DNA of 64,000 nt from Candidatus Staskawiczbacteria bacterium RIFCSPHIGHO2_02_FULL_42_22. GTDB lineage: Bacteria; Patescibacteriota; Minisyncoccia; Minisyncoccales; Staskawiczbacteraceae. This document shows, in pieces, positions 1-64,000 of this stretch; position 1 is the first letter of the stretch; the number at the start of each line of letters is the position of its first letter. The notes beneath the pieces are model-generated. The model saw only the letters and a program-made list of their open reading frames with translations. It did not search any database and was not told the origin of the DNA. The position numbers and the translations under genes were made by a program. The stretch spans positions 124-64,123 of the forward strand of contig MHOT01000012.1 of NCBI GenBank assembly GCA_001820175.1, read 5' to 3'.

Positions 1-34
1 TACTACTACCAACTACAAACCCACATGTGATACA

Positions 35-2620
35 ATGAAAGAATTTATACTGTCGCTAACTATGCACAAATTTTTCTCTTTCATCTTTAAACAAAAGAAG
101 ATATTGATTCTTGTGCTTTTGGCATTGGTAATAACAGGAATTATTGCACCTCAAGTTGCTTTTGCCTGGGATTCATGGCAAGACATGTTTAGTGATTGCT
201 TTCTTAACCCCCGTTGCATATTTAGTGAAAAATCTGCTGTAGTAAGAGGTACTGTAGCCGGTATTATTGGCGGACTTATTACTATTATAGGATCCCTTAT
301 TCTTGGAATGACCGCACTCTTTAGTTTTATATCGGGAACCTTACTAAACTGGGTTTTGGTAATTTCGACAAAAGTAAGCTATACCAGCACCGATCCGTTA
401 TATAACCCAGTCATAGCTACCGGCTGGCCCATTGTAAGGGACTTTGCCAATATTATTATTGTGTTAGGCCTTGTTATTATTGCCCTGGCCACCATTTTGC
501 GCTTTAAAAATTATGAAACCCGCCAGCTTTTGGTAAAACTGATCGTTGCCGCCCTGCTCATTAATTTTTCTTTGGTAATCTGCGGCGTAGTTATTGATAT
601 TTCCAATGTGCTTATTTCCTATTTTTTGGGCAACGGCAATGCATGGGCATTTCTTTCCAATGATCAGGGATTCGAGGTTGCGCTAAATTTTTCAAAAAAT
701 GCCGCAAAAGACACCCCCCTTGTTTTATTTTCAAGACTGTTCGCTAATGTATTTTTTAACATTATGCAGGGTGTTATTAATTATCTCTATGTCTTTTTAT
801 TTTTATTTAGAATTTTTGCTCTTTGGGTACTAGTACTTTTATCCCCTCTGGCCTTTGCCTGCTACGTATTCCCCAAAACCAAGACCATGATTTTCGACAA
901 GTGGTTGAATAACTTTTTGCAATGGGCATTTATCGGGGCTCTTGGCGCCATGTTTATTTTCCTGGCAAATAAAATAAATATTGCTATGTCAAAAGCGGGA
1001 ACAGGAATCGCTAACTTTAAATTTCCGGAGGGTAATGGACCCGGTAAGATATTTGATTTTATAGGTAACGATGTTACAAAAATATTTACTTTTTTTGTGC
1101 CGGGAATGTTTTTGGTCATCGGGTTTATTATATCACTGCAGGTTTCAGCCGCTGGGGCCAACTACGCCGTCGCAGGGTTTAAAAGGAGCGGAAATGCAAT
1201 AGCCCGAGCGGGCAAATGGACCAGAAAATTCGCAGCGGATAACATTGGATACAGAGGATATACCGCCACAAGCATAAAAGATGCAGTCGTAGATAGAGCA
1301 ACTAGAATTGGGGAAAGTTTAAGGCTTATTAATAGAGGGACAGCAGATACGAATAAAAAAGTAAGACAATCTGGCAAATTAGATGAAAAGGGACGAGTAG
1401 AACGAGCAAATGATATGAACACTCAGCAGAAACTTGCCGTGGCAAGAGAAACACCATTAACCCAAGCAGCTGGATTAAACCAAGCTGCAGTACTTAAGAG
1501 TATGACCAAAGAAGAGTTTGGCCTACTAAGTAATGATGAGCAAATAAGATTATTAAGAAATAGCGAACAGAACGGTTATGGATTAAAACCACATGAAATG
1601 GTGACTAAAATGAGTACGGCTAATCAAAATCGAGTAGTGCGAGAAGATATGTTTGATTCAAAGACCAGAGGAGAAGCATTAAAATCTTTAGCTGGAAAAG
1701 GGCAAATTAATTCCTCATCGTATAATCCAGCTGTAGCAACATCAGCATTAAATCAGGATGAAATTATTAGAGCAATGCAAGACGCAAGAGATAATGGATC
1801 AGATCTAAAAGACATTATTAGTGGATTAGAAGGACAGGATTTGGCTGACATCATCGGAGAAACTAGAACTGCGGCTGCAATGGGGGAGGAACTTTTTGAC
1901 GGAGCAACAAGGGTTAAATTATTAAAAGCATTGGGCGATAAAAAACAAACTGATTTACTAACACAAGTAGAATTAATGGATGAAATGAGGTTGGCTGCGA
2001 TAAATGGAATGAAATTACCAGATATTGTAGGAAAATTAGATAGTGCAAACCAGGCCCATATCATTGAAAATAATCTATTTAATCCAGAAACAAGAGCTAA
2101 AGTAGTAGAATCACTAGCTAAAAAGGGAAGACTTGACCTTATACCAGTTGCCAGTCGATCAACGGCATTTACTGAAGCCATGGATAATGGAGTTGATGCA
2201 GAAGATTTGGAAAAAGCAGATTACCATGCTGCTGAATTCAATCAAGTTAGAATACAACGACTCATAGCTAACGGCGTTGCTCCAGCCAATGCGCCAACTG
2301 AAGCAAGAAGACAGGTCCTCGATAGTACAATAACTAAAATGGACGGGGATCAACTTCGAGGAATTGACAGAATAGATATTACCGCAGATAGAATTGAAGC
2401 ATTGACTCCGGAAAAAGTACTTGAATTCCGCTATGCTAGCACTGACAGAAGAACGGAAATTAGGACGACAGTAAGAGCAGCCCTTGATACAAAGAGAACA
2501 GCTGCTGATGCGGACTATAACATAGCTCAGGTCGCGGGGGAAGTAGCAAAAGCCGAAAAAGCTCTGGATAAATGGACTAAATTGGATAAGCTAATAAAAG
2601 CAATCGATCTTTTACCATAG
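35..2620 (+). CDS. VirB6/TrbL-like polytopic membrane protein with long hydrophilic C-terminal repeat domain (T4SS-like locus)
   Basis: N-terminal signal/TM then 6-7 hydrophobic helices over ~380 aa (e.g. IIGGLITIIGSLILGMTALF, IIVLGLVIIALATIL, VFLFLFRIFALWVLVLLSPLAF). The C-terminal ~480 aa is hydrophilic with ~40-aa degenerate repeats (ETR..K.L..LG). Placed next to VirB3-like and VirB4 genes. Family assignment by architecture and context only. Confidence 0.45.
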   Translation: MKEFILSLTMHKFFSFIFKQKKILILVLLALVITGIIAPQVAFAWDSWQDMFSDCFLNPRCIFSEKSAVVRGTVAGIIGGLITIIGSLILGMTALFSFISGTLLNWVLVISTKVSYTSTDPLYNPVIATGWPIVRDFANIIIVLGLVIIALATILRFKNYETRQLLVKLIVAALLINFSLVICGVVIDISNVLISYFLGNGNAWAFLSNDQGFEVALNFSKNAAKDTPLVLFSRLFANVFFNIMQGVINYLYVFLFLFRIFALWVLVLLSPLAFACYVFPKTKTMIFDKWLNNFLQWAFIGALGAMFIFLANKINIAMSKAGTGIANFKFPEGNGPGKIFDFIGNDVTKIFTFFVPGMFLVIGFIISLQVSAAGANYAVAGFKRSGNAIARAGKWTRKFAADNIGYRGYTATSIKDAVVDRATRIGESLRLINRGTADTNKKVRQSGKLDEKGRVERANDMNTQQKLAVARETPLTQAAGLNQAAVLKSMTKEEFGLLSNDEQIRLLRNSEQNGYGLKPHEMVTKMSTANQNRVVREDMFDSKTRGEALKSLAGKGQINSSSYNPAVATSALNQDEIIRAMQDARDNGSDLKDIISGLEGQDLADIIGETRTAAAMGEELFDGATRVKLLKALGDKKQTDLLTQVELMDEMRLAAINGMKLPDIVGKLDSANQAHIIENNLFNPETRAKVVESLAKKGRLDLIPVASRSTAFTEAMDNGVDAEDLEKADYHAAEFNQVRIQRLIANGVAPANAPTEARRQVLDSTITKMDGDQLRGIDRIDITADRIEALTPEKVLEFRYASTDRRTEIRTTVRAALDTKRTAADADYNIAQVAGEVAKAEKALDKWTKLDKLIKAIDLLP

Positions 2621-2644
2621 CACTGTTTATTAATTTAAATACAT

Positions 2645-3265
2645 ATGATTGAAGAAAAAAATACAATTATACCTTTTAGTAAGAATGCTACAGATATTCT
2701 TTATGGCATAGAAAAAAAATACAAATTAGAAGAAACTCGAGAGGAAACCATACAAAGGATTCATAATCATAAAATTCACAAAATTAATATTGTGGCTACT
2801 CTTGTAAGGAATTTTATATTGGAAGAAATCTCTAATACAGAATTTCTTGATGCTCTCCATAAAGAGTTGCATATCTCAAAAGAAGCGGTAAAAAATCTAG
2901 CTATAGATATAGTAGATAATTTAATCCCGTTATTAGAAAAAATTCCCGAAGATCAACTGGAAGAATATAATAGAAAAAAACGATCAAAAGAAAAAAATAA
3001 AGAAGCAGATGTTAAGAAAACAGAAAATAAAAAGGGGGAATTTCAAGAACAATTATTAAATAAAATAAGAGGCGATGTAAATATCCCGAAACCCGAACCG
3101 AAAGAAACACCAGCGACGCCCAACCTTAAAAAACCCGAAATTGAAGATGTGGAAGATAATGCAAAGGATATTCAACATGTCCAACAAAAAAAGGAGGAAA
3201 CCGTAGTCCCACCAACGCTAAAAGAAGAAAAGAAGGCAGATCCATACCAGGAACCTGTGGAATGA
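2645..3265 (+). CDS. hypothetical K/E-rich protein
   Basis: Long ORF in coding-dense region; highly charged, no recognisable motif. Confidence 0.3.
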   Translation: MIEEKNTIIPFSKNATDILYGIEKKYKLEETREETIQRIHNHKIHKINIVATLVRNFILEEISNTEFLDALHKELHISKEAVKNLAIDIVDNLIPLLEKIPEDQLEEYNRKKRSKEKNKEADVKKTENKKGEFQEQLLNKIRGDVNIPKPEPKETPATPNLKKPEIEDVEDNAKDIQHVQQKKEETVVPPTLKEEKKADPYQEPVE

Positions 3266-3730
3266 ATTTCTAATTGACCTAATCAAACCCCAATGAACAA
3301 TGAGCCAATTTCTAAAATCTACGACTTAGAAGAAAGAACAGCTAAATTTGGTGAAAACATAATAAAGTTTGCCAGAAAAATACCTAAAGATGTCATTACC
3401 TTACCTTTAATAAATCAGTTAGTAAAATCCGGCACCAGTGTGGGTGCTAATTACTGTGAAGCGGATGATGCTGAATCGAAACAGGATTTTAAACATAAAT
3501 TGGGAATTTGTAAAAAAGAGGCAAGGGAAACAAAACATTGGCTAAGAATGATTGTGATTGCCATACCAGAAATAGAAAAAGAAGCAAAAATACTTTGGCA
3601 AGAAGCTAAAGAATTAAATCTTATCTTTAATGCTATTATTAAAAAATTAAAATAAAGCCATTTTAGACATTCGGTATTCTAAATTAGGATTTGATTAGAA
3701 ATTAGGTTAATTAGAAATTAGAAATTGCAT
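3266..3730. mobile_element. AT-rich inverted-repeat cassette 1 carrying a four-helix-bundle gene
   Basis: Left arm ttctaattgacctaatcaaa (3268-3290) and right arm tttgattagaaattaggttaattagaaattagaa (3690-3726) are inverted copies flanking ORF 3293..3655. Confidence 0.5.
3293..3655 (+). CDS. four-helix-bundle protein (PF05635 / 23S rRNA intervening-sequence protein / Avd-like family)
   Basis: ~120 aa. Family hallmarks present: EERT.KFGENII.F, LINQLV.SGTSVGANYCEA and KQDFKHKLGICKKEARETKHWL. Confidence 0.65.
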   Translation: MNNEPISKIYDLEERTAKFGENIIKFARKIPKDVITLPLINQLVKSGTSVGANYCEADDAESKQDFKHKLGICKKEARETKHWLRMIVIAIPEIEKEAKILWQEAKELNLIFNAIIKKLK

Positions 3731-3756
3731 ATTTTTAATATCATTAAAAATTAGCG

Positions 3757-4146
3757 ATGGCACAATACTCCACTCCACAATTTACTGAAAGCGAAGGGAA
3801 AATTATTTCTTTCCTCACCTTTCGCCAATTTTTTGTCCTCGTTGGAGGAGGAGCGGTTTGTTTTGCGCTGTATTACACCCTGCCGTTTGCTCTTTTTTTG
3901 ATTTTAGGGATAATGGTGGCCACCATAACCGCGGCCATCGCATTTTTAAAAGTAAATAATACTTCAGTAGTAACCCTGGTACTTCACTTTATTACCTTTT
4001 CAATCGCCTCAAAAACGTATGTATGGAAGAAAAAAGAATCGGTATATCCTTTTGCTAGTAAGCGGTACGAGGCCAAGGATATGGAAGTGGGCGGCAAAAC
4101 CGCGCTGGATGCTACTAAAAAAATAGTAGAATACCGCAAGAAGTGA
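3757..4146 (+). CDS. VirB3/PrgI-like small membrane protein (T4SS-like locus)
   Basis: 129 aa with two adjacent TM helices (FFVLVGGGAVCFALYYTLPFALFLILGIMVATITAAIAF). Lies immediately upstream of VirB4, as VirB3/PrgI does in Gram-positive-type T4SS. Confidence 0.35.
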   Translation: MAQYSTPQFTESEGKIISFLTFRQFFVLVGGGAVCFALYYTLPFALFLILGIMVATITAAIAFLKVNNTSVVTLVLHFITFSIASKTYVWKKKESVYPFASKRYEAKDMEVGGKTALDATKKIVEYRKK

Positions 4147-4149
4147 ATT

Positions 4150-4650
4150 TATTTTTATTATGAATCTCGAATCTTGTATCTTGTAGCTTGAATAGAATAA
4201 AGAATCATGAATGATGACAATAAAATCAGAAGGTTTACCGATCTTCATGCTTGGCAAGAGGGGCATAAGTTAGTATTAATGGTCTATAGAAATACTGAAA
4301 CATTTCCCGATAAAGAAAGGTTTGGGATAATAGACCAAATGAGACGAGCTGTAATTTCTTTGACTTCTAATATAGCGGAGGGATTTTCAAGGAGGTCTTC
4401 AAAAGAAAAGAACAGGTTTTATTGCATGGCCCAGGCATCATTAGTAGAATTACAAAATCAACTTATTATTTCTAGAGATATTGGTTATTTATCAAATGAT
4501 GAATTTAAAATAATTGCAGATCAGTCAGTGGTGGCAAATAAACTGTTAAATGGACTCTTAAAAGCTACTAAAGATAAAAAATTTGAATCTTAGATTCTTA
4601 ATTCAAAATTCTATTCAAGCTACAAGATACAAGATTCAAGATTCACACAC
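4150..4650. mobile_element. AT-rich inverted-repeat cassette 2 carrying a four-helix-bundle gene
   Basis: gaatctcgaatcttgtatcttgtagcttgaatagaat (4160-4197) is mirrored by attctattcaagctacaagatacaagattcaagattc (4603-4641), flanking ORF 4207..4593. Confidence 0.55.
4207..4593 (+). CDS. four-helix-bundle protein (PF05635 family)
   Basis: 128 aa. Family motifs present: LTSNIAEGFSRRS..EK.RFY..A.AS..ELQNQL. Confidence 0.6.
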   Translation: MNDDNKIRRFTDLHAWQEGHKLVLMVYRNTETFPDKERFGIIDQMRRAVISLTSNIAEGFSRRSSKEKNRFYCMAQASLVELQNQLIISRDIGYLSNDEFKIIADQSVVANKLLNGLLKATKDKKFES

Positions 4651-4653
4651 ATT

Positions 4654-5328
4654 ATGGCAGAGCAATCAACTCAAGATTTTTTAGAATTCAAAGACATTAA
4701 AGAAGGTATTGTTATCCTTAAAAACAACGATATTCGGGGCGTTTTAATGGTCTCTTCCATTAATTTTGCCTTAAAGTCCGACGATGACCGCGCGGCCATC
4801 ATTTATGCCTTCCAGAATTTTTTAAATTCCCTGGATTTTCCCTGCCAGATTGTGGTGCAGTCAAAAAAAATCAACATCACCCGCTACTTAGACACCCTGC
4901 GCGCTCTGGAAGAAAAGCAAACCAACGAACTGCTTAAAATCCAAACTGCTTCATACATAGAGTTTATAAAAAACCTGGTGCAGGGTGATGCGGTTATGAC
5001 CAAAAACTTTTACGTTGTGGTGCCTTACGCCCTTACGGCAATCTTGGGTACTGGTGCTATTACCAAACAGTTCAATATTCCGGATTTATTGGGCAAAAAA
5101 AATAAGGCCGGCGGGCCGGTGCAATCCATCAGCGACGAGGACTTTGAAAAATGCAAAAACCAGCTTTGGCAACGAATGGAATTTTTGGCCCTTGGCTTAA
5201 AGCGTTGCGGATTAGACAGCGTGCCGCTTACCACCCCGGAATTAATTGAATTGTTCTGGTCACTACACCACCCAAGCGAAGCGGAAGTGGGGTATTCACC
5301 GGAGATAATACCGGAATTATTGAAATAA
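4654..5328 (+). CDS. VirB4-family ATPase, N-terminal segment (split gene)
   Basis: Shows the DIKEGIVILKNNDIRGVLMVSSINFALKSDDDRAAIIYAFQNFLNSLDFPCQIVVQSKK pattern typical of the N-terminal region of Gram-positive-type VirB4 (TcpF/Orf16-like). The stop codon abuts the left arm of cassette 3. Confidence 0.5.
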   Translation: MAEQSTQDFLEFKDIKEGIVILKNNDIRGVLMVSSINFALKSDDDRAAIIYAFQNFLNSLDFPCQIVVQSKKINITRYLDTLRALEEKQTNELLKIQTASYIEFIKNLVQGDAVMTKNFYVVVPYALTAILGTGAITKQFNIPDLLGKKNKAGGPVQSISDEDFEKCKNQLWQRMEFLALGLKRCGLDSVPLTTPELIELFWSLHHPSEAEVGYSPEIIPELLK

Positions 5329-5808
5329 TTCCGAATTATCAATTATCAATTTTCAAGTATCAATCAAGTTTTAAATTACTAAATTATCAATATGGAAAAG
5401 ATATTTGACCTAGAGGAAAGAACTATGGTTTTTGCAGAAAATATAATTGATTTAGTAAGATCAATAAAAAGTGACTCGGTAAATAATAGAATTATCACCC
5501 AATTAGTAGGTTCAAGTGGCTCTATCGGAGCAAATTATTGCGAAGCCACAGAAGGTGAAAGTAAAAAAGATTTTATTCATAAAATTGGCATCGCCAAAAA
5601 AGAAATAAAAGAAACCAAGCACTGGTTGCGATTATTAGCCAGAGCTAATCCTGAGAAAAAAGAAGAAATAAGAAAATTATGGAAAGAAGTACAAGAACTG
5701 CTATTAATATTCTCTAAAATAATCAGAAGCAGTAAAACCAACGCGATTGAAAATTAATTACTTGATCATTTATTGATACTTGAAAATTGATAATTGATAA
5801 TTAAGATC
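5329..5808. mobile_element. AT-rich inverted-repeat cassette 3 carrying a four-helix-bundle gene, inserted between the two VirB4 segments
   Basis: aattatcaattatcaattttcaagtatcaat (5335-5366) is mirrored by attgatacttgaaaattgataattgataatt (5771-5802), flanking ORF 5392..5757. Confidence 0.55.
5392..5757 (+). CDS. four-helix-bundle protein (PF05635 family)
   Basis: 121 aa. EERT..FAENII, SIGANYCEATEGESKKDFIHKIGIAKKEIKETKHWL; paralog of 3293..3655. Confidence 0.65.
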   Translation: MEKIFDLEERTMVFAENIIDLVRSIKSDSVNNRIITQLVGSSGSIGANYCEATEGESKKDFIHKIGIAKKEIKETKHWLRLLARANPEKKEEIRKLWKEVQELLLIFSKIIRSSKTNAIEN

Positions 5809-7611
5809 ATGGCTATTCCATTCTTCAAAAATAAAAAGGGGACAGAAATAGAAGAAGAAAAAATCTTTGGCCAAGACACCCTTAACATCAAGGACATCAT
5901 TGCTCCTCCTTACATTGGCATTACCCAGGATAATATTAAGCTGGGAGAAAAAATAGTAAAGTCATTTTTTATTTTCTCCTACCCCCGGTATATAAATACC
6001 GGCTGGCTGTCTCCGGCCATCAATCTGAATGTTCCCATGAACATTGCTTTTTTCATCCACCCGGTTGACAGTTCCCAGATTTTACGGAAATTGCGTTCAA
6101 AGGTGACCCAAGTTTCTTCAGAATTAATAGAGCGCCAGGAAAAGGGGCTTATCCGCGATCCGGCCCTTGAAACATCTTACCAAGACATTGAAAATTTACG
6201 GGATAAAATCACCACCGCCCAGGAAAAAATGTTTCAGTTCGGGCTGTATATTACTTTATTTGAAGAAAATCCTCAAACCCTCAAAGAAACTGAGGTAACC
6301 CTACGGTCTATTTTTGAATCACGGCTTATTTACATAAAACCGGCGCTCTTTAAACAAAAAGAGGGGTTTATTTCCACCCTTCCCTACGGTCTGGATATGC
6401 TTTCGGTTCACGTGCCCATGGACACCGACCCTTTATCCACTTCATTTCCTTTTATTTCGTTTGACTTAAGCTCAAATGAAGGGATTTTATACGGCATCAA
6501 CAACCATAATAATTCCCTGGTGCTCTTTGACCGCTTCACGCTGGAGAACGCAAACATGGTGGTCTTCGCAAAATCGGGATCCGGCAAGTCCTACGCCATA
6601 AAATTGGAAATTTTGCGCTACCTAATGTGGGGAATTGATGTTATTGTGGTAGACCCGGAAAACGAGTATGAATTTTTATCGGATGGCGTTGGGGGCGACT
6701 TTTTCAACATTTCCCTTACTTCAGATACCCATATTAACCCCTTTGACTTGCCTATGCCCGGAGCGGAAGAAAACCCCGAAGATATTTTGCGCTCTAACAT
6801 TATTAACTTGGTGGGGCTGTTGCGAATTATGCTTGGCGGATTGAGTGCAGAAGAAGATAGCATTGTCGACGAAGCCCTCACTGAAACCTACGCCATCCGC
6901 GATATTACGGCCCAATCAAACCCCGCCACCTGGCAGGAAAACATACCCGTTCTGTCCGACTTTGCGGAAATTTTGGAAAGCATGGCGGGAGCCGAATCGC
7001 TGGCCAGGCGCCTTAAAAAATTCACCCAGGGAACTTTTTCTGATTTTTTCAACCAAAAAACCAATATTGCCATGGATAAGCCATTTATTGTCTTTGGCAT
7101 CCGCGATATGGAAGAATCACTGCGGCCGGTGGCCCTTTTTATGGTCATGCGATACATTTGGAACACTATTCGCACCCACATCAAAAAGAGGATTTTAGTG
7201 GTGGACGAGGCCTGGTGGCTGACCCAGTCCGAAGACGGCGCTTCGTTTTTATTTAGCGTGGTAAAACGCGGCCGAAAATACTGGCTGGGGGTTACCACCA
7301 TCACCCAGGACGTAGAGGACTTTATGAAATCAAGTTATGGTAAGGCCATTATTACGAATTCCTCGCTGCAATTATTACTAAAACAATCACCGGCCACCAT
7401 TGACGTGATGCAAAATATATTCAATTTAACTGAACAGGAAAAAATGCTTCTTTTGGAAGCCAATGTAGGGGAGGGACTCTTTTTTGCCGGTAAAAAACAT
7501 GTCAGTATTAGTATAAAAGCCAGCTACACCGAAGACCAGATTATTACTACCAACCCGGGGGAGGTGGAAAAGATAAAGGAAGCTAAAAGGAAACTAAAGG
7601 AAAATCTATAA
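5794..7611 (+). CDS. virB4: VirB4/TraC/CagE-family T4SS ATPase (C-terminal, catalytic segment)
   Basis: Walker A VVFAKSGSGKSY, Walker B RILVVDEAWWL, motif VTTITQD. The N-terminal IIAPPYIGITQDNIKLGEKIVKSFFIFSYPRYINTGWLSPAINLN matches the conserved VirB4 region. The actual start is possibly the ATG at 5809. Confidence 0.8.
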   Translation: MIIKIMAIPFFKNKKGTEIEEEKIFGQDTLNIKDIIAPPYIGITQDNIKLGEKIVKSFFIFSYPRYINTGWLSPAINLNVPMNIAFFIHPVDSSQILRKLRSKVTQVSSELIERQEKGLIRDPALETSYQDIENLRDKITTAQEKMFQFGLYITLFEENPQTLKETEVTLRSIFESRLIYIKPALFKQKEGFISTLPYGLDMLSVHVPMDTDPLSTSFPFISFDLSSNEGILYGINNHNNSLVLFDRFTLENANMVVFAKSGSGKSYAIKLEILRYLMWGIDVIVVDPENEYEFLSDGVGGDFFNISLTSDTHINPFDLPMPGAEENPEDILRSNIINLVGLLRIMLGGLSAEEDSIVDEALTETYAIRDITAQSNPATWQENIPVLSDFAEILESMAGAESLARRLKKFTQGTFSDFFNQKTNIAMDKPFIVFGIRDMEESLRPVALFMVMRYIWNTIRTHIKKRILVVDEAWWLTQSEDGASFLFSVVKRGRKYWLGVTTITQDVEDFMKSSYGKAIITNSSLQLLLKQSPATIDVMQNIFNLTEQEKMLLLEANVGEGLFFAGKKHVSISIKASYTEDQIITTNPGEVEKIKEAKRKLKENL

Positions 7612-7721
7612 TTAAATTCGAAGCACGAAATCCGAAATACGAAACAAATTCAAATGTTCAAAATCTAAATTTTCAAAACTTGTTTCGAATTTCGACATTC
7701 GAATTTCGAGTTTGGTAAGTT
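7612..7721. repeat. AT-rich inverted repeat spacer
   Basis: cgaaatccgaaatacgaaacaa mirrored by ttgtttcgaatttcgacattcgaatttcg; no ORF inside. Confidence 0.5.
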
Positions 7722-8324
7722 ATGTCTAGCGAAGTCACATCGCCACAAGGATTATTAATGCTGATTATTGCCGGCTGCTTTGATATAGCCGCCATTCTTA
7801 TATTTCTTATTGAGGTGTGGGTTGATTTGGGAATTTTCAGCACTTTGGTTGGTTGGACTGGGTTGTTGTTTGTTTTGACATGGGCATTCCTTACCGGACG
7901 CATGTCAGTAACCGATATAACCAACATATTAAAAAGAAAATCAAAAAAGGGAAGTGGGTCGCCAGAAAAAATAGCCGGTTCGAGCGATATGAAGGATTGG
8001 AAACAAAATAAAGACGGGGTATATGAATTACAAAATAAAGAGTCACCAGAAACCGATGATGCAAATAATCAAGGAACCAGTGGGCTTAGTGGGTTTACAA
8101 AGAAATTTGGGTGGGGTTTAATTGTAGAATTAGTTCCATGGATTAGTGCGGTTTTACCAATGCTTACTATGCTTGTTTGGAGATTACTACGAGATGATAG
8201 TGGAGGAGTCAGCCAAAACAACGACTCCCAAGAAGAAGGCCAGTCAGGCACCTTAAAAATGCCGGATAAAAAACCAACCAGCGCGCCGCAAACGCCCGCC
8301 GCACCGGCTGAAAAAGCGGCGTAA
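7722..8324 (+). CDS. hypothetical membrane protein (3-4 TM, disordered Pro/Ala-rich tail) within T4SS-like locus
   Basis: Two N-terminal TM helices, a hydrophilic linker and a third TM (FGWGLIVELVPWISAVLPMLTMLVW). Confidence 0.35.
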   Translation: MSSEVTSPQGLLMLIIAGCFDIAAILIFLIEVWVDLGIFSTLVGWTGLLFVLTWAFLTGRMSVTDITNILKRKSKKGSGSPEKIAGSSDMKDWKQNKDGVYELQNKESPETDDANNQGTSGLSGFTKKFGWGLIVELVPWISAVLPMLTMLVWRLLRDDSGGVSQNNDSQEEGQSGTLKMPDKKPTSAPQTPAAPAEKAA

Positions 8325-8342
8325 AACTTGAGATTGCTTCGG

Positions 8343-8532
8343 CCGCGGCCCTATGGACATCACATCCAGAAACCGCACTCCAAGTCTTGCCGGATTTGCC
8401 AATCTTGGGCAGTTTTCACAAAAAATTTGTTCGGCGTAGCTACGGCTAGGCCTTACAAATTTTTTGCTCCAAGCCGCCCAATATTGCGAAACCGTCGGCA
8501 ACTTTAGTGCGGTTTCTGGATGTGATGTCCAT
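8343..8532. repeat. family-B MITE-like element (27-bp TIR atggacatcacatccagaaaccgcact), copy 1
   Basis: Perfect terminal inverted repeats. The internal sequence is the reverse complement of copy 32318..32497. Flanked by TA on both sides. Confidence 0.7.
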
Positions 8533-8540
8533 AACAACCC

Positions 8541-8686
8541 TAGATTGCTTCGTCGTCACGCCTGCGGGCGCAACTCCTCGCAATGACGGGGGACACAGAA
8601 TTCGCGTCATTGCGAGGAGCCCGCAGGCGACGAAGCAATCTAACGGTGAACGGAGATTGCTTCGCTGCGGCTCGCAATGACGGATT
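8541..8686. repeat. GC-rich palindromic element (GTCATTGCGAGG...GAAGCAATCT...AGATTGCTTC...CCTCGCAATGAC family), tandem pair
   Basis: Nested inverted repeats read directly: cgtcattgcgaggagcccgcaggcgacgaagcaatctaacggtgaacggagattgcttcgctgcggctcgcaatgacgg. Confidence 0.7.
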
Positions 8687-8773
8687 GATGACGAGCTTAA
8701 AACATTATTCACAGTTCAAGGAAAATATGATGTGTTATAAAATTTCCGAATATGGTAAAATATTCGAATAGTT

Positions 8774-11700
8774 ATGATTAAAAAACCGAAAAAACTAATT
8801 TATTTCTTTGCCGTTTTTTTGATAGGTTTTTTACTGTTAACGGTAAGCTATAGCGCTTTGGCGCTGGAAGTGCAATATCCTCACATTCCGGGATTTTCGG
8901 ATATTAAAAATGGAAGCACCCTACCCGATTATATTAATTATTTCTTTGGCTTTATTATGGTAACGGCCGGAATCATTGCGGTTATTTCCATTGCCATTGG
9001 TGGCCTGCGCATGTTAATTTCTGCCGGTAACCCGGGGGCCCGCGGCGAGGCGATGGACCGGATTTTTGGAGGAGTGCTAGGTATTATTTTATTGATGTTT
9101 TCCTACGTTATTTTAGAGACCATTAATCCCCAGCTGGTGAATTTGCAAGAAACAAGTGTAGTGTCTCTAAACAAAGGAATGTTTTTAGGAGAGCCGAAGG
9201 AGGGACAGGCCATGAATAATAATTCACACTCCATTACGGCTAATTTCGCCCAAAAATTACTAATAAATAACCCCCTTGCGGTTGCAATCGCGAAAGCCGA
9301 TGGAAGTTTCTATAGCCAATTTAATATTGAAGATTATGATATCACCCCATTGCCCGAATCCATAATTAATAGAACTTTCAAGCCGGGGAGTTTTGTTTGG
9401 AATAATTGTCCGGGGTGTGTTGAAGGAGACGGTCCGGGTAAATTTCTGCGGGTGACATACCGTTCTGAGGGCGAAGAGTTTAACGATGACGATACTGCGG
9501 CAAAGCGTGTTCATTTACCAGACATAGAAACTACTGACGAAAATTTTGACGAGGTTAGCTTCTCTCTTTATGGAGTAAAAGACCTTGATTGGGCCGAAAA
9601 AACGCCGGGGATCTATCTTTTTAAGACCGATGATTGCACGGGCCTGCCCACCCGTGTCATTACTAGCAGCGGGCAAATTCCCCCCGGTTTTCAAAACCAG
9701 GTGCGTTCAGCCCAGATTCTTAATGGGAATGAAGAGGGAGACCCCCGCTACGGATTTATTTTAAACACCAGCCCCGATTTAAAGGGCACCTGCAGCCAGC
9801 CGTTTATGAATTATGAGGCCAGCGACCCTGATTACGAGGACGGAGAAGACCATGATTCCGAAGACGAAGCCCCGTGTTTTCCAATTATTAACGACTCACC
9901 TTCGTGCGATTTTACGGTCCCCCAAACCCATAATGTATGCGTTAACCAAACCTGTACCCAAGTAGACGGAGTGGGGGACAATGCCTGCAACACTAGTTCC
10001 GACTGCCTGCCCCAAACCCACAACGAATGCGTCAACCAGGCCTGTCAAGAGATAAGCGGAGCTGGCGATAATAAATGTACCAGCAACAGCGAATGTCTTC
10101 CTACGTGTAATACCGATACACAAAAGTGCGAGGTGGGGGGCGGAGGAAAGAGTTGTAATTCTGATTCAGAATGTACAACTTCTGTTCATAACGAATGCGT
10201 CAACCAGGCCTGCCAAGAGGTAAGTGGAGCTGGCGATAATAAATGTACCAGCAATAGCGAATGTCTTCCTACGTGTAATACCGATACACAAAAGTGCGAG
10301 GTGGGGGGCGGAGGAAAGAGTTGTAATTCTGATTCCGAGTGCACACCGCAACTGGCAGTATTGACCATAAAAAAAGTGGTTGATAATGCGGGGGTTGGGA
10401 ACTCTAATTGCGAAAGTTTTCAGACCTATCGTCTATTTGATTATAATCACTCTGAATGGCTTGGGCTTAACCTATGTCCATCGGGTACGGTGGATATACC
10501 GCTTGAAGCAGGTTATTATGCATTTATGGAAAATGAGCGCAGGCCCCCCTACAAGGCAACTTATGAAGGCGCATGCCCCAGCACCAATATTATCCAAGTA
10601 ACCGAAGGCCAAAATGCCACCTGTACGGTTACTAATACATATAGTTATGGATGCAATAGCCAAAACCAATGTGTTGAAGGGGGCACGGTTAAAGGTTGTG
10701 ATATTGCCAACGGTGATGCCGACTGCACTGCGCCAACTGGCAAATGTAGCACTAACCCTAGCCAGACCTATACTTGTTCTCCGTCAAATAATGGCGCCCC
10801 TTGCACCTCTGCCAATGTATGTAAACCAAGATGCAATAGCCAAAACAAATGCGTTCAGGGGCTTACTGAAGGGCCAGAATGCAGTAATCTTGGCGGTGAC
10901 TGTACTGCATCCATTCTTGTAACAAAAGAATGTGATCCGGTTGGTGATCAAGGGCGCTTTATTATGAGAAAGGACGGTCAGAATATGAATGGCCCAAACA
11001 CTCCGGATATAGGATGTGGCGAAAGCGCAAGCGCCCAAGTAACACCGGGAAGAGATTATATCATAAGCGAAGCTCCTGGAAACAGTACCACTGATCTCTC
11101 TAAATATGATACAGTTATTGGCGGGGAATGCGACCGAAGCGGCCGATTTACTGCGAAGGTAGGTGTTAATAGGTGTACCATCACCAATAACAAGAAACAT
11201 GCGTATTTGCAAATAAAAAAAGAGTGCAGTCCCACAGATGATACTGGTCACTTTGACTTGCGAATTGATGGCATAACGACTTATAGTCAGAATATGGATT
11301 GTGTAAATAATACCACTACTCCACGTAGAGATGTGGGTACTGGAACCCATACCGTCAGTGAACTTGCGGGAAGTAATACCAATCTTTTCGATTACACCAC
11401 TACTATTGATTGCGGTTCGGGGGCGACCAGCGGAACTAGTAAAACTATCACCCTGCAAAAAGATGATGATAAACTCTGCACTATTACCAACACTAAAAAA
11501 CCACCCGGTTCCGCGTCTATAAAAGTAGTAAAACAGTGTAATCCGAGTAGCGACCCAGGTCGTTTTAAAGCAACTATTAATGGCGAAATTGCCAGCAACC
11601 AAGAATTAACATGTACCGGCCCCACGTCATCGGTAACTATTAATGTATCACCCGGAAATTATCTGGTAGGTGAAGTTGCTGGCAGTGGTACCAACCTCTC

Positions 11701-13414
11701 CCAATACAACCCACCGGTGTTTGGTGGGGACTGCACTCAAAGTGGACAAATTATTGCGGAAGTAGGAAAAACGAATTCATGTATTATTACTAATAGCCCC
11801 AAAACTGCTTCATCAGCAACCCTGCGTTTTCATAAGACCGTATTTAATAGCGACAACAATGGTAGTCCCGATTATTCTCCTAATGATTTCGGACCATTTA
11901 CCCTGCAAAATACATCTCGTTCATATACATTTAATGTAGATGCAAGCGGCGATGCCATAATTACTAATATTGTACCCGATACATATTCTATTATTGAAAA
12001 TTATCAAGATTATTATGAGGCAACTTATACCGGAACCGGTGGAGCATGTAACGGCAATAATATCATACCTTTAGGACCAGGAGAAACAAAGGAGTGCATT
12101 ATTTTTAATAGGTGGGAGGGAGGAATATTAGTGTTACATAAAATTATAAAGGATGGTGATTTAAAAAGCGAAGATTTTCTGCCATTTATTTACGATGCAG
12201 ACTTGGATTATGGTCAATTCTATACTTGGGGAGTACCAATACCAGTTTATGCTGGTCATCAGTTGTACGTCTCTGAAATCATACCTGCTAATTCTAATTA
12301 TACCGGCCAATTTGCTCCCCCAAGCGATTGCGATGCAAATGGAGGCATTATTCTTGACGTAGACCAATGGGCGGATTGCAATATTACTAATACCTATCAA
12401 CCTAGCCCATCAGACACAATGTTAACGGTAATAAAAAAAGTAGTGGGAGGACCACTGGATGGGCAATCAAGCCAGTTCCGGATGACCATCGCTGGTTCTG
12501 CTGGCCCTGCCGTACAGGGAGATAATTCTTTTCCTGGCACAGATGACCCCGGCACCCCAAAGATGTTATCTATAACTGGCCCTACCGACTACCGCGTCGA
12601 AGAATCATCGGTCAGCGGTTACACAATGACATATTATAATAATTGCTCAGGTACCATAAACCCGGGGGATCACATCATCTGCAGTATTACTAATACTTAT
12701 CAATTAGGAGCAGGATTAATAAACCCTCAAAACGCTATTTTGGCTAATGTTTCAACCAGTATTATTAATAAAATAAGGCCAGAAATAATTTCTCTTGCCT
12801 CACCCATGCGCATCCGGCTTGCCGCCACGGTTGATGATAGGGGAGGCGTCGGTAGCGACCCTATCGCATTCCCCGCCAGTTATATTTATGTTATTAAGGG
12901 TTACAACCCTGGCAATCCGGAGTTTGATACCCCGGGAACCGGGGTAAGCTTGTATGCCGGCACGCGCTACAAATACCTTCCACCTTCCACTATTAAACAA
13001 CACTTTATTTTAGATGGGACAACTGATTGCGACGACACCTATCAAACCTGCTGGCCCTACACCAACACCGACGATTTATTAAAAGAAATTGGCGATATCC
13101 AGCCGGGTTTTGGTCAAAACCAGGATATCTGCAAGCGAACCTATATTTACCCCTGCACCCAGTACATCGACCACCAGGGAAGCTACCTTACGGTTTTATA
13201 CACCCAAAACCAGGGAAACCCCTACAACCAAACCTGCAGCACTTTCATTAATTCGGTTGACTTTATCAGGGACACCAATAATATTCCCATAGGTAGCACA
13301 CCTATTAACAATCCCTTGCCCACCAATTCTAATATTGATGTAAATAGCGATATTAGTATTTTTGATAATAATAAATACGTCTGCAGAGTGGATATCTTCC
13401 CAATACTGCCGTAG
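8774..13414 (+). CDS. giant surface protein: VirB2/TrbC-like pilin N-terminal module fused to ~1400-aa cysteine-rich and repeat-rich extracellular region (putative T4SS-anchored adhesin)
   Basis: N-terminus has signal/TM, helix YINYFFGFIMVTAGIIAVISIAIGGLRMLISAG, short charged loop NPGARGEAMDRIF and a second helix GGVLGIILLMFSYVIL (VirB2/TrbC-like). These are followed by an acidic linker and four CxNQxCQxxxGAGDNKCTSNSECLP modules. After that come ten or more ~100-aa beta-rich repeats ending in C.ITNT. Confidence 0.5.
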   Translation: MIKKPKKLIYFFAVFLIGFLLLTVSYSALALEVQYPHIPGFSDIKNGSTLPDYINYFFGFIMVTAGIIAVISIAIGGLRMLISAGNPGARGEAMDRIFGGVLGIILLMFSYVILETINPQLVNLQETSVVSLNKGMFLGEPKEGQAMNNNSHSITANFAQKLLINNPLAVAIAKADGSFYSQFNIEDYDITPLPESIINRTFKPGSFVWNNCPGCVEGDGPGKFLRVTYRSEGEEFNDDDTAAKRVHLPDIETTDENFDEVSFSLYGVKDLDWAEKTPGIYLFKTDDCTGLPTRVITSSGQIPPGFQNQVRSAQILNGNEEGDPRYGFILNTSPDLKGTCSQPFMNYEASDPDYEDGEDHDSEDEAPCFPIINDSPSCDFTVPQTHNVCVNQTCTQVDGVGDNACNTSSDCLPQTHNECVNQACQEISGAGDNKCTSNSECLPTCNTDTQKCEVGGGGKSCNSDSECTTSVHNECVNQACQEVSGAGDNKCTSNSECLPTCNTDTQKCEVGGGGKSCNSDSECTPQLAVLTIKKVVDNAGVGNSNCESFQTYRLFDYNHSEWLGLNLCPSGTVDIPLEAGYYAFMENERRPPYKATYEGACPSTNIIQVTEGQNATCTVTNTYSYGCNSQNQCVEGGTVKGCDIANGDADCTAPTGKCSTNPSQTYTCSPSNNGAPCTSANVCKPRCNSQNKCVQGLTEGPECSNLGGDCTASILVTKECDPVGDQGRFIMRKDGQNMNGPNTPDIGCGESASAQVTPGRDYIISEAPGNSTTDLSKYDTVIGGECDRSGRFTAKVGVNRCTITNNKKHAYLQIKKECSPTDDTGHFDLRIDGITTYSQNMDCVNNTTTPRRDVGTGTHTVSELAGSNTNLFDYTTTIDCGSGATSGTSKTITLQKDDDKLCTITNTKKPPGSASIKVVKQCNPSSDPGRFKATINGEIASNQELTCTGPTSSVTINVSPGNYLVGEVAGSGTNLSQYNPPVFGGDCTQSGQIIAEVGKTNSCIITNSPKTASSATLRFHKTVFNSDNNGSPDYSPNDFGPFTLQNTSRSYTFNVDASGDAIITNIVPDTYSIIENYQDYYEATYTGTGGACNGNNIIPLGPGETKECIIFNRWEGGILVLHKIIKDGDLKSEDFLPFIYDADLDYGQFYTWGVPIPVYAGHQLYVSEIIPANSNYTGQFAPPSDCDANGGIILDVDQWADCNITNTYQPSPSDTMLTVIKKVVGGPLDGQSSQFRMTIAGSAGPAVQGDNSFPGTDDPGTPKMLSITGPTDYRVEESSVSGYTMTYYNNCSGTINPGDHIICSITNTYQLGAGLINPQNAILANVSTSIINKIRPEIISLASPMRIRLAATVDDRGGVGSDPIAFPASYIYVIKGYNPGNPEFDTPGTGVSLYAGTRYKYLPPSTIKQHFILDGTTDCDDTYQTCWPYTNTDDLLKEIGDIQPGFGQNQDICKRTYIYPCTQYIDHQGSYLTVLYTQNQGNPYNQTCSTFINSVDFIRDTNNIPIGSTPINNPLPTNSNIDVNSDISIFDNNKYVCRVDIFPILP
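10008..10340 (+). repeat. near-perfect tandem duplication (~150 bp x2) inside the adhesin CDS
   Basis: cacaacgaatgcgtcaaccaggcctgtcaagag...gattcagaatgtaca is repeated with about 7 substitutions. It encodes a duplicated HNECVNQACQE.SGAGDNKCTSNSECLPTCNTDTQKCEVGGGGKSCNSDSEC module. Confidence 0.8.
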
Positions 13415-13416
13415 TA

Positions 13417-13525
13417 TTACCACTCGTCATTGCGAGGGTTCGAAACCCGAAGCAATCTCCACCTCTCGTCATTGCGAGCCACGGCGAAGTAATCTTATAG
13501 CGATCCCTCACGCCTCGTCATTGCG
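13417..13525. repeat. GC-rich palindromic element, interrupted by IS insertion
   Basis: cgtcattgcgagggttcgaaacccgaagcaatctcc...cgtcattgcgg, then the IS. The remainder of the element (tcattgcgaggagtcctgagc...) resumes at 14597. Confidence 0.6.
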
Positions 13526-14596
13526 GGTATAAAGGTAGGTAACTTGTTGCTAATTTTTGAAGTAGATATACCACTTAAAGAAATCCTTTCGCCTGCCCTT
13601 TAACAATCCGCGATGTTGTCGGTAAATAATTTTTAATCTTGAAAAATATCCCTCGATCTTGTTCGTGGTTGAAGGAATATTTTTATCTTTTAAATAATGG
13701 AACATGCTCGGCAGAGCGTTTATCAATAAATTTCTGGTTGCTTTAAGATCGCTGAAAACTTTATCCTTTGAAGACAGGAGGTTCACCGATTTTCCGTATT
13801 TCCTTTCCCATTTTTGAAAAGTATTTAAGAATATTTTTTTACCTCTTTCATTTTTAATTTTTGTAACAGATAGCAATATATCTCTTAATTTCTTGCTGGC
13901 CTCCAGCTTTGGATTTCTTCTTAACCATGATAACCCCTGCCGTTGAATGTGTGCCAAACATCTTTGTATGATAATATCTGGCCAGACATCTTTAATGGCC
14001 CTCATTACGCTTGTATTGCCATCTACCGTGATAGCCATGGGCATAATGCCGCAGCTCTTTGACTCTTCAAAAATTGATCTTGCATATTCGTAATTTTCTC
14101 TGATACAATATTTATGATTTACGATTTTACCATTCGAATTGTCTATTAGCACCATTAGACAATTTTCATGTTTGAAATATGTCCCATCAAAAAGTAAATA
14201 TTTTATTTGATGGTAATTTAGAGTTTTTTTATCCGGCGCTTTGTTCATCCAAAAAGATAATATTTGTTTTATCTTCCAAATTCCACGACGGCTAATACTG
14301 ACTAATTGCCTTGCCGAATAACCCTCAACAATCCACAGCTCAAACCATTTTCTTTCGTTAAATTCCTTGTTCTTGCGATTATGAAAAGTGTAGGTGTGCT
14401 TACAAATTTTACATCTATACCTCTGGTAACCGCATGAAGTGCGACCAAATAATTTAACATTCAAAGAACCACACTTTAGACAACTTTTTTTTCATAATAT
14501 TGAACTGATTTGATATTATTCCAGATTTTAATTGTAATTTACTCTCAAATTAGCACGAAATCCGCATTTTTAGCAACAAGTTACCTACCTTTATAC
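13526..14596 (-). mobile_element. IS1595-family-like insertion sequence with 27-bp perfect TIRs and 8-bp target duplication
   Basis: TIR gtataaaggtaggtaacttgttgctaa at 13527-13553, with its reverse complement at 14570-14596. The direct repeat tcattgcg occurs at 13518-13525 and 14597-14604. There is a single transposase ORF. Confidence 0.7.
13550..14464 (-). CDS. transposase (N-terminal zinc ribbon plus DDE domain; IS1595-like)
   Basis: C..C...C..C near the N-terminus (CGYQRYRCKICKH). DDE-region motifs LFDGTYF, ITVDGNTSVMRAIKDVWPD and TNKIEGYFSRLK. Length 304 aa. Confidence 0.7.
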   Translation of the reverse strand: MNVKLFGRTSCGYQRYRCKICKHTYTFHNRKNKEFNERKWFELWIVEGYSARQLVSISRRGIWKIKQILSFWMNKAPDKKTLNYHQIKYLLFDGTYFKHENCLMVLIDNSNGKIVNHKYCIRENYEYARSIFEESKSCGIMPMAITVDGNTSVMRAIKDVWPDIIIQRCLAHIQRQGLSWLRRNPKLEASKKLRDILLSVTKIKNERGKKIFLNTFQKWERKYGKSVNLLSSKDKVFSDLKATRNLLINALPSMFHYLKDKNIPSTTNKIEGYFSRLKIIYRQHRGLLKGRRKDFFKWYIYFKN

Positions 14597-14690
14597 TCAT
14601 TGCGAGGAGTCCTGAGCCGCAGCGAAGGACGACGAAGCAATCTAACATTGAACGGAGATTGCTTCACTGCGGCTCGCAATGACGGCGTAA
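14597..14690. repeat. GC-rich palindromic element (right part of IS-disrupted copy plus hairpin)
   Basis: tcattgcgaggagtcctgagccgcagcgaaggacgacgaagcaatctaacattgaacggagattgcttcactgcggctcgcaatgacgg. Confidence 0.65.
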
Positions 14691-14692
14691 CT

Positions 14693-14729
14693 GTAAACAA
14701 AAACGACCCTTGGGATCGTTTTTGTTTAC
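14693..14729. terminator. hairpin downstream of jag
   Basis: gtaaacaaaaacgacccttgggatcgtttttgtttac stem-loop. Confidence 0.4.
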
Positions 14730-14744
14730 AGAATTGTAAAAAAA

Positions 14745-15245
14745 TTATTTGGGACTTATCACAATCCGCCGCTCCGCCCCCTCACCCTGGCTTTCAACTA
14801 TTACCTCTTTATGTGACTCTAATTCAGTATGCACGATTCTCCTTTCATATGAAGACATTGTGGGCAGGGTTATGGGTTTTCCTTGCGCCAGGGCCTCGGA
14901 CACCGAATCATTGGCTATTTTTTTTATGTATTCAATTTTATTTTTTTTGTAGTCGTTAATATCTAAATATACATAAAAAAATTTCCCCAATTTTTTGGCC
15001 AGCATAATTCGCAGCAGGTAATTGAGGTCAAATAGCGTTTGGCCATTTTGGCCAATCAGTATTTGCGGCTCATCCAGCCGCACCTCTATGGTAACACTAT
15101 CAACCACTTCTTTTTGATCGGCATTATCTTCTGGGGCCTGGCCGGCCTTATGCTCAATATTAATGTCTTGAACTGGTAGCGTCAATTTTTGGAAAAATTC
15201 TGACACCGTTTCGCGTATATTTTTTATGTCTTGATCGTCTATCAT
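14745..15245 (-). CDS. khpB: RNA-binding protein Jag/KhpB (KH + R3H domains)
   Basis: C-terminal R3H motif ITLPTMSSYERRIVHTEL. Conserved position downstream of yidC. Confidence 0.7.
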   Translation of the reverse strand: MIDDQDIKNIRETVSEFFQKLTLPVQDINIEHKAGQAPEDNADQKEVVDSVTIEVRLDEPQILIGQNGQTLFDLNYLLRIMLAKKLGKFFYVYLDINDYKKNKIEYIKKIANDSVSEALAQGKPITLPTMSSYERRIVHTELESHKEVIVESQGEGAERRIVISPK

Positions 15246-15253
15246 AATTAATA

Positions 15254-15410
15254 GACCTGTTGCGTATTAAGGATTTACTGCAAATTGCATATTTCGGCCA
15301 TAAATTTGCTATAATTTTTCGGCGGGCCCTCTAGGCAAGCCGAAAAATTCTATCAAATTTCTGGCTCAAAATCTTCAATTTTCGTAACAATCCTTAATAC
15401 GCAACAGGTC
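15254..15410. repeat. family-C MITE-like element (conserved core ttttcggcgggccctctaggcaagccgaaaaattctatcaaattt, self-complementary termini), copy 1
   Basis: Termini are gacctgttgcgtattaaggatt and aatccttaatacgcaacaggtc. TA on both flanks. Confidence 0.65.
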
Positions 15411-15451
15411 TAATTCTTTAAATGTAACCTCTTGCGCCTCTCCCATATATA

Positions 15452-15550
15452 CTCGTCGTCATTGCGAGCGAGCGGCCGCAGCCGCGAGCGCGGCAATCTC
15501 CTTTTTTTTACGGGGATTGCTTCGGGCCTGCGGGTCCTCGCAATGACGAG
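15452..15550. repeat. GC-rich palindromic element overlapping the 3' end of yidC
   Basis: cgtcgtcattgcgagcgagcggccgcagccgcgagcgcggcaatctcc...ggggattgcttcgggcctgcgggtcctcgcaatgacgag. The yidC stop codon (15508) lies inside the element. Confidence 0.65.
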
Positions 15551-16287
15551 ATAGGGGGAATTACTTTTATATTTTTTGATCTTTTGAGAATAAACCATTG
15601 CTGCGCCATGGAAAATAATCCGCTTACAATCCAATATAGTCCCAGCGCCGATGGTAATTTTATAAGAATAATCACGGTAATAATAGGAAAAAGATATACC
15701 ATTTGTTTTTGCATCATGGATGCAATATCAGGGCCACTTTTTGCCACCCCCTTAATTGTCTTGGGAAGCAGCATTTTTGTTTGAAAAAATTGTACGGCTC
15801 CCGCCAACACTGCAAATATCATATTAGGGTCGCCTAGGTTAATAAGCCCCAGAAACATTGTGTTAATCTGCACGGGGTTTACCACAAATTGATATAAATG
15901 AGAAAGCTCTTCTGGTTTTAATCCATTCCAAAATACCCGATACAGGGCGATAAGAATAGGGAGTTGTATCAAGGCCAAAAAAAGGCCTGAAAACGGGTTT
16001 ATCTTTTCCCTGCGGTATAATTCCAGGGTCTCTTTGGCTTGCTTTTCCTTATCGTCTTTATATTTTTTTTGCAGTTCCCGCAACTGCGGCTGCAATTTTT
16101 GCATAGCCGCCTGAGAGGCAACGGCTTTCACTGAAAGCGGATAGATAATAATCCGAATAATCACTGTAAGAATAATAATAGCGATGCCAAAATCGTGGCC
16201 AGGCACATAATTATAAATAATCACCAGGAAATTAAAGAGGGGAAAGTATAAAAAAAAATCGAAAAAATTTACAATAAATTGGAACAT
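15508..16287 (-). CDS. yidC: membrane protein insertase YidC (short form); last ~18 codons encoded by a GC-rich repeat
   Basis: Multi-TM Oxa1/YidC pattern with conserved loop PQLRELQKKYKDDKEKQAKETLELYRREKINPFSG. The C-terminus ...SLRGPAGPKQSP is read from the repeat. Confidence 0.8.
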   Translation of the reverse strand: MFQFIVNFFDFFLYFPLFNFLVIIYNYVPGHDFGIAIIILTVIIRIIIYPLSVKAVASQAAMQKLQPQLRELQKKYKDDKEKQAKETLELYRREKINPFSGLFLALIQLPILIALYRVFWNGLKPEELSHLYQFVVNPVQINTMFLGLINLGDPNMIFAVLAGAVQFFQTKMLLPKTIKGVAKSGPDIASMMQKQMVYLFPIITVIILIKLPSALGLYWIVSGLFSMAQQWFILKRSKNIKVIPPISSLRGPAGPKQSP

Positions 16288-16440
16288 TATTACTTAATTT
16301 CTAATTATTCTAATTATTCTAATTAACCTAATCAAATATCAATAACTAAAATACTTAAATCCTAAAACGGTTTAGAGATTAGGTATTCACTTATTGGATA
16401 TTGATTAGAATAATTAGGTTAATTAGAAATTAGAATAATT
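16288..16440. repeat. AT-rich inverted-repeat spacer (empty cassette-like) between yidC and rnpA
   Basis: ttctaattattctaattattctaattaacctaatcaaat is mirrored by attgattagaataattaggttaattagaaattagaataatt. Same sequence style as the arms of cassette 1. Confidence 0.55.
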
Positions 16441-16779
16441 TTATATTATTCCCATCTTTCTAAAAGAATCACTGACGGTTTTCTGTATCTCTAAAAACTC
16501 TCTTTTCTCGATTCCAGCCAAACTAATAACAATAACATCAAATGATCCGTTTAATTCCCCCAATAAACCCGCAACTGCGTCTCGTAATCTCCTTTTTACC
16601 CTATTGCGTACTACGGCTTTTGGTGAAACCTTCTTACTGACCACAAAACCAAAGCGACTGGAAGGTAAATTATTTTTCACAGCTTTTACCAGTAAAAAAT
16701 CCTGCTTGACGCCCTTTCCCCCAGTAAAAACCTTATCGAAATCCTTTTTTTTGGTAAGTCGGTTTATTTTTGGCAACAC
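16441..16779 (-). CDS. rnpA: ribonuclease P protein component
   Basis: 112-aa basic protein with the RNR motif (RNRVKRRLRDA). Sits between rpmH and yidC. Confidence 0.75.
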   Translation of the reverse strand: MLPKINRLTKKKDFDKVFTGGKGVKQDFLLVKAVKNNLPSSRFGFVVSKKVSPKAVVRNRVKRRLRDAVAGLLGELNGSFDVIVISLAGIEKREFLEIQKTVSDSFRKMGII

Positions 16780-16899
16780 TTCTGCAAATTATCAATTATC
16801 AATTTTCAATGACCAATTTTCAATAACGGCGTCAATTGATAATTAGATAATTTAGAAATTGATTGATACTTGATAATTGATAATTGATAATTTCCACAT
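16780..16899. repeat. AT-rich inverted-repeat spacer between rnpA and rpmH
   Basis: tatcaattatcaattttcaatgaccaattttcaat is mirrored by attgatacttgataattgataattgataatt. Same sequence style as the arms of cassette 3. Confidence 0.55.
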
Positions 16900-17034
16900 T
16901 TACACCGAAAGCTTCTTCCTTCCCTTAGCTCTTCTTCGCGCCAAAACCTGTTTGCCTTTCTTGGTTTGCTTGCGCACTAAAAAACCGTGGGTTTTTTTTC
17001 TTTTTTTCTTCTTGGGGTTATACGTAAAACTCAT
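16900..17034 (-). CDS. rpmH: 50S ribosomal protein L34
   Basis: Hand translation of the minus strand gives [44 protein letters not shown]. Missed by the ORF track (below the length cutoff). Confidence 0.85.
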
Positions 17035-17296
17035 AATTGTATAATTCTCTTAATTAATATAATATGGTTACTATAGTATAAAAAAATCCCCGAGTCAATT
17101 GTGTAATTGCGCGTTTAATTTATTGTGCGTCTACCTTAAAATGTATCACACATATTATCCCCATCTTATCAACAACCTAGGTTTATTCTATTTTAATTTG
17201 ACTCGCGGGTTCAGTATTTGATATTTATATTATATAGTTTCTAAAAAAATAACTGCGTAATTTTGCGTTAATTTCCGCGTTTTTGCGCGACCATGT
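17035..17296. promoter_or_regulatory. dnaA upstream region with candidate DnaA boxes (oriC candidate)
   Basis: TTATCCCCA and TTATCAACA (17171-17193) each differ from TTATCCACA by one base. Divergent rpmH/dnaA arrangement. Confidence 0.45.
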
Positions 17297-18655
17297 ATGG
17301 ACCACAACGAACTCTGGCAACAAGTGCTGGCACAAATGCAATTTCATATTTCCAAGGCAAATTTTGCCACGTGGTTTCAAAATACCGAAATTATTTTAAG
17401 AGAAGATGAAAAGATGGTCATTTCCGTACCCAATGCTTTTTCTAAAGAATGGCTGAAGAACAAATATTATAAACTTATTCTCAAAACTATCCATACTACA
17501 GATAATTCTATAAAAGAATTGGAGTTTGTTATTAAACCTCAGTTATTAAAAAAAATTGACCAGAAAGAGGATACTAAAAAACCAGAAATAGAAACCGGGC
17601 AATTAAAATTTGAAGAGTTTAAGGTAAACAAAGAAACTAATTTAAATCCGCGCTACACCTTTGAAAATTTTGTCGTCGGATCATTTAATGAGCTGGCGTA
17701 TTCGGCCAGCTTGGCGATTTCAGAAAATGTCGGGACTGTGTACAACCCCTTATTTATTTATGGCGGCGTCGGTTTGGGAAAAACCCATTTAATACAGGCC
17801 ATTGGAAATAAAATACATGACAGCCCCAAAAAAAAGAAGGTAAAGTATATTTCCTGTGAAAAATTTGTTTCGAGCATTGTGTCGGGAATACGAAACCATA
17901 ATATTGATATTTTTAAAGCAAGTTTGTCTTTAATTGACGTATTAATTATTGACGACATCCAGTTTTTGGCAGGAAAAGATAAAACCCAGGAAGAATTCTT
18001 CCACACTTTTAATTCTCTATACGAAAAAAATAAACAAATCATTCTTTCTTCTGATCGGCCGCCCAACGCCATTCCTGAACTAGAAGAACGCCTGCGATCG
18101 CGTTTTGAAGGCGGAATGATCACCGACATTAGTCTACCGGATTATGAAACACGGCTTGCTATTTTAAAAACAAAGCTTCAAGAAAAAAATCTAAAACTAC
18201 CCGAAGATGTATTAGAATACGTCGCTTCTAACGTAAAAAAGAATATCAGGGAATTAGAAGGGGCCCTTAATAGTTTATTAATATATTATAAAACCAACAC
18301 CTCAATTCCTAACCTTGAAACAACTAAAAGATTATTGAAAAATTTTGTATTTTCTCCCTTTAATGTGGCAAATTACAAAAAAATCATTGAAATTGTTTCT
18401 AAATTTTATAATTTAGATGAAAAAACGATTTTTAACCCGACCCGCCGCAAAGAAATTGTTAGGCCCCGGCAAATTGCCATGTTTTTATTAAGAGAAGAAT
18501 TAAAATACTCCTTCCCGGCCATTGCCCGTAAATTTGGCGGAAAAGACCACACCACCGTGATTTACGCCCATAAAAAAATACTCCAAGAATGCCAACAAAA
18601 TAATAAACTCACTGAAGAATTAAATATGATAAAACAAAAAGTATATAGTGGTTAA
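17297..18655 (+). CDS. dnaA: chromosomal replication initiator DnaA
   Basis: AAA+ Walker A GGVGLGKTHLIQAIGN, Walker B LIIDDIQFL, sensor motifs, C-terminal DNA-binding domain. Confidence 0.9.
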   Translation: MDHNELWQQVLAQMQFHISKANFATWFQNTEIILREDEKMVISVPNAFSKEWLKNKYYKLILKTIHTTDNSIKELEFVIKPQLLKKIDQKEDTKKPEIETGQLKFEEFKVNKETNLNPRYTFENFVVGSFNELAYSASLAISENVGTVYNPLFIYGGVGLGKTHLIQAIGNKIHDSPKKKKVKYISCEKFVSSIVSGIRNHNIDIFKASLSLIDVLIIDDIQFLAGKDKTQEEFFHTFNSLYEKNKQIILSSDRPPNAIPELEERLRSRFEGGMITDISLPDYETRLAILKTKLQEKNLKLPEDVLEYVASNVKKNIRELEGALNSLLIYYKTNTSIPNLETTKRLLKNFVFSPFNVANYKKIIEIVSKFYNLDEKTIFNPTRRKEIVRPRQIAMFLLREELKYSFPAIARKFGGKDHTTVIYAHKKILQECQQNNKLTEELNMIKQKVYSG

Positions 18656-18689
18656 GCAACCCCTCACGCCCCACATAACCCCTCACGCC

Positions 18690-18975
18690 CCCACCGTCAT
18701 TGCGAGGCACACTGAAGCAATCCCCGTACAAAACGACGAGATTGCCACGTCGCTTGCGAGCTCCTTGCAATGAAGACACTGGGTCACTGATCCTATTTTA
18801 CACTTTTTGATTAGGGGGTGTGAGGGGTTACCGCCTCACCACCATCACTACCGTCATTGCGAGGAATCCGCAGATTCCGTGGCAATCCCTCAATAATACG
18901 ACTAGATTGTCCCGATGGTGGAGCCATCGAGGATCCTCGATAGAATCGGGACTGCGGGCCCTCGTAATAACAGTA
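18690..18975. repeat. cluster of GC-rich palindromic elements (3 units)
   Basis: ccgtcattgcgaggcacactgaagcaatcc..., cgtcattgcgaggaatccgcagattccgtggcaatcc... and attgtcccgatggtggagccatcgaggatcctcgat...atcgggact. Confidence 0.65.
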
Positions 18976-19235
18976 CGGGGGATGATGTGGTTAAAATTAA
19001 AATAAGATAGTGGAATACCTGTGTAAAAGTACGGTAGTAAACTGAACACCATTGATGTATAAAAAATACTATAAAAATTCACCCACCTTATCACCAAATG
19101 ATTTCCAATTATTTATCAACAAGTTATTATAAAAAAAGATAAAGATAAATTACCCTATAAAATTATTAAAAATACATTAAAATTACCTTCACCAACAACA
19201 ATAATAATATTTTATTAACTATTAATTACGACATT
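18976..19235. promoter_or_regulatory. AT-rich dnaA-dnaN intergenic region with DnaA-box-like 9-mers (oriC/DUE candidate)
   Basis: TTATCACCA and TTATCAACA at ~19087-19120, followed by ~120 bp of >85% AT immediately upstream of dnaN. Confidence 0.4.
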
Positions 19236-20363
19236 ATGAAAATAGAAGTGTTGAAAGAAAATTTAAAATCAGGCCTTATTATTAGTGAAAGAATTGTGGG
19301 TAAAAACATATCCCTCCCTATTTTACATAATGTGTTAATAACCACAGAGAATAATTTTTTAAGTTTAATTTCTACTGATTTAGAAGTAACTATTAAATTA
19401 TGGATGCTGGTGAAAATTATTAACAAAGGAAGTGTGGTGGTGCCGGCAAAATTCCTTTCTAGTTTTATTACCTCTTTACCTAATGAGAAAATAACTATGG
19501 AGCAAAGGGATCAGTCCTTGTATATTGAGTGTGGAAATGTGAAGACAAAAATCCAAGGACATAACTTAGAGGATTTTCCTATTATCCCTGAGTTTAAAAA
19601 TACTGAAACACTGGAGGTTGATAGCCAGGCATTATATGGGGCAATTTCACAGGTGGTTGATATTGCTTCCCAGAACCAAGGCCGACCGGAAATTTCTGGT
19701 GTCTATTTTTCTTTTCTGAAAAATTCCATTAAAGTAGTGGCCACTGATAGTTTTCGTTTAGCAGAAAAAAATATTCACCTATCAGAGCCCATTAAAAAAG
19801 AGCATAGTTTTATTTTGCCCCAAAAGTCGGCCCGAGAAATTATGAATATTTTAGAGGGAAGGGGAGGGGCGGTGATCATATATTTTTCACCAAATCAAGT
19901 ACTTTTTGAAGTATTAATGAAAGAGGTTGGGCATCCGGAAGTCCAAGTTACTTCCCGTCTTATTGATGGGGAGTACCCTAATTACCAAGATATCATACCC
20001 AGTAAATTTAAGACCCATATTACGGTATCAAAAGACCAATTTTTAAACCAAATAAAAACCGCGTCATTATTTTCAGGTAAGGTTAATGAAGTGAGAATTT
20101 CCCTTAGTACCGAAAAACAAGACCTTGAAATATCTTCAAAGAGCCAAGATGTTGGCGAACACACCTCATTATTAAAAGCAAAAATAGAAGGGGAGGCGAT
20201 ACAGATATCTTTTAATTATAAATTTTTAATGGATGCTCTTTTGCACATGAAAAGTTCAGAGGTAATTTTAGAAATAAGCAAAGAAGATGGACCCTGTCTT
20301 CTGCGACCCCTGGGAGACGATAGTTATATTTGTGTAGTGATGCCGATTAAATCGCTTCAATAG
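19236..20363 (+). CDS. dnaN: DNA polymerase III beta sliding clamp
   Basis: 375 aa. Three-domain clamp pattern with the dnaA-dnaN gene order. Confidence 0.85.
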   Translation: MKIEVLKENLKSGLIISERIVGKNISLPILHNVLITTENNFLSLISTDLEVTIKLWMLVKIINKGSVVVPAKFLSSFITSLPNEKITMEQRDQSLYIECGNVKTKIQGHNLEDFPIIPEFKNTETLEVDSQALYGAISQVVDIASQNQGRPEISGVYFSFLKNSIKVVATDSFRLAEKNIHLSEPIKKEHSFILPQKSAREIMNILEGRGGAVIIYFSPNQVLFEVLMKEVGHPEVQVTSRLIDGEYPNYQDIIPSKFKTHITVSKDQFLNQIKTASLFSGKVNEVRISLSTEKQDLEISSKSQDVGEHTSLLKAKIEGEAIQISFNYKFLMDALLHMKSSEVILEISKEDGPCLLRPLGDDSYICVVMPIKSLQ

Positions 20364-20373
20364 TAACCGTAAT

Positions 20374-20406
20374 AAAAAATCCCAAAAGTTTCTTGGGATT
20401 TTTTAT
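20374..20406 (+). terminator. rho-independent terminator after dnaN
   Basis: aaaaaatcccaaaagtttcttgggatttttt hairpin followed by a T-run. Confidence 0.6.
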
Positions 20407-20469
20407 TGTGGTTAATTTACTTTCTATGAATTATGAAATACCCTCCACTTCGTAACCCCTCACGCTCCT

Positions 20470-20617
20470 ACATACACCCACCGTCATTGCGAGGAGCGCG
20501 CACGCGACGCGGCAATCTCCACCACCAAACGACGACGGAGATTGCCATGGCTGGCCAGACGCGAGGCGTAATTTGTCGCAACAAATTCGCCCCGTCTCCG
20601 GCCTCGCAATGACGGGA
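20470..20617. repeat. GC-rich palindromic elements (2 units)
   Basis: ccaccgtcattgcgaggagcgcgcacgcgacgcggcaatctcc...ggagattgcc...gcctcgcaatgacggg. Confidence 0.65.
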
Positions 20618-20645
20618 AAAATATTATTTCGTAATTCAAAGTAAC

Positions 20646-22889
20646 TTACCCTGAAGTATCAGTGGTGTCGCCAATCCAATTTTGGACTGCCGCCTCCCAA
20701 AATGGATACTGGGGATCGTTGTTGGGATTTGGATAAGAAGTATCAAGAGGATTATCTTTATTAATGTAATGCAAAATACTATGGGGTGGTTCTTGTTCTG
20801 GAAATTGACCCAATAAAATAGGGTTTTTACTTTGTGGCGGCTCGGGCTTGGTAAAACTCTGTTTGGGGTGCAAAGCGAGCATTTTTTGCATCACCTTGCG
20901 CCAGATAGGAGCCGCCAAACCAATACCCTGGCTGGTGGTTGAAGAATTATCATTATTTCCCACCCAAACGCCAATTGAGGCAAAGGGCGTGTACCCCATC
21001 GTCCATCCATCGTTTTGGTATTGGGTGGTGCCGGTTTTAGCTGCCACCTGGTAGTCCTTAAAATATAAAGCGTTGTTGACGCCAAATACAGGGGCTCTAG
21101 CGTTATTATCCGACAGAATATCGTTTATTTGCCGGGCCACCTCTGTATCTAAAACTTTAGTAAGTTGGGGGGTATTTTGTTGAATAATATTCCCCTTACT
21201 ATCCTCGATTTTTAAGATACTTATCGGCGGTACTCGCTTACCCTCCGTAGCAAATACGCCATAAGCCGAAGTCATATCCAAAAGAGTTACTTCACCTCCA
21301 CCCAACACTAACGATAGTCCATATGCATCAGGATCGTGCAGGGTGGTGATACCCATATCATGGGCGGTTTTTAAGCTATCAATAACCCCTGTTAGGTATA
21401 ATAATTGAACTGATGTGATATTGAGTGATTGGGCTAAAGAAGATCGCATTGAAACCTGGCCACGCCAACTGCCATCGTAATCCTGAGGGTGGTAACAGGC
21501 CAAGCTGTATTGATCTTTGGTCTGACTGCCATCGGCGCTGCAGTTTGGGTTAAATTCGGTTTTTACGTCCCATAACATGGTGTTTGGGGTATAACCCTCT
21601 TTTAACGCAGTGGCATACACAAAGGGTTTAAATGAGGATCCTGGTTGGCGTTGGCCCATAGTGGCTACGTCGTACTGGGGGTCAAATAAACACCTGCTGG
21701 CGGCCTTTTGGTCGCATCCTTCAGGATATGATTTTCCAAAATAATTCTTTGATCCAATGAGTGATAAAATTTCTCCCGTATACGGGTCAATTACCACCAA
21801 CGCAGCATTATTAGCACGGGATTTTATATTAATTTTATCCGCCTCTTTTACCACTTCCTCGGCGTAATTGTGCAGTTCCCAATCAAGGGTGGTGTAGACC
21901 TTAAGCCCCTTTTCTTTTAAAAATTCATCTCCGTAGGTCTCTTCTAGATATTGGTTAACATACATAACAAAATGGGGCGCTTTTATAGGTGTGGTGGTTT
22001 GGGAAAAATTAAGCAGTTCTTTTTTTGCGTCCTCAAGTTGCCCTTGGTTAATATAGCCAATGTCTTTCATTCGCTGTAGGATATAATCCTTTTTTTGCAA
22101 GAGCAAGTCCTTATGGGAGCCATAGGGAGAGTAGTAGCTTGGGGCGGGGATTAAAGCGGTTAATGTGGCCGCCTGGGCTAAGCTCAAATTATCTGCTGAT
22201 GTGTTAAAATATGTCTGGGCAGCCGCTTCGGCTCCATAGGCATTTTTACCAAAAGGAATTTTATTTAAATACCAGTCAAAAATTTGATCCTTAGAGTACC
22301 TTCGTTCTATTTCTATACTCAACACAATTTCCCTGATTTTTCTTTCTAGGGTTTTTTGTTGGCTTAAATATACTGATCGTATGAGTTGTTGGGTTATTGT
22401 TGAAGTCCCCTTAAATGCATTTTTGGGATTTAAAATATTTACCAGCACCGACCGTATAATTGACCTGAAATCCACTCCATAGTGATTGTAAAATCGCGCA
22501 TCTTCTGAAGCCAATACAGCATGTTTTAAGTTATTGGAAATATTATCAAAAGGGATAATTTCTCTTTTTTCTTCGCCATAAATGTCGTATAAAAGCACCT
22601 TTCCGGTTCGGTCGTATATTTTAGTTGATTGGATAAAAGGGGTTTCGGTAAATTTTTCCGGACGCGGTAAATCATAGGTGTAGTAAAAAAATAAACCCAA
22701 GATAAAAATACAAAATGCTAAAAATAAAAATGCAAGGTATTTTACGGCCAGCACTATTATGAGCCGGTTTTTTTTGGTTCTTTTTTTTATAATGCGAAAG
22801 CAAAATTTAGTAAATTTTTTAGAGGTACTAATGCAGCTTTTCAATATTTTTTTTATACCCTTTTTCGTAACATATTTTCTAATGGTCAT
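20646..22889 (-). CDS. class A penicillin-binding protein (transglycosylase + transpeptidase)
   Basis: Glycosyltransferase motif EDARFYNHYGVD, transpeptidase motif SSFKP, N-terminal TM anchor. Confidence 0.85.
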   Translation of the reverse strand: MTIRKYVTKKGIKKILKSCISTSKKFTKFCFRIIKKRTKKNRLIIVLAVKYLAFLFLAFCIFILGLFFYYTYDLPRPEKFTETPFIQSTKIYDRTGKVLLYDIYGEEKREIIPFDNISNNLKHAVLASEDARFYNHYGVDFRSIIRSVLVNILNPKNAFKGTSTITQQLIRSVYLSQQKTLERKIREIVLSIEIERRYSKDQIFDWYLNKIPFGKNAYGAEAAAQTYFNTSADNLSLAQAATLTALIPAPSYYSPYGSHKDLLLQKKDYILQRMKDIGYINQGQLEDAKKELLNFSQTTTPIKAPHFVMYVNQYLEETYGDEFLKEKGLKVYTTLDWELHNYAEEVVKEADKINIKSRANNAALVVIDPYTGEILSLIGSKNYFGKSYPEGCDQKAASRCLFDPQYDVATMGQRQPGSSFKPFVYATALKEGYTPNTMLWDVKTEFNPNCSADGSQTKDQYSLACYHPQDYDGSWRGQVSMRSSLAQSLNITSVQLLYLTGVIDSLKTAHDMGITTLHDPDAYGLSLVLGGGEVTLLDMTSAYGVFATEGKRVPPISILKIEDSKGNIIQQNTPQLTKVLDTEVARQINDILSDNNARAPVFGVNNALYFKDYQVAAKTGTTQYQNDGWTMGYTPFASIGVWVGNNDNSSTTSQGIGLAAPIWRKVMQKMLALHPKQSFTKPEPPQSKNPILLGQFPEQEPPHSILHYINKDNPLDTSYPNPNNDPQYPFWEAAVQNWIGDTTDTSG

Positions 22890-22924
22890 AATAGTTACAT
22901 TAAGACACTAATTTTTATAAAAAT

Positions 22925-23215
22925 CAAGCAATCTGTGGGTAACCTCTCACACCCCCAATGTCATTCCCGACGCGCACGATCGGGAATCCAGGGTATCTTG
23001 TTTAGACCTCTTGCAAAATAAGGATTAGCTGAAAATTCCATATTTTGGCTGAAAATTTGCAATAATTTTTCGGCGGGCCTATGGGCAAGCCGAAAAATTC
23101 TATCAAATTTTCATCTAAAAATCTGTAATTTTCGCTCTAATCCTTATTTTACAAGAGGTCTTTTGAAAATCTTCTGGATCTCGCTTCAAAAGCCCGGGAT
23201 GACAACGAGAGGCGT
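22925..23215. repeat. GC-rich element split by a nested family-C element
   Basis: gtcattcccgacgcgcacgatcgggaatccaggg | family-C copy (gacctcttgcaaaataaggatt...aatccttattttacaagaggtc) | aaaatcttctggatctcgcttcaaaagcccgggatgacaacgagaggcg. An uninterrupted version is at 38574..38665. Confidence 0.7.
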
Positions 23216-23237
23216 AATGGGTTGCATTTGTGAATTC

Positions 23238-23262
23238 AAAAACCCCGGTTACCGGGGTTTTT
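23238..23262. terminator. bidirectional hairpin terminator
   Basis: aaaaaccccggttaccggggttttt. Confidence 0.55.
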
Positions 23263-23282
23263 AAGTACTAACAAATACCGTA

Positions 23283-23474
23283 CTACTCTTCTTCGTCAAC
23301 CACACTATCTTCTTGGTCATCATTAAGTTCTTCATCTACTTTGTCTTTATCGTCACCGTCTTTATCGTCACCGTCTTTATCGTCGCTGTTTACATCTTCT
23401 TCTTCATCTTCATCGTCAATCACATCGTCTTCATCAGCTTGACTTAAGACGTTTAATAAAAAATCATCATCCAT
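23283..23474 (-). CDS. small acidic low-complexity protein (doubtful)
   Basis: 63 aa, D/E rich, with a 15-bp tandem repeat (DKDGD)x3. Could be non-coding. Confidence 0.2.
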   Translation of the reverse strand: MDDDFLLNVLSQADEDDVIDDEDEEEDVNSDDKDGDDKDGDDKDKVDEELNDDQEDSVVDEEE

Positions 23475-23758
23475 TTTCTTAAATTATTCTAATTATTCTA
23501 ATTGCTCTAATTATTCTAAATAATTTCTAATGTCTAAATTTTTAACATTATAATTTAGGATCTGATTAGGTCAATTAGTATAATTAGGTTAATTAAACTA
23601 ATTTATTTTATCTACTTTCCCTATTATATTTTTTCATCTATCATTGTCAAGGGCCTCTATCCACAGCCCCTTAGAAATTGTCCCATAAGTCGCTTTTGAG
23701 GGCAATATTCTCTTTTTCGGCTACAAATATGGACTTATGAGACAGTTTCTTGGAATAG

Positions 23759-24271
23759 TCACGCCGTTAAAAATGCGCATAGCGCTACCCCTAAGGCATC
23801 GGAAGCATCGTCTTTTTTTCTGTCTTTTTCCTCAATATCAAAACTACTTAAGTCCAATAATTGGCGAGTCATTTCTTGAACCTGTTTTTTTTCTGCCCTG
23901 CCGTATCCTACCACCGTCATTTTAACCTGTAGCGGGGTAAATTCAATAACGGGGACATTTTTTTTGGCGGCAGATAACAGGATAACTCCCTTTGCTTGAC
24001 TTACCGGCATGGCGGTTTTCAGGTTTTTGAAGAAAAAAAGATTTTCAATCGAAATGACATCGGGGGTATGTTTTTTAATAAGGGCATTAACTTCTTGGTG
24101 GATAATATAAAGTCGCTTGCCGGGAGAGTGGAGGGTAGTGGTAGTGATGCATCCAAAATCGACCACTTTTGGTTTTTCATTTTTGTCTTGTTTTTGATGT
24201 TTTGGTTTTGTAGTCGAGATAATCCCATATCCTACCAAAGCCAATCCCGGATCTATTCCCAAGATAATCAT
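23759..24271 (-). CDS. ruvC: crossover junction endodeoxyribonuclease RuvC
   Basis: MIILGIDPGLALVGYGII N-terminus, catalytic acidic residues, C-terminal DDASDALGVALC. Confidence 0.85.
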   Translation of the reverse strand: MIILGIDPGLALVGYGIISTTKPKHQKQDKNEKPKVVDFGCITTTTLHSPGKRLYIIHQEVNALIKKHTPDVISIENLFFFKNLKTAMPVSQAKGVILLSAAKKNVPVIEFTPLQVKMTVVGYGRAEKKQVQEMTRQLLDLSSFDIEEKDRKKDDASDALGVALCAFLTA

Positions 24272-24395
24272 GAAAATTTGAAATTTGAAATTTTCAATTT
24301 GAAATCAATATTAAATGTCTAAATGATTAAATTTGAAAACACGGCATCGTTTTTTAATCATTTCAAATTCACTTTTTTCAAATTGATTTCAAATT

Positions 24396-25121
24396 TCAAA
24401 TTGTAAATTTCAAATTCGAGTAAATATCCTGCACCGCATCGTTTTCGTCTAGTGCCTCAAACAGTTTTTTGGCTTTTTCCCGATCTTTTTGGTCTATGGT
24501 GATTTCTTCTTTGGCAATCCACGATAAAGAGTTTGAATTCATTTTTAATCCTTTTTCTTCTAATGCTTTTTTAATAACCTCTAATTCTTCCGGTTTAGTA
24601 TAAACTAATATAGTATCTCCTTGCCAAAGCACATCGTCTGCCCCCACTTCTATGGCCAATAATTCTAATTCGTCTTTCGATTTTCCTTCCATAATCACCT
24701 CAATATATCCCTTTCTTTCAAACATCCAACGCACCGCTCCCTCTCCTGCCATTTTACCGCCATATTGACTTAAAATTCCTTTAATATCACCCAGGGTACG
24801 GTTTTTATTATCTGTAATTCCCTCCACAATCAAAGAAATTCCACCGGGGCCAAATCCCTCAAATGACACTTCTTCTAAGGCCTCACCTGCTAATTCCCCA
24901 GTACCTTTTTTAATCGCCCGTTCAATATTTTCTTTGGGCATATTAAATTCCCTGGCCTTTTCTATAGCGGCTTTTAACTGGATGTTGCTACTTATATCAG
25001 GCCCTTTTTCTTTTGCAGCAATGGTAATAACTCTTCCTATTTTGGAAAAGATTTTACCCCTTTTGGCATCGTTGGCGTTTTTAGTAGCCGCGACGGTTTT
25101 GAAATGAGAATGACCTGACAT
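24396..25121 (-). CDS. yebC: YebC/PmpR family DNA-binding regulator
   Basis: MSGHSHFKTVAATKNANDAKRGKIFSK signature. Confidence 0.85.
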   Translation of the reverse strand: MSGHSHFKTVAATKNANDAKRGKIFSKIGRVITIAAKEKGPDISSNIQLKAAIEKAREFNMPKENIERAIKKGTGELAGEALEEVSFEGFGPGGISLIVEGITDNKNRTLGDIKGILSQYGGKMAGEGAVRWMFERKGYIEVIMEGKSKDELELLAIEVGADDVLWQGDTILVYTKPEELEVIKKALEEKGLKMNSNSLSWIAKEEITIDQKDREKAKKLFEALDENDAVQDIYSNLKFTI

Positions 25122-26275
25122 TACTTTTTTAACATTTTAAACTTTAATAACAATATAGTGGTTGCGCAAACTAAGGTGATTGCCAAAGCGATGATAAATA
25201 GCCACATGGGATGCGAGGTGGCGTTTTTAGATTTACTTAGCGCTGATCCATATGTATCAGTTTTTTTTATTTTTGACAAGGCGGCAGTTTGATTATTAAG
25301 GTCATAGGCCTCTCCGTCGGGCATTGAAATGTTATTGGTTTTACCCGGGGTCGGGGTAGCGCTCCATTGCCAGTCCAAGGGAGTTTTGTTATATGACTGA
25401 TCGGTAACTGTTTTAGTGTATTCCATAGTGTCTACAACAGTTCCACTGGGCGAAAGGAGACGGAGCCCATCCACATCGTTGTTAAGGGTAATTTTTGTAA
25501 CAGGTCTTTTAAGGACTACATATCCATGGGCTGCCATAAAGGTATTTTTCGGAATAGTGTAAGTAGTAGAGGCGCCGCCGGTATCTTGTAATTTCCAGCC
25601 GGAAATAGCAACTGAAACATCATTGGTATTGTAAAGCTCAATCCACTCATCCGTTTGATCGGCGGTCTTGGGATTTGGCAATACCTCATTGATAATAATG
25701 CCGGAAATTACTTTTGGGGTTGGGGCGGTGACAGCCACCGCTACGCCAAAACTATTTTGTTTCCCCGGAGTTCCGCCGGCTTTTTGACTGGTATACCAGG
25801 TTCCGTTGATTTTTTCCATGGTTTGGTGTGTCGCGGCGTTACCGGCCGGCCATGTTGAGGAAAAATTCACTTGATCAATTGAGTTGTTTTCAGAATCGTA
25901 GAGTTGTAAATGCCCTCCAGTATTGTTTAGTACCCCTTTATATATTGCGCCGGCTTCAATTTCTGGTACGGAATTATTATCGGTTCGTTCCAGTAAATAA
26001 AGCCCTTGGGGGCCAATGATTCCCGCCAGGCCGATGTTTATATTTCCATCAACTGATTGCAGTGTCCACCCGGAAAGATTAATGCTTTCATTGGTGGTAT
26101 TTTTTAACTCTATCCATTCATCACTGGCGGAAGCCGCCGACCCCATCCAGGCGATTTCATTAATAACTACATTGCTTTGATTATCCATTGCCCCGTAAAC
26201 TTCAATGGCAAAATGGGTAGCTATTAACATTAAAGAAATGGTGAAAACTTTTTTCATTGCCACTATTATACCCAT
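25121..26275 (-). CDS. secreted protein with two lamin-tail-domain (LTD) repeats and C-terminal TM anchor
   Basis: VVINEIAWMGS...SDEWIELKN and IIINEVLPNPKTADQTDEWIELYN repeats; C-terminal hydrophobic helix. Confidence 0.4.
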   Translation of the reverse strand: MGIIVAMKKVFTISLMLIATHFAIEVYGAMDNQSNVVINEIAWMGSAASASDEWIELKNTTNESINLSGWTLQSVDGNINIGLAGIIGPQGLYLLERTDNNSVPEIEAGAIYKGVLNNTGGHLQLYDSENNSIDQVNFSSTWPAGNAATHQTMEKINGTWYTSQKAGGTPGKQNSFGVAVAVTAPTPKVISGIIINEVLPNPKTADQTDEWIELYNTNDVSVAISGWKLQDTGGASTTYTIPKNTFMAAHGYVVLKRPVTKITLNNDVDGLRLLSPSGTVVDTMEYTKTVTDQSYNKTPLDWQWSATPTPGKTNNISMPDGEAYDLNNQTAALSKIKKTDTYGSALSKSKNATSHPMWLFIIALAITLVCATTILLLKFKMLKK

Positions 26276-26321
26276 TTAAAGAACCAAAATCTACATTTTG
26301 ATTTTTTAAAATAATTATGGT

Positions 26322-26807
26322 ATGCTTTTTTTAGTACAAAAACCCAAGGAGGCAATCGTGAAAAAGTTCATTTTAGTCGTGCGTGGACAATTGTATTCCG
26401 ACGGACAGTTTGATGAATTTGTTTTTTGGAAAATCAAATCAGTCATCGAAAAATTAAGGTTTGCTATTAACGATGGTTCGGTATTGGTTCTTACCTCATT
26501 TGCCCCGGATGATTTACAAAGCGCTGGAATCATAGCAAATTATTTGTGTGCCAAATTTCAGGGATGCGAAATTCCAAATTCCTCACACGACGATGTAGGG
26601 CGCAAAAAATTTATCGAACTGGTCGATTCTTACAGCTCTGCGGCCGATGTTATCATTGTGGTCATGTCGCCCGAAAAAATCGAGGATTTCTTGCCAGAAT
26701 TTCTTCTGCAAAGATTCGATGGTATGTGGATGCGGCCGCATGCGCTTCAGGTTGATGAAGCGTATATTGTTCACTTTGATACAAAAAGAGTGGAACATGT
26801 TCGCTGA
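26322..26807 (+). CDS. hypothetical protein
   Basis: 161-aa ORF, no confident motif. Confidence 0.3.
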   Translation: MLFLVQKPKEAIVKKFILVVRGQLYSDGQFDEFVFWKIKSVIEKLRFAINDGSVLVLTSFAPDDLQSAGIIANYLCAKFQGCEIPNSSHDDVGRKKFIELVDSYSSAADVIIVVMSPEKIEDFLPEFLLQRFDGMWMRPHALQVDEAYIVHFDTKRVEHVR

Positions 26808-26855
26808 ACCATCGCCAACCCCGCCACTTGCTAAGGCAGTAACGGGGGTCTTTTT

Positions 26856-27869
26856 TTATACGAGAGGTTGAACGGTTTTCTTAGGTTTTAACCCTAAATG
26901 TTCGTAAGCTAGTTTTGAGGCCATTCGGCCCTTAGGAGTTCGCTCAAGAAATCCGCATTGCATTAAATATGGCTCATACATATCTAAAATAGTATCCTCT
27001 TCTTCAAGGGCCGCCGCTGCCAATGATTGTAACCCCACAGGCCCGCCATCAAATTTTTCAATGAGGGCCAGTAAAATTTTTATATCTCCGGGTTCCAGAC
27101 CCATGTGGTCAACTTCCAGGGAATTTAAAGCGTGTTCGGTAATTTCTTTAGTCACAATACCCTCATTTTTTACCTGCGCAAAATCCCGCACCCGTTTCAA
27201 TAAGCGGTTGGCAACCCGGGGAGTAAAACGAGACCGGCGCGCAATAATTTCAATGGCTTCGGGGTGGATATCAACTTTCAAAAGCCGTGCGGACCTGGCA
27301 ATAATTTTTTCAATATCTTCGGGTTTGTAAAAATTCAACTGGAAGGTGCCGCCAAATCTGTTTCTTAACGGGGCTGACAGTAATCCAGGACGGGTGGTAG
27401 CCCCAATAATGGTAAAGTGGGGCAGTTTTAATTCCATAGTGCGGGCCATGGGGCCTTTGCCTAAAATTAAATTTAGCTTATAATCTTCCATGGCCGGATA
27501 AATGTATTCTTCAATGGTTTTATGCATCCTATGGATTTCGTCCAAAAAAAGCACATCACCTTCTTGTAAATTAGTCAAAATGGCCGCCAAGTCACCCGCC
27601 CGTTCAATGGCCGGCCCCGATGTAATCCGTATTTTTTTACCCATTTCCAATGCTACCAGTTGCGCCAGGGTGGTTTTTCCCAATCCGGAATTTCCATACA
27701 ACAATAAATGGTCGGGGGATTGACCTCGTTGCTTGGCTGCGGTTATAATCACCTGTATGTTTTCCTTGATGTTCTCCTGGCCTACGTAATCGTCCCAGGT
27801 TTTGGGGCGCAGGGAGGAGTCCAATACTTCATCCTCCGGATTAGGTTTTTTGTCGAGAATGCTTGACAT
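26856..27869 (-). CDS. ruvB: Holliday junction branch migration ATPase RuvB
   Basis: Walker [17 protein letters not shown], Walker [11 protein letters not shown], sensor/arginine finger, winged-helix C-terminus. Confidence 0.9.
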
Positions 27870-27994
27870 ATATATTGCAAGGTGATATAATTAAGATATT
27901 GTGTGATTTTCATCAAATTGCGCACCTTAATCGTACTATAAACTACCAACATATCAAAGAGACGAAAAATAATCCCTTGCACTTTACCACCATC

Positions 27995-28306
27995 ACTACC
28001 GTCATTGCGAGGAGTCCCGATCGCAATCGTGGACGACGAAGCAATCTCGTCATTTTGTATGGAGATTAGACCTGTCCCTAAATAAGGTTTCGTACGAAAA
28101 TAACAGATTTTGAGCTAGAAATTTGATAGAATTTTTCGGCTTGCCCTCTGGGCCCGCCGAAAAATTATAGCAAATTTGTGGCCAAAAGGTGTTATTTGCA
28201 GTAAAACCTTATTTAGGGACAGGTCTATTACTTCGTCGTTGTGACTCCTCGCAATGACGGGGTGGCCAGATTGCTTCGGGCCTGCTGGCCCTTGCAATGA
28301 CAAAGT
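27995..28306. repeat. GC-rich element with a nested family-C element (copy 3, TA-flanked)
   Basis: ccgtcattgcgaggagtcccgatcgcaatcgtggacgacgaagcaatctcgtcattttgtatggagat-TA-[gacctgtccctaaataaggttt...aaaccttatttagggacaggtc]-TA-ttacttcgtcgttgtgactcctcgcaatgacgg. Confidence 0.65.
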
Positions 28307-28450
28307 GTGAGGGGTTACGACAAAAACAGCTCTGGAGTTGGAGGTCTTATATGGGCATGTCTTAGATTGGATAGTTTTGCTCCGGCTCAACTATTCCCTA
28401 AACACGCTTTTACTGGTATCCCAGATACCATGACCCCTCCAACTCCAGAG
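28300..28450. repeat. long hairpin (20-bp stem, ~100-nt loop)
   Basis: acagctctggagttggaggtc ... gacccctccaactccagagctgt. Confidence 0.45.
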
Positions 28451-28473
28451 CTGTTTTTTTTGTGTAAGAAAAT

Positions 28474-29061
28474 TTAATATTTGCCTCTTTCTTTTCCATC
28501 TTCATATTCAGCAACTAATTTGAGCATATAAGAAATAGTATCTAATATATCGGCATTTTTCTTGAGAGCATCTTTTTGCTCGGAGTCATAAAAATTTTCC
28601 AAATGATCTAGGTAAATTTTCGATTGCTGTTCGGGATCACCAGAAAGTAAGCGCGGGTGGCTTTTAAGTTCTTCTACGAATTTTTTAACCACTTCAGGTG
28701 AAAGTGTGCCGTATCTTTGTATACCATCTTCTATTAAGTTACGATATCCCTCAAGCCATTTTTTTACTTCAGGATTATTTTGACTTATTTTTTTAGCCTC
28801 AGTAGATATTTTATCCCATACCCCCCACAAAGCATCAGGGCTATGTTCACCATTTTTAATGGCACTTTCTGCTTGCCCTCGCATAACTAAGATGGGGTCG
28901 TCTACCATGGCCCAACCTTTTTCGCCATCATGTTTTCCTGGAGTGGTGGTTTTTACGGTTTTCAATATTGCTCCAAGTTTTCCCCTGGGAATTTCGTGGT
29001 AATTTGAAGGACCATATTCTTTTAAATAATGCTCGCGCTCTTGCAAAGAATCTTCTCTCAT
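28474..29061 (-). CDS. hypothetical protein
   Basis: 195-aa ORF with normal codon usage, no motif. Confidence 0.35.
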   Translation of the reverse strand: MREDSLQEREHYLKEYGPSNYHEIPRGKLGAILKTVKTTTPGKHDGEKGWAMVDDPILVMRGQAESAIKNGEHSPDALWGVWDKISTEAKKISQNNPEVKKWLEGYRNLIEDGIQRYGTLSPEVVKKFVEELKSHPRLLSGDPEQQSKIYLDHLENFYDSEQKDALKKNADILDTISYMLKLVAEYEDGKERGKY

Positions 29062-29162
29062 TTTTTTATTACTTCCTTATTTTATTCAGAAGTAATTTTA
29101 AAGATTTATTGATACTTGAAAATTGATAATTGGAAATTCCACTCCGCCCGCGGGCGGGGTGG

Positions 29163-30476
29163 CTACTCATCCGCCTCGACAACTCTCTTCACCTCCTCAA
29201 ACGTGGCATTTCCCAGCGCCACTTCAATAAGGCCTGATTGGTAAATGGTGATCATCCCCTTTTTAATGGATAATTCTTTAATGGCGGAAACCGGAGGATT
29301 GGTTAAAATAAAGCGTTCCATGTCTGAATCCACTAAAAACACTTCGTATAACCCCTTTCTTCCTTTGTAGCCCGAAAAATTACATGCCTTGCATCCTTTT
29401 TCGGCTACCGCGGCAATTTTTACTGCTTCCACATTTAGGTTAATAATTTCCTTGGGTACACCGTGGAGGCCTTTTTTTAATTCTTCGAGTTGCTCTGCAC
29501 TGGGGCTGGCCATTACCGAACATTCTTTGCATACTTTTCTTATGAGCCGTTGTCCCACCGCCATTTTAATGGCAGGCGCTATAGATGCCGTATCTATTCC
29601 CAAATCAACCAAGCGGGGAATCGTGCCAGCCGCATCGTTGGTGTGAATAGTGGATAATACTAGGTGGCCAGTCAGCGCCGCTTGCAAGGAAATTTTTGCG
29701 GTTTCCAAATCCCGGATTTCTCCCACTAAAATAACATCGGGATCCTGGCGGACAATTGAGCGCAGGCCATCGGAAAAATCGTACCCTTTTTCCGGAGCCA
29801 CTTGGGTTTGTGATATTCCTTTTAAATGATATTCAATAGGGTCTTCAATGGTGATGATTTTAATTTGCGGGTTTTGTATTTTCATTAGGAAAGCATATAG
29901 GGTGGTGGTTTTTCCGGCACCCGTCGGCCCGGTAATAATAATCATGCCATTGGGTTTTTGAATTTCTTTCAAAAAAATCTGATACAAATCATCTCGCAAC
30001 CCCAAGTCATCCAAGTTCTTTAAGTCCCTGGGGTTTAAAATCCTCATGACAATGGACTCTCCGTATTCGGCCGGCAAACTTGATGTTCTCACTTCCACCA
30101 ACATATCATCAATATTGATGGTAAAGCGGCCATCCTGGGGTTTATCGGTAATGTTTAACTTAATTTTTGATTCAAGTTTCAGGCGGCTTAACAGATGATG
30201 GTAAACAGGTTGCTCGAAAAAAGCCACGTCCTGCAGGACGCCGTCAATTCTAATGCGCAGGCGTATTTTTTCTTCTTCGGGTTCGAGGTGAATGTCAGAG
30301 GCCGTAAGTTGAATGGCTGCGCATAAAATAACGTCCAAAAGATTGGTGGTGTTTTGCTTTATATGTTCCTGGATTTCTTTTGTAAAATCGGCAATGTTTT
30401 GAACATTTTTTTTAATGTCTGCAACAATTTCGGGAATGATAGTTACTGACCCTAACAATTTTTTTGATGGCTCCAT
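29163..30476 (-). CDS. type II/IV secretion system ATPase (GspE/PilB family)
   Basis: Walker A IITGPTGAGKTTTLYAF, Asp box, Walker B ILVGEIRD, His box LVLSTIHTND, C-terminal tetracysteine CKEC...CKAC. Start trimmed to MEPSKK to avoid overlap with the upstream gene. Confidence 0.75.
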   Translation of the reverse strand: MEPSKKLLGSVTIIPEIVADIKKNVQNIADFTKEIQEHIKQNTTNLLDVILCAAIQLTASDIHLEPEEEKIRLRIRIDGVLQDVAFFEQPVYHHLLSRLKLESKIKLNITDKPQDGRFTINIDDMLVEVRTSSLPAEYGESIVMRILNPRDLKNLDDLGLRDDLYQIFLKEIQKPNGMIIITGPTGAGKTTTLYAFLMKIQNPQIKIITIEDPIEYHLKGISQTQVAPEKGYDFSDGLRSIVRQDPDVILVGEIRDLETAKISLQAALTGHLVLSTIHTNDAAGTIPRLVDLGIDTASIAPAIKMAVGQRLIRKVCKECSVMASPSAEQLEELKKGLHGVPKEIINLNVEAVKIAAVAEKGCKACNFSGYKGRKGLYEVFLVDSDMERFILTNPPVSAIKELSIKKGMITIYQSGLIEVALGNATFEEVKRVVEADE

Positions 30477-30480
30477 GTTT

Positions 30481-31572
30481 TTACAGTAGTAAAGAAAATA
30501 TTTTTTCTTTTGCATCTGCGATATTTGCCCCTGGAATGTGGAGCAAAATCCAGTCATGTTTCATGTCTCCCTGTTGGTGTTCTCGTATTTTTTCCATGAG
30601 TTCTTGTTTTTTTGAGTAAAAGAAGCCCTTGATGATCGGGTCAGAAGCGTGGCTTTTCCAAAGGACCAGTAAATCATCATAAATTCCCATGGTTTTTATT
30701 TTTTCAACCGATGCGGTAATTTGCTCTGGGCTCAAGTGCTCAAATGCCTGGGTGTCCAACATAGAAAGTGAAACATCGTGGTGGGGCGTTGTTTGAATAT
30801 TTTGGAAAATCTGACTTAAAAATACGGCCTCTTCTTTAGTGGTTTTATGAAGCTCCTTTGCAATGCGATGCTGTGAGGCCCCCTTTTTTATTAATTTAGC
30901 AGTAATTTCGAATATTTCGTGTCCTGTAGCAGGATGGTTAAAGTGATGATAATGAAGCATGATTCCTGCAAGTAAGCAGTTGGCCACGTTGGGGGTAAGC
31001 AGATTTTCATTTAGACCTTCTATGATTTCCATGCTTATTTGAGAAATTGATGCATGTTCCACCATATTTATGTTCCCGAATTTTTTATTATACCCGTCGC
31101 TTGAGCTGTCAATGTTGATGATTGGCGCATCTAAAATAAAGGCAAAGGAGTCCATCTTGCCAAGCTTATCTTGAAAATCCTTTATTCCAAGTGTGATAAC
31201 CAGGTCTGGTTTTGGTTCTGAAAAGTAAAAAGCAATGTTATCTTTTTTAATATTCCCTTTATCGATGGTTAAATGTATTTTTAAATTTTCTTCATTTTTT
31301 TCGTAATAGACCTGGGAAACATCGGCTTTTGCGCGCGGAATGGAAATGATAAAGTTTTTTGGACTGGAAATAAAATCTAATGACGGGATTAAAAAATGCA
31401 ATTTTTCAGGAAAAACGTCTATAATCAGGTTTACATTTTTTTGCAAGTCCTTTAGAGTATAAAAAAGGGCCAAAGCGTTTACTACGCCTTCGCCCTGATC
31501 ATCATCGGATGGAATAATGCAAATATTCTTTGCTTCACTAATAAGGTTTTTTGTTTCTTGAAGTAATTCCAT
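30481..31572 (-). CDS. DHH/DHHA1-like phosphoesterase family protein (motifs degenerate)
   Basis: Overall NrnA-like length and layout. Degenerate N-terminal motif IIPSDDDQGEG and C-terminal HPATGHEIF in place of GGGH. Confidence 0.35.
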   Translation of the reverse strand: MELLQETKNLISEAKNICIIPSDDDQGEGVVNALALFYTLKDLQKNVNLIIDVFPEKLHFLIPSLDFISSPKNFIISIPRAKADVSQVYYEKNEENLKIHLTIDKGNIKKDNIAFYFSEPKPDLVITLGIKDFQDKLGKMDSFAFILDAPIINIDSSSDGYNKKFGNINMVEHASISQISMEIIEGLNENLLTPNVANCLLAGIMLHYHHFNHPATGHEIFEITAKLIKKGASQHRIAKELHKTTKEEAVFLSQIFQNIQTTPHHDVSLSMLDTQAFEHLSPEQITASVEKIKTMGIYDDLLVLWKSHASDPIIKGFFYSKKQELMEKIREHQQGDMKHDWILLHIPGANIADAKEKIFSLLL

Positions 31573-31609
31573 AATAATTCAAGCTATATCATTTTAATAA
31601 ATAAATCAA

Positions 31610-32254
31610 GTGGAAAAAATAATTACTAAAACCTTTCGTCAAACCCAGGAAGTCGGCCAAAATTTCGCGGATGAAATTCTATCTTCTGATTCTCAAAAAA
31701 CGGCGGTGATTTTGGCGTTGAGGGGTGATTTGGGTGCCGGAAAAACCACGTTTTTGCAGGGCTTTGCAAAAGGCCTGGGAATTATTGAAGTGGTGAATAG
31801 TCCGACGTTTGTTATTATGAAGAAATTCAAAATCGCTGAATTGCGCGGAAATTTACCCTTCGGCCTCGCTCAGGGCGGGCGCGGAAGGGACGCGGAAACG
31901 AAACCGCGCGGCGGCCCCGCGGGGCCGCCCGCCCGCCCGTCATTGCGAGCCGTGCCCAGTGGGGCGCGGCGTGGTCCCGATGAATTTATCAAGATAAATT
32001 CATACGAGGATCCTCGATGGCAAAGCCATCGGGACAATCCAGCGTTTAAATTTTTCTACCACTTCGATTTATATCGCCTCGAAAGCGAAAAGGACTTGGA
32101 GTTTTTGAATTTCCAAGAAATAATTTCAAACCCAAAAAACATCATTGCCATCGAATGGCCGGAAAAAATCGGCAAATTATTGCCTAAAAATAGCATTTCA
32201 ATAATATTCAAACATTTAGAAGAAAATAAAAGAGAGTTGATAATTCATAGATAA
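31610..32254 (+). CDS. tsaE: tRNA threonylcarbamoyladenosine biosynthesis protein TsaE, carrying an in-frame repeat-element insertion
   Basis: Walker A ILALRGDLGAGKTTF; SPTFVIMKKF ... HFDLYRL motifs. About 55 extra codons lie between them (GLAQGGRGRDAETKPRGGPAGPPARPS...). Confidence 0.75.
   Translation: MEKIITKTFRQTQEVGQNFADEILSSDSQKTAVILALRGDLGAGKTTFLQGFAKGLGIIEVVNSPTFVIMKKFKIAELRGNLPFGLAQGGRGRDAETKPRGGPAGPPARPSLRAVPSGARRGPDEFIKINSYEDPRWQSHRDNPAFKFFYHFDLYRLESEKDLEFLNFQEIISNPKNIIAIEWPEKIGKLLPKNSISIIFKHLEENKRELIIHR
31855..32042. repeat. GC-rich palindromic element inserted in frame within tsaE
   Basis: gcccgcccgtcattgcgagccgtgcccagtggggcgcgg ... ggtcccgatg...gaggatcctcgatggcaaagccatcgggacaatcc. 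Same sub-motifs as copies at 18895 and 38755. Confidence 0.65.
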
Positions 32255-32317
32255 TGTTTTATCTATAAGTGTAGTACATTTCATGGGCATTGTTGGAGGG
32301 AGTCAATCATGAGCACT

Positions 32318-32497
32318 ATGGACATCACATCCAGAAACCGCACTTAAGTTGCCGACGGTTTGGCAATCTTGGGCGGCTTGGAGCAAAAAATTTGTGAGGC
32401 CTAGCCGTAGCTACGCCGAACAAATTTTTTGTGAAAACTGCCCAAGATTGGCAAACCCGTCAAGACTTGGAGTGCGGTTTCTGGATGTGATGTCCAT
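32318..32497. repeat. family-B MITE-like element, copy 2 (opposite internal orientation to copy 1)
   Basis: atggacatcacatccagaaaccgcact...agtgcggtttctggatgtgatgtccat; TA flanks. Confidence 0.7.
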
Positions 32498-32698
32498 ATG
32501 TATGACAAGGGTATGGGAAATTTTTTAGGAAATGCAAGAATGCAGAAAGGAGATTCCGTAGAAGATGTGAGAGTAAGATCTGGTTATTCTAGTAGGATAA
32601 CCATAAGTGGGATTGAAGCAGGAAAATATGGAATTTCCGCAAAAAATATAAAAAGAATTGTTGCTGCGTACCGACTAACGCCCGCTGAATTGCAGTAA
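32498..32698 (+). CDS. small XRE-type helix-turn-helix protein (tentative)
   Basis: ITISGIEAGKYGISAKNIKRIVAAYRLTPAEL resembles an HTH_XRE helix-turn-helix. The start codon lies at the edge of the family-B repeat. Confidence 0.3.
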   Translation: MYDKGMGNFLGNARMQKGDSVEDVRVRSGYSSRITISGIEAGKYGISAKNIKRIVAAYRLTPAELQ

Positions 32699-33036
32699 TT
32701 CAGCAATTTAGTAGAAATATACCGCCAAAAGCAAACCAAACACATAAGTGAGTATGGTAAAAAATAATTCTATCCATGGAATCGTATATTCTTCGGGAAT
32801 GGAGAAAGTTGCCCCTGGAGTCCCAACAAAAATTGTTTAAAATTATGAATGCCACGGAACATTTTTAGTTCCCGGGAAAATATTGGCTGTTGCTTGTGTA
32901 ACAGCTTTTTTATTTACGAGAATGGCAGAGCGATAATACGGAAAATATAATATCGATAACATTCGAATACTTTAAGGAAAATAAAAGAGGAGTAAAAAAT
33001 TTGACTTTTTAATTAATAGAATGTTATCAATAGAGT

Positions 33037-33249
33037 ATGGCTAATAAAAATATCATTCTATCAACATCAACGATAAACAAGCAAAATGGCGTGGTAGTTT
33101 TGTCTTTGAAAAAATGGCAAAAAATGGAAAAAGAATTTTTGGAATTAAAAGATGCGATGGAGGCAGTTATTGAGGGGGAGATAGCTTTGCGTGAAGGTAA
33201 AACGAGGTCATTTAAGGAGTTTTTAGCTGAACTACATGCCAAGAATTAA
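33037..33249 (+). CDS. type II antitoxin (Phd/YefM- or RelB-like, tentative)
   Basis: 70 aa. Overlaps the downstream RelE/ParE-like gene by 14 nt. Confidence 0.4.
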   Translation: MANKNIILSTSTINKQNGVVVLSLKKWQKMEKEFLELKDAMEAVIEGEIALREGKTRSFKEFLAELHAKN

Positions 33250-33508
33250 TAAATCTTCCACTACTCCGCGTTTCGAAAAAAGCTTTAGGAATCTTTCTGG
33301 AGAAATTCGCAAATCAGCCGAGAAAAAAATAGTGCTTTTTGAAAGTGAATTTTTACATCCAAGTTTAAAAACACACAAATTGAAAGGCCCGTTGTCAAAT
33401 TTTTGGGCTTTTTCTATCACAAAAAGTTATAGAGTTTTGTTTAGATTTTTAAAGAGTAATGAAGTTATTTACTATGACATTGATACCCATGACATATATA
33501 AAAAATAG
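33236..33508 (+). CDS. RelE/ParE-family toxin
   Basis: 90 aa. ...FESEFLHPSLKTHKLKGPLSNFWAFSITKSYRVLFRF...VIYYDIDTHD pattern of RelE/ParE fold toxins. Confidence 0.5.
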   Translation: MPRINKSSTTPRFEKSFRNLSGEIRKSAEKKIVLFESEFLHPSLKTHKLKGPLSNFWAFSITKSYRVLFRFLKSNEVIYYDIDTHDIYKK

Positions 33509-33642
33509 ATGATTACCCAAAAATACCGCTTTAATAATTTAGAAGACAACAAAAGAGAAATCACGATAGAATACCGACTACCAAATAAGGTGGTGGTGGG
33601 GGCGATATTAAGACAGTAATTAAAAAAGGTCGATTTTTTGTA

Positions 33643-33870
33643 ATGTTTGAAATAAAAAATAAAAATATGACAGAGTCAAATTTTATACCAGAAGATAAAT
33701 ATCCATTAGTCGGAGAGAATATTAATGATGAAAATAAAAAATTAAGAGACGACGAAAATTTTAAAAAAATTTTCCATGAAATTGATTGGGAAAGTGTAGG
33801 GGAAGATGTGTTAAGAGAGTTTGCAGAAGTATTAAAAAAAGAAGAAGAAAGAAGGGGAAAAAAGTTTTAA
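33643..33870 (+). CDS. hypothetical small charged protein
   Basis: 75-aa ORF. Confidence 0.25.
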   Translation: MFEIKNKNMTESNFIPEDKYPLVGENINDENKKLRDDENFKKIFHEIDWESVGEDVLREFAEVLKKEEERRGKKF

Positions 33871-33959
33871 AAAATAATTAGAAAAATACAAGATTCTTAA
33901 TTTCTTGTATTTTTTTTGCAAAATTTTTAAAAGTTTTGTAAAAATGTTAAAATACTTAC

Positions 33960-34844
33960 ATGGAAAATGAAAAACGGTTAATCATTATTGATTCTTCTTC
34001 ATTATTATATCGCGCGTTTCATGCCCTGCCTCCGCTGACCAATTCCAAGGGCCAGCCAACCGGTGCTGTATATGGGTTTTTACTGATTTTATTTAAAGCC
34101 ATTAAAGATGTGCAAGCTAATTACGTGGTGGCTTGTTTTGATACTAAAAAGCCAACGTTTCGCCACGAGCAGTTTGTCGATTATAAAGCCCATAGGGCGC
34201 CGACTCCCGATGGCATTATTTCCCAATTTCCAGTGATTAAAGAAGTATTGGGAGCCATGAATATCCCCTTGTTTGAAAAAGAGGGTTTTGAAGCCGATGA
34301 CTTGATTGCTACGATTGCTAAAAAATACGCCGATAGCGCCAAGGTTTTTATTGTTAGTGGCGATTTGGATAATTTGCAACTGGTAGATGAAAATATTCAA
34401 GTATATACACCGGGAAAAAGTATCAAAGAAACCATATTGTACGATAAAGCAAGGGTAGTTGAGCGGTTTGGAGTAACTCCCGAGCAAATGAATGATTTTA
34501 AGGCATTAACGGGAGATAATTCCGATAATGTGCCGGGGGTTCCGGGTATTGGAAAAACCACGGCGGCCGATTTAATTCAACGTTTCGGCAGTATTAAAAA
34601 TTTGTACGATGAATTATCAACCGATACCGCGATATTGAAGCCAAAAGTAAAAGAGGCCTTAAAAGCCAATAAGGAAAAAGCTTTTTTATCATTAAAATTA
34701 GTTGAAACGGTCAAGGATATGGAAATTAATTTTAATATTGAGGTATGTAAATTTGGTAATTTCGACCAGCAAAAACTGGCAGCCATTTTTAAGGAACTCA
34801 ATTTTACCACCATGATGGATAAAGTGTCTTCTATTGTTTTTTGA
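33960..34844 (+). CDS. 5'-3' exonuclease (PolA N-terminal/FEN-like domain, stand-alone)
   Basis: LIIIDSSSLLYRAFHALP, GFEADDLIATIAKK, helix-hairpin-helix GIPGIGKTTAADLI. Confidence 0.85.
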   Translation: MENEKRLIIIDSSSLLYRAFHALPPLTNSKGQPTGAVYGFLLILFKAIKDVQANYVVACFDTKKPTFRHEQFVDYKAHRAPTPDGIISQFPVIKEVLGAMNIPLFEKEGFEADDLIATIAKKYADSAKVFIVSGDLDNLQLVDENIQVYTPGKSIKETILYDKARVVERFGVTPEQMNDFKALTGDNSDNVPGVPGIGKTTAADLIQRFGSIKNLYDELSTDTAILKPKVKEALKANKEKAFLSLKLVETVKDMEINFNIEVCKFGNFDQQKLAAIFKELNFTTMMDKVSSIVF

Positions 34845-34865
34845 TTTAGTGTAAAATGAATTCAA

Positions 34866-34954
34866 TGCGATGCTAATATACTAATTCATGCTAATAATAC
34901 CAATGCGAAAACGTAATTCGTATCATTAGTATGCATTCGCATATTGGCATCGCA
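34866..34954. repeat. family-D hairpin element, copy 1
   Basis: gcgatgctaatatactaattcatgctaat...attagtatgcattcgcatattggcatcgc; second copy at 61170..61275. Confidence 0.6.
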
Positions 34955-34963
34955 TCCACAAAC

Positions 34964-35566
34964 ATGCCAACTCTTTCTTTCAAAATCGCCTATCCTATAA
35001 TTATCGCCGGTTTTTTTATTATGGTTTCATTTATTGCTTTAAACTATAATAATTTAAATACTAGTTTTTATATCGTCTTTGCATTTCTTGCGGTGTATGT
35101 ATTTTTGTTCGGGTTTGCTATAGGGCAAAATTTTACCGCTCCCGTAAAAAAATTATTGAAACGCGCCAATGATTTAAGTGACGGCGACCTAAAAAGCCGG
35201 TTTTATTCAGAAAGCAAAGATGAATTAGGCCAATTGGCTAACACCTTCAATAGAATCGCCGATCAATTAGAGGAAAGTAATTCTGAAAATGAAAAAACCA
35301 AAAAATCCGTTGGCATTAAGGTTGAAGCGGAAACCCAATCATTGCGGGAGGTAATAAATGCCTTGGAGCAAAAGGTGCAAAACCGCACATTAGAACTTCA
35401 AAAAATCGCCGGGGACTTTGAAAAATTCAAGCAAAGTACCATGGCCCATGAATCAGAATTAACAGAATTAAAAAACCAAGTATCGGAATTAAAAGAGGCC
35501 TCAAGAAAGCGCGTTCCCAAAAAAGAAGAAATAGAAACACAAATAGAAAACAAACAAGAAGCATAG
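34964..35566 (+). CDS. membrane-anchored HAMP-domain coiled-coil protein
   Basis: Two TM helices, then HAMP-like PVKKLLKRANDLSDGDLKSRFYSESKDELGQLANTFNRIADQL, then coiled coil. Start moved to MPTLSF; upstream codons belong to the family-D repeat. Confidence 0.45.
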   Translation: MPTLSFKIAYPIIIAGFFIMVSFIALNYNNLNTSFYIVFAFLAVYVFLFGFAIGQNFTAPVKKLLKRANDLSDGDLKSRFYSESKDELGQLANTFNRIADQLEESNSENEKTKKSVGIKVEAETQSLREVINALEQKVQNRTLELQKIAGDFEKFKQSTMAHESELTELKNQVSELKEASRKRVPKKEEIETQIENKQEA

Positions 35567-35570
35567 TGGT

Positions 35571-36446
35571 ATGCCAGAATTACCCGAAGTAGAAACAACC
35601 ATTAGGGGTTTGCATTCAAAGGTCCTCAAAAGGACCTTTGTTGATGTGTGGTCGGATTGGAAAAAGACCGTTAAAAAACCGAAGGATTTCGAACTGTTTA
35701 AAAAAGAACTGCAGGGCAAAAAAATTATAAGGGTTTGGCGCAAGGCAAAAAATGTCATTTTTGATTTGTCTAAAGGGTATTCTTTACTGATTCACATGAA
35801 AATGACGGGTCACTTGATGGTGGGAAAATGGCATTTGGAGCATGGCAAGTGGCAGCCCGATAAAAAAGGGCCATTGGAAGAAAAGATAAACATGTTTATC
35901 CATATGCTTTTTACCATGGACGATGGGCAGATGATTGCCTTGTCTGATCTGCGTAAATTTGCCAAGGTGGAATTATGGAAAACAGAAGAATTATTAAATT
36001 CTAAAGAATTTTTGGGCTTGGGACCCGAGCCCATGGAAAAAAGTTTTACATTAGCTAAATTTAAACAAGCATTAAAAGGTAAAAGAGGAAAGATAAAGCA
36101 AGTTATCATGGTGCCGGAAGTTATCGCGGGTATTGGTAATATTTATTCCAGCGAGGCCTTGTGGTGGGCGCGCATTCACCCAAAAAAAGATGTTTCAAAA
36201 TTAACCGATACAGAATTGGCATTATTGTATAAAGCAATTAAAAAGGTATTGGCGGCGGGAATTAAATTGGGAGGCGAAAGTTTTGCCGATTATCGGGATA
36301 TTGACGGTAAAAAGGGACACTTTGACAAGGAGCGCAGGGTATACAAACGAGAAAAACAACCCTGTTTTCGATGCAGAACACCCATTTTGCGCCTCAAATT
36401 CGGCGGCCGCAGCGCCTTCTTTTGCCCCACATGCCAAGTATTATAA
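35571..36446 (+). CDS. mutM: formamidopyrimidine-DNA glycosylase
   Basis: N-terminal MPELPEVET, H2TH region, C-terminal zinc finger CFRCRTPILRLKFGGRSAFFCPTCQ. Confidence 0.9.
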   Translation: MPELPEVETTIRGLHSKVLKRTFVDVWSDWKKTVKKPKDFELFKKELQGKKIIRVWRKAKNVIFDLSKGYSLLIHMKMTGHLMVGKWHLEHGKWQPDKKGPLEEKINMFIHMLFTMDDGQMIALSDLRKFAKVELWKTEELLNSKEFLGLGPEPMEKSFTLAKFKQALKGKRGKIKQVIMVPEVIAGIGNIYSSEALWWARIHPKKDVSKLTDTELALLYKAIKKVLAAGIKLGGESFADYRDIDGKKGHFDKERRVYKREKQPCFRCRTPILRLKFGGRSAFFCPTCQVL

Positions 36447-36461
36447 TCTGAAGGGGATATG

Positions 36462-36500
36462 TTAGTATACTCTAAATTCCGAAGCTTCGGAATTTAGAGT
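36462..36500. promoter_or_regulatory. 38-bp perfect palindrome upstream of PaaX-like gene
   Basis: tatactctaaattccgaagcttcggaatttagagtata. Confidence 0.5.
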
Positions 36501-36514
36501 ATAATAAGGTTTAT

Positions 36515-37045
36515 ATGAAATTATCACTGACAGATAAATTTTTATGGGATCTTTATGTTGTCCTTGAAAAAACAGGGGATATTACGGCTTTTATATTAAA
36601 TCCTCATTCGTCAAAATGGAATTCTTTATGGCAGCTAAACAATCCTGTTTTTGAAAAATATAAACACGATAAAAATAGGGCAAAATTCAGTAAATTAATA
36701 TATTACCTTAAAAGAAATAATTATATAAAAGTCGCAAGTTTGAATAATGTGAGGGGTGTTGTGCTTACAAAAGAGGGGTTGGGTAAAATATTGAAGGCAA
36801 GTTTTAAAATTGAAAAGAAAAATAAAAGAAAAGATGGTAAATGGGTAATGCTGATTTTTGATATTCCTCAAAAATACAAGAAATCAAGAGAACTATTGAG
36901 GGGTGTATTGCACAACTTAGGATATAAATTACTGCAACAGAGCGTTTGGGTAACCCCATATGATGTTTCAGAAAAAACAGAGAAATTATTACAATTTTAT
37001 TCGTTGGATAATTTTGTAAAATTATTTTTAATAGAAGAAATGTAG
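36515..37045 (+). CDS. PaaX-like transcriptional regulator (wHTH plus Cas2-fold PaaX_C domain)
   Basis: C-terminal KWVMLIFDIPQKYKKSRELLRGVLHNLGYKLLQQSVWVTPYDV matches the PaaX_C pattern W..L.YDIPE..R..R..L...GF..LQ.SVWV.P. Confidence 0.5.
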   Translation: MKLSLTDKFLWDLYVVLEKTGDITAFILNPHSSKWNSLWQLNNPVFEKYKHDKNRAKFSKLIYYLKRNNYIKVASLNNVRGVVLTKEGLGKILKASFKIEKKNKRKDGKWVMLIFDIPQKYKKSRELLRGVLHNLGYKLLQQSVWVTPYDVSEKTEKLLQFYSLDNFVKLFLIEEM

Positions 37046-37082
37046 TATACTCTAAATTCCGAAGCTTCGGGATTTAGAGTAT
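37044..37082. promoter_or_regulatory. second copy of the 38-bp palindrome (1 mismatch) downstream of PaaX-like gene
   Basis: tatactctaaattccgaagcttcgggatttagagtata. Confidence 0.5.
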
Positions 37083-37107
37083 AAAAATATTATGATAAAA
37101 TGATGTT

Positions 37108-38043
37108 ATGATACTTTTTATTTACGGAGATGATTCGTATCGCTCCAAGGAAAAATTAGATGAAATAATTAGCCATTATAAAGAGGTTCGCAAAAGCGGG
37201 CTTAATTTAATGTACGTAGATGCTACCACCGGCACCTTTGCCGATTTTTACGACCGTTTTAAAATTTCCCCTATGTTTGCGGAAACCAAGTTGGTTATTT
37301 TAAAAAACGTATCTTCAAGTAAACAATTTCAGGAGGACTTTTTACAAGAAATTACCATACTGCAAACATTAAAAGACGTGATCGTCATTTTTGAAAAAGA
37401 AAAAATTGACCAGCGCCTAAAACTATTTAAAACGTTATTGAAAGAATGCAAATGCCAGGAATTTGCTCTGCTAGATGCCAGACAAGTTACGGCATGGGTG
37501 GGAAAGGAGTTGGAAAAACTGGGGGCCAAAATTAATAAAGATGCTTTAGACATATTGGCGCGCTATGCGGGAAACGATTTGTGGCGCCTTAAACAAGAAA
37601 TTAAAAAATTGGCAGATTTTAAGCGGGGGTTAGTAATAAAAAAAGAAGATGTGGAATTAATGGTGGCTCCCAATATCGAAAATGATATTTTTAAAACCAT
37701 TGATGCCCTGGCAGAAAAAAATAAAACCAGGGCTTTGCAACTATTGCACACCCACTTAGATAGCGGAGAAAATGCCCTATACCTTCTTTCTATGGTGGCT
37801 TATCAGTTTAGGAATTTGCTGATGGTTAAAGAATTATCAGAGGAAGGGCTCATGTATGCTTCTATTATAAAAAAGAGCGGACTGCATCCGTTCGTGGTCA
37901 AAAAAACCTATTTTCAGTGCCGGCAGTTTTCGTTTGAAGAATTAAAGAATATCTATCGGCGCATTTTTTCCGTTGATGCAGACATTAAAATAGGAAAAAT
38001 AGAACCGGAAACCGCCCTGGATTTATTGATTTCAAAAATGTAG
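37108..38043 (+). CDS. holA: DNA polymerase III delta subunit
   Basis: MILFIYGDDSYRSKEKLDEII N-terminus; length and helical C-terminus typical of HolA. Confidence 0.6.
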   Translation: MILFIYGDDSYRSKEKLDEIISHYKEVRKSGLNLMYVDATTGTFADFYDRFKISPMFAETKLVILKNVSSSKQFQEDFLQEITILQTLKDVIVIFEKEKIDQRLKLFKTLLKECKCQEFALLDARQVTAWVGKELEKLGAKINKDALDILARYAGNDLWRLKQEIKKLADFKRGLVIKKEDVELMVAPNIENDIFKTIDALAEKNKTRALQLLHTHLDSGENALYLLSMVAYQFRNLLMVKELSEEGLMYASIIKKSGLHPFVVKKTYFQCRQFSFEELKNIYRRIFSVDADIKIGKIEPETALDLLISKM

Positions 38044-38079
38044 CGCAGCAAAAAAGCACCCGAAGGTGCTTTTTTGCTG
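38044..38079. terminator. bidirectional terminator between holA and rpsT
   Basis: agcaaaaaagcacccgaaggtgcttttttgct. Confidence 0.65.
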
Positions 38080-38346
38080 CTACTTAGAATTTTTATCCAC
38101 CAATTTGGTAATTCGTGACTTATGGCGCGATGCATTATTTTTTTTGATAACCCCTATTTTGGCTGCCTTGTCGAATGCCTGGTAGACCTTTGGCAGTAAG
38201 TCCTTGGCTTCTTTCACTTTTTTTTGCACCACAAATTGCTTGGCTTCTTTTACCAGTTTTTTAATCTTATTAATATACGTAAGGTTGTGAATCCTTCGCG
38301 CCTTATTTTGCCGTATTGCTTTTTTGGCTGATTTTGTAATTGCCAT
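38080..38346 (-). CDS. rpsT: 30S ribosomal protein S20
   Basis: MAITKSAKKAIRQNKARR...; 88 aa, basic. Confidence 0.85.
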   Translation of the reverse strand: MAITKSAKKAIRQNKARRIHNLTYINKIKKLVKEAKQFVVQKKVKEAKDLLPKVYQAFDKAAKIGVIKKNNASRHKSRITKLVDKNSK

Positions 38347-38424
38347 AATTTTTTAAGTTAATTAAAACTCTATCAGATAATCTCGATTTTTGCAACTTTT
38401 TGGTAATTGAGCTTGGTGAATAAT

Positions 38425-38860
38425 ACCCACTACCGTCATTGCGAGGAGCCCCGAACCACAGTGAGGGGCGACGAAGCAATCTAATAACGAATGGAGATTG
38501 CTTCGCTGTGGCTCGCAATGACGAGAGAAAAACCATTATTCGCCAAGCTCTAATTAAAACCCCTCACACCCCCGATGTCATTTACGACGCGCACGATCGG
38601 GAATCCAGGGGAAAATCTTCTGGATCCCGGGTCAAAAGTCCGGGATGACAACGAGAGGCGTGAGGGGCTATTTTTGGTAATTTTGAGTATGGCAAATAAT
38701 CCCCTCAATCAGTCATTGCGAGCCCACAGGCGTGGCAATCTCGCTTCATTGAATCTAACTGGATTGTCCCGATGGTGGAACCATCGAGGATCCTCGATCA
38801 CATCGGGACTTCGGGTTTGCGAACCCTCGCAATGACGATGCGCGTGGGGGATGCCTCGGT
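38425..38860. repeat. cluster of GC-rich palindromic elements (4 units, including an intact copy of the unit split at 22925)
   Basis: ccgtcattgcgaggagccccgaaccacagtgaggggcgacgaagcaatct...; gatgtcatttacgacgcgcacgatcgggaatccagggg...cccgggatgacaacgagaggcg; cagtcattgcgagcccacaggcgtggcaatctc...attgtcccgatggtggaaccatcgaggatcctcgat. Confidence 0.7.
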
Positions 38861-38912
38861 AATTTTTGCAAAAAAAATGGCATGGTGTGATTACCATGCC
38901 TTTGTTGTTACT

Positions 38913-39845
38913 TTATGTTTTTGTATTCGATCCTACGTTTGTCTCTGATCCTTTGGGCGATTGCGCCTCCGTCATTTTTTTGACGATTCTTTGAGCGATT
39001 TCGCTAATGTCTTTAATTTTTCCCATGGCCTCTTTTTGGTGGTCTTCCATTTTCTTTAACCTCTCTTCTTGTGCGGCTATGTATCGCTCCAACTGCTCCG
39101 TAAGTGCTTTATTACGGTTGTTGGTTTCGTTGCCGATTACCTGAATTTGTTGGGCAATCACGTCTTTTAAGCGAGTTTCAATTTCAGCTAGATTTGCTGC
39201 CGGAATTTGGCTTTGCGTGGCCACGGCATCCAATCGTTTCCCAAATTCTACCACTTGGCCTTGAATTTTACCTAGCGCTCCAGTTTGTTCTGAAGCCCAT
39301 TGGTTAAATGCTTCGGGAGCGATGATTGCTCCACCCGTCCCTTGGCGAATTTTTTGATCGATATCCTCAATCCTTGCTTTTTGTTTTCCGGTTTCTTCGT
39401 GGAAATCCCTTTCCAGTTTCTGGTAATATTCTTGGTGGGTCTTTTGCTGCTCTTCCATCCTTGCTTGTATCTGCCGATTTGATTCCACGACAGTGTCGTT
39501 TAATTTTTGCGTCGCTTCTATACTTTCTTTAGCCAGGGAAATAACGCTTTCCGCAGCCAGTTTGGTTTCTTGCAACTTTTCTTCCCATTCTTTAACCCTT
39601 TTTTCTAGCTTCTGTGCGCTTTCGATGATCGCCTTTAAATTCTTGTCAATGTTTTTGATGTCATCGCAGTTTGTATTAATGGCTTTTTTGTCGCCTTCCT
39701 GCTGTTTGTCAACATATTTTTTTAATGAAACATTTGACAGGAATATTAGCAGAAGTAATCCTGATGCGGCGATTGAAAAAACAAGCCATATTATTGCCAG
39801 CGGATCAAAAGGGGACACAACCCTAACGATATCCATTACAATCAT
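38913..39845 (-). CDS. hypothetical N-terminally anchored coiled-coil protein
   Basis: N-terminal TM followed by ~280 aa of Q/E/K-rich predicted coiled coil. Confidence 0.4.
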   Translation of the reverse strand: MIVMDIVRVVSPFDPLAIIWLVFSIAASGLLLLIFLSNVSLKKYVDKQQEGDKKAINTNCDDIKNIDKNLKAIIESAQKLEKRVKEWEEKLQETKLAAESVISLAKESIEATQKLNDTVVESNRQIQARMEEQQKTHQEYYQKLERDFHEETGKQKARIEDIDQKIRQGTGGAIIAPEAFNQWASEQTGALGKIQGQVVEFGKRLDAVATQSQIPAANLAEIETRLKDVIAQQIQVIGNETNNRNKALTEQLERYIAAQEERLKKMEDHQKEAMGKIKDISEIAQRIVKKMTEAQSPKGSETNVGSNTKT

Positions 39846-39946
39846 ATTCTTTTCCCTTCATTGTTAAAGAACATACTTTGCCACGATTTGAGATTATATG
39901 ATATAATAAATTATGTCAATTGTTTTTCCTGTAACCCCTCGCGCCC

Positions 39947-40226
39947 CGTCATTACGAGGGGATTGTAATACCTGAAGCAATCTCGCATAATTACATAAAA
40001 CGAGATTGCCGCTCGCTTTGCGAGCAAAGCTCCTCGCAATGACGATGGGGGGGGTGTGAATGGTCACCCCTCAAAGTAACTGCTCACTGAACATGAAAAA
40101 TAAGCCCACTTACCTCTCGTCGTCATTGCGAGGAGCCCCGAGCCGAATCGAGGGGCGACGTGGCAATCTGGTCGTTTTGTACGGGGATTGCTTCGGGCCT
40201 GCGGGCCCTCGCAATGACGAGAGGCG
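39947..40226. repeat. GC-rich palindromic elements (2 units)
   Basis: cgtcattacgaggggattgtaatacctgaagcaatctcgc... and cgtcgtcattgcgaggagccccgagccgaatcgaggggcgacgtggcaatct...ggggattgcttcgggcctgcgggccctcgcaatgacgag. Confidence 0.7.
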
Positions 40227-40301
40227 CGAGGGGTTAGTCAAATGCTTGACATTATTTTATAAAATGTTATAATGGGATAATTAAGTTAATTATAAAATTT
40301 T

Positions 40302-43300
40302 ATGACAGAAAAACGCGAACAATCAGGGAATGCGCCCGAACAAACAAATATTCTGAATAACTTACTTAAATCACTTAAAGTGATGGAAGAGAGGGTGAAT
40401 ACACCTGGTTATTTATTTAATCAGGTCGATCAAGAAGAGCTGACTCACATTAAGGCAGAAAAGGAATTATTAGACAATGAGATAAGCTTTCCTGGTCGAT
40501 CGATAAATGCCCAGGAATTAGAAGGATTTAATAAATTAGGGGCGTTGCTTACAGAGATAGAAAGGCTAGTACCCCAAGCATCAAGCAGGCCAGAATCCCA
40601 GAGGCCTTCGGTTGCGGTAGCAGCGGCAGAAAATCCGGCATCAGCACAAGTTAACAAAGGTGATTTAGGAGGCAGTAATACAATAGATGTGAGAATGGGA
40701 ATGGAGTCCTTGCCCGATATGGTGGGGGCTGGGGCTGAAACGTTGCTTCCCGGAGACACCCAGTCAGGCCCCGCTGGAACGAGCGACATAGAAGTTGCCA
40801 TGCCTTCTCATCCCGAAAAAAGAGAGTTAATAAAAAAAGCCGCCGAATTTAACAGAATAGCTAAAACAATTCGAGAAACAAGGAGAGGTGGCCAGCCGGT
40901 ACCAGCAATCCTCTTGGACCAGGGGCGAGCATTATATAACAACATAAAGGATGAATTTAGTAGGAAAACTCAAGAAAAGCTAAGTCCAAAGGTGCAACGA
41001 GAAATAGCTCAAAAACTAAAAGAGGTTACCATAGACGGGGTTCATACCGAAGATACGCGTCGAGGCATTCGTGCTGCCAGATCGGAAAAATATAAAATAG
41101 ATTGCCAGAATAAAAATATCCGCGCAATTAATCGGGAAAATGTCACGGGTGCCGAGGATTTGGAAAACCAAAGAAAAAGGGAAGAACTTGAGGTTGGCGG
41201 AAAATATATGGGCAAAATTCCCTTTTATTGGGGGATAAAAAATGGCTATCGATTGGACAAATTGGAACGGCGGACTTTTAATTGGAATATTTTTAAGCTG
41301 CCGCTGGCGGACGGAAAGTGTCTTTATTTTAAAAACTCCAATACCTTGAATGATTTTTTAATTAAACTCAATGAAAGATGCTGGGATGATATTAAAACTC
41401 AGGCCGGCCAACGGGCAGAGGAAGAGGTAAAGCAAGCGCAGGAAGGAAATGATGTTTCCCAAGACAATGTGCGCCAAACCGTCGAGCAGCAATTTAAGGC
41501 AAGAGCCAAGCATGACGCATTGGTTGCTTTTTCAGCAGAGCATAAAGACAGGTGGCTTTTTGGCATGTTAAAGAAAAGCAAAGGAGCGGATGAAGAGTTT
41601 AAAGAGTTATTTAAAATAACAGAGACGGACGCAAGAGCTTATGATACTGCAGGCGACAAAACTACCACTAATGCTTTTTATGGCGGCCTGCTTGCCGGCA
41701 AGTGGTATGATTTTAGAAATAGAAAAATATTTTTTGACAACGGCATTCAAGTATCGTATTCCAAAAAAGAGTGGGAAAAAATAGTAAAATCGGAAGCAGG
41801 AAATTATCAAAAGCAATTGAAAAAAGAGATTGAAAGCAGGGAAGATAAAATGAAAAAAATTAATAAAGTGCAAGATACTTACCGGGCAATTAAATCCCAG
41901 GGAGTTTTGGAGGTAGTTGGCCAAACCAATATCGGGGATACCGATGCCAGTGGAGGAGTGCGACCTACTCCAGAGACGCCGCCAACTCCACCGGGGCCAG
42001 CGGGAGGTCTAGGCGGAACTGGCGGAGGTACGCCGGAAGCACCCGTATCACAGCCATCGGTTCCGGGCAATGAGCCGGTTCCCAAACCAAAAGAAGTAGA
42101 AAAATTACCTGAACAATCCATAAAAGATCTTTTCAGGGAAGGGGAAATTTTTGATCCAAAGGGAAAATTTGAAGAGATACTATTATTAACACGGCCTACA
42201 GGGATGACGATTAATGAGAAAGAGAATGCAATAAAAGAAATAAATAAAGATTCGGAAATGGATCAGAAAGAAAAGGAAAAATTAATAATAAGTATAGATC
42301 AAAAAGAATTGATAAGTGAAGATGAGAAAAAAATAAGGGTGGAACAAGGTAGATTAGCGAGAGAAGAAAAACTTAAACTTTATGACAAGCAATTAATAGC
42401 ACAGCGAAGGGGTTTGGCTGAGTGCGGTGTTGAACTTGAAAAAAAACTAGAGTCCGACGATGGTGTTACAAGGGAGGATTTAGTTTTGCTCATTGGGCCG
42501 TATGATAAAAAATACGGTTTTACCGAAAAACAAAAGAATCGTATTGGCGAACGCGTTGATAGCTATATTAAAATGAGGGAAAAAGTGAGGAAATTCTATG
42601 AAGATAATAAGAGTAATCCGAAAGAATTAATTAAGCAATTAACTGGTCGAGAATTAGACGATGATACAATAAATAAAATAAAAGATAATATATTAAGAAA
42701 AGGCATAGCTTTAGTAATTAAATCAGATAAAAAAATATTACTTGATTTGTGGACTGAGGGGGCAATGGCCACGGAGGCAGGAGAGGAAAAGATTAATAAT
42801 AGAAAAATCCATTTTGGAGAAAAACTGGGTGGTTTTGCAAGAAGAGGAGACAATGGCATTCCTTACGTCGTTATACAATCTTTGGAATCTAGGGTAGATG
42901 ATATAAATAATAAAAGGAAGAATAAAAAAAGGAAATTCTTGGATGATAGGGAATTGGGTGATTGCCGCTTAAAATTTCAGAACATTTTAAAGCATGAACT
43001 CCAGCATGCAAAAGACCTTTTTGATGCTAAGGAAGAATCTCCAGAAAAAATGTTGGTAGAATATGAGAAAGAAGATGATGAAAGTAAAAAAGAGAAATTG
43101 CTTTGGCAATATTTTAGGGCAAAACAAGAAAAAAGATTGGATAGGGCAAAAAAAGAAATACTACCATCTTTACATAATCTAGGGGCAAATAATTTAAAGC
43201 AGAGAGTTAATGAGCTCTTCTTGAAAAAAGGTGATGTATATAACTTTCCTGTTACAATAAATGAGAATATGGTTTCGCAATTAGAAAAATCCGATGGGAA

Positions 43301-44597
43301 ATTATATGAAAAACTTGGAACAAAATATGATACTATCGTCCCTAATGCAATCACAGCTCTTCATTCACTGGTAAATAGTGATATATATCCCAATGAAACA
43401 ATTATCATGCTTTTAAAAGGTCTAGAAGATGATGAGTTCCCATTAGTTGTTTGGCCAAAAACCATGCAAAGATTATTGAATCCAGAGGGGTTTAAGCAGA
43501 GAATGGGGGCAATAAGAACAAGAAATGGGCTAAAAGCTGAATTAAGGGAATTAACTAATAGATCTAGAAATCATCGAGCGGAATTTGGCGATGAGGACCA
43601 GAAAAGAATGGATGAGGTTGTTTCAATATTGGATAGTGGTTCTGGTACAGCAAATACTCCTAGTGTAGTTGCAGCACCAAGACGAGTACCCGTTAAAAAA
43701 GAACCCAAGAAAAAGGGAGGATGGTTTTGGGGTTGGTTTGGTTTTGGAAGAAGTACAAAAGGGGGGGAAACCAAAAAAGGCGATGCGGCAAAGCCCGAAA
43801 GTGTATCAGAGGAAAAAGCAGAAGAATTATTTTCGAATGCGCAAAATCTTAACGAAGTAGTGACAATTTTAAAGAAAAAGTTAAATGAAAATGGAGATGC
43901 GGTGTGGGTGGGAGTTGATAAACCCCCAGAGTTTCTTTCGGAATTAATAAAAGTCGTTGATGCATTAGTGCTAGAAATTGATAAATTTAAAAAAGCCGTT
44001 GAGAATAATACTCCTAATGAGCTTAACGAACCAATCTGGGATGAATTGCCAAATGACGAGGGTTTAAAGGGTTTTAGGGATAAGCTAGGAAAATTATTTT
44101 ACGATGAACTTTCAAAAATTCGTAAATCCAAGAACAATAATCTTCCTAAAGAGTCGGGGAAAGGGGTTGGTCAAGAACAGCATTCGAATTCTGGGGGCGG
44201 TGGAGTTGGAAATCGAGTGGAGCAGGGCGGTGGACAAAGAAATGAACAAGATGCTCGGGAAGATGTAATAACTAAGAAGATGGGGGGCGCAAGCGATCTG
44301 CCGGATTTATTAAGAATATTAAAAGAATTGGGGGGGGAGTTGTTTGGTGTGTGGTTGCAAGATGGATCGCAGGTAAATCTTTATTTTTCCACATTAATAA
44401 ATCGAGTGGAAGAATTAATGGAGGATATTGCTGATAGAAAAAAGGATACAGGGGGAGATGCTTCGGATTTATCTGTGCCCTTGGAGAAGAAACAATGGGA
44501 TTGGAGTGGATTTAGATTATATGAATTCGATAAAACTGCTCAAAGGTTATTTGAAAAAGAAATAAAAGAAATAGAAAAACCAGGAAAAAAAAACTAA
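40302..44597 (+). CDS. giant hypothetical protein (1431 aa) with Pro/Gly-rich linker and an HExxH-like motif
   Basis: Continuous ORF with no N-terminal signal peptide. PTPPGPAGGLGGTGGGTPEAP linker near aa 550; NILKHELQHAKDLFD near aa 900. Confidence 0.45.
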   Translation: MTEKREQSGNAPEQTNILNNLLKSLKVMEERVNTPGYLFNQVDQEELTHIKAEKELLDNEISFPGRSINAQELEGFNKLGALLTEIERLVPQASSRPESQRPSVAVAAAENPASAQVNKGDLGGSNTIDVRMGMESLPDMVGAGAETLLPGDTQSGPAGTSDIEVAMPSHPEKRELIKKAAEFNRIAKTIRETRRGGQPVPAILLDQGRALYNNIKDEFSRKTQEKLSPKVQREIAQKLKEVTIDGVHTEDTRRGIRAARSEKYKIDCQNKNIRAINRENVTGAEDLENQRKREELEVGGKYMGKIPFYWGIKNGYRLDKLERRTFNWNIFKLPLADGKCLYFKNSNTLNDFLIKLNERCWDDIKTQAGQRAEEEVKQAQEGNDVSQDNVRQTVEQQFKARAKHDALVAFSAEHKDRWLFGMLKKSKGADEEFKELFKITETDARAYDTAGDKTTTNAFYGGLLAGKWYDFRNRKIFFDNGIQVSYSKKEWEKIVKSEAGNYQKQLKKEIESREDKMKKINKVQDTYRAIKSQGVLEVVGQTNIGDTDASGGVRPTPETPPTPPGPAGGLGGTGGGTPEAPVSQPSVPGNEPVPKPKEVEKLPEQSIKDLFREGEIFDPKGKFEEILLLTRPTGMTINEKENAIKEINKDSEMDQKEKEKLIISIDQKELISEDEKKIRVEQGRLAREEKLKLYDKQLIAQRRGLAECGVELEKKLESDDGVTREDLVLLIGPYDKKYGFTEKQKNRIGERVDSYIKMREKVRKFYEDNKSNPKELIKQLTGRELDDDTINKIKDNILRKGIALVIKSDKKILLDLWTEGAMATEAGEEKINNRKIHFGEKLGGFARRGDNGIPYVVIQSLESRVDDINNKRKNKKRKFLDDRELGDCRLKFQNILKHELQHAKDLFDAKEESPEKMLVEYEKEDDESKKEKLLWQYFRAKQEKRLDRAKKEILPSLHNLGANNLKQRVNELFLKKGDVYNFPVTINENMVSQLEKSDGKLYEKLGTKYDTIVPNAITALHSLVNSDIYPNETIIMLLKGLEDDEFPLVVWPKTMQRLLNPEGFKQRMGAIRTRNGLKAELRELTNRSRNHRAEFGDEDQKRMDEVVSILDSGSGTANTPSVVAAPRRVPVKKEPKKKGGWFWGWFGFGRSTKGGETKKGDAAKPESVSEEKAEELFSNAQNLNEVVTILKKKLNENGDAVWVGVDKPPEFLSELIKVVDALVLEIDKFKKAVENNTPNELNEPIWDELPNDEGLKGFRDKLGKLFYDELSKIRKSKNNNLPKESGKGVGQEQHSNSGGGGVGNRVEQGGGQRNEQDAREDVITKKMGGASDLPDLLRILKELGGELFGVWLQDGSQVNLYFSTLINRVEELMEDIADRKKDTGGDASDLSVPLEKKQWDWSGFRLYEFDKTAQRLFEKEIKEIEKPGKKN

Positions 44598-44677
44598 AAA
44601 AACCGGAGAATGAGGAGAAATTAGGGGTAAATGAAAAAGATAAGACAATTGCGTCAAGAGAAGATTTAAGGAGGCGG

Positions 44678-45859
44678 ATGGAGATTTTGTATCCAAAATT
44701 TAACGAAGGAACGCTCGATGATAAAGAAACAATAGAATACAATGAAGTTCATCAAAAATTAAAAGCAATTGAAGAACAAGAAGAATTACCGCCGGATCCG
44801 GAAGATGAAAACAAGAAAAAATTCCTTTCTATTATAAATGATCTGGTTAATAAATCAGTAGAATATAAAGAACAATTTACAAAAGAGAACAATAAGGAAG
44901 CTGAGGATTTTTTCTATCATTATCCGGACGTACTTGAAGAAGAGATGCTAAAACGGAATGCCAAACAAGATGTTTTGGGTGGTTATGGTAATTTGGAACG
45001 ATACAAGAAGAATAAATTAAATGATTTAAGGAGAAAAGCAGATGAATTTAAGGAAAAAAATAAAATAAAGCTAATAAAAGAACTTGGACAGTTTGTCTTA
45101 AAAGAAGATTTGAATAAAGAGGAAGATAGGGGATTTTCCGAGGTTTGTGAAAAATTAAAAATATCTAAAAATATCCTGGAACTGGCAAGGCGAGAGATTT
45201 ATGGCGAAGATGAAAAGGAGGCCAAAAAAATTATTTTAAGATCTTTTTTGGGTGAAATTGGAGAGGATCTAGAAAATACGGAAAATCACGAAGTCCGGCT
45301 TCAGGATTCATTTTTTCAAAATCATCTTCAAAAAAAACAAGAAAGGTTTTATAAATTTGCAGAAAAATCGGGGTGTATTTTTTCCGATAAGCACTTTTAT
45401 GCGCTTGTTAATCGGGGGTACGACTTACATAAAATACCCGTATCTGGTAATCAGGGGATAATGGTTGCTGGTCTATTATTCCGATTGGGCGTGTTAGGAG
45501 TATTTGATTTTATCACTATGCCATCTGAACGCGAAAAATACCAGGGAGAAATCACAAAAAAGCCATTAAAAGAAGTATTAGAACAATTAAAAAAAGAAGC
45601 CGAAGAAAGATTTGCAGAAGATGTGATTGCCAGAGCCAGGATAATTAGCAGCCGAGAAAAAAGCGATCAACAGAAGGTCGCCGGAGGTCAAGAAATGCAC
45701 AGAGAGTTAAAGGGGAAAACTGATGCCCAAACTGAAGAGGAATTACGAGCAGAGTGGTTGCGGCTTGAATCAGAGTATCCTTCAGAAAAACAAAATGAAA
45801 TCGGTAAAAAGTTGGATGAGGTTATGGCAAGGAAAAATAAAAAAAATCAGACAGAATAA
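44678..45859 (+). CDS. hypothetical charged protein
   Basis: 393-aa ORF directly downstream of the giant ORF on the same strand. Confidence 0.4.
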   Translation: MEILYPKFNEGTLDDKETIEYNEVHQKLKAIEEQEELPPDPEDENKKKFLSIINDLVNKSVEYKEQFTKENNKEAEDFFYHYPDVLEEEMLKRNAKQDVLGGYGNLERYKKNKLNDLRRKADEFKEKNKIKLIKELGQFVLKEDLNKEEDRGFSEVCEKLKISKNILELARREIYGEDEKEAKKIILRSFLGEIGEDLENTENHEVRLQDSFFQNHLQKKQERFYKFAEKSGCIFSDKHFYALVNRGYDLHKIPVSGNQGIMVAGLLFRLGVLGVFDFITMPSEREKYQGEITKKPLKEVLEQLKKEAEERFAEDVIARARIISSREKSDQQKVAGGQEMHRELKGKTDAQTEEELRAEWLRLESEYPSEKQNEIGKKLDEVMARKNKKNQTE

Positions 45860-45917
45860 AAAAATCTTTAATCTAAAAAAAACTGCCGATGTGTATTGGT
45901 AGTTTTTTTAGATGGAA

Positions 45918-48017
45918 TTACTCATTTTTCAATTTTTCTAATAAATCGCGGATTTTCGCTGCCCGTTCAAAATCCATATTTTTGGCGGCGATTTTCATTT
46001 CTTTTTCCAATAACTTTTTATCCTGCACGGCGTCAAATTCTGAAATAACATCTTCTTTTTTGGAAAACCCCCAATCGCGTACATCTTTGATGATGGCCGT
46101 GGGAGTAATACGATGTTTTTTATTGTATGCTTCCTGAATTTTTCTTCTGCGGTTTATTTCATCAATGGCCGATTTCATGGAACCAGTAATAGAATCGCCA
46201 TACAAAATAACCCTTCCATACTGGTGGCGCGCCGCCCGGCCCATGGTTTGAATTAAGGTGGTTTTATTCCGCAAAAACCCTTCTTTGTCGGCATCTAAAA
46301 TGGCAACCAATGCAACTTCGGGCAAGTCCAACCCTTCTCGCAATAGGTTAATTCCTACGAGAACGTCAAATTTTCCCTGTCGGAAATTTTTTAACACCTC
46401 GGGCCGCTCCATCGTTTTTATTTCTGAATGCAGGTATTGGGCTTTGACGTTTCTTTCTGCCAGGTAATCAGAAATTTCTTCAGCCAGGCGTTTGGTCAAA
46501 GTAATTACCAGCACACGGTGTTTTTTGGCCACCTCTTTTTTAATTTCGGCCAGCAGGTCTTTAATTTGGTTTTCGGTTTTTTTCACTTCTATGGAAGGTT
46601 CGAGTAACCCGGTTGGCCTGATAATTTGTTCAATCACCTCTTTGCCGGATTTTTGAAGTTCGTAATCAGCTGGTGTGGCCGACACATAAATTGACTGTTT
46701 TTCCCGTTCGGTAAATTCCTGGAACCTTAGGGGCCGATTATCAATGGCCGAAGGCAGGCGAAAACCAAAATCGATCAAGGTTTCTTTGCGTATTTTATCT
46801 CCAATGGCCATGGCTTTAATTTGAGGAAGCGAAATGTGGGACTCGTCGATGAAAATTAAAAATCCGTCATTTGTGTTGTCTGAGATTGCCACGTCGCCGC
46901 GCGCCCGCGGGCGCGCGGCTCCTGAGTCGGGAACTCCCGTTACGCGGGAAGTTCTCGCGACTTTGCGCAATGACGAAGAACGGGTGGCATAATTAAAATA
47001 ATCAACCAAAGAAAATGGCGGGGTTCCTGCTTTTCTGAATTCCAATTGGCTGGAATAATTTTCAATGCCCTGGCACCAACCGGTTTCTTTGAGCATTTCC
47101 AGGTCGTAGTTAGTTTTTTGCTCCAAGCGTTGGTATTCCACTAATTTATTTTGTTTTTTTAATTCTTTGAGCCGTTCTTGTAATTCCAGTTTTATATTTT
47201 CAAGGGCAATGGGAAGGGTGTCTTGGGGCGCGGCCCAGAAGGTGGCGGGGTATAGTGTGAAGCTTGAATCTTGTATCTTGAAGCTTGTATTCGGGCCACT
47301 TTGTGAAACGGAAATTTTCTGGATGGTATTACCATTAAATTCTATCCTTAATATTTTTTCTCCGGTCACCAAATATATTTCAACTATTTCTCCGCGCACC
47401 CGAAAGGTGGCCGGTTTAAAATCAATATCATTTCGTTTGTATTGCAGTAAAATAAGGTGGGAAATAAAATCCTTGCGGGTTATTTTTTGATTTGGTTTTA
47501 TATTCCAACTAACTTTTTGGTAGTTTTCCGGCGACCCAATGTTATAAATACAACTTACGGATGCCACCACAATAACATCTTTTCGCTGCAGTACATCTTG
47601 GGCGGCGGAATGTCGCAGGCGGTCAATTTCCTGGTTTATCTTGGCATCTTTTTCTATATAGGTATCGGTCTGGGGAATATATGCTTCTGGTTGGTAGTAA
47701 TCGTAATACGATACAAAATAGTGCACGCCATTGTTGGGAAAAAATTCCTTCATTTCTTGGTAAAGTTGCGCGGCCAGGGTTTTGTTACAAGCTACTATAA
47801 GAGTAGGTTTTTGGTATTTGGAAATGACTTGGGCCATGGTAAAAGTCTTGCCGGATCCGGTAACGCCCAAAAGCACCTGGTGTTTTTTGCCTTTTTTTAA
47901 ATTTTCGGTCAGTTTTTTAATGGCCTGGGGCTGATCGCCCGTGGGGGTGTATTTTGATATTATTTTGAATTCCATGGTAGTATATGTGTAGCGTGAAGCG
48001 CATAGCGCAGAACGCAA
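45918..48017 (-). CDS. uvrB: excinuclease ABC subunit B, carrying an in-frame repeat-element insertion
   Basis: Walker A GVTGSGKTFTMAQVI, helicase motifs, C-terminal UVR domain. There are ~36 extra codons (TRSSSLRKVARTSRVTGVPDSGAARPRARGDVAISD) between PPFSLVDYF and the FIDESH motif. Confidence 0.85.
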   Translation of the reverse strand: MRSALCASRYTYTTMEFKIISKYTPTGDQPQAIKKLTENLKKGKKHQVLLGVTGSGKTFTMAQVISKYQKPTLIVACNKTLAAQLYQEMKEFFPNNGVHYFVSYYDYYQPEAYIPQTDTYIEKDAKINQEIDRLRHSAAQDVLQRKDVIVVASVSCIYNIGSPENYQKVSWNIKPNQKITRKDFISHLILLQYKRNDIDFKPATFRVRGEIVEIYLVTGEKILRIEFNGNTIQKISVSQSGPNTSFKIQDSSFTLYPATFWAAPQDTLPIALENIKLELQERLKELKKQNKLVEYQRLEQKTNYDLEMLKETGWCQGIENYSSQLEFRKAGTPPFSLVDYFNYATRSSSLRKVARTSRVTGVPDSGAARPRARGDVAISDNTNDGFLIFIDESHISLPQIKAMAIGDKIRKETLIDFGFRLPSAIDNRPLRFQEFTEREKQSIYVSATPADYELQKSGKEVIEQIIRPTGLLEPSIEVKKTENQIKDLLAEIKKEVAKKHRVLVITLTKRLAEEISDYLAERNVKAQYLHSEIKTMERPEVLKNFRQGKFDVLVGINLLREGLDLPEVALVAILDADKEGFLRNKTTLIQTMGRAARHQYGRVILYGDSITGSMKSAIDEINRRRKIQEAYNKKHRITPTAIIKDVRDWGFSKKEDVISEFDAVQDKKLLEKEMKIAAKNMDFERAAKIRDLLEKLKNE
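46882..46976. repeat. GC-rich palindromic element inserted in frame within uvrB
   Basis: gagattgccacgtcgccgcgcgcccgcgggcgcgcggctcctgagtcgggaactcccgttacgcgggaagttctcgcgactttgcgcaatgacga. Confidence 0.65.
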
Positions 48018-48068
48018 AAAAAGCTACGCGTTACACGTTTCGTTACACGATCGTTATACGCGAAAACT

Positions 48069-48284
48069 ATGGATGATAAAAATGGTTTTCATGCACAACT
48101 TTACGCTTTGATGGATGATTTTGTGCTTGATGTTTATTCTGTGAGTAAAAATTTTCCAAAAGACGAATTATACGGTGTTACCTCGCAATTAAGGAGAGCC
48201 ACATTATCTGTAATTTTAAACTATATAGAAGGTTATGCAAGGAGAAGAGACAAAGTTTACAAGAATTGTTTAGAAATTTCATAA
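48069..48284 (+). pseudogene. truncated four-helix-bundle (PF05635) gene fragment
   Basis: 71-aa ORF with LSVILNYIEGYARR motif; the rest of the family fold is missing. Confidence 0.35.
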
Positions 48285-48475
48285 GGTTCCTTAAAAGAGG
48301 CAAAGTATCTGATATATTTTAGTTGTCGCCAAGGATATATAACCAAAGAAGATGAAAAAAAGTTATTAGTTTTATCCGAAAGAATTGGAAAAATGTTATG
48401 GGGAATTATTGTAAAAATATAAAATTAGTGCGTTAAGTTTAAGCGTTCTGCGCTACGCGCTCCACGTTCTGCAAA

Positions 48476-49042
48476 ATGATTTCTTATTTAAAGGGTTCTA
48501 TTATCCTAAAAAAAGACAAATTTATCATCGTTGAAACTGGTGGCATTGGCTACAAAGTTTTTTTGTCCAACTCGTCGATGTTAAAACTACCAGAAGTCGG
48601 CTCTGATATCAAATTATTCTGTTTCCAAAATGTAAAGGAAGATGCCTTGGATTTATATGGTTTTTTGACCTATGATGAACTGGATTTTTTTGAAGTGCTC
48701 ATGGATATTCGTGGCGTGGGGCCAAAGTCCGCGCTTGATATTGCAGCACTTGGATCATTGGAAAAAATAAAAGACAGAATTTTAAAGGGTGATGTAAAAA
48801 TATTTGAGTCGGTTCCGGGCATTGGCACCAAGAAAGCCATGACCATTATTTTAGAATTAACCGGAAAAATTAAAATGCTTAGCAGTGCAAAATCCAGGGG
48901 ACCGCAGGATGGGGCGGAAGATGCGCTAACTCAGCTTGGTTTTTCGCGACAACAGGCCAGGGAAGCCCTAAAAAACGTGCCTACGAGCGTAAAAGACATG
49001 GAAGAAAGGATTAAACAGGCCTTGAAAATAATAGGTAAGTGA
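48476..49042 (+). CDS. ruvA: Holliday junction DNA helicase RuvA
   Basis: MISYLKGSII...ETGGIGYKVFLS N-terminus; HhH motifs GVGPKSALDI and GIGTKKAMTIILEL. Confidence 0.85.
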   Translation: MISYLKGSIILKKDKFIIVETGGIGYKVFLSNSSMLKLPEVGSDIKLFCFQNVKEDALDLYGFLTYDELDFFEVLMDIRGVGPKSALDIAALGSLEKIKDRILKGDVKIFESVPGIGTKKAMTIILELTGKIKMLSSAKSRGPQDGAEDALTQLGFSRQQAREALKNVPTSVKDMEERIKQALKIIGK

Positions 49043-49046
49043 GAGT

Positions 49047-49105
49047 ATGGACATCACATCCAGAAACCGCACTAAGTTGCCGACGGTTTGGAAACTTTAG
49101 TGCAA
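49047..49105. repeat. family-B element remnant (left TIR plus ~30 nt)
   Basis: atggacatcacatccagaaaccgcactaagttgccgacggtttgg, then diverges. Confidence 0.5.
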
Positions 49106-49149
49106 AGCGATAATATTTGTTCTATACAATAAGGGCTTGGTAATGATAT

Positions 49150-49240
49150 CCCCTCCGTGTCATACCCGCGAAAGCGGGGATCCAGACTCTCAAACAAAAA
49201 CGCTAGATTCCCGCTTTCGCGGGAATGACAATGGGGCGGT
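49150..49240. repeat. GC-rich palindromic element, variant subfamily (gtcat.cccgcgaaagcggg)
   Basis: cgtgtcatacccgcgaaagcggggatccagactctcaaacaaaaacgctagattcccgctttcgcgggaatgacaatgg; a near-identical copy is at 57395..57480. Confidence 0.65.
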
Positions 49241-49296
49241 GTTGGGTGTTATTTGCCAATCTCAGGTAACCAGTACCTTTACAAGGAGTAATTGCT

Positions 49297-49797
49297 ATGC
49301 GTTTTAGCGAAGTGCCAGGCGTGGTGTTTGATGAGCTGACTGCATTCACTAGAATTGAGCCCATTGAAATGATGGAAATGGATGGGCGCATGATTTCGCT
49401 TTTGATGTTCAAAAAATCGGGGGCGATAGTTGGCTATTTAGAGTGCGACTCGAGTACGGGGCAGTATGCTTATTTGAAGTTTTGGAAAGCGGATATTGGA
49501 AAAGAATTCAATCCGTTTTTCTTCCTTGCCAATAACCCAAATCCCTGTTTTGAAATTATCGCAGGACGGATGTACGGGGACAAAGATGATCCAGAAAAAG
49601 GAAATGAAACTATTGAAAATATTGAAGTCCAATACCATAGTTCGCCTCCGCAACATTTTGTTGCCTTCGCTTTAAATGACAAGTTTTATAAGTTCATTAA
49701 GCGCGTGGAAATAATGATTCGCGTTATTGTATCTTGTAATACGCCGCCGGAGTTACCAGTTTGGTCAAGATTTTTCAAGCGCAACTATTTGGATTGA
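49297..49797 (+). CDS. hypothetical protein
   Basis: 166-aa ORF. Confidence 0.3.
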   Translation: MRFSEVPGVVFDELTAFTRIEPIEMMEMDGRMISLLMFKKSGAIVGYLECDSSTGQYAYLKFWKADIGKEFNPFFFLANNPNPCFEIIAGRMYGDKDDPEKGNETIENIEVQYHSSPPQHFVAFALNDKFYKFIKRVEIMIRVIVSCNTPPELPVWSRFFKRNYLD

Positions 49798-49867
49798 GTC
49801 AGATTATAAAAGCGGTAACCGCAAAAACCGCTTTTTTTTATTGTCATCGTGTGCTACATTAAAAACC

Positions 49868-51184
49868 ATGAATGTGAAAAGAATAATTAAAAAAATAACT
49901 CCACACTTTTTGTTGGACTTTTACTATTGGCTGTGGGCGTTTTTAGGGGCTTTAATGTACGGCCTTCCCTCCCGAAAATTAACCATTATCGGGGTTACGG
50001 GTACCAGCGGTAAGTCCACTACCGTTGATTTTATCAGTAAAATTTTTGAAGAAAATGGTGATAAAGTTGCCTCTATTTCTTCGGTGCGATTTAGAATCGC
50101 AGGTGAAGCCGCCTCCGCCAAAGGCTACGGCGGGCCGAAGGAATGGAAAAACCAATTAAAAATGACCATGCCCGGCCGTTTTATTATCCAAAAATTTCTG
50201 CGCCAAGCGGTGCGTGAAAAATGTAAATATGCAATACTAGAAGTTACATCTGAAGGCATTAAACAATTTCGCCATAAATTTATTAGCATTGATACGGCGG
50301 TGTTTACCAATTTAAGTCCGGAACATATTGAAGCCCACGGCGGGTTTGAAAATTATCGCAATGAGAAATTAAAGTTATTTAAAGTGGCAAAAAGTGTGCA
50401 CGTAATAAATGTTGATGACCAAAATGCCCAATACTTTTTAAAAATTCCCGCAAAAAAAAGAATTACCTTTGGCCTTGAACAAGGAGAGGTTAACTTAAAA
50501 AATACTCATTTTAATTTGCAGGTATTGGGAAGTTTTAATCACTATAATGCCTTGGCGGCCATTTCGGTGGCGGTAAATTATGGAGTTTCTTTAGAAATGT
50601 GCAAAAAAGCGCTGGAAAAAGTGACGGGTATTCCCGGTAGAATGGAAGTGGTTTCTCAAAACCCTTTGGTGGTGGTTGATTATGCACACACGCCCGACCA
50701 ATTAGAAAAGGTGTATCGCACCTTTTCTAATTGGTCGGAAAATCCTAAGCCCCAAACTCTAAATCCTAAACAAATCCAAAATACAAATAACCAAAATTCA
50801 AAATTGATTTGTGTACTAGGATCGTGCGGGGGAGGGCGGGATAAATGGAAGCGGCCGGTGCTGGGTCGCCTTGCTGCCAAATATTGCAAGGAAATTATTA
50901 TCACCAATGAAGATCCATATGACGAGAATCCGCTTTCAATTATAAATGAAATTGAAAGCGGGTTCTCGCAAACCCTAAACTCTAAATACCAAATTCTAAA
51001 ATACGAAAAAATATTGGATCGCAGGGAGGCAATTAAAAAAGCATTGCAGTTGGCTAAACCCGAAGATTCGGTTATAATAACCGGTAAGGGGTCTGAAGTG
51101 TGGATGTGCGTGGCGGAGGGGAAGAAAATCCCCTGGAGCGATGTTAATATAGTAAAGGAAGAATTATTGAAGATTAATAAGTAA
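49868..51184 (+). CDS. murE: Mur ligase family protein (MurE-like UDP-MurNAc-tripeptide ligase)
   Basis: P-loop IIGVTGTSGKSTT, DYAHTPD, GSCGGGRDKWKRP, NEDPYDENP and ITGKGSE motifs. Start set at MNVKR. Confidence 0.7.
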   Translation: MNVKRIIKKITPHFLLDFYYWLWAFLGALMYGLPSRKLTIIGVTGTSGKSTTVDFISKIFEENGDKVASISSVRFRIAGEAASAKGYGGPKEWKNQLKMTMPGRFIIQKFLRQAVREKCKYAILEVTSEGIKQFRHKFISIDTAVFTNLSPEHIEAHGGFENYRNEKLKLFKVAKSVHVINVDDQNAQYFLKIPAKKRITFGLEQGEVNLKNTHFNLQVLGSFNHYNALAAISVAVNYGVSLEMCKKALEKVTGIPGRMEVVSQNPLVVVDYAHTPDQLEKVYRTFSNWSENPKPQTLNPKQIQNTNNQNSKLICVLGSCGGGRDKWKRPVLGRLAAKYCKEIIITNEDPYDENPLSIINEIESGFSQTLNSKYQILKYEKILDRREAIKKALQLAKPEDSVIITGKGSEVWMCVAEGKKIPWSDVNIVKEELLKINK

Positions 51185-51232
51185 CCCCTCCTCGCCTCGT
51201 CATTGACGGCGGGGTGCGAGGAGTTACAGCGT
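51185..51232. repeat. short GC-rich palindromic element
   Basis: cccctcctcgcctcgtcattgacggcggggtgcgaggagttac. Confidence 0.5.
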
Positions 51233-51306
51233 GCAGGGTATTGACAAAGTATTTTTAATATTGTATCATTAAAAAACAGTAAATAGTATTAATTTTCTAC
51301 CATTAT

Positions 51307-53010
51307 ATGCCAAGAGGTGAATTTAGGGATTCAAATATGGGTCCAGAAAATTCAGAGGGTTCTGACTTGGATTTGACACCAGAAACATCTGAAAGTGAGC
51401 AGCAAAATTTGAAAGCTGTTTTGGGTGAAAATATCGAAACAACCCTGAATAGGCCATTGGAAAGATCTGGAAAAAAAGTCAGTATTGGGGCAGGAGCCCT
51501 GCTTTTAGCTGCCGTAATAGGTTGTGGTGGCGGAACTTCAAGTCCTGAACGGCCAAAAGGGTCGGGGACTACCGTTGTTGCACAACAAGAAGAACATGGA
51601 AAAACGCTAAGTGAAGCTGAAAAAGCGGAAGTAGCGGAAAAAGAAGCTAAAAAGAAATTAGAAGAGGATAGGAGAAAATTGATTGCCGAAAAAAACACAA
51701 AAATACATGAAAAAGAAAGAGAGCGGCTTACTGCAGATAGGGATGACAAAAAAAAGATTCAAAAAGAGATTGATGCATTAAAAGAAGAGTTGGATGAATT
51801 AATAAATCCAGCTGAGGGGAGCAGAAAAGAGAAGGAAGCAGCTGAGGCGGAAAAAAAGCGGGGGGAGAGGGATAAAGAAGAAAAAATGGAAAAAGCGCGA
51901 AAGGATATTGATGCTATACAAAAAGAATTAGTCAAAGCTAAAGTTGATTTGCTTAAAGAGCAGAAAAAAGAACAATCTGAAAAGGTGATATCGGAAAAAA
52001 TGTCAGAACTTCTTTGGGAGCAAAGTGCCACACCAACTGTTTGGCAAAAAGAAGCTTTTAAGATTGCCAAAGAGGCCGGTTCTCTTAAAACTCCCAAAAA
52101 ACTTGATAGTGGCTATATTATTGATTTCGAAAATGGATCTTATGAAGTTCCGATGGGAAATTTAAGGTATGTATTGGGCGTAGAAGAGGAAACTAAAAGA
52201 GCGACAGAAAAAATAGATCCCATGTTGGTGAATTCGGCTTACAGAGCCAGTTTTAATATTAAAAAAATCAGAATTCAAGAAGCAATCGTAAATAATGGGA
52301 CGGAGATAAAAAAAGGAAAGACACTTGAGGCAGCAGATCAGATAATTAAAAAGAAAAAAGAAGCACTGGATGAATTAGTTAAAAAGTTTCGGGCCACGTT
52401 AATGAAGCCGAAAGAATATCCAAAAAAAGAAGAGTTTGATAAAGAATTAGAAAAACGACTTGCGTCAAGTGGGGGGTATAATGACGAAAAGGAAAGAATC
52501 GAAAAAGAAATTAAAAACATTCAAGAGGCAAGCACTCAATTTAAAGAAAGGGCGCAAGAGGTGCAAGAGGCCGATATCAAGGGTTTGGAATCCTTAATCA
52601 AGGGGAGCAAATTAACAGATGAGGGGTTGGTGGCAAAATTCTATTTCGGTCCTTACGGTGTCTGTGAAATTAAAAAACCTGATTTGAACAAAGTAATATC
52701 CGGGGTAGGTGGTGTTCGCCTGGAAAATGATTTGATTAGACAATATTATGCAGAGCGGAGATTGCGTCTGGCACCAGCGGATGTTTTACTATTAGAGCAT
52801 AAAAAGAATCTTGATATGGCAAAGGTTATTTTTGATCATGGAAAAACAATACAGGCAAGAGTGACACCGGAGGATAAATTAGCTGAAGTATCGAGGATTG
52901 AAAAAGGAATTACTGATATTAAAAACAATATGAATGAAAATGGAAGAATTCCAACTCAGGACGATATTAAAAAAATTGAAGATCAAATTAAAAAACTCCA
53001 TGAAAAATAA
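51307..53010 (+). CDS. putative lipoprotein with long K/E-rich coiled coil
   Basis: Lipobox-like LLLAAVIGCGGG, then ~450 aa of heptad-like charged sequence. Confidence 0.45.
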   Translation: MPRGEFRDSNMGPENSEGSDLDLTPETSESEQQNLKAVLGENIETTLNRPLERSGKKVSIGAGALLLAAVIGCGGGTSSPERPKGSGTTVVAQQEEHGKTLSEAEKAEVAEKEAKKKLEEDRRKLIAEKNTKIHEKERERLTADRDDKKKIQKEIDALKEELDELINPAEGSRKEKEAAEAEKKRGERDKEEKMEKARKDIDAIQKELVKAKVDLLKEQKKEQSEKVISEKMSELLWEQSATPTVWQKEAFKIAKEAGSLKTPKKLDSGYIIDFENGSYEVPMGNLRYVLGVEEETKRATEKIDPMLVNSAYRASFNIKKIRIQEAIVNNGTEIKKGKTLEAADQIIKKKKEALDELVKKFRATLMKPKEYPKKEEFDKELEKRLASSGGYNDEKERIEKEIKNIQEASTQFKERAQEVQEADIKGLESLIKGSKLTDEGLVAKFYFGPYGVCEIKKPDLNKVISGVGGVRLENDLIRQYYAERRLRLAPADVLLLEHKKNLDMAKVIFDHGKTIQARVTPEDKLAEVSRIEKGITDIKNNMNENGRIPTQDDIKKIEDQIKKLHEK

Positions 53011-53017
53011 AAAATCG

Positions 53018-53320
53018 ATGGCCCAAAATTATGACTTGCGAGAAGCCATTATTGAAGGTGTTGGCTTGGCGGAGCTGTCACCGGCCAAGCAAGATACTGT
53101 AGTGGCTGAGGTTATCGAGGGGATATCGGCAAATATAAATGAGGCGGTATGGGAAAAATTATCACGTGAAGATAAAAATGATTTGAATAAAATAGCGTCG
53201 CAAGGCCCGGAGGATACTCTGGATTACCTGAATTCTCATATCGAAAATTTCTCGTCCCTAGTCGAGGATGTTACCCGTAAAACCATTGCCGAATTTAAAC
53301 AAAAAAAGGCCGGCATTTGA
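53018..53320 (+). CDS. hypothetical protein
   Basis: ORF with start trimmed to MAQNYD to remove overlap. Confidence 0.3.
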   Translation: MAQNYDLREAIIEGVGLAELSPAKQDTVVAEVIEGISANINEAVWEKLSREDKNDLNKIASQGPEDTLDYLNSHIENFSSLVEDVTRKTIAEFKQKKAGI

Positions 53321-53414
53321 TTTTTTCAGGGTTTTGCGCTACACTGTACGCAATGGTTTGAAGAAGCCATTTTTTGTTACTAAATTGTATTTTGTTACGA
53401 AATTATAACATGCC

Positions 53415-53666
53415 ATGGAAAATCAATTAACTAAATCGGTAAAAAAATTCATCAGGTCCGAAAAGGCGCGCATCCGCAGTCAATTTTTAGATGTGAAAAA
53501 ACAAGACGAATTGATTGGAAATTTGTATAAAAAATTATTGGATAAACCAGTGGTTAAAAAGGCCGATGAGGCGCCTTTGGAAAATCCGGAAAAAACGGTG
53601 GCGGTAGAACAAGAAACCAAAAAAGCGCCGAAAGAGGCGGCGGTTAAAAAATCTAAACCAAAATAA
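53415..53666 (+). CDS. hypothetical small lysine-rich protein
   Basis: 83-aa ORF. Confidence 0.3.
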   Translation: MENQLTKSVKKFIRSEKARIRSQFLDVKKQDELIGNLYKKLLDKPVVKKADEAPLENPEKTVAVEQETKKAPKEAAVKKSKPK

Positions 53667-53837
53667 TTACATGAAGCAAAGCACTACCCGTCACAACGGA
53701 AGAATTAACAAAAGATGGAGAAAAAGTAGGAAACCCAAGCGATCCTAATTTACGAATACATCCGAATTATCCGAATAACGTTAACCCTATTAGGATCATT
53801 CGGATGAAGATTCGGATTATTCGGATCGCGTACTAAT

Positions 53838-54782
53838 ATGACCATAAAAGATATTCACAATTTATCTATTAACATGGGTATGGAATCGGACTTTCGAGGC
53901 AAGGAAGGAGTCCAAAAGCTTTTGGATGGCAAAAAAAGCAAATTTTTGACCCTTTCTTTAAAGGAGCAGGATGAGTTTGATAGGGAAGCGTTTCAAAACC
54001 CTTACCTGGATTCCGGCGTCTATAATGTTTCTGATGACAAGGAAATTAAAAGGGTGCTCGTAGGAATTGATATTGGTCCTGAAGAAATTTTATTGGCCCG
54101 CGAGCTTGGCAACATTGATTTGGTCATTGCGCACCACCCCGTAGGCAAGGGCTTGGCCCAGTTGGCGGATGTGATGGATTTACAGTGCGATGTGTATAAT
54201 TATTATGGAGTACCAATAAATGTGGCGGAGGGGCTGATGAGAGAAAGAATTTCGGAAGTTGCCAGGGGGGTCAATGCCATTAATCACCAAAGAACCGTGG
54301 ACACCGCCCGACTTTTGGGGGTTAACCTGATGAATTCCCACACGCCCACGGATAACTTGGCGGCACATTTTTTGAAAAATATTTTCGAGAATAAAAAATG
54401 TGAAAAAGTGCAGGATGTGGTAAGTACCCTAAAAGAAATTCCTGAATACAAAGAAGCAATGAAAATTGGTGTGGGTCCTAAAATTTTTGTGGGCTCTCCC
54501 GAACATCGCTGTGGAAAAATTGCTCTGTCGGAAATTACCGGAGGCACTGAGGGCTCGCCGAAGTTGTACGAAAAAATCGCCCAGGCCGGAATTGGTACGG
54601 TAATCGGCATGCACATTTCTGAGGATCACAAAAAAGAGGCCGAAGCCGCCCATATTAATATTGTCATTGCCGGACATATGTCATCGGATTCATTGGGGGT
54701 CAACTTATTTATGGATGAATTAGAAAAACAGGGAATTGAAGTAGTGGCTTGTTCGGGGTTTACGAGGATCTCAAGGATATAA
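53838..54782 (+). CDS. NIF3-family dinuclear-metal-centre protein (tentative)
   Basis: LVIAHHP and C-terminal IAGHMSSD resemble the conserved His clusters of NIF3/YqfO. Confidence 0.4.
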   Translation: MTIKDIHNLSINMGMESDFRGKEGVQKLLDGKKSKFLTLSLKEQDEFDREAFQNPYLDSGVYNVSDDKEIKRVLVGIDIGPEEILLARELGNIDLVIAHHPVGKGLAQLADVMDLQCDVYNYYGVPINVAEGLMRERISEVARGVNAINHQRTVDTARLLGVNLMNSHTPTDNLAAHFLKNIFENKKCEKVQDVVSTLKEIPEYKEAMKIGVGPKIFVGSPEHRCGKIALSEITGGTEGSPKLYEKIAQAGIGTVIGMHISEDHKKEAEAAHINIVIAGHMSSDSLGVNLFMDELEKQGIEVVACSGFTRISRI

Positions 54783-54786
54783 CATC

Positions 54787-54818
54787 AAAAGCCGCCGCGC
54801 TAAAGCGCGGCGGCTTTT
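54787..54818 (+). terminator. rho-independent terminator
   Basis: aaaagccgccgcgctaaagcgcggcggctttt. Confidence 0.6.
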
Positions 54819-55077
54819 GATTTACTAAAAGTTATCCACAGCCAGATGCTTGACATGGTTTTTTGAGGTGATATGATGGCGGTAGATGAACCTTTTAGAA
54901 GATTATCACAATCTTCAAAAAAGGGATATCAATTCGCTCCGCTCATTCAAAATACAACCCCCAAACAAACCCAAAAAAACACCACAACCCCTCAAACATA
55001 TCAACAGGGCTTTCTTCGGAAAGTCTTTTTGCGTATATGGGGCCAGTGTTTGGATCTTGGTGAATAATAATTTTTCC

Positions 55078-55158
55078 CTCGTCATTGCGAGCCGCAGCGA
55101 AGCAATCTCCGTTCATCGCTAGATTGCTTCGTCGCCTGCGGGCTCCTCGCAATGACGG
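55078..55158. repeat. GC-rich palindromic element
   Basis: cctcgtcattgcgagccgcagcgaagcaatctccgttcatcgctagattgcttcgtcgcctgcgggctcctcgcaatgacgg. Confidence 0.7.
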
Positions 55159-55226
55159 TTTTGGGACATTGTTCACAAAGCTTGTTTGATAAATACTGCA
55201 TATTTTGTTACGATGAAAACAAAAAC

Positions 55227-55568
55227 ATGGCAAAAGCAAAGAAGGCAATAAAAAAGAAAAATACGAAAGTGGTAAAGAATAAGTCCCTTGCCAAGAATCC
55301 GTTGAAGCCGACAAGAAAAGAAGGAAAATTAGTAGGAAAAGTTTCTCACTATTTTTCAAATATCAAAGTAGCGGTTATTAGGGTTTTGGCTCCGATAAAG
55401 CAGGGGGATGAAATAAGGATTATAGGGGGAGAGGCCACGGATTTTAATCAAAAAATCACCTCAATGCAAATTGACCACAAGGAAGTTGTAAAGGCCGCTA
55501 AGGGGAAATCGATTGGATTAAAAGTGAGCGAAAAAGTACGCGAAGGATATAAGATATACAAAGCATAA
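55227..55568 (+). CDS. hypothetical basic protein
   Basis: ORF beginning MAKAKKAIKKK with a beta-rich C-terminal part; no assignable family. Confidence 0.3.
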   Translation: MAKAKKAIKKKNTKVVKNKSLAKNPLKPTRKEGKLVGKVSHYFSNIKVAVIRVLAPIKQGDEIRIIGGEATDFNQKITSMQIDHKEVVKAAKGKSIGLKVSEKVREGYKIYKA

Positions 55569-55777
55569 ATTATAACATGAGATTGTCGAGCATGATTGAC
55601 ATTCAAAAATAAATAAAATAGGATAACTAAATTCAAAATACAAAATTATAAGCTCCAAACAAATTATAATAACCAAAATATAAAATTCAAAACGTTTTAG
55701 ATTTAGTTATTTGGATTTTGATATTGTTTGGGATTTGGTGCTTGGAATTTATAATTTCTTTTAACAAATTAAAAGTT

Positions 55778-56254
55778 ATGGACGAAAAAACTTTTTTTAT
55801 CACGAAAGCAAAATTGCAAGAATTAAAACAGGAGCACGAAAAGCTGGTTTTGGCCGAGCGCGACAAAACAGTTGGCCAGGAGGCGCCTAGAATTCTTGAA
55901 TCAGAGGATTTAAATCCCGAGTTCGTCAGTTTCCAGGAAGACATAGGGGCATTGCGTGGCAGGATTGACGAACTGGAAAATATTTTTGAAAATTATCAAT
56001 TAATAAAAAAACCACCAAAAGAAAGACAGGTAATGGTTGATTTGGGGGCAAAGGTGGGGGTGGATATCAACGGCCAACACGACGAATTTATGATTATGGG
56101 GACTTTGGAGGCCGATCCGGTGCTGGGTCGCATTAGTAATGAATCACCGGTTGGTAGGGCACTGGTGGGGCGCAAGGTGGGAGACGAAGTTGATGTTTTT
56201 CTCCCCGAGAAAACAACCTATAAAATAAAGCATATCAGTTACGAAATCAGTTAA
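55778..56254 (+). CDS. greA: transcription elongation factor GreA
   Basis: N-terminal coiled coil ...TKAKLQELKQEHEKLV... and C-terminal FKBP-like GRISNESPVGRALVGRKVGDEVDV. Confidence 0.8.
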   Translation: MDEKTFFITKAKLQELKQEHEKLVLAERDKTVGQEAPRILESEDLNPEFVSFQEDIGALRGRIDELENIFENYQLIKKPPKERQVMVDLGAKVGVDINGQHDEFMIMGTLEADPVLGRISNESPVGRALVGRKVGDEVDVFLPEKTTYKIKHISYEIS

Positions 56255-56284
56255 CAATGTGAGAGAGGCCCGTAACTGCTCACT

Positions 56285-56465
56285 GGGTATGCAGCGTAAT
56301 CCTAATCTCCGTTCGTCATTGCGAGGCCGGAGACGGGGCGAATTTGTTGCGACAAATTACGCCTCGCGTCTGGCCAGCCGTGGCAATCCCCGTCGTCGTT
56401 TGGTGGTGGAGATTGCCGCGTCGTCCTTCGCCCTGGCTCAGGACTCCTCGCAATGACGGGAGGTG
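56285..56465. repeat. GC-rich palindromic elements (2 units)
   Basis: ccgttcgtcattgcgaggccggagacggggcgaatttgttgcgacaaattacgcctcgcgtctggcc...gtggcaatcc...ggagattgccgcgtcgtcc...cctcgcaatgacggg. Confidence 0.65.
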
Positions 56466-56497
56466 TAACATGTCCAGTGAGCAGTTACAGAGGCCTT

Positions 56498-56677
56498 ATG
56501 GACATCACATCCAGAAACCGCACTAAAGTCGCCGGCGGTTTGGCAATCTTGGGCGGCTTGGAACAAAAAATATGCGAGGCGTAGCCGAAGCTACGGCGAA
56601 CATATTTTTTGTGAAAACTGCCCAAGATTGCCAAATCCGGCAAGACTTGGAGTGCGGTTTCTGGATGTGATGTCCAT
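56498..56677. repeat. family-B MITE-like element, copy 4
   Basis: Perfect 27-bp TIRs, TA flanks; the flanking host sequence aggcctt/aagggcct is itself palindromic. Confidence 0.7.
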
Positions 56678-56730
56678 AAGGGCCTTTTTTGTTATTTTGT
56701 AGTATAATGAAGCATTAATTATTTTATCTT

Positions 56731-57375
56731 ATGCCAAAATTATTCAATAAAATAATAAAGCTGTTAATTTTAAGCGATTTCTTTTTAAATTTGGGATGGG
56801 GTTTTATGGGCCCAATATTCGCTATTTTTCTTGTTCAGCAGGTGGCTTTCTCAAATATTGCCCAGGGCGCTAAAATTGCCGGTTTTGCCGCACTGTGCTT
56901 TTGGATTACCAAGTCATTATTGCAAATTCCCATTGGCCGCTATCTAGATAAAAACCATGGCGAAGTAGATGATTTTTGGTTCATGTTTATTGGAACCTGC
57001 ATGATGGCCCTGGTGCCCTTGGGATATCTTTTTTCAACCGAGGCCTGGCACATCTACGTTCTGCAAATTTTCTACGCCATGGCAGCTGCAATTAATTTTC
57101 CGTCCTGGTCGGCAATATTTACCCGGCATATTGACGAAGGCAAGGAGGCCGTTGAATGGAGCACCCATAGCACAGTTTCGGGTCTGGGGGTGGGAGTCGC
57201 CGGTGGCATTGGGGGTATTGCCGTGGCGTATTTTGGATTTGTGTCGGTATTTATGTTTGTAAGCACTTTTACCTTTTTGGCTGCCGCATTGCTGCTCACT
57301 ATTAGGAAAGATATCTCTCCCTTTAATAAAGACGTGATAAGAATTCCAGTGCAAAGGCCGATGCACAAGTTATAG
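56731..57375 (+). CDS. six-TM MFS-like half-transporter (possibly truncated)
   Basis: 6 predicted helices in 214 aa with an MFS-like loop motif GRYLDK. Confidence 0.35.
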   Translation: MPKLFNKIIKLLILSDFFLNLGWGFMGPIFAIFLVQQVAFSNIAQGAKIAGFAALCFWITKSLLQIPIGRYLDKNHGEVDDFWFMFIGTCMMALVPLGYLFSTEAWHIYVLQIFYAMAAAINFPSWSAIFTRHIDEGKEAVEWSTHSTVSGLGVGVAGGIGGIAVAYFGFVSVFMFVSTFTFLAAALLLTIRKDISPFNKDVIRIPVQRPMHKL

Positions 57376-57394
57376 TTAAGAGTTTGGCGAATAA

Positions 57395-57480
57395 TACCTC
57401 CTCCGTGTCATTCCCGCGAAAGCGGGAATCCAGATTCTCAAACAAAAACGCTAGATTCCCGCTTTCGCAGGAATGACAAT
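57395..57480. repeat. GC-rich palindromic element, variant subfamily (second copy)
   Basis: ccgtgtcattcccgcgaaagcgggaatccagattctcaaacaaaaacgctagattcccgctttcgcaggaatgacaat. Confidence 0.65.
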
Positions 57481-57518
57481 AAGGGTGGCATTAGGTGTTA
57501 TCTGCCAAGCTCAGTTAA

Positions 57519-59252
57519 GTGTTATATAGAATGAGAAATCAGGAAATTGCAAAATTATTTTATGATCTGGCGCGGTTTTTAGAAATAGATGGCGTGGCTT
57601 TTAAGCCCTATGCCTATCAGCGGGCGGCTGCTTCTTTAGAGGGGTTAAAAGAAGATGTGGCTGACATGTACCGGCGTGGAGGTAAAGAAACGTTGCAAGA
57701 AATTCCAGGAGTGGGAAAAAATATTGCATTTCACATTGAAGAATATTTAAAAAAGGGCAAAATTACGGATTTAGAACGTTTCAAAAAACGGTTGCCGGTA
57801 AAGATGGATGAACTGTTAAGGGTAGAAGGATTGGGCCCTAAAAAAATAAAAGTATTGTATCAAAAATTGGGAATTAAGGATATAAAAACTTTGGAAAAAG
57901 CGGTAAAAAAACATGAAATTGCACCATTGTTTGGTTTTGGCCAAAAAACCGAGCAAAACATTGTGCAGGGGTTAGAATTTTTAAAACAAAACAAGGGAAG
58001 GGTGTTGTTGCAAAAAATAACGCCGGTGGCAAAGGAGGTGTTGGAAAAATTAAAAGCGCTCCAAGGGGTTGAGCGGGCAAGTTTGGCTGGGTCTTTGCGC
58101 AGGGGTAAAGAAACCATCGGAGATGTAGATTTTTTAGTGGCTTCTGATAAGCCCGAAAAAATCATGGATTTTTTTGTTGCTCTGCCGGGGGTTAAAAAAG
58201 TGTGGGGCAAGGGGGGGACGAAGGCATCGGTGCACATGGCTGCGGGATTTGACATGGATTTACGGGTGGTGCCCGAAAAGAGTTACGGGGCGGCGCTGCA
58301 GTATTTTACCGGTTCTCAAGCCCATAATATTTTGACTCGGAAGCTGGCCATTGATAAAGGGTTGAAATTAAGTGAGTATGGCGTTTTTAAGGGTTCAAAA
58401 ATGATTGCCGGAAAAACCGAACAAGAAGTTTATAAAGCCATTGGTTTACCCTACATAGAACCAGAATTACGCGAAGATCAGGGGGAAATTGATGCGGCTT
58501 TGCAAGGAAAGCTACCAACATTAGTTACATTAAAAGATATTAAAGGGGATTTGCATTGCCATTCCAATTGGAATGGCGGCCAGCATTCTATTGAAGTAAT
58601 GGCTAAAACCGCCATGGAAAAGGGTTATGAATACATTGGTATTTCCGACCATTCAAAGACGCTAAAAATCGAAAATGGCTTGAATGAAAAACAGTTACTG
58701 GACCAACATAAAGCAATTGAAAAAATAAACGCGAAATTTTTGGCAAGTGGCCGAAAATTTCGAGTTTTACATGGCGTGGAGGCCGACGTCTTAAAAGATG
58801 GATCTATTGATATTGACGATAAGGTGCTTAAACAATTAGATTATGTAATTGCCTCGGTACATTTAAATACTAAAATGGAAAAGCCCCAAATGATGGCTCG
58901 AATTGAAAAAGCCATGAAAAATCCTCACGTAGATATTATCGGGCATCCCACAGGAAGAATTGTAAATCAGCGCGACGAGTACCAAATTGACATGGATCGG
59001 TTGTTGAAAATTGCCAAAGAAACCGGAATAATTTTAGAAATTAATTCTTCGGCCAGATTGGACTTACGGGATTTTTACATCAGGCGCGCCAAAGCCGAAG
59101 GGGTCAAAATGATTATTAATACCGATTCACACCACAAAGACCAGATGGATTTAATGCCCTATGGCGTAGCGCAGGCCCGAAGAGGTTGGAGTGAATGTAG
59201 TGACATAATAAATACCTTGCCCGCCGAAAAATTATTAGAATATTTTAAATAA
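57519..59252 (+). CDS. polX: family X DNA polymerase with C-terminal PHP domain
   Basis: HhH motifs, Pol-beta-like nucleotidyltransferase GDVDFLV, PHP histidines HCHSNW...DH...H. Confidence 0.85.
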   Translation: MLYRMRNQEIAKLFYDLARFLEIDGVAFKPYAYQRAAASLEGLKEDVADMYRRGGKETLQEIPGVGKNIAFHIEEYLKKGKITDLERFKKRLPVKMDELLRVEGLGPKKIKVLYQKLGIKDIKTLEKAVKKHEIAPLFGFGQKTEQNIVQGLEFLKQNKGRVLLQKITPVAKEVLEKLKALQGVERASLAGSLRRGKETIGDVDFLVASDKPEKIMDFFVALPGVKKVWGKGGTKASVHMAAGFDMDLRVVPEKSYGAALQYFTGSQAHNILTRKLAIDKGLKLSEYGVFKGSKMIAGKTEQEVYKAIGLPYIEPELREDQGEIDAALQGKLPTLVTLKDIKGDLHCHSNWNGGQHSIEVMAKTAMEKGYEYIGISDHSKTLKIENGLNEKQLLDQHKAIEKINAKFLASGRKFRVLHGVEADVLKDGSIDIDDKVLKQLDYVIASVHLNTKMEKPQMMARIEKAMKNPHVDIIGHPTGRIVNQRDEYQIDMDRLLKIAKETGIILEINSSARLDLRDFYIRRAKAEGVKMIINTDSHHKDQMDLMPYGVAQARRGWSECSDIINTLPAEKLLEYFK

Positions 59253-59256
59253 TATC

Positions 59257-59763
59257 ATGAAATTAATTTTAATAAATGGTTTGGGTGGGGCGGGCAAATC
59301 CAGCTCTGGTAAAGCTTTAATGCGTGCAATGGATAGTTCTGCCTATATAGGGTTAGATTCTCTAGTTGCCACCAATCCTTGGGAATTTAATAAAAAAACT
59401 GATGATCTTGGCATTAAAAATGCCATAAGTTTAATACGTAATTTTTCTGAAACTGGATTTGAGAATATTATTATATCTGGTTTAACGAGAAACCAAGAAA
59501 TCTTAAATGATTTTTTGAGTTCATTAAATCAAAAAGCAGATATATTATTTATATGGTTATACGCCGATGCCGATCAAAGAATACTAAGAAAAGAAAAAAG
59601 AAATAGAGATCAGGCAGATAAAAGAGAAGATTTCAATTCTTTAGATGTTTTAATTCCAAATATAAAATCAATTGAAATAAAAGAAGGCAAGTCCGTTTTT
59701 ATAGATACTTCGCATAAGAGCGTAGAGCAAGTAGTGCAGGAAATTTTAAGTTATACTAAATAA
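59257..59763 (+). CDS. P-loop NTPase/kinase-like protein
   Basis: Walker A INGLGGAGKSS at the N-terminus; 168 aa. Confidence 0.4.
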   Translation: MKLILINGLGGAGKSSSGKALMRAMDSSAYIGLDSLVATNPWEFNKKTDDLGIKNAISLIRNFSETGFENIIISGLTRNQEILNDFLSSLNQKADILFIWLYADADQRILRKEKRNRDQADKREDFNSLDVLIPNIKSIEIKEGKSVFIDTSHKSVEQVVQEILSYTK

Positions 59764-59764
59764 T

Positions 59765-60226
59765 ATGCCAAGGGAAAAATCGGCAGGAGCAATTATATAT
59801 AGAATGGAAAATAAGGTGCCGTACTTTCTGCTTTTGCATTACCCGTCGGGGCATTGGGAATTTGCTAAGGGCCACATTGAAGAAGGTGAAAACCAGGAGC
59901 AGGCGGCTTTGCGGGAAATAGAAGAAGAAACCGGAATTACCGATCTAAAAATAATCCCCGGATTTAAAGAGTATATTAAATATTTTTTTCGCAATAATTA
60001 TGATATGGTCAAGGAAGATAAGAATAAGGCGCCGTGGATTTTTAAACTGGTGGTATTTTATTTGGCCCAAACCCAAACAGAGGTGGTGAAAATTTCAGAC
60101 GAACATATTGGTTTTGCGTGGCTTTCTTACCAAGAGGCCTTAAAAAAACTAACCTTTAAGAATGCAAAAAATTTACTTAAAAAAGCCAATGACGCCCTTT
60201 CAAAAAAAAGTGTACCGAGTGGTTAA
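59765..60226 (+). CDS. NUDIX hydrolase
   Basis: Nudix box GHWEFAKGHIEEGENQEQAALREIEEETGI. Confidence 0.8.
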   Translation: MPREKSAGAIIYRMENKVPYFLLLHYPSGHWEFAKGHIEEGENQEQAALREIEEETGITDLKIIPGFKEYIKYFFRNNYDMVKEDKNKAPWIFKLVVFYLAQTQTEVVKISDEHIGFAWLSYQEALKKLTFKNAKNLLKKANDALSKKSVPSG

Positions 60227-60440
60227 ACAGATTCCCGAAGGAAGAGTGTTAACGTACCAGCAGGTAGCTCAAATGATAGGGATCCCAAGGGCAGCTCGAG
60301 CCGTAGGGAATGCACTCAATAAAAATTATGACCCAGCTATTCCTTGTCACAGGGTTGTTAAAAGCAACGGAGAGTTTGGGGGATACAATCGCGGCATTGT
60401 TAAGAAAATAGCCCTACTAAAGCAAGAAAAATTTTTGTAA
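60162..60440 (+). CDS. ogt: methylated-DNA-protein-cysteine methyltransferase (DNA-binding/active-site domain only)
   Basis: Active-site PCHRVV, preceded by a helix-turn-helix. The true start is probably the internal ATG at 60189. Confidence 0.75.
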   Translation: MQKIYLKKPMTPFQKKVYRVVKQIPEGRVLTYQQVAQMIGIPRAARAVGNALNKNYDPAIPCHRVVKSNGEFGGYNRGIVKKIALLKQEKFL

Positions 60441-60445
60441 ATTAA

Positions 60446-60483
60446 GAAAATACCGCACGGCCCATGGGCCGTGCGGTATTTTC
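60446..60483. terminator. bidirectional terminator between ogt and rplT
   Basis: gaaaataccgcacggcccatgggccgtgcggtattttc. Confidence 0.7.
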
Positions 60484-60522
60484 TTGGTTTATTGGGATTC
60501 GTGAGTTAGTTGTGGCAATTCG

Positions 60523-60870
60523 TTATTTTTTTACTTCTTCAATGATTTTTTCGAATACGTTAGGATATTTTTTGATTAATTCAGATAAGATTTTCCTATC
60601 AAGGTTGATTTTTTTTAATTTTAACCCATGGATTAATTTACTATAGTTGATTCCTAATTTTCGGGCCGCGGCGTTAATTTGCAATTGCCATAATTGCCGA
60701 AAGTCCCTCTTTTTTACTTTTCTATCCCTATAAGAAAACGTCCAGGCGTGGCGCAAAGCATCTTTGGCCAACTTGTACTTTGATTTTCGGCCATATTTAA
60801 AACCCTTGGCATGTTTTAGCAAGTGTTTTTTATGTTTATGGGCGGCAGCTCCTTTTTTGACTCTAGTCAT
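60523..60870 (-). CDS. rplT: 50S ribosomal protein L20
   Basis: MTRVKKGAAAHKHKKHLLKHAKGF... Confidence 0.9.
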   Translation of the reverse strand: MTRVKKGAAAHKHKKHLLKHAKGFKYGRKSKYKLAKDALRHAWTFSYRDRKVKKRDFRQLWQLQINAAARKLGINYSKLIHGLKLKKINLDRKILSELIKKYPNVFEKIIEEVKK

Positions 60871-60980
60871 GTTCTAGAATTTAAAATTTAAAATGATAAA
60901 TTTAAAAACAATGATAAATTTCAGAATTTTTAAATTAGTGCTTTTAAATTGTTTTTAAATTTTGAATTCGGATTTTTAAA

Positions 60981-61169
60981 TTAACTTTGTAAGTATCGCT
61001 TAACTCTCTTAGTTTCCGATTGAGATAATTGGATCCACTTTCGGCCCTTTCTTCGCATCTGGCCGGTTTTTTTTGAACGATAATGGTTTTGGCCCGAGGC
61101 ACGCCGCAAAATCTTCCCCGTTCCGGTGATTTTAAATCTTTTTATAATGGCTTTTTTTGTCTTATTCAT
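60981..61169 (-). CDS. rpmI: 50S ribosomal protein L35
   Basis: MNKTKKAIIKRFKITGTGKILRR...; infC-rpmI-rplT gene order. Confidence 0.85.
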   Translation of the reverse strand: MNKTKKAIIKRFKITGTGKILRRASGQNHYRSKKTGQMRRKGRKWIQLSQSETKRVKRYLQS

Positions 61170-61275
61170 GTGGGTGCGATGCTAATATACTAATTCATGC
61201 TAATTATACTAATACGTCAACGAATACGTTTTTATTCGTATTATTAGTATGCATTCGTATATTGGCATCGCATTT
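61170..61275. repeat. family-D hairpin element, copy 2 (between infC and rpmI)
   Basis: gcgatgctaatatactaattcatgctaat...attagtatgcattcgtatattggcatcgc. Confidence 0.6.
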
Positions 61276-61783
61276 ACTCTTTCGATACAATCATCGTAAA
61301 CCCTTTTATTTCTCGTTTTAATTCCCGTTCTACTTTTAGTGGTATTAATTTATCAGTAGTTTCAAGAAAGAAAATCATTTTTTGTTTTGCCAGCTCGCCC
61401 ATGGCTTTCTCTCTGCCTTTCAGCACCATACTTACCTTTACTTTATCGCCCTCTTTGATAAATTTCTCTGCTTGCTTGGCTTTTGTTTCAATGTCGCCGG
61501 CGGCTATATTAAACCCAATCTGGATTTCTTTTAACTTAGTAATTTTGGTATTTACCTTTATTTTCTTTTCTTTTTTTTGCAGTGAATAGAGATATTTTCC
61601 GTAGTTGGCAATGCGACATACCGGCGGCTGGACTTTTTCGGTTACCTGAATTAAATCCAGTCCTTTGCTTTTTGCCAATTCAATGGCCGCAAAAATATTC
61701 ATCACTCCCAGTTGTTCGCCGGTCTCACTGATGACCCGCACTTCTTTTGCCCGTATGAAATTGTTGATTAATACTTTTTCCAA
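61274..61783 (-). CDS. infC: translation initiation factor IF-3, probable non-ATG start
   Basis: IRAKEVRVISETGEQLGVM...PPVCRIANYGKYLY. The listed ATG start at 61912 would run through a GC-rich repeat. A TTG at 61781-61783 preceded by aaggaaaa fits the usual IF-3 atypical start. The 5' boundary is uncertain. Confidence 0.7.
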   Translation of the reverse strand: MEKVLINNFIRAKEVRVISETGEQLGVMNIFAAIELAKSKGLDLIQVTEKVQPPVCRIANYGKYLYSLQKKEKKIKVNTKITKLKEIQIGFNIAAGDIETKAKQAEKFIKEGDKVKVSMVLKGREKAMGELAKQKMIFFLETTDKLIPLKVERELKREIKGFTMIVSKE

Positions 61784-61790
61784 ATGATTT

Positions 61791-61866
61791 TCCTTGTCAT
61801 TCTCGGGCTTGACCCGAGAATCCAGAGTTATTCTTGCTGGATTCCGGGCTTTGGCGGGAATGACAT
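61791..61866. repeat. GC-rich palindromic element between infC and ssrA
   Basis: ccttgtcattctcgggcttgacccgagaatccagagttattcttgctggattccgggctttggcgggaatgacatgtgg. Confidence 0.6.
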
Positions 61867-61867
61867 G

Positions 61868-62217
61868 TGGTGGAGATGCCGAGATTGAACTCGGGTCCAA
61901 TAATTTTTTCAAAATAATTCTACAAATGTATTCTGTTTTGTTGTTTGGATATCAAATAAGAAACAGACAAAATTTTTAATATCCTAATCCTCTTAATTTC
62001 AATAATTTTCCGAGGAGAAAAATTATCTATCCTAATAATATAACACCCTTGGTCCGCCTATTAGGAGTCGACGGCAAGGATGCAGCACTAAGCGTATGCT
62101 AATGCTGGTTGCTTATTAAATAAATTAGCAATTATGTTTTTTCTGAAAGTTTAGCCAGATTTCAGAATACTGGATTTGCTTATTTTGAAAGGAACTATTG
62201 TCGAAGCTCACATCCCC
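61868..62217 (-). ncRNA. ssrA: tmRNA (SsrA), one-piece, CCA encoded
   Basis: Minus strand reads 5'-GGGGAUGUGAGCUUCGACAAUAG...GGACCCGAGUUCAAUCUCGGCAUCUCCACCA-3'. The 7-bp acceptor stem GGGGAUG/CAUCUCC has a G3-U pair, and there is a T-arm CCGAG-UUCAAUC-CUCGG. Candidate tag frame GCU AAU UUA UUU AAU AAG CAA CCA GCA UUA GCA UAC GCU UAG (ANLFNKQPALAYA). Immediately downstream of smpB. Confidence 0.75.
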
Positions 62218-62218
62218 A

Positions 62219-62722
62219 TTATTTTAACGCTCGTTGAATGTCGCGCTGGACGTCTCGTTTTTTAATTTTCTCTTTTTTATCAAATTTCTTCTTACCGCGA
62301 GCCAGAGCGAATTCGAGTTTTATCCTACCATTTTGCTCGTAAACTTTCAAGGGGATGAGCGAAAAACCGCGCTCGTTCACTTTACCCATAAGGTAATTAA
62401 TTTCTTTTTTATTTAATAGCAACTTGCGTGGTTGTTCAGGATTATAATCGGCTGGCGCATTTTTGGGCTGATAGGGAGGAATTTTAGCGCCGATGAGCAG
62501 TGGTTCGGCGGCGGCCCGAGGGTGGGAATTTCCGCCTGCGAGCGGAAAATTCTCGCGTCCAGCCGGGCCGCCGCCGCGAATCACCACATACGCCCCCGCC
62601 AAATGCATGTGCCCCGTTTTGATGCTTTTTACCTCTTGGCCAATCAAAACCAGCCCGGCTTCATATTTTTCCAGGATTTCGTAGTCAAACGTGGCCTTCT
62701 TATTTTCAGAATAAATTTCCAT
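62219..62722 (-). CDS. smpB: SsrA-binding protein SmpB, carrying an in-frame GC-rich palindromic insertion
   Basis: ATFDYEILEKYEAGLVLIGQEVKSIK...KLLLNKKEINYLMGKVNERGFSLIPLKVY. About 21 extra residues (GPAGRENFPLAGGNSHPRAAAEP) lie between VVIRGG and LLIGAKI. Confidence 0.85.
   Translation of the reverse strand: MEIYSENKKATFDYEILEKYEAGLVLIGQEVKSIKTGHMHLAGAYVVIRGGGPAGRENFPLAGGNSHPRAAAEPLLIGAKIPPYQPKNAPADYNPEQPRKLLLNKKEINYLMGKVNERGFSLIPLKVYEQNGRIKLEFALARGKKKFDKKEKIKKRDVQRDIQRALK
62507..62576. repeat. 70-bp GC-rich perfect-ended palindrome inside smpB (in frame)
   Basis: gcggcggcccgagggtgggaatttccgcctgcgagcggaaaattctcgcgtccagccgggccgccgc. Confidence 0.65.
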
Positions 62723-62826
62723 GGCTTCATACTATCAGTTTTTTTTCCATCTGAAACTATTGACAAATACTATAGTTTATTATAAAATTCCATGGGAACA
62801 ACAATTCCTTTTTTCTTGGGGGAATC

Positions 62827-63141
62827 ATGAAAAGAATCGCCAAAAGGTCGGTGGTAGTATTTATGTCTGACTGGGGCCCTGCGGTGGGGTTGGTCACGCA
62901 AAAACACAAAAATGGTGTACTCAACGTGACAACTATCTTCCCCGAAAATGATGGTAAGGGCGGGACCTATAATTTGACAGGATGGGAAGTCATTCATCTG
63001 CCCGAGGCAACTGCCGAAGATTTCCATTCAGCATTGGTCGAAATGATTTTTGATCAATCGGAAAGGATCAAGAGTATTGAATCAACGCTGAAGGAGATCC
63101 GGGCATCGGTTTTCGATGCCATTGGATCTGCAAAAAAATGA
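62827..63141 (+). CDS. hypothetical protein
   Basis: 104-aa ORF followed by a terminator. Confidence 0.3.
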   Translation: MKRIAKRSVVVFMSDWGPAVGLVTQKHKNGVLNVTTIFPENDGKGGTYNLTGWEVIHLPEATAEDFHSALVEMIFDQSERIKSIESTLKEIRASVFDAIGSAKK

Positions 63142-63160
63142 TCCTTCCCGGGGTTACTGG

Positions 63161-63193
63161 ACCCGAACATTTCATTTGTTCGGGTTTTTTTTT
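63161..63193 (+). terminator. rho-independent terminator
   Basis: acccgaacatttcatttgttcgggttttttttt. Confidence 0.65.
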
Positions 63194-63241
63194 ACATAAA
63201 AAACTGTATTTTTTGTGATTTCTGTGATAGAATTGGCGATA

Positions 63242-63919
63242 ATGAATAAAGAAAATATCATCATTTCACTGGGCGGATCGCTGGTTGCGCCACAGGAAAT
63301 TGACACCGCTTTTTTGAAAACATTCAAAAAAGCGGTAATAAAATTTTTAGAATCCAAGCGTTTTTTTATATTCGTCGGCGGCGGGAAAGTATGCCGTGAT
63401 TACCAAAAATCATTGCTGGAATTCGGTGCCGACAATAAAGACCGTGATTTAATTGGCATTGATATTTCGCGATTAAATGCGCGGGTTGTGAAGCAATCTT
63501 TCGATAAGTTGGCGTTTGATAACGTAATCACTGATCCCACCAAAAAAGTGAATTCCCGGCGTGATGTGGCGGTATTTGGCGGCTGGAAGCCGGGGTGGTC
63601 AACGGATTACTGCAGTGTGATATTGGCCAAAAATATGGGCATTAAAACCATTGTTAATCTTACCAATATTGATTATGTATACGAAAAAGATCCGAAGAAA
63701 TTTCCGAACGCCAAACCCCTTGAGGAAATCACCTGGAAGGATTTCAGGAAAATAGTGCCGGAAAAATGGAGTCCTGGTTTGTCGGCGCCCTTTGATCCGC
63801 GCGCCAGCAAAATGGCGGAAATTTTAAAGATAAAAGTAATTATGATTAATGGTAAATACTTGGAGCGTTTTGAGAATTTTTTACACAGTAAACCGTTTAT
63901 AGGAACTATCATAAGTTAG
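63242..63919 (+). CDS. pyrH: amino-acid-kinase-fold protein, probable UMP kinase
   Basis: IISLGGSLVAPQE N-terminal motif and FVGGG; length ~225 aa. Start set at MNKENII. Confidence 0.5.
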   Translation: MNKENIIISLGGSLVAPQEIDTAFLKTFKKAVIKFLESKRFFIFVGGGKVCRDYQKSLLEFGADNKDRDLIGIDISRLNARVVKQSFDKLAFDNVITDPTKKVNSRRDVAVFGGWKPGWSTDYCSVILAKNMGIKTIVNLTNIDYVYEKDPKKFPNAKPLEEITWKDFRKIVPEKWSPGLSAPFDPRASKMAEILKIKVIMINGKYLERFENFLHSKPFIGTIIS

Positions 63920-63921
63920 TT

Positions 63922-64000
63922 TGTCATTGCGAGCGGCGGCCAGTGGGCCGCCGCGTGGCAATCTCGTCCAATAACAGACCTGTCCCTAAATAAGATTTTA
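63922..64000. repeat. GC-rich element followed by start of another family-C element
   Basis: gtcattgcgagcggcggccagtgggccgccgcgtggcaatctcg, then gacctgtccctaaataag (same terminus as the copy at 28062). Confidence 0.5.

Follow-up and report, generated by a model that had tools for sequence, protein, structure and literature searches.

In the genome of Candidatus Staskawiczbacteria bacterium RIFCSPHIGHO2_02_FULL_42_22, an uncultivated groundwater bacterium of the Candidate Phyla Radiation (CPR), a repeat recurs whose two ends are inverted copies of each other. This raises the question of what kind of element it is, and of how its arms remain matched when their sequence changes. The whole stretch of DNA that was analysed, 64,000 nucleotides long, is referred to here as the window. 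The repeat family is a MITE: it is non-coding, about 158 bp long, and has terminal inverted repeats (TIRs) of 23 bp and a target duplication of 3 bp. The type of element is ordinary; its anatomy is unusually clear and modular. It is likely that a joint account holds, in which a MITE mobilised in trans, with subfamily termini and an inner module, is shaped by end-matching, recombination and a process that preserves pairing.

Anatomy of the repeat family

A preliminary description had recognised the family in the window, and it is indeed present, with three complete copies and a fourth that is cut by the window end (nhmmer E-values of 1e-44 to 1e-48 for the four). The copies lie where they had been placed, but their boundaries shift when they are defined by the TIR tips AGACCT...AGGTCT. 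Copy 1 (15253..15411, + strand, 159 bp; nhmmer 1.4e-48) has perfect 23-bp TIRs of arm type A (AGACCTGTTGCGTATTAAGGATT) and is located between yidC and jag (R3H), its left end being 7 bp from the jag ATG. It is bordered by the duplication AAT, at 15250..15252 on the left and 15412-15414 on the right. Copy 2 (23004..23161, + strand, 158 bp) carries arms of type C (AGACCTCTTGCAAAATAAGGATT) and the duplication TTT (23001-23003 and 23162-23164). Copy 3 (28068..28226, - strand, 159 bp), in the orientation opposite to that of copies 1 and 2, has perfect TIRs of type B (AGACCTGTCCCTAAATAAGGTTT) and is flanked by ATT on the + strand (28065-28067 and 28227-28229). The fourth copy, also of type B, starts at 63976 instead of 63964, and only its first 25 nt fall within the window (63976..64000, + strand); it is complete in metagenome locus L056 (10762-10919), where it measures 158 bp and has an AAC duplication. 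Perfect terminal repeats, which had been attributed to each copy, are found in copies 1 and 3 but not in copy 2, where one position differs between the arms (left ...CTTGCAAAAT, right ...ATTTTACAAG). Genes adjoining some of the copies are yidC/jag, ruvB, a penicillin-binding protein (PBP) gene and argS.

In copy 1, the centre of the element consists of a left conserved box TGCTATAAT (15307..15315, + strand), which conforms to the extended -10 consensus and points inward, to the hairpin, of a central hairpin T5-CGGCGGGCC-loop-GGCAAGCCG-A5 (15315..15347) with a GG/AA internal mismatch, and of a right conserved box (15347..15355, - strand), which reads ATTCTATCA on the + strand and TGATAGAAT on the - strand. 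The core that was thought to be common to all copies is present as an exact stretch of 48 nt in copy 1, while copies 2 and 3 depart from it in the hairpin loop (TATG and CAGAG, respectively, versus CTCTA).

Together with metagenome copies, which may stem from more than one genome, the window yields a catalogue of 33 distinct insertion sites. The elements range from 143 to 186 bp, with composites of up to 319 bp, and in the genome of the 42_22 host their density amounts to 4 copies in 74 kb. The TIRs are perfect at 21 of the 33 sites and have at most three mismatches in every non-chimeric copy. Rather than being specific to each copy, as had been supposed, the termini fall into a few subfamilies across the 33 sites (types A, B, C, E and G), which have an invariant tip (AGACCTGT) in common and vary at positions 9-15 and 19-21, always on both arms. 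Arm types track variants of the interior, type A being found with ...AAATTGCAT... and type B with ...AAATTCCAT.... Over its full length the element is a quasi-palindrome, and it can be folded from one end to the other as a single hairpin of about 65 pairs, with a folding energy of -50.9 kcal/mol as DNA (z = -14) and of -80 kcal/mol as RNA (z = -13).

Insertion sites and the search for a transposase

All 33 sites are intergenic, and often they lie within other repeats. At 28 of them the element is flanked by identical 3-bp sequences, mostly of the form A-N-T (AAT 13 times, ATT eight times, AGT three times, plus ACT, TTT and TAT), and the sites that lack matching flanks are occupied by recombinant or chimeric copies. 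A deletion derivative of 43 bp also bears an AAT duplication. Copy 3 had been described as flanked by TA; instead, the window copies are bordered by direct duplications of 3 bp (AAT, TTT, ATT on the + strand, and AAC). A duplication of a single base, combined with element ends T...A, is excluded because cases of TTT, TAT and AAC exist, and a 2-bp duplication is rejected because the 'TA' on the left is preceded by the same base that follows the 'TA' on the right. In view of the triplets observed (A-N-T, TTT, TAT, AAC), a TA target duplication, as in Correia-like elements derived from IS630/Tc1-mariner, was likewise discarded. The length of the duplication suggests mobilisation in trans, by a transposase of the DDE type that cuts with a 3-bp stagger.

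Mobility, which had been deduced from nesting, is upheld by the intergenic sites with their duplications and by nested insertions, composites and absence from one spacer in related species. Upstream of the PBP gene, copy 2 is nested within a GC-rich repeat unit, which it splits into a left half (22937..23003) and a right half (23165-23236). An uninterrupted relative can be read at 38562-38682, but it is not a clean empty site for copy 2, since it has 10 additional bases (tatcttgttt) at the junction. Copy 3 lies upstream of ruvB within a hairpin repeat that is rich in GC (CGTCATTGCGAGGAG...GACGAAGCAATCT...GAGATT), inserted in its loop. It splits this repeat (left half 27999..28067, right half 28230-28260) as GAGATT|ACTTCG, exactly after ATT, and the canonical form GAGATTGCTTC is readable at 14661-14672. 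Composite copies of 233-319 bp hold a second small element inside; six of seven keep matching AAT or ATT duplications and have therefore moved as composites. Furthermore, the yidC-jag spacer of three related species is without the element, these spacers being too diverged to be aligned or to provide a base-exact empty site. Clean presence/absence polymorphism was not seen among the population contigs: each of the four window copies is fixed and unchanged in all of them, including those of a strain with flanks 98.4% identical to those of the window.

An autonomous element with the TIRs of the family, or a candidate transposase, was not encountered in about 0.6 Mb (window and loci). The search covered degenerate TIR pairs at distances of 0.1-4 kb, pairs of AGACC and GGTCT in which 16 or more of 22 bases match, and multi-copy ORF families among 225 ORFs; in the window and in loci L001-L055 there is no TIR pair 0.5-3 kb apart that encloses a transposase. 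One candidate parent (L004, 4860-6865) proved to be a full copy and a 43-bp mini derivative around an ORF that does not encode a transposase. The sole transposase in the window (13550-14464), according to a Pfam scan of 20 window proteins, is Mutator/IS256-like and its ends are unrelated. Outside the host, viral contigs, plasmids and phages gave no match to the element. The only match to the core pattern in 185,579 representative genomes, in Herbaspirillum, lies in a GC-rich coding region and is a chance occurrence.

The TIR core CTGTTGC(A/G) resembles the IS26-type end (GGCACTGTTGCAAA), and is to be regarded as a lead only. Membership of the IS6/IS26 family was rejected, as duplications are 8 bp there versus 3 bp here and no IS6 transposase was seen. 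As to the length of the duplication, the family fits PIF/Harbinger Tourist-like MITEs, which are miniature elements bounded by TIRs and have an AT-rich target duplication of 3 bp (PMC2213677). These are eukaryotic, with the IS5 family as bacterial counterpart, and no IS5-type transposase was found in the window and loci.

It could also be imagined that the element is a REPIN or an element of the IS200/IS605 type, moved as single-stranded DNA by a hairpin-recognising tyrosine (HUH) transposase. REPINs, known from Pseudomonas and others, are short palindromic mobile DNAs with conserved ends and a variable spacer, in which a change on one side of the hairpin is commonly compensated on the other (PMC3116915), and the foldback shape, the compensatory changes and the nesting in other palindromes are all reminiscent of them. 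However, REPINs are linked to RAYT tyrosine transposases, and systems of this kind make no target duplication, whereas an exact 3-bp duplication is the rule in the Staskawiczbacteria family. Among the window proteins scanned there is no RAYT, TnpA-like or Y1/HUH gene, and this explanation appears highly improbable.

The matching of the two arms

The co-variation of both arms that had been noticed in the window is real and far above controls. Change on both sides was observed for 28 of the 61 pairs of the hairpin, as compared to 12.4 pairs after shuffling and no more than 6 in controls with a slid partner; 95.6% of the cells are paired, versus 88.1% after shuffling, and none of 500 shuffles reaches the observed value. 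TIR columns deviate from their subfamily consensus by 2.9%, versus 8.1% for the interior. Clearly, the termini do not diverge at a neutral rate, the case that the preliminary description had set against itself: 13 arm mismatches are observed, versus about 103 expected under drift like that of the interior. A minimum spanning tree contains 39 compensated double changes versus 54 single changes, and compensated pairs occur even between copies that are only 4-6 differences apart.

To explain this, the choice had been put between selection on an RNA structure and a mechanism that templates one end from the other. The second option may play a part, but the pair leaves out the default cause, which is end-matching by the transposase. 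In a DDE transposon, one and the same transposase has to recognise the two ends, and because of this only lineages with matched ends leave copies. The requirement that both ends fit one transposase for multiplication is probably the main cause of arm matching. Copies with mismatched arms do exist: L033 10286-10447 combines types A and B (flanks ATT/AAT), L054 1229-1386, from a MEGAHIT contig, combines types C and B (flanks TTT/AGT), and L012 3542-3700 has flanks AAT/AGT. Since their flanks are mismatched too, such copies are recombinants or assembly chimeras and not products of transposition.

End-matching by itself does not account for the covariation in the interior helix, for the conserved asymmetric boxes or for the conserved GG/AA mismatch. 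A pairing-preserving process also acts on the interior of the hairpin, as the covariation shows; it could be either foldback selection during transposition or template-switch correction of the quasi-palindrome. Arm types that diverge at 7 of 23 TIR positions have a nearly identical core, a similarity that is best explained by recombination or gene conversion between copies across the conserved boxes. Together, end-matching, recombination and a pairing-preserving process explain the pattern.

Templating could be given a larger part than this. One arm would then be physically copied from the other, by template switching during replication or by mismatch correction in a foldback, and compensation would need no selection. 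The perfecting of imperfect inverted repeats by template-switch mutation is an established mechanism (PMC7202029, PMC6357072). About 23 of the 39 compensated events are transversion flips (CG to GC, AT to TA), double changes with no wobble or other viable single-step intermediate, and changes are grouped in blocks. Compensated pairs distinguish even near-identical copies, as with T-A to G-C among six differences in a copy of locus L024, or T-A to A-T in window copy 3, and it is possible that copying of one arm from the other would account for such pairs. On the other hand, several mismatches persist in all subfamilies and in different species, among them C.T and T.C between the boxes TGCTATAAT and TGATAGAAT, and the GG/AA internal loop. 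Unchecked templating would erase such mismatches, so that selection is required for at least part of the pattern. Moreover, the arms are about 115 nt apart, which is longer than in classic quasi-palindrome cases, and no change in situ was detected at any orthologous site. Templating as the main cause is rather unlikely.

Selection could also act on the folding of an RNA. The repeat would then be primarily a small RNA, or a hairpin that acts in cis within an mRNA, with mobility as a secondary trait. Such a role would be in line with the strong covariation across the whole hairpin, with a central stem that is variable in sequence and always paired and has a recurrent purine-purine internal loop, with boxes on both strands that resemble an extended -10 and lie 4-7 nt from the stem, and with the position of all copies within or between transcription units. 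It receives no specific support from the characteristics by which an RNA would be recognised. G.U-type and A.C-type mismatches are similarly frequent, so that neither strand is favoured, and transversion flips dominate. The orientation relative to flanking genes (5 same versus 12 opposite) is not significant and convergent sites are not avoided. At the gathering threshold, Rfam 15 finds only tmRNA in the window, and a permissive scan of copy 1 returns microRNA-precursor-like hairpins far below threshold. The target duplications, finally, mark the copies as products of DNA insertion. Selection at the level of RNA is not favoured, and as the primary explanation it seems quite improbable. End-matching with recombination and a pairing-preserving process is retained here.

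A shared inner module

The core is an older inner module, which is also carried by other MITE backbones and in other Staskawiczbacteria species. Its order is the box TGCTATAAT, T5, a variable but always paired hairpin, A5 and the box ATTCTATCA; at least 14 different paired stems occur between the two boxes, including those from two other Staskawiczbacteria species. The module is found inside types E, F and G, and type A arms occur with a type-F-like interior. It is also present within arms CTGTGAATTACGAAACCCC, which are associated with duplications of 7-8 bp (CTTGTAG, CTTGAAG, CTCAAGAG).

It is common for related insertion sequences to differ in their TIRs and to have cognate transposases (ISfinder families). 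Each arm type might have originated from a separate autonomous insertion sequence of one family by internal deletion, with boxes and half-hairpins already in place and no switching of arms within the MITE lineage; the correlation between arm types and interior variants is in agreement with this. Nevertheless, the same module with the same left/right asymmetry also resides in the arms that make 7-8-bp duplications, and hence use a different transposition chemistry, the core hardly changes between arm types with divergent TIRs, and the scan of the window and loci revealed no parent insertion sequence. A separate origin of the arm types is doubtful, and exchange of a module between backbones is preferred.

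What the module does can be approached through its boxes. The motif TGNTAKAAT is found 16 times versus 6.4 expected, and five of the 16 are the elements themselves. A sigma-70 scan detected no -35/-10 pair in the core, and no bias was seen in site context or orientation; judged from sequence, a putative promoter role of the boxes is neither supported nor excluded. An intrinsic bidirectional terminator was considered and rejected, as the arrangement is T5, stem, A5 on both strands, with the U-run preceding the stem, and a terminator scan made no call in the core. A stretch upstream of tmRNA that shares 12 nt with the right box turned out to be smpB coding sequence.

It is tempting, though rather unlikely, that the core is an independent, exchangeable cargo of about 95 bp and not a remnant of a transposon. 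The two boxes TGCTATAAT and TGATAGAAT would be convergent putative extended -10 promoters, each initiating transcription at the foot of the hairpin that they share, which is free in sequence and keeps its pairing and purine-purine loop. This cargo would be carried by at least two mechanistically different backbones (3-bp versus 7-8-bp duplications) in several Staskawiczbacteria species.

Among known systems, the Correia elements of Neisseria (CREE/NEMIS) are MITEs of about 100-160 bp with TIRs of about 26 bp, a hairpin spanning the whole element and an intergenic location; they are often co-transcribed, and have been reported to contain boxes resembling promoters as well as a site for a host factor near the centre. 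Unlike the Staskawiczbacteria family, with its 3-bp, mostly A-N-T duplications, they duplicate TA; there is no sequence similarity, and only the Staskawiczbacteria family has several arm types around one inner module. The bcr1 repeat of the Bacillus cereus group is a transcribed, non-autonomous mobile repeat of about 155 bp, flanked by short direct repeats, in which compensatory changes keep a double-stranded structure (PMC3184786). It differs in its 5-bp direct repeats, its sequence and its host, and the text consulted makes no mention of an inner module that moves between backbones.

Mobile DNA of CPR bacteria is almost undescribed, and a full-text literature search for MITEs in combination with CPR yielded nothing pertinent. 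In practice, copies of the element break metagenome assemblies, several contigs ending at the element or being chimeric within it, and they can also produce false gene extensions. The family is an unusually clean natural data set on how the ends of a non-autonomous transposon stay matched. It also bears on the shares of selection and templated mutation in the 'compensation' of palindromes, and on miniature elements ferrying functional cargo (promoter plus hairpin) between backbones. If the module is indeed such a cargo, the cassette would provide insertions with an outward promoter and a stabilising hairpin at the 5' end of the transcript, and insertions may thus be tolerable or even useful within the tightly packed, co-directional gene arrays of reduced genomes.

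Copies of the element and their mobility

The element under study is a non-coding MITE of 158-159 bp that starts with AGACCT and ends with AGGTCT. Its ends carry AGACCTGT...ACAGGTCT, and its inner module includes two boxes, TGCTATAAT and TGATAGAAT. Complete copies lie at 15253-15411 (copy 1, + strand), 23004-23161 (copy 2, + strand) and 28068-28226 (copy 3, opposite orientation), as read from the sequence and compared by BLAST, by a repeat search and with a profile from full-length copies. The first 25 nt of copy 4, at 63976-64000, continue to a full element in L056 10762-10919, a contig of the same population (L-numbers denote metagenome or related-species loci, each with its own coordinates). 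Each element aligns in BLAST over its full length with its own reverse complement at about 81-82% identity and, folded alone, copy 1 as DNA (-50.9 kcal/mol, z = -14) and copy 3 as RNA (-80 kcal/mol, z = -13) form a single end-to-end hairpin. The core quoted in the preliminary description is present, but exact in copy 1 only, the other copies differing in the hairpin loop; perfect inverted repeats within each copy were also claimed, and copy 2 departs from this by one arm-to-arm mismatch.

The host belongs to the CPR/Parcubacteria and comes from the Rifle aquifer; the window DnaA, OGZ69331.1, identifies it as Candidatus Staskawiczbacteria bacterium RIFCSPHIGHO2_02_FULL_42_22. The gene order is rpmH-rnpA-yidC-jag beside dnaA-dnaN, followed by a class A penicillin-binding protein gene, ruvC, yebC and ruvB. 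Copy 1 occupies the yidC/jag spacer, 7 bp from the jag ATG; jag is not truncated by it, since orthologous Jag lengths (161-185 aa) bracket the 166 aa found here. Copies 2 and 3 lie upstream of the penicillin-binding protein gene and of ruvB, and copy 4 has an amino-acid kinase gene on one side and argS on the other. All four are intergenic, and copies 2, 3 and 4 are enclosed by GC-rich hairpin repeats.

A core-pattern search gave only a chance match in representative genomes and 34 stretches in Rifle metagenome contigs; nhmmer found 55 full-length instances, which collapse by flanking sequence to 33 distinct sites. Viral contigs, plasmids and phages contained no match to the element, and no Rfam family matched it. 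At 28 of the 33 sites the three bases 5' of AGACCT equal those 3' of AGGTCT (AAT 13, ATT 8, AGT 3, ACT 1, TTT 1, TAT 1; AAC for copy 4). Because TTT, TAT and AAC do not follow an A-N-T pattern, all three bases are duplicated, and the TA thought to flank the copy at 28062 combines the T from the left triplet with the A from the right. The reported nesting holds: copy 3 splits the canonical GAGATTGCTTC of a GC-rich repeat, with the break exactly 3' of ATT. Composite copies of 233-319 bp, with a second small palindromic element within the left box, have matching AAT or ATT flanks in six of seven cases, so they moved as composites, and in a 43-bp deletion derivative the tips are retained together with a duplication of AAT. 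Every one of the 33 sites is intergenic; the contexts are tandem at 17, convergent at 5 and divergent at 5, compared with background numbers of 174, 26 and 27 respectively. The element is therefore a mobile MITE with terminal inverted repeats (TIRs, 23 bp) and a 3-bp duplication, as seen from its many sites, its nesting and its mobile composites.

Arm types and pairing of the two halves

Instead of being specific to each copy, as first described, the termini fall into arm types. The left arms are AGACCTGTTGCGTATTAAGGATT for type A (about 12 sites), AGACCTGTCCCTAAATAAGATTT for type B (about 16), AGACCTCTTGCAAAATAAGGATT for type C (about 4), AGACCAACTTAACCAATTACTTCC for the rarer type E and AGACCTGTTGCGAAATAAGAATC for type G, from another species. 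TIR positions 1-8, 11, 14, 16-18 and 22 show little or no variation, while positions 9, 10, 12, 13, 15 and 19-21 vary by type, each time on both arms. Deviation from the subfamily consensus is 2.9% in TIR columns versus 8.1% in the interior. In 28 non-chimeric copies 13 arm mismatches were observed, where about 103 would be expected under interior-like drift, so that termini mismatched at an unselected rate, named beforehand as the contrary outcome, were not encountered. The main reason for the match would be that a single transposase has to fit both ends.

Mixed arms occur in L033 10286-10447 (A/B) and L054 1229-1386 (C/B; left part as window copy 2, right part as the L018 copy), and L012 3542-3700 is a same-type join. 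Flanks do not match in any of the three, so these recombinant copies reflect recombination of resident copies or assembly chimeras, not transposition. The contig ends of L049, L050 and L052 fall at the element and the L054 contig switches partner inside it (1229-1386), indicating that the family breaks or mis-joins assemblies of this population.

Pairing extends far beyond the arms. RNAalifold of 31 copies yields one hairpin with 61 pairs, 28 of them with changes on both sides. By explicit count, 95.6% of cells are paired versus 88.1% after shuffling, a value reached by none of 500 shuffles, and the 28 covarying pairs compare with 12.4 in shuffles and 4-6 with partners slid by 1-3 columns. Covariation is spread over all four helices. 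On a minimum spanning tree, with each event counted once, paired columns carry 39 compensated doubles and 54 single changes, and the 41 unpaired columns carry 71 changes. Compensated pairs are seen even between copies 4-6 differences apart, for example in L024, where T-A is replaced by G-C in the T5/A5 helix, and in L007 versus L030; a T-A to A-T change is peculiar to window copy 3. Transversion flips make up about 23 of the 39 doubles, a count in which the B/C arm differences fall on two edges; G.U-type mismatches are about as frequent as A.C-type ones, and orientation relative to flanking genes in tandem contexts (5 same, 12 opposite) is not significant.

The arm co-variation of the preliminary description is thus real and extends over the whole hairpin, but selection on an RNA structure, which had been proposed for it, is poorly matched by a pattern unlike the stepwise compensation usual in strand-specific RNA; the observation stands with corrections and its interpretation in part. 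The pattern is in keeping with templated change or with a need for symmetry at the level of DNA. One possibility is that interior pairing is kept by selection for foldback during transposition. It may also be kept by template-switch correction of the quasi-palindrome, an established mutational route (PMC7202029, PMC6357072), although conserved mismatches argue against templating as the whole story.

Other repeats and mobile DNA nearby

GC-rich hairpin repeats (CGTCATTGCGAGGAG...GACGAAGCAATCT and relatives) are abundant in the intergenic DNA of this genome of 39% GC, for example at 8595-8682, 14597-14684, 15454-15562, 18681-18985, 27999-28064, 38420-38523, 39947-40232 and 55080-55171. One of them (15504-15551) overlaps the yidC 3' end; as YidC has 259 aa here versus 236-247 aa in homologues, which cover 91-95% of it, the repeat may have extended the ORF. 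A further GC-rich type, akin to the unit interrupted by copy 2, is a 91-nt repeat built on GTCATTCCCGCGAAAGCGGGAATCC hairpins (49142-49232 and 57390-57480, 92% identical). AT-rich TTGATAATTGATAATT-rich repeats occur in several intergenic regions (5334-5391, 5751-5802, 16835-16892, 29097-29139), one of them upstream of dnaA, and might be related to the replication origin or to promoters.

A separate 182-nt family (8352-8533, 32317-32498, 56497-56678, and a 30-nt end at 49046-49075) has its own terminal inverted repeats, TATGGACATCACATCCAGAAACCGCAC, with copies 92-97% identical in either orientation, and is probably another MITE; one copy lies just upstream of a short 214-aa MFS ORF (56731-57375). 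A small insertion sequence (13507-14616) is embedded in GC-rich repeats immediately downstream of jag; its 304-aa ORF (13550-14464, - strand) has weak Transposase_mut/MULE/IS66 matches, and its bounding inverted repeats of about 27 bp (TATAAAGGTAGGTAACTTGTTGCTAA) are unrelated to the ends of the studied element.

The second element of the composites, TATAATGTGTCGCTCG...CGCTTAGCACATTATA, is about 73 bp or longer and interrupts the left box at its TATA, where it restores TATAAT and leaves the distance to the hairpin unchanged. These composites spread afterwards to several sites (L015 5692-5925; L022 4968-5200 and 1728-1996; L035 4965-5241 and 7112-7386; L004 4481-4799; L027 2809-3084). The syntenic origin regions of related species were reached via YidC homologues, 73-76% identical. 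Their yidC-jag spacer holds unrelated palindromic repeats in two species (L064 10733-10833, L067 10715-10818) and is 17 bp in a third (L066 10745-10761), and it seems to have been colonised repeatedly by different hairpin elements.

The inner module and its place among known systems

Profile positions 33-125 read ATTTTGGC..AAATTyGCTATAAT, T5, hairpin, A5, TTCTATCAAATTT..GCTCAAAAT. This module is also surrounded by arms of type D (CyGTGAATTACGAAAyCCC), with 7-8-bp duplications CTTGTAG, CTTGAAG and CTCAAGAG, of type E, with duplication ATT, and of type F (GAAACCGTCTAATAAGTC). L004 4860-5018 joins type A arms to a type-F-like interior, and a 59-bp hairpin, "D-short", is without the module. Among related species, GCA_001820255.1 has a G-armed copy, flanked by an AAT duplication, as well as an F-armed one; D-armed copies occur in GCA_001820255.1 and GCA_964599285.1, all of them at non-orthologous sites. 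In the yebC/ruvC spacer of GCA_001820255.1 (L066 1412-2440), a 220-aa HNH/NUMOD3 homing-endonuclease-like ORF (1584-2246) has a type-F-armed element on one side and a type-G-armed one on the other, both of the studied superfamily; the same spacer of the window is without this ORF.

The two boxes enclose no fewer than 14 distinct stem sequences, every one of them paired. A purine-purine internal loop recurs at one position in several of these (GG/AA in four stem contexts, AG/GA, GG/GA), and the box asymmetry, left GCTATAAT versus right reverse complement GATAGAAT, is kept across all arm types in three species. The varied but paired stems and the boxes conserved in different arms imply that the boxes are constrained in sequence and the stem in pairing, while the arms are interchangeable. 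Both boxes fit the extended -10 consensus, with the stem beginning 4-7 nt past them on either strand, an arrangement suggestive of a pair of convergent promoters with a 5'-terminal hairpin; genome-wide box count, promoter scan, site context and orientation gave this idea no independent support. At 59215-59245, TTGCCCGCCGAAAAATTATTAGAAT has 17 bases identical to one core hairpin half plus the A-run, about 12 nt 5' of the ATG of an ORF (59257-59763); it may be the remnant of half an element, or a chance match.

A duplication that is short and fixed in length points to a DDE transposase making staggered cuts, and one of 3 bp excludes both a TA-duplicating IS630-type enzyme and the HUH/tyrosine systems (IS200/IS605, RAYT). 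The element would accordingly be mobilised in trans by a DDE transposase; a search for this enzyme in about 0.6 Mb of window and loci did not find it. TIRs, duplication, size and copy number agree with the generic MITE class; the TA-duplicating, REPIN/HUH and IS6 classes were each rejected on the 3-bp duplication. The nearest systems in behaviour are Correia elements, bcr1 repeats (PMC3184786) and Tourist-like MITEs (PMC2213677); REPINs are alike in shape and compensatory change (PMC3116915). A full-text literature search brought up no account of MITEs from CPR bacteria.

The core is an older and exchangeable unit, this inner module being common to several backbones and species. For the near-identical core in arm types A, B, C and D of this population, the simplest explanation is gene conversion across the conserved boxes, through which arm types would share their cores, and this is consistent with the mixed-arm recombinant copies. 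The modular sharing of a structure-constrained core by backbones that differ in duplication length is the unusual feature of this family.

Follow-up and report, generated by a model that had tools for sequence, protein, structure and literature searches.

The analysed window (64,000 nucleotides of a contig of Candidatus Staskawiczbacteria bacterium RIFCSPHIGHO2_02_FULL_42_22, a very small groundwater bacterium) carries on its minus strand an operon whose upstream gene is rpmH (L34; 16900..17034, assigned by its translation and by tblastn to relatives), followed by rnpA (RNase P protein, PF00825; 16441..16779) and yidC (domain match to 60KD_IMP; 15508..16287). Both spacers are filled over their whole length by a long imperfect hairpin: U2 (16288..16440, listed without a strand; stem approximately 16294-16433) lies between yidC and rnpA and is built from tandem TTCTAATTA arm words (three copies at 16299-16325 by TRF), and U3 (16780..16899, minus strand; stem approximately 16783-16896) lies between rnpA and rpmH and has heptamer arms of AATTATC (5.4 copies at 16787-16824) and AATTGAT (8.6 copies at 16834-16892). 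The arms of both units were recovered as four repeats in an inverted-repeat search. The predicted folds of U2 (minimum free energy −44.4 kcal/mol on the minus and −44.1 kcal/mol on the plus strand) are clearly more stable than those of dinucleotide shuffles (−19 ± 3; z = −9.0 and −7.8, respectively); the corresponding values of U3 are −31.7 and −27.6 kcal/mol (z = −5.4 and −4.3).

The claim of the preliminary description that these spacers consist of long inverted repeats made from cassette-arm words is borne out by the folds, by TRF and by the word counts given below. Its statement that no gene lies between the arms likewise holds: the ORF list contains no reading frame of at least 40 aa wholly between the arms of U2 or U3, and two plus-strand ORFs (16604-16846 and 16877-17044) that overlap the hairpins only in part were taken as spurious, as they run antisense to the two genes rnpA and rpmH. 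The stems are AT-rich and without a T-tract; a terminator scan of positions 15200-17400 gave no intrinsic terminator (GC-rich stem plus T-run) at U2 or U3, and an Rfam gathering scan of the window returned tmRNA only, the hairpins matching no family.

Filled cassettes and gene-less units in the window

Four units of the window enclose a gene, and all four ORFs match PF05635, the family of the 23S rRNA intervening-sequence (IVS) protein S23p. Three of them, on the plus strand, are interleaved with conserved genes of a T4SS-like operon (PrgI, TraC-like, VirB4-like): cassette 1 (3264..3731; left arm 3264-3292, S23p ORF 3293-3655, right arm approximately 3686-3731) uses the word family of U2 and U4; cassette 2 (4161..4645; arms 4161-4198 and 4608-4645, S23p ORF 4207-4593) has arms complementary at 37 of 38 positions; cassette 3 (5334..5802; arms 5334-5364 and 5772-5802, S23p ORF 5392-5757) has fully complementary arms (31/31) of a word family common to U3, and is followed by a gene with its ATG at 5810. 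Cassette 4 (47992..48466, plus strand; S23p ORF 48069-48422) lies between the divergent genes uvrB and ruvA and ends 9 nt short of the ruvA ATG; its GC-richer arms (47992-48015 and 48443-48466) are complementary at 22 of 24 positions, and its ORF contains an in-frame TAA at 48282-48284. The ORF of cassette 2 matches PF05635 with an E value of 1e-31 and PDB 2GSC with 3.6e-23; the latter, matched by S23p_2, is the S23p of Xanthomonas, an entry that comprises five chains. As a subfamily, S23p_2 has a further match in the bAvd-like family. Purifying selection on the S23p genes is strong (pN 0.16-0.36 with saturated synonymous sites; dN/dS of about 0.09 where computable), and the word families of the arms track the S23p subfamilies. 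We know of no transposase or nuclease activity of S23p, and no transposase-encoding parent element was found, S23p being the sole ORF associated with the arms. The window contains one transposase-like gene (13550-14464, Mutator/IS256-like), the surroundings of which are unrelated to the units.

The imperfect inverted repeats of 60-150 nt between small ORFs in the array 3264-5802 recall integron cassettes with attC-type repeats, the empty units then representing cargo-free attC sites. We regard this as extremely improbable: every cassette ORF belongs to PF05635 without any diversity of cargo, the cassettes alternate with the operon genes named above, arms are present on both sides of each ORF and not just after it, the units are dispersed in housekeeping operons, and no tyrosine recombinase was found among the window proteins scanned, which covered all but a few ORFs.

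Besides the four S23p cassettes, the window comprises at least ten gene-less hairpins, all units being located in spacers between genes and occupying roughly a quarter of the gene junctions of the window. The six further gene-less pairs of the preliminary description all fold as hairpins, with slightly different bounds, and two others (U6 and U10) had been missed. U1 (7612..7715, plus strand) separates the VirB4-like gene from a 200-aa gene and consists of CGAAATN heptamers that recur in a hairpin of the distant relative L044. The following units are listed without a strand: U4 (23482..23596; TTCTAATTA family) downstream of ruvC and 7 nt before the start of a 63-aa ORF; U5 (24272..24416; AAATTTG heptamers) between yebC and ruvC, its right arm overlapping the final codons of yebC; U6 (34865..34955; GCTAAT words) between a 5'-3' exonuclease and a HAMP protein; U7 (53739..53829; CCGAATTAT words) upstream of a NIF3-like gene; U8 (55643..55757) upstream of greA; U9 (60878..60982) between rpmI and rplT, its end 7 nt from the ATG of rplT; and U10 (61174..61273), of one family with U6, between infC and rpmI. 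A k-mer palindrome finder proved too noisy, missed U3 and was left out of the results. Within coding sequence, an in-frame insertion of heptamer words was seen in MurE, and UvrB carries an unrelated, GC-rich in-frame insertion; heptamer words within uvrB (window positions 47258-47287) had also been considered as an insertion, which solved UvrB structures ruled out.

In general, the arms are arrays of about 4-5 tandem words of 7 or 9 nt (TRF). With up to three mismatches allowed, each of the two arm words quoted in the preliminary description is found at 16 places in the window (expected: 0.66 and 1.38), approximately 12-24 times more often than by chance, and their sites are confined to U2, U3, cassettes 1 and 3, the unit at 23478-23589, a solo arm of the TCAAT family (29107..29138, minus strand) without a partner arm nearby, and a few sites with three mismatches. 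Empty units match the cassette flanks beyond the palindrome itself: U3 aligns with the left flank of cassette 3 over 59 nt, reaching the ATG of the ORF, and U2 with the right flank of cassette 1 over 67 columns, which supports the earlier proposal that filled and empty versions are one structural unit. Non-repetitive flank and loop segments are kept between units and cassettes and across 22 members of the TCAAT family (the family of U3 and cassette 3). A ATTGAAAATT segment of empty units had been considered a remnant of the S23p C-terminus; as proof this was withdrawn, since the first word of the 3' arm already contains the end of the ORF. The empty units look like ORF-less derivatives or independent insertions; nothing shows the excision implied by the suggestion that they were left behind as footprints.

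These data also bear on the view that no shared element exists and that the spacers arose by AT-rich low-complexity drift, slippage producing tandem words and template switching producing chance palindromes. The arms are indeed short tandem repeats of variable copy number, each unit has its own mix of words, and short unrelated spacers are frequent in relatives. However, the folds lie 4-9 standard deviations below shuffles, words are shared far above chance, the conserved flank and loop segments are non-repetitive, the units are tied to one protein family, and GC-richer versions of the same architecture exist; drift is thus very improbable. The GC-richer words, present in cassette 4 and in the relatives L001, L052 and L183, at the same time dispose of AT-richness as a defining trait of the units.

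Distribution among relatives and the copy in rRNA

Most Paceibacteria have spacers of 0-10 nt at both the rpmH/rnpA and the rnpA/yidC site. The close relatives L003, L005, L006 and L059 have no hairpin at one or both sites, whereas hairpins of other word families occupy the U2/U3 sites of L001, L002, L004 and L044 (in the first three, either such hairpins or ones of the matching family at the opposite site); the presence of units at the U2 and U3 sites is therefore sporadic among close relatives. Likewise, the spacer of L122 orthologous to that of U6 holds a unit of the TCAAT family instead. A 20-nt word of this family gave 81 matches in 74 metagenomic loci; about 63 of these matches are hairpin units, corresponding to 47 distinct, unrelated sites, and as many as three of them share a contig. 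Their identity is approximately 85-90% (estimated by eye on three copies in L134); short, similar copies with terminal inverted repeats are hence widely dispersed (about 47 sites), as in miniature inverted-repeat transposable elements (MITEs). A hairpin of the TCAAT family, in rRNA sense, takes the place of the helix 25 tip in the LSU rRNA gene of L141; all units of the window, in contrast, are located between protein-coding genes and none in rRNA. Comparison of U2 and U3 with empty orthologous sites revealed no clear target-site duplication, the AT-rich ends (AATT...AATT) masking short duplications. Hairpins were also counted automatically across 80 dnaA loci, but the strand asymmetry of the dnaA-dnaN (oriC) spacers confounded this census, and its result was left aside.

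The preliminary description had set short, unrelated spacers in relatives as the observation that would point to drift. Such spacers are literally present in L003, L005, L006 and L059; considered alongside the homologous copies at dispersed sites, however, they indicate insertion polymorphism and not drift. Its characterization as a mobile or processing-site element was right in kind, given the PF05635 ORFs, the helix 25 copy and the varying presence among close relatives. No connection of the units to the replication origin was apparent; they occur between genes throughout the window.

The three cassettes of the T4SS-like operon are fixed across samples, look-ups of rnpA and cassette 3 gave one gene arrangement in all samples and thus no strain-level polymorphism, and S23p genes recur in the T4SS-like operon of distant Parcubacteria; this fits a long vertical residence as well as mobility. 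Fixation, recurrence and purifying selection on S23p, together with the sense bias and the strict stop/start-codon geometry described below, would also be expected if the hairpins were host-evolved, non-mobile structures serving as operon punctuation or in mRNA stabilization or regulation, in the manner of REP sequences or the RNase III sites of phage T7, and the S23p genes ordinary operon genes. This reading appears improbable: orthologous spacers measure 0-9 nt in close and distant relatives or contain hairpins of unrelated words, one word family recurs with about 85-90% identity at dozens of unrelated sites (at most three copies per contig), one copy resides in helix 25 of a 23S rRNA, and U2 and two family members are inserted antisense.

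U2 and U3 thus probably represent, in ORF-less form, a class of palindromic insertion elements of 23S rRNA IVS type that have colonised mRNA spacers. The full element consists of a PF05635 gene (S23p; four-helix-bundle, Avd-like) between inverted arrays of about 4-5 tandem 7-9-nt words, and the empty one of two inverted word arrays and a short loop.

Orientation, start-codon spacing and the putative fate of the transcripts

Between same-direction genes, 21 units of the TCAAT family are inserted in sense and only 1-2 in antisense (p = 1e-5 to 7e-5), one of the two antisense cases being the rRNA copy. The element-sense strand of U3 is the transcribed (minus) strand, whereas that of U2, deduced from its homology with cassette 1, is the plus strand; U2 therefore lies antisense to the operon and makes an exception to the orientation rule. 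The last arm word is separated from the start codon by 7 nt in 12 of 23 cases and by 6 nt in five (range 3-10), the upstream stop codon lies −8 to +12 nt from the start of the unit, and other word families of the window have the same linker of 5-9 nt. At the locus considered here, about 7 nt (AGTAATA) separate the U2 stem from the yidC ATG, U3 is connected to the rnpA GTG by the 7-nt linker TGCAGAA, and its stem begins 2-6 nt past the rpmH stop codon. The last word is near-invariantly GAAAATT and mismatches its partner (22 family members). Shine-Dalgarno-like motifs precede only 3-4 of 48 genes. Convergent spacers contain two units as compared to 4.9 expected, a depletion without statistical significance (p = 0.11).

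This arrangement would also result if the units were promoter-carrying palindromic elements of the Correia type, with an outward -35/-10 pair in the 3' arm (TTGAAA or TTGATA, 17 nt, GAAAAT or GATAAT) whose spacing follows automatically from the 7-nt periodicity. The 7-nt distance to the start codon would then equal that from the -10 box to the transcription start and yield leaderless or near-leaderless mRNAs, in keeping with a genome devoid of Shine-Dalgarno sites; sense bias and linker would be accounted for, including those of divergent spacers, where a promoter is needed. A promoter scan of positions 15200-17400 gave 18 sigma-70-like sites as compared to 7.9 ± 3.0 in shuffles, several of them in unit arms and facing the downstream genes (e.g. 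TTGAAA-17-GATAAT at 16823->16795; a site at 16815->16788 ends 8 nt before the rnpA GTG). Nevertheless, the promoter consensus is easily matched by AT-rich repeats, and the 5-9-nt linker is also kept where the unit ends without a -10-like word, as in U6 (...GGCATCGCAT), cassette 4 (...CTCCACG), U1 and U7. The near-invariant last word is GAAAATT, although GATAATT would be closer to the consensus; for many units, which lie within compact operons of the classical type (rpmH-rnpA, rpmI-rplT), an internal promoter would be superfluous; and the leader of about 29 nt at the promoter-like site of rpmH indicates that leaderless starts are not the rule in this genome. A promoter function is therefore rather unlikely as the explanation of the units; it could coexist with an IVS-type origin.

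For IVS-type elements in mRNA spacers, the following course is proposed. In this Candidatus Staskawiczbacteria genome, the elements extend from within a few nucleotides of a stop codon to about 7 nt before the next start codon, a geometry that may render insertion tolerable. On transcription of the operon, the arms would pair as an RNA stem of 30-55 bp, and by analogy with the rRNA IVSs we infer that RNase III would cut this spacer stem. The cut would separate the cistrons and, in filled units, release the S23p mRNA, and the downstream gene would keep a short, A/U-rich, unstructured leader, suitable for a genome in which Shine-Dalgarno sites are hardly used. The RNA-specific pairing tests do not support selection on the sense transcript: G-U pairs numbered 18 on the sense and 33 on the antisense strand of the window units, and 123 versus 108 in the site-de-duplicated TCAAT family (Wilcoxon p = 0.39). 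An element-sense bias in a first family sample (46 versus 20, p = 0.06) vanished after site de-duplication. RNAalifold of 22 family members gave 16 invariant pairs, no compensatory changes and 13 one-sided changes of U-A to U-G, the family being too conserved for this analysis to discriminate. The signature motif of RNase III (rnc) was found neither in the window nor in the fetched loci, a search that covered only a part of the genome.

According to a further-reaching and unlikely reading, the elements are not passive junk but an RNA device of two parts. In one form, a pentameric S23p ring would bind the approximately 4-5 heptamers of its cognate arm in a TRAP-like manner, each subunit contacting one word, and the binding would toggle the stem between closed and open and so control RNase III cutting and translation of the gene starting 7 nt downstream. 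In the other, the closed stem would juxtapose the upstream stop and the downstream start codon so that terminating ribosomes re-initiate; this bacterial counterpart of ribosome shunting would keep coupling across an insertion of 100-450 nt. The 4-5 words per arm, the five chains of 2GSC, the correspondence of word families and S23p subfamilies, the mismatched last word and the stop/start geometry would fit. Either form, if true, would be the first function for IVS proteins.

Comparison with known systems

Knowledge of IVSs as oddities of rRNA genes dates back to 1990; to our knowledge, their origin and mobility and the role of the S23p protein are still unexplained, and a literature search gave no open-access paper on S23p/IVS-type elements in mRNA spacers. 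The significance of the units described above would lie in the fact that IVS-type elements occupy ordinary mRNA spacers in a minimal genome of the Candidate Phyla Radiation (CPR), both with intact S23p genes under selection and, many times over, as ORF-less derivatives. They follow a rule that can be measured: insertion in sense, next to a stop codon and 7 nt ahead of the following start codon. Questions thereby become testable: does RNase III punctuate operons in this way, does S23p bind the heptamers, and how is translation of the downstream gene maintained? For annotation, the units mislead the calling of ORFs and start codons, and most of the genes that databases list by the thousand as "four helix bundle protein" may be cargo of such elements.

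Several known systems resemble the units in part. The Rickettsia palindromic elements (RPEs) and the bacterial inter-gene palindromes REP, BIME and ERIC are short palindromic repeats that have spread in small genomes and are tolerated where they are least harmful; the heptamer-word insertion in MurE and possibly the GC-rich insertion in UvrB are comparable to in-frame RPE insertions. However, these repeats are other sequence families without an S23p partner, and we know of no start-codon spacing rule for them. The Correia elements (NEMIS) of Neisseria are, like the window units, short inter-gene inverted-repeat elements (about 100-150 bp); they are co-transcribed and substrates of RNase III, and some have outward promoters. 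In contrast to the many 7-9-mer word families of the window units, each tied to an S23p subfamily, they share one terminal-repeat consensus, duplicate a TA target and have no known ORF family. The early mRNA of phage T7 and the rRNA operons contain long imperfect stems between cistrons or around a functional RNA that are cut by RNase III; unlike the window units, these processing sites are fixed and host- or phage-specific and are not known to form dispersed, ORF-linked families. Avd of the diversity-generating retroelements is a pentameric, four-helix-bundle nucleic-acid-binding protein, and the cassette proteins resemble it as members of PF05635, which is related to PF22296 (bAvd); among the proteins of the window that were scanned, neither a reverse transcriptase nor a template or variable repeat was detected.

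The closest likeness is that to the IVSs of 23S rRNA, which occur with or without an S23p ORF in Salmonella (helix 25/45), Leptospira and Coxiella burnetii (helix 45). IVSs interrupt a helix of the 23S (or 16S) rRNA gene; RNase III removes them from the transcript, and the fragments are not rejoined. As in these, a long terminal inverted-repeat stem encloses the rest of the element, large versions contain a PF05635 ORF in the loop and small ones are ORF-less hairpins of 100-200 nt, and the distribution among relatives is sporadic. The window copies differ from 23S IVSs in being located in mRNA spacers between protein genes and in being stop-adjacent, placed 7 nt before the start codon and sense-biased. 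Insertions in CPR rRNA genes carry 23S_rRNA_IVP ORFs (PMC11270868), and in the IVS of Coxiella, terminal inverted repeats form the stem, tandem heptamers (GACAGAT) precede the S23p ORF and RNase III cleaves midway along the stem (PMC4990558). The window units share with the latter the tandem heptamers adjoining the ORF; the Coxiella ORF, however, is decaying and probably untranslated, whereas the S23p genes of the window are under strong purifying selection.

Hairpin units in the rpmH-rnpA-yidC-jag operon

In the Candidatus Staskawiczbacteria MAG (Parcubacteria/Paceibacterota) from which the window derives, the operon rpmH-rnpA-yidC-jag is encoded on the minus strand (rpmH as first gene, 16900-17034; rnpA, 16441-16779; yidC, 15508-16287; jag, 14745-15245) and adjoins dnaA (17297-18655, plus strand) and dnaN. 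The inverted repeats ascribed to the yidC/rnpA and rnpA/rpmH spacers in the preliminary description were confirmed, a single long imperfect hairpin filling each: unit U2 (16288-16440) folded with an MFE of -44.4 kcal/mol on one strand and -44.1 kcal/mol on the other (z -9.0 and -7.8; shuffle reference about -19 +/- 3 kcal/mol), and unit U3 (16780-16899) with -31.7 and -27.6 kcal/mol (z -5.4 and -4.3). Their arms consist of tandem words (TTCTAATTA x3, AATTATC x5.4, AATTGAT x8.6). The two words originally quoted each occurred 16 times in the window (at most 3 mismatches; 0.66 and 1.38 expected by chance), almost exclusively in U2, U3, the S23p-bearing cassettes 1 and 3, the unit 23478-23589 and a solo arm (29107-29138). 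All six other gene-less pairs reported there folded as hairpins, and two further units were found at 34865-34955 and 61174-61273. A scan for terminators gave no terminator-like site at U2 or U3.

Several relatives (L007, L008, L044) carry yidD (69-78-aa ORFs) between rnpA and yidC; window 16288-16440 is without yidD, the hairpin alone occupying the spacer. The jag/yidC spacer is filled by a different 161-nt palindromic element (15252-15412; 24-nt perfect outer arms, inner 37-nt hairpin) that stops 6 nt short of the jag ATG and has two further window copies (28067-28227, 22986-23179). A Mutator/IS256-like transposase gene (13550-14464, minus strand) lies downstream of jag, and DnaA-box-like TTATCAACA is present at 17166 (rpmH-dnaA spacer) and 19113 (dnaA-dnaN spacer). 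The dnaA-dnaN spacers of many relatives (L006-L062) are 200-330 nt long, extremely AT-rich and fold far better on one strand (e.g. -13.8 vs -25.5); they are probably oriC and do not belong to the hairpin-unit class.

Filled cassettes and their empty counterparts

Three small ORFs matched Pfam PF05635, "23S rRNA-intervening sequence protein" (cassette 1, 3293-3655, E 9e-14; cassette 2, 4207-4593, E 1e-31; cassette 3, 5392-5757, E 1e-17), the cassette-2 protein also matching, at E 3.6e-23, XCC0516 of Xanthomonas, whose structure is solved (PDB 2GSC, five chains). A fourth copy (48069-48422) contains an in-frame TAA (48282-48284) in an otherwise intact gene (…LEIS*GSLKEAKY…), which could mean that the gene became a pseudogene recently, that the stop is a sequencing error or that it is read through. 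Inverted arms enclose every S23p ORF of the window: cassette 1, 3264-3292 and about 3686-3731 (imperfect complementarity, one word copy missing); cassette 2, 4161-4198 and 4608-4645 (37/38 complementary); cassette 3, 5334-5364 and 5772-5802 (31/31); cassette 4, 47992-48015 and 48443-48466 (22/24). Cassettes 1-3 are interleaved with T4SS-like operon genes (PrgI, TraC-like, VirB4-like), and the empty unit U1 (7612-7715) occupies the spacer 3' of VirB4. This operon (35-13414) has the appearance of an insertion hot spot for selfish elements; S23p cassettes next to the same three genes were also seen in several distant Parcubacteria (L081, L181, L183-L185), the VirB4-like gene of L183 additionally bearing a LAGLIDADG-domain intein.

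The proposal that filled and empty units are versions of one structure is supported by flank alignments. Along 59 nt, with 4 mismatches and 2 single-base gaps, the transcribed strand of U3 aligned with the cassette-3 left flank, the match running precisely to the S23p ATG, and the plus strand of U2 aligned with the cassette-1 right flank over 67 columns; since the reverse orientations scored clearly lower, U3 is assigned as sense and U2 as antisense to the host operon. ORF remnants in empty units are not claimed, the S23p ORF terminus falling within the first 3'-arm word. That the units are integron-like cassettes is the least credible of the readings considered.

The S23p proteins of cassettes 3 and 2 have more than 6,800 (many 75-88% identical in Patescibacteria) and more than 2,000 database relatives, respectively; for cassette 3 these include a protein of RIFCSPHIGHO2_02_FULL_42 with 100% identity. 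All examined homologues were sense-oriented between same-direction genes with flanks of 30-160 nt, and most had inverted heptamer-word arrays on either side, of uneven complementarity (strong in L176, L052, L081; weak in L179, L181, L183/L185); in L087 a complete hairpin 3' of the ORF takes their place. Unit arms contain about 4-5 words. Arm words follow the S23p subfamily: GAATCTT/TAGAATC in cassette-2 relatives of at least 72% identity, TGAGGG at 66% (L183/L185), ATAAGGG at 49% (L052), and TCAAT in cassette-3 relatives of at least 75%.

Dispersal, spacing and turnover among relatives

Among the DnaA-anchored loci of 80 genomes, the yidC/rnpA and rnpA/rpmH spacers measured 0-10 nt in most Paceibacteria, or a yidD ORF separated rnpA from yidC; among Staskawiczbacteria relatives both were variable. 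Units were lacking in L003, L005 and L006 (yidC/rnpA 0-4 nt, rnpA/rpmH 7-41 nt), and L059 had a short 9-bp hairpin in 42 nt of yidC/rnpA and a unit-less rnpA/rpmH spacer of 4 nt. Hairpins of other words occupied rnpA/rpmH in L002 (154 nt, AAATTTG; yidC/rnpA 27 nt, unit-less) and L001 (94 nt, CCCTAAA heptamers; yidC/rnpA 224 nt, structured, of different sequence). L004 had TTCTAATTA-family elements in both spacers, a 406-nt yidC/rnpA unit with another element nested inside and a 150-nt rnpA/rpmH hairpin; in this yidC/rnpA region of L004 (about 3400-3805), the nested element is a relative of the jag/yidC-spacer palindrome. In L044 (DnaA identity 53%), a 344-nt yidC/rnpA spacer held yidD and a tandem-word array, and the rnpA/rpmH hairpin shared its words with the window unit at 7612. 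The exo/HAMP spacer likewise varies, its unit belonging to the GCTAAT family in the window and to the TCAAT family in the L122 orthologue. Short spacers in relatives had been proposed as the mark of simple AT-rich drift; they do occur in some, but others bear hairpins of different word families. On these comparisons the pattern is read as insertion polymorphism with turnover, and drift is accordingly very improbable.

A metagenome scan with a 20-nt word of the U3/cassette-3 (TCAAT) family returned 74 loci with 81 hits, about 63 of them hairpin units of 75-215 nt (up to three copies on one contig; 47 sites after de-duplication by flanks). Between same-direction genes, 21 units were sense and 2 antisense (p 1e-5 to 7e-5), one of the latter being the rRNA case; in divergent spacers 7 of 8 abutted a gene start in sense, as read from the table of sites, and the depletion in convergent spacers was not significant (p 0.11). 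Mobility of the units is supported by this dispersal and by the polymorphism among relatives, and no clear target duplication and no transposase were found for them. Host hairpins evolved in place would be an unlikely explanation.

Start codons (of ORFs of at least 80 codons) followed the last arm word after 7 nt in 12/23 and 6 nt in 5/23 cases (range 3-10), with variable linker sequence, and the upstream stop codon lay at -8 to +12 nt relative to the unit start. The rule extends to the other word families of the window: 6 nt for U1, 7 nt for U2, U3, U4 (23482-23596) and U9 (60878-60982), 8 nt for U6 (34865-34955), U7 (53739-53829) and cassette 2, 6-7 nt for cassette 3 and 9 nt for cassette 4. 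Classical operons are among the hosts, namely infC-[U10]-rpmI-[U9]-rplT (U10, 61174-61273) and yebC-[U5]-ruvC-[U4] (U5, 24272-24416). Since only 3-4 of 48 window genes have a Shine-Dalgarno-like motif upstream and the regions preceding the genes are A/T-rich, initiation appears largely Shine-Dalgarno-independent, and a stem ending at -8 displaces no ribosome-binding site.

Further repeats were observed in the window. A roughly 182-nt element present three times (8352-8533, 32317-32498, 56494-56681) is another dispersed palindromic family; its terminal inverted repeats (TATGGACATCACATCCAGAAACCGCACT) are perfect over 28-31 nt, and it contains an inner hairpin. GC-richer inter-gene hairpin repeats (TGTCATTCCCGCGAAAGCGGGAATCCAG and relatives; 57406-57478, 49158-49230, 18740-18887) occur in the dnaA-dnaN spacer too and give rise to spurious ORFs. 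Two 38-nt near-perfect palindromes (TATACTCTAAATTCCGAAGCTTCGGAATTTAGAGTATA; 36466-36503, 37046-37083; 37/38 identical) bracket a PaaX-like gene. The tmRNA gene (61868-62217, minus strand; tag ANLFNKQPALAYA) adjoins smpB. In uvrB (45918-47975; true start probably ATG 47975, not TTG 48017), about 40 aa are inserted in frame at residues 342-383 (about 46868-46991) when the protein is compared with solved structures, and the insertion coincides with a GC-rich, strongly folding segment. MurE (49727-51184) has about 19 aa inserted in frame (about 50735-50805) compared with the solved structure PDB 4bub; the insertion is made of the heptamers AAATCCT, AAACTCT and CAAAATT, resembling a solo unit arm, directly downstream of a perfect hairpin, and recalls the in-frame Rickettsia palindromic elements.

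Proposed processing of the units and comparison with rRNA intervening sequences

G-U pairs were not enriched in sense, either in the window units (18 sense vs 33 antisense) or in the family (123 vs 108, p 0.39), and a 22-member family alignment contained 16 invariant pairs, 13 one-sided U-A to U-G changes and no compensatory change; the palindromes are thus equally good on either strand. We infer a function at the RNA level from context, orientation and the precedent of rRNA intervening sequences (IVS), covariation being no part of this basis. Most likely, the operon transcript would form a long RNA stem from the unit arms, which RNase III would cleave, while the unit geometry would allow the gene that follows still to be translated. 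Hexamers resembling promoter elements are over-represented in the arms (18 vs 7.9 +/- 3.0), as expected if the units carried outward promoters; outward promoters are a doubtful explanation, if slightly less so than an origin as host hairpins.

The units are IVS-type palindromic elements of inter-gene mRNA spacers, in S23p-bearing and ORF-less forms; no description of IVS-type elements outside rRNA was found in the searchable literature. The Coxiella IVS is a 428-nt element in helix 45, with a stem formed by a 28-bp terminal inverted repeat that RNase III cuts in its middle and tandem heptamers (GACAGAT) 5' of its S23p ORF (PMC4990558). In the Candidate Phyla Radiation (CPR), some of the insertions in rRNA genes have 23S_rRNA_IVP ORFs, and numerous short ones are located at classical IVS sites (PMC11270868). 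The TCAAT-family hairpin of one of the 74 loci (L141) was located within an LSU rRNA gene (1432 bits against Rfam), where it is inserted at about model position 583 in place of the helix-25 tip, with the 5' word rRNA-sense; by this copy, the U3/cassette-3 family is both a bona fide IVS and an mRNA spacer unit. Compared with four homologues, cassette 3 had a pN of 0.16-0.36 with saturated synonymous sites, and a dN/dS of about 0.09 where computable. In contrast to the decaying ORF of the Coxiella IVS, the S23p protein is functional.

What the first reader, a model, noticed from the sequence alone, without database searches (positions are those of the whole stretch)
31855..32042. Repeat element inserted in frame inside tsaE
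TsaE has its Walker A motif and the SPTF...HxDLYRL motifs. The spacing between SPTFVIMKKF and FYHFDLYRL is ~70 residues, where this family usually has about 15. The extra ~55 codons are GC-rich repeat sequence (gcccgcccgtcattgcgagccgtgcc...catcgggacaatcc) and the reading frame is preserved. This mirrors Rickettsia palindromic elements, which integrate in frame into protein-coding genes and are tolerated as surface loops.
Basis: partly seen in the sequence, partly recalled or inferred. Interest (0 to 1): 0.7.

Follow-up and report, generated by a model that had tools for sequence, protein, structure and literature searches.

The report
In-frame palindromic repeat insert in tsaE
An essential tRNA-modification gene (tsaE) of a groundwater candidate-phylum bacterium carries a 198-base, GC-rich, hairpin-forming repeat insertion that stays in frame and is probably tolerated as a floppy surface loop; this kind of event is already known from Rickettsia and other bacteria, but here it is in a new lineage and involves a repeat family that has not been described.

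Summary
tsaE (31610-32254, +) is an intact 214-aa ORF. Its beta-hairpin loop between the SPTF and HxDxYR motifs is 73 residues long, against 7 in 59 of the 120 nearest orthologues. The extra 66 codons (~31844-32041) are 66-84% GC in a 39% GC window, and they are read in the only one of six frames that is open.

The insert is composite:
- One unit of a dispersed hairpin family (CGTC-ATTGCGAG...GCAATC): 29 units in the window, 28 core matches against 0.8 expected.
- A second palindromic module nested in that unit's tail, with two more nested copies in the window and at least 119 metagenome loci.
- About 95 nt of unique GC-rich hairpins.

Shorter versions of the same unit sit at the same codon, orientation and frame in other Parcubacteria tsaE genes. 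In this window uvrB, smpB and the yidC 3' end also carry in-frame GC-rich inserts; those in uvrB and yidC are units of the same family.

AlphaFold models the insert as a disordered loop at the hairpin tip, which is not among the published TsaB/TsaD contact regions.

The family resembles the published CGTC-tagged REPs but does not show up as any of the four listed families. This is a known kind of event in a new lineage and family, so interest is moderate.

The parts
31610..32254 (+). tsaE ORF (214 aa, GTG start), intact, with the insert inside it
   Evidence: ORF list. Pfam TsaE E=4.6e-31 in two stretches. Exact match to NCBI OGZ69342.1, Candidatus Staskawiczbacteria. The AF2 core matches 1HTW with TM 0.80 normalised to the target.
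31844..32041 (+). Composite in-frame insertion: 198 nt, 66 codons, residues ~79-144. The left boundary is uncertain by ~9 nt.
   Evidence: Boundaries come from codon-level comparison with the empty sites in L004 and L006 and the filled sites in L001, L002 and L005. GC is 66% against 39% for the window. Only 1 of 6 frames is open. AF2 pLDDT is 46-58 with no secondary structure, between strands 70-74 and 148-153.
31834..31843 (+). Left arm of the terminal inverted repeat, CGCTGAATTG. It pairs with 32035-32044 and contains a reversed tail-like GAATTGC at 31838-31844.
   Evidence: The arms are 9/10 complementary. They form the closing helix of the predicted fold of 31832-32047: DNA -66.1 kcal/mol (z -4.6), RNA -119.6 kcal/mol (z -5.7).
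31844..31937 (+). Left GC-rich multi-hairpin segment. Its origin is unclear; it may be a degenerate inverted unit that has lost its head.
   Evidence: - It contains these hairpins: CCCTTC/GAAGGG (31856-31889), CGCGG-aaacgaaa-CCGCG (31891-31908), a perfect 20-nt palindrome at 31910-31929, and GGGCGGGCG/CGCCCGCCC (31873-31881 / 31926-31934).
- It has no other copy in the window.
- Positions 31857-31874 resemble the interior of the unit at 56411-56458 read in reverse.
31938..31974 (+). 5' part of the CGTC unit: head CGTCATTGCGAGC (31938-31950) and interior hairpin CCGTGCCC-AGTG-GGGCGCGG (31950-31969).
   Evidence: It is one of 29 units of the family in the window. Its interior is homologous to the unit at the same tsaE codon in L005.
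31975..32034 (+). Nested second palindromic module, TCCCGATG...CATCGGGA. It has an AT-rich arm (31980-32003), the palindrome CGAGGATCCTCG (32005-32016) and the hairpin ATGGCAAAGCCAT (32017-32029).
   Evidence: Two more copies in the window sit at the same place inside CGTC units (18902-18939, 38759-38796). The core pattern is found in at least 119 metagenome stretches. Of the 121 copies, 116 have no CGTC head within 110 nt upstream and 5 are nested just before CAATC.
32034..32041 (+). 3' tail of the CGTC unit (ACAATC + CA) and the right junction with native tsaE
   Evidence: The right junction GCAATCY|ARYGTTYAAA is shared with L001 and L002, and in diverged form with L005.
31799..31810 (+). 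SPTF motif, native, upstream of the insert
   Evidence: S64, P65 and F67 are invariant columns and T66 is nearly invariant (at least 90%) in alignment A2. The equivalent peptide contacts the TsaD active site in the T. maritima complex (PMC6009658).
32060..32077 (+). HFDLYR motif, native, downstream of the insert
   Evidence: H151, Y155 and R156 are invariant columns and D153 is nearly invariant (at least 90%) in A2. Coordinates.

Best explanation
A small palindromic DNA unit, which encodes no enzyme of its own for copying or moving itself, became inserted in the codons for the tip of the TsaE beta-hairpin. That hairpin runs from SPTF, down strand 70-74, back up strand 148-153, to HxDxYR. The unit belongs to the family CGTC-ATTGCGAG-[variable GC hairpin]-GCAATC.

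The insertion then grew. A second palindromic module now sits inside the unit's tail, and about 95 nt of further GC-rich hairpins lie on its 5' side. The whole 198 nt forms a self-closed multi-hairpin block.

The block is a multiple of three in length and free of stops in the gene's frame. It is therefore transcribed and translated with tsaE, as a 66-residue loop rich in Gly, Pro, Arg and Ala and probably disordered. The loop projects from the end of the hairpin opposite the ATP site, so the gene stays functional.

Selection is the filter. tsaE is needed, so only in-frame, stop-free insertions at a permissive surface position survive. The family's units are open in 5 of 6 frames, which makes survival easy.

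**Shown here:** the anatomy, the repeat-family membership of two of the three modules, the in-frame state, absence from most orthologues, homologous shorter inserts at the same codon in relatives, the predicted loop location, and fixation in the sampled population.

**Inferred:** translation through the insert, retained TsaE activity, and the mobilisation mechanism. My best guess for mobilisation is copying or transposition of single-stranded DNA hairpins by an enzyme supplied in trans, as proposed for REP elements and their RAYT transposases. No such enzyme is present in this window.
For: **Gene and insert**
- Intact ORF with a split Pfam hit.
- The loop is 73 aa against a modal 7 aa in 120 orthologues.
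- The window protein has the consensus residue at all 18 invariant columns.
- Only 1 of 6 frames across the insert is open, and it is the frame used.
- No terminator-like site on the + strand inside the insert.

**Repeat family**
- 28 core matches against 0.79 expected.
- 29 units share the same head and tail; 26 carry the CGTC tag; there are 11 inverted pairs.
- Interior stems show compensatory changes, for example GTCCT/AGGAC against GCCCC/GGGGC.
- The nested module recurs at the same position in two other units in the window, and in composites from other metagenomes.

**Relatives**
- L002 carries a minimal 28-nt unit, L005 a 43-nt unit with a homologous interior, and L001 a unit plus a GC palindrome. 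All three are at the same codon, orientation and S-L-R frame as the window.
- L004 and L006 are empty at this site.

**A genome-wide habit**
- In-frame inserts also occur in uvrB (42 aa, CGTC unit) and smpB (about 21 aa). The last 12 codons of yidC come from a unit.

**Structure**
- The core has pLDDT above 90 and the insert 46-58, as a coil between strands 70-74 and 148-153. The fold matches 1HTW, 5NP9 and 6N9A.
- The published TsaE contacts with TsaB and TsaD are the SPT(F/Y)T peptide, Tyr82, helix alpha3 and the beta5-beta6 loop. The hairpin tip is not among them (PMC6009658).

**Population**
- The sequence is identical on independent assemblies.
Against: - There are no expression or proteomic data, so translation through the insert and TsaE activity are not demonstrated.
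- The left ~95 nt is not a repeat copy in the 64 kb available, so part of the insert may have arisen in place rather than by insertion.
- No target-site duplication could be defined.
- No transposase of the Y1/HUH type was found among the ORFs screened. The only transposase-like gene is an IS256-like one that has itself inserted into a unit.
- The published CGTC REPs also lack a known mobilising enzyme (PMC3733652). Mobility of the unit is therefore inferred from its copy number and distribution; it has not been observed.
- A very stable RNA structure (-119.6 kcal/mol) inside a coding region could impair expression.
Confidence: 0.75

Rival explanations
1. The long loop is a native, lineage-specific low-complexity expansion of a naturally variable TsaE loop. 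It would have arisen by slippage or hairpin-driven duplication in place, not by insertion of a mobile repeat.
For: - This loop varies in length in 55 of 120 orthologues, and many inserts there are unrelated AT-rich sequences such as KSQINSKFKIQNSKF.
- The left ~95 nt of the insert has no other copy in the window.
- The peptide search with the 70-aa insert found nothing.
Against: - The 3' 104 nt consists of a canonical unit of a family with 29 copies in the window, plus a module found in at least 119 metagenome stretches.
- The shortest filled site (L002) is exactly one 28-nt unit in an otherwise standard loop.
- 59 of 120 orthologues have the compact 7-aa loop.
Confidence: 0.1
2. The insertion has inactivated tsaE. 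The open frame is chance or only recent, and the gene is a pseudogene in a reduced genome.
For: - GC-rich sequence seldom contains stop codons.
- The family's units are open in 5 of 6 frames (sequence inspection of the head and tail), so an open frame is not very improbable.
- There are no expression data.
Against: - Only 1 of 6 frames across this particular insert is open, and it is the correct one.
- Both halves of the protein keep every invariant residue and 60-72% identity to orthologues.
- Shorter homologous inserts are retained in frame in several diverged relatives, which implies long persistence under selection.
- uvrB and smpB show the same in-frame pattern.
Confidence: 0.07
3. The insert has been co-opted. 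It would act either as a structured RNA element controlling tsaE expression or stability, or as a basic disordered loop that contributes to tRNA or partner binding. It would then be kept for function rather than merely tolerated.
For: - The same unit sits at the same codon, orientation and frame in TsaE lineages that are not sisters in the tree.
- The fold is strong and self-closed.
- The loop is rich in Arg.
- The S-L-R frame recurs in tsaE site 1, tsaE site 2, uvrB and the yidC tail.
Against: - About half of the orthologues, including the closest ones by identity, lack any insert.
- Insert sequences and lengths differ widely.
- The same family is mostly intergenic.
- In other genomes units are found within long ORFs (not verified as genes) in several frames.
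- TsaE acts as an electrostatic competitor of tRNA through an acidic patch (PMC6009658), so a basic loop has no obvious role.
Confidence: 0.06
4. The segment is removed after transcription or translation, as a small intron, an intein or a translational bypass element, so the mature protein is a normal TsaE.
For: The segment is a discrete, self-folding block closed by a terminal helix.
Against: - No Rfam intron or ribozyme match at gathering score or at E<=1.
- At 198 nt it is below the usual size of group I and II introns.
- 66 aa is too short for an intein, and the junctions lack the Cys/Ser/Thr and His-Asn signatures (intein rules from general knowledge).
- The length is a multiple of three and stop-free in the gene's frame. 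That would not be required if the segment were removed. The same holds for uvrB and smpB.
Confidence: 0.02

Closest known systems
CGTC-tagged REP superfamily (Di Nocera, De Gregorio & Rocco 2013, BMC Genomics 14:522; PMC3733652)
   Same: - It has an unpaired CGTC tag at one end, a stem that begins with A-T, a short C-rich tail, and mostly inverted dimers made of unlike partners.
- It is mostly intergenic with a minority of in-frame intragenic copies. These include DNA-repair genes such as uvrB, and clusters encoding 43-82 aa.
- No dedicated transposase lies next to the repeats.
   Different: - The stem sequence is ATTGCGAG rather than the ATTCCCGC or ATGCCCGG types implied by the peptides listed for CGTC-1 to CGTC-4, such as VIPAKAGI and DGRVKPGHD. 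None of the peptide or DNA strings of the window family occurs in the paper's supplements.
- Only 5 bp of the stem are perfect.
- The interior is 9-57 nt of variable GC-rich hairpin instead of a 4-5 nt loop.
- The host is a candidate-phylum (Parcubacteria) genome, a group not covered by that survey.
Rickettsia palindromic elements (RPE-1 to RPE-8; in-frame insertions first described by Ogata and colleagues in 2000, cited from memory). RPE-4 and RPE-6 are classed as CGTC REPs in PMC3733652.
   Same: Palindromic repeats that insert in frame into housekeeping genes and are carried as extra peptide segments. The host genome is AT-rich and reduced. Targets include tRNA-modification and repair genes.
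   Different: The lineage and sequence family differ. Similarity to RPE consensus sequences could not be tested here. The tsaE insert is a nested composite of several unrelated modules rather than one element.
REPINs and RAYT transposases (GTAG-tagged REP doublets)
   Same: Short hairpin units arranged as inverted doublets and present in many copies. A single-stranded-DNA hairpin is the likely substrate (background in PMC3733652).
   Different: The tag is CGTC, not GTAG. No RAYT or Y1 transposase gene was found among the ORFs screened in the window.
Intragenic MITEs of other bacteria, for example the Coxiella burnetii MITEs (PMC5896051) and cases reviewed in PMC10969869
   Same: Small non-autonomous elements with inverted termini. 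According to the title and abstract of PMC5896051, they bear on protein evolution.
   Different: No target-site duplication and no parent insertion sequence can be identified here. The inverted termini of the tsaE block are only 10 nt and appear to be the tails of hairpin units.
GC clusters of yeast mitochondrial DNA (from memory, not tested)
   Same: GC-rich palindromic clusters spreading in a very AT-rich genome, sometimes inside coding sequences and kept in frame.
   Different: These are organellar and eukaryotic, with no sequence relationship to the element here. The comparison is an analogy only.

Membership tests
TsaE / YjeE (PF02367) | Pfam model match above the curated cut-off | tested here: met
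   107.9 bits against a cut-off of 26.6, E=4.6e-31, split into two stretches by the insert.
TsaE / YjeE (PF02367) | Walker A, SPT(F/Y) and HxDxYR motifs, and the P-loop fold | tested here: met
   The window protein has the consensus residue at all invariant columns of a 120-sequence alignment. The AF2 core matches 1HTW, 1FL9, 5NP9 and 6N9A with Foldseek probability 1.00.
CGTC-tagged REP superfamily (PMC3733652) | Unpaired CGTC tag (TGTC or CCTC variants allowed) at one end of the unit | tested here: met
   26 of 29 window units begin with CGTC, including the tsaE unit. The others begin TGTC, AGTC or ACTC; the ACTC case is explained by an insertion sequence that has landed in the head.
CGTC-tagged REP superfamily (PMC3733652) | Stem directly after the tag, with complementary A-T at its first two positions | tested here: met
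   ATTGC...GCAAT is invariant in the aligned units.
CGTC-tagged REP superfamily (PMC3733652) | Stem of 8-9 bp and loop of 4-5 nt | tested here: not met
   Only 5 perfect pairs are present, followed by mismatches. The interior is 9-57 nt, and 84 nt in the tsaE unit because of the nested module.
CGTC-tagged REP superfamily (PMC3733652) | Short unpaired C-rich tail (consensus about CCA) | tested here: inconclusive
   After GCAAT the units continue C[T/C]C. The tsaE and 38762 units continue CCAG. The published consensus figure could not be read.
CGTC-tagged REP superfamily (PMC3733652) | Units mostly organised as inverted dimers, often of unlike partners | tested here: met
   There are 11 inverted pairs with tags outward, typically a short unit with a long one. 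The same arrangement appears in Bradyrhizobium, Micavibrio and Rickettsiales loci.
CGTC-tagged REP superfamily (PMC3733652) | Identity with one of the four catalogued families, CGTC-1 to CGTC-4 | tested here: not met
   The peptides encoded by the listed families that I read (VIPAKAGI, DGRVKPGHD, VMPGLDPGI) imply other stems. The strings SLRA, SLRG, RHCE, VIAS and ATTGCGAG are absent from all supplements. Part 2 of the table was not read in full, but it was covered by the string search.
Rickettsia palindromic elements (RPE) | Sequence similarity to an RPE consensus | not tested
The only link is the published assignment of RPE-4 and RPE-6 to CGTC REPs.
Rickettsia palindromic elements (RPE) | In-frame insertion in conserved genes, carried as an extra peptide segment | tested here: met
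   tsaE, uvrB, smpB and the yidC tail. This is a functional resemblance only.
REPIN / RAYT system | GTAG tag and an associated RAYT (Y1 transposase) gene | tested here: not met
   The tag is CGTC. No Y1_Tnp hit in the Pfam screens or in the precomputed annotations of the genes checked. These cover most but not all ORFs of the 64 kb; the rest of the genome was not seen.
MITE (IS-derived miniature element) | Terminal inverted repeats plus a target-site duplication | tested here: inconclusive
   The insert has 10-nt inverted termini, 9/10 complementary. No direct duplication flanks it in the window. L001 has CCAGCG on both sides.
Group I/II intron or other known structured RNA | Match to an Rfam covariance model | tested here: not met
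   In the window only tmRNA reaches a gathering score. No credible hit at E<=1 in 31600-32700.
Intein | Size of at least ~130 aa, with N-terminal Cys/Ser and C-terminal His-Asn followed by Cys/Ser/Thr | tested here: not met
   The insert is 66 aa. It begins around ..AELRGN and ends ..HRDNPA|F. The criteria are from general knowledge.

The most novel reading that the evidence does not exclude
The tip of the TsaE hairpin, and other beta-hairpin tips such as those in SmpB and UvrB, may be specific landing sites rather than merely permissive ones. An uncatalogued hairpin family found across many phyla (CGTC-ATTGCGAG) would then integrate at the same codon, in the same orientation and in the same S-L-R reading frame, in TsaE lineages that are not sister groups. 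That would imply either a targeted integration mechanism acting on coding DNA, or long-term retention because the encoded loop or the RNA hairpin has acquired a role. The second module, nested just before the CAATC tail of several units, would be an element that targets another repeat.
Probability: 0.2. Interest if true: 0.55.

Novelty: new member of a known kind. Interest (0 to 1): 0.35.

Why it matters
- **Annotation.** In-frame colonisation of essential genes by palindromic repeats has been documented mainly in Rickettsia and a few proteobacteria. Finding it in a reduced candidate-phylum genome, three or four times within 64 kb and recurrently in TsaE across Parcubacteria, suggests it is a general source of protein-length variation in these lineages. 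It is also a likely cause of 'hypothetical protein' labels: this TsaE is deposited in NCBI as a hypothetical protein.
- **An undescribed repeat family.** The unit (CGTCATTGCGAG...GCAATC) turns up in many phyla, yet I found its sequence in no paper. No mobilising enzyme is known even for the published CGTC repeats. Genomes like this one, small and dense with units, could be good places to look for that enzyme.
- **Practical use.** The result shows where TsaE tolerates large insertions.

Tried and rejected
- **Rfam.** A search of the whole window at gathering score and of 31600-32700 at E<=1 found only tmRNA plus chance-level hits, for example a plant miRNA precursor on the neighbouring long hairpin.
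- **Literature string searches.** Searches for the unit and its translations (TCATTGCGAG, ATTGCGAGCGAAGC, SLRAKRSN, CFASLAMT and others) returned only primer coincidences or nothing.
- **Protein search with the 70-aa insert peptide.** It returned no candidate, so it gave no information on other genes carrying the composite.
- **BLAST of the left 95 nt and of the smpB insert against the window.** It found only self-complementary matches and short GC-rich words. Their origin stays open.
- **Search for a mobilising enzyme.** Precomputed Pfam annotation within 10 kb either side of tsaE, plus Pfam scans of 38 further ORFs, gave no Y1/HUH transposase. The only transposase-like gene is a weak IS256-family hit that is itself inserted into a unit.
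- **Neighbour-joining tree of 120 TsaE sequences.** This was meant to decide between one ancient insertion and several independent ones. The tree is star-like with long tips and no support values, so it only suggests that the carriers are not one clade.
- **Frame census of units inside long ORFs in loci from other phyla.** Several frames are used, but those ORFs were not verified as genes, so it is weak evidence.
- **Terminator scan.** No + strand terminator-like site lies within the insert.
- **Considered and rejected:** assembly chimera (identical on independent assemblies), intein, and intron.
Full report
**1. The observation**

The + strand ORF 31610..32254 encodes a 214-aa protein. It matches Pfam TsaE (PF02367) at E=4.6e-31, but in two separate stretches. 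The exact protein is deposited as OGZ69342.1, 'hypothetical protein A3D44_02690', from a Candidatus Staskawiczbacteria metagenome-assembled genome, a member of the Parcubacteria in the candidate phyla radiation.

The other 119 listed homologues are 135-181 aa long. I aligned the window protein with those 119 (120 sequences) and measured the segment between the invariant I75 and F149:
- 7 residues in 59 proteins
- 2-3 residues in 5 proteins
- 8-31 residues in 55 proteins
- 73 residues only in the window protein

Codon-level comparison with empty and filled sites in relatives puts the inserted DNA at about 31844-32041, with the left edge uncertain by about 9 nt. This stretch is 66% GC overall and reaches 75-84% in sub-windows, against 39% for the window. 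Only one of the six frames across it lacks a stop codon, and that is the tsaE frame. The identical gene, with 0 differences, lies on independently assembled contigs from several samples, so it is not an assembly artefact.

**2. Anatomy of the insert**

The insert has three parts.

*(a) A hairpin-family unit, 31938-31974 plus 32034-32041.*
- The family has the form CGTC-ATTGCGAG[G/C]-variable GC-rich interior-GCAATC-[T/C]C.
- The 11-nt core occurs 28 times in the window with up to 1 mismatch, against 0.79 expected; no shuffle reached this number.
- I found 29 units. 26 carry the CGTC tag, and most lie in 11 inverted pairs with the tags outward, in intergenic DNA.
- The outer stem ATTGC/GCAAT is invariant.
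- Interior stems differ between copies by compensatory changes.

*(b) A second palindromic module, 31975-32034, nested between the unit's interior and its CAATC tail.*
- It has the form TCCCGATG-[AT-rich arm]-CGAGGATCCTCG-ATGGCAAAGCCAT-CGGGA.
- Two other units in the window carry the same module at the same relative position.
- Of the 121 copies, 116 have no CGTC head within 110 nt upstream and 5 are nested just before CAATC.
- The arm that is AT-rich in tsaE varies in length and sequence between copies.
- The module is therefore an independent element. Either it entered the unit, or it spreads together with the unit as a composite.

*(c) A run of GC-rich hairpins, 31844-31937.*
- It includes a perfect 20-nt palindrome.
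- It has no other copy in the window.
- Its 5' end (GAATTGC...CCTTCGGCCTCGCTCAGG) resembles the tail and interior of a unit read in reverse. It may be a degenerate inverted partner that has lost its head. This is not established.

The whole block is closed by a 10-nt terminal inverted repeat, CGCTGAATTG / CAATCCAGCG. It is predicted to fold much better than shuffled controls: DNA -66.1 kcal/mol (z = -4.6) and RNA -119.6 kcal/mol (z = -5.7).

**3. Relatives**

I fetched tsaE DNA from six other Parcubacteria contigs. The genes flanking tsaE, where annotated, are the same.
- L004 and L006 have the compact loop and are empty at this site.
- L002 has exactly one minimal 28-nt unit at the site (...SSLRAKRSNL...).
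- L005 has a 43-nt unit whose interior is homologous to the window unit.
- L001 has a unit preceded by a different GC-rich palindrome.

In L001, L002, L005 and the window, the unit lies at the same codon boundary, in the same orientation and in the same frame (TCA TTG CGA = S-L-R), with the right junction GCAATCY|ARYGTTYAAA (more diverged in L005).

From protein sequence alone, two further orthologues (P0028, P0108) carry S-L-R inserts at this site. Five (P0014, P0016, P0017, P0045, P0067) carry them at a second loop after EWPEKI, confirmed at the DNA level for L003 and L006.

In a neighbour-joining tree the carriers are scattered, and the window protein is closer in identity to proteins that lack an S-L-R unit at this site. 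The tree is poorly resolved, however. I cannot decide between one old insertion followed by seamless losses and repeated insertion at the same codon. Either way, the window's insert is an elaborated version of something older than this species.

**4. Is the gene still a gene?**

- The window protein has the consensus residue at all 18 invariant columns of the 120-sequence alignment.
- AlphaFold2, run with that alignment, predicts the TsaE core with pLDDT above 90. Residues ~76-147 are coil with pLDDT 46-58, between strands 70-74 and 148-153.
- The model matches YjeE/TsaE structures: 1HTW with TM 0.80 normalised to the target, and 6N9A and 6S84 with probability 1.00.
- In the T. maritima TsaBDE structure, TsaE touches its partners through four regions: the SPT(F/Y)T peptide, Tyr82 of the HxDxYR region, helix alpha3 and the beta5-beta6 loop (PMC6009658).
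- The insert sits at the far end of the hairpin that links the first two of these regions. It is about eight residues from each and is not among the listed contacts. That it is solvent-exposed in the complex is my inference.
- The second insertion site seen in other orthologues falls near the beta5-beta6 loop, which does contact TsaB. That site is not occupied in the window.
- No terminator-like site lies on the + strand within the insert.

**5. Same habit elsewhere in the window**

- **uvrB** (45918..48017, -) has a 42-aa insert at 46869-46994, where solved UvrB structures have one residue. It is a CGTC unit read as ..SSLRK...GDVAIS...
- **smpB** (62219..62722, -) has an in-frame GC-rich palindrome of about 21 aa at 62507-62575, with no CGTC head.
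- **yidC**: the last 12 codons and the stop codon of the ORF come from a unit, again in the S-L-R frame.

Three or four in-frame events in 64 kb show that the tsaE case is part of a genome-wide pattern.

**6. Mechanism**

*Shown:* a multi-copy hairpin family, in-frame intragenic copies, nesting of one element inside another, and an IS256-like element that has itself landed in a unit head with an 8-bp duplication, TCATTGCG.

*Inferred:* the units spread as single-stranded DNA hairpins, handled by an enzyme supplied in trans, by analogy with GTAG REPs and RAYT transposases.

I found no Y1/HUH transposase. The Pfam annotation and scans covered most, though not all, ORFs of the window. The published CGTC repeats likewise have none (PMC3733652). 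The in-frame state is best explained by selection on a needed gene, together with units that are open in 5 of 6 frames.

The recurrent S-L-R frame could reflect shared ancestry, tolerance of a hydrophilic basic peptide, or targeting. In loci from other phyla, units inside long ORFs use several frames, but those ORFs were not verified as genes.

**7. Comparison with what is known**

The closest published class is the CGTC-tagged REP superfamily (PMC3733652). Its features, as described there, are:
- a CGTC tag, a stem that starts with A-T, a short tail, and inverted heterodimers
- no dedicated transposase
- in-frame copies in genes such as uvrB, with clusters encoding 43-82 aa
- assignment of Rickettsia RPE-4 and RPE-6 and Neisseria dRS3 to it

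The window family meets the tag, AT-start, dimer and no-transposase criteria. It differs in three respects:
- It fails the criterion of an 8-9 bp stem with a 4-5 nt loop.
- It does not appear to be one of the four listed families. The peptides I read in their table imply other stems.
- None of this family's DNA or peptide strings occurs in their supplements.

The hosts include Alpha- and Gammaproteobacteria, Bacteroidia, Chloroflexi, Patescibacteria, Saccharibacteria, Melainabacteria, Planctomycetota and Firmicutes. The typical units there are 27-28 nt and 33-34 nt. The family is therefore widespread. I found no paper that quotes its sequence.

In short, the insert works like an RPE. It is best filed as a CGTC-tagged hairpin repeat of an uncatalogued family, not as an RPE.

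**8. Verdict**

The phenomenon is of a known kind. What is new:
- the host lineage
- the repeat family
- the nested, three-part build of the insert
- the recurrence at one TsaE codon across Parcubacteria

Interest is moderate (0.35). The most novel reading still open is site-specific integration or co-option of the insert. I give it about 0.2 probability.

Noticed in passing
window 46869-46994 (- strand, inside uvrB ORF 45918..48017): UvrB carries a 42-aa in-frame insert where solved UvrB structures have one residue. It is a CGTC unit (head 46965-46975 CGTCATTGCGC, tail 46883-46889) read in the same S-S-L-R frame as in tsaE.
   Followed up: partly
window 62507-62575 (- strand, inside smpB ORF 62219..62722, next to the tmRNA gene at 61868-62217): SmpB has an in-frame insert of about 21 aa made of a GC-rich palindrome (GGCGGCGGCCCG...CGGGCCGCCGCC). 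It lies between two regions that each align to solved SmpB structures, where those structures have two residues. It has no CGTC head and no other copy in the window.
   Followed up: partly
window 15508-15548 (- strand, 3' end of yidC ORF 15508..16287): The last 12 codons and the stop codon of the YidC ORF (..PPISSLRGPAGPKQSP*) are supplied by a CGTC unit, again in the S-L-R frame.
   Followed up: partly
window 13529-14596: An IS256-like element. Its 304-aa ORF (13550..14464, -) has a weak Transposase_mut hit. It is bounded by perfect 27-bp inverted repeats, GTATAAAGGTAGGTAACTTGTTGCTAA. It sits inside the head of a CGTC unit, with an apparent 8-bp duplication TCATTGCG.
   Followed up: partly
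window 32317-32498, 8352-8533 (-) and 56497-56678: Three copies (93-97% identical) of a 182-nt long-hairpin repeat with ends of about 28 nt, TATGGACATCACATCCAGAAACCGCAC... One copy lies about 60 nt downstream of the tsaE stop codon. There is no credible Rfam match.
   Followed up: partly
window 32255-33959: About 1.7 kb lies between tsaE and the 5'-3' exonuclease gene. It holds small ORFs, including an HTH_3 protein (32498..32698) and a weak HigB-like toxin (33236..33508). Five of the six related contigs have much shorter spacers here (18-518 nt); L006 has about 0.9 kb with two small ORFs. This may be an inserted toxin-antitoxin-like islet.
   Followed up: no
metagenome loci L130-L209 and the rest of that scan; window 18902-18939, 31975-32034, 38759-38796: The module GTCCCGA-[variable arm]-CGAGGATCCTCG-ATGGnnnnCCAT-CGGGAC is a widespread small palindromic element in AT-rich groundwater metagenome contigs, with at least 119 stretches. 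Most copies (116 of 121) have no CGTC head nearby. It has conserved arms and one arm of variable length, and it is not in Rfam.
   Followed up: partly
genome loci L010-L129: The CGTCATTGCGAG...GCAATC unit occurs in many phyla, including Bradyrhizobium, sphingomonads, Micavibrio, Rickettsiales, Bacteroidia, Chloroflexi, Saccharibacteria, Melainabacteria, Planctomycetota and Firmicutes. It usually appears as a 27-28 nt unit paired with a 33-34 nt unit. Its interior often contains GCGAAGC, which I recall as a very stable DNA mini-hairpin.
   Followed up: partly
TsaE orthologues P0006, P0065, P0045, P0002, P0068, P0116 and others (alignment A2): Many Parcubacteria TsaE proteins carry unrelated AT-rich, repeat-like inserts at the same hairpin tip, such as KSQINSKFKIQNSKF or TTHYSLQTTHY. 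The loop is therefore a general hot spot for insertions, not only for the CGTC family.
   Followed up: no
window 14745-20363: This is the chromosomal origin neighbourhood: jag (R3H), yidC and rnpA on the - strand, then dnaA (17297..18655) and dnaN (19236..20363) on the + strand. CGTC units and a nested-module composite fill the dnaA-dnaN spacer (18695-18960).
   Followed up: no
window 3293-7611: Three genes of the '23S rRNA intervening sequence protein' family (PF05635) are interleaved with type IV secretion-like genes: PrgI, a TraG/VirB4-like ATPase and, further on, a 1546-aa protein with a T4SS pilin domain.
   Followed up: no
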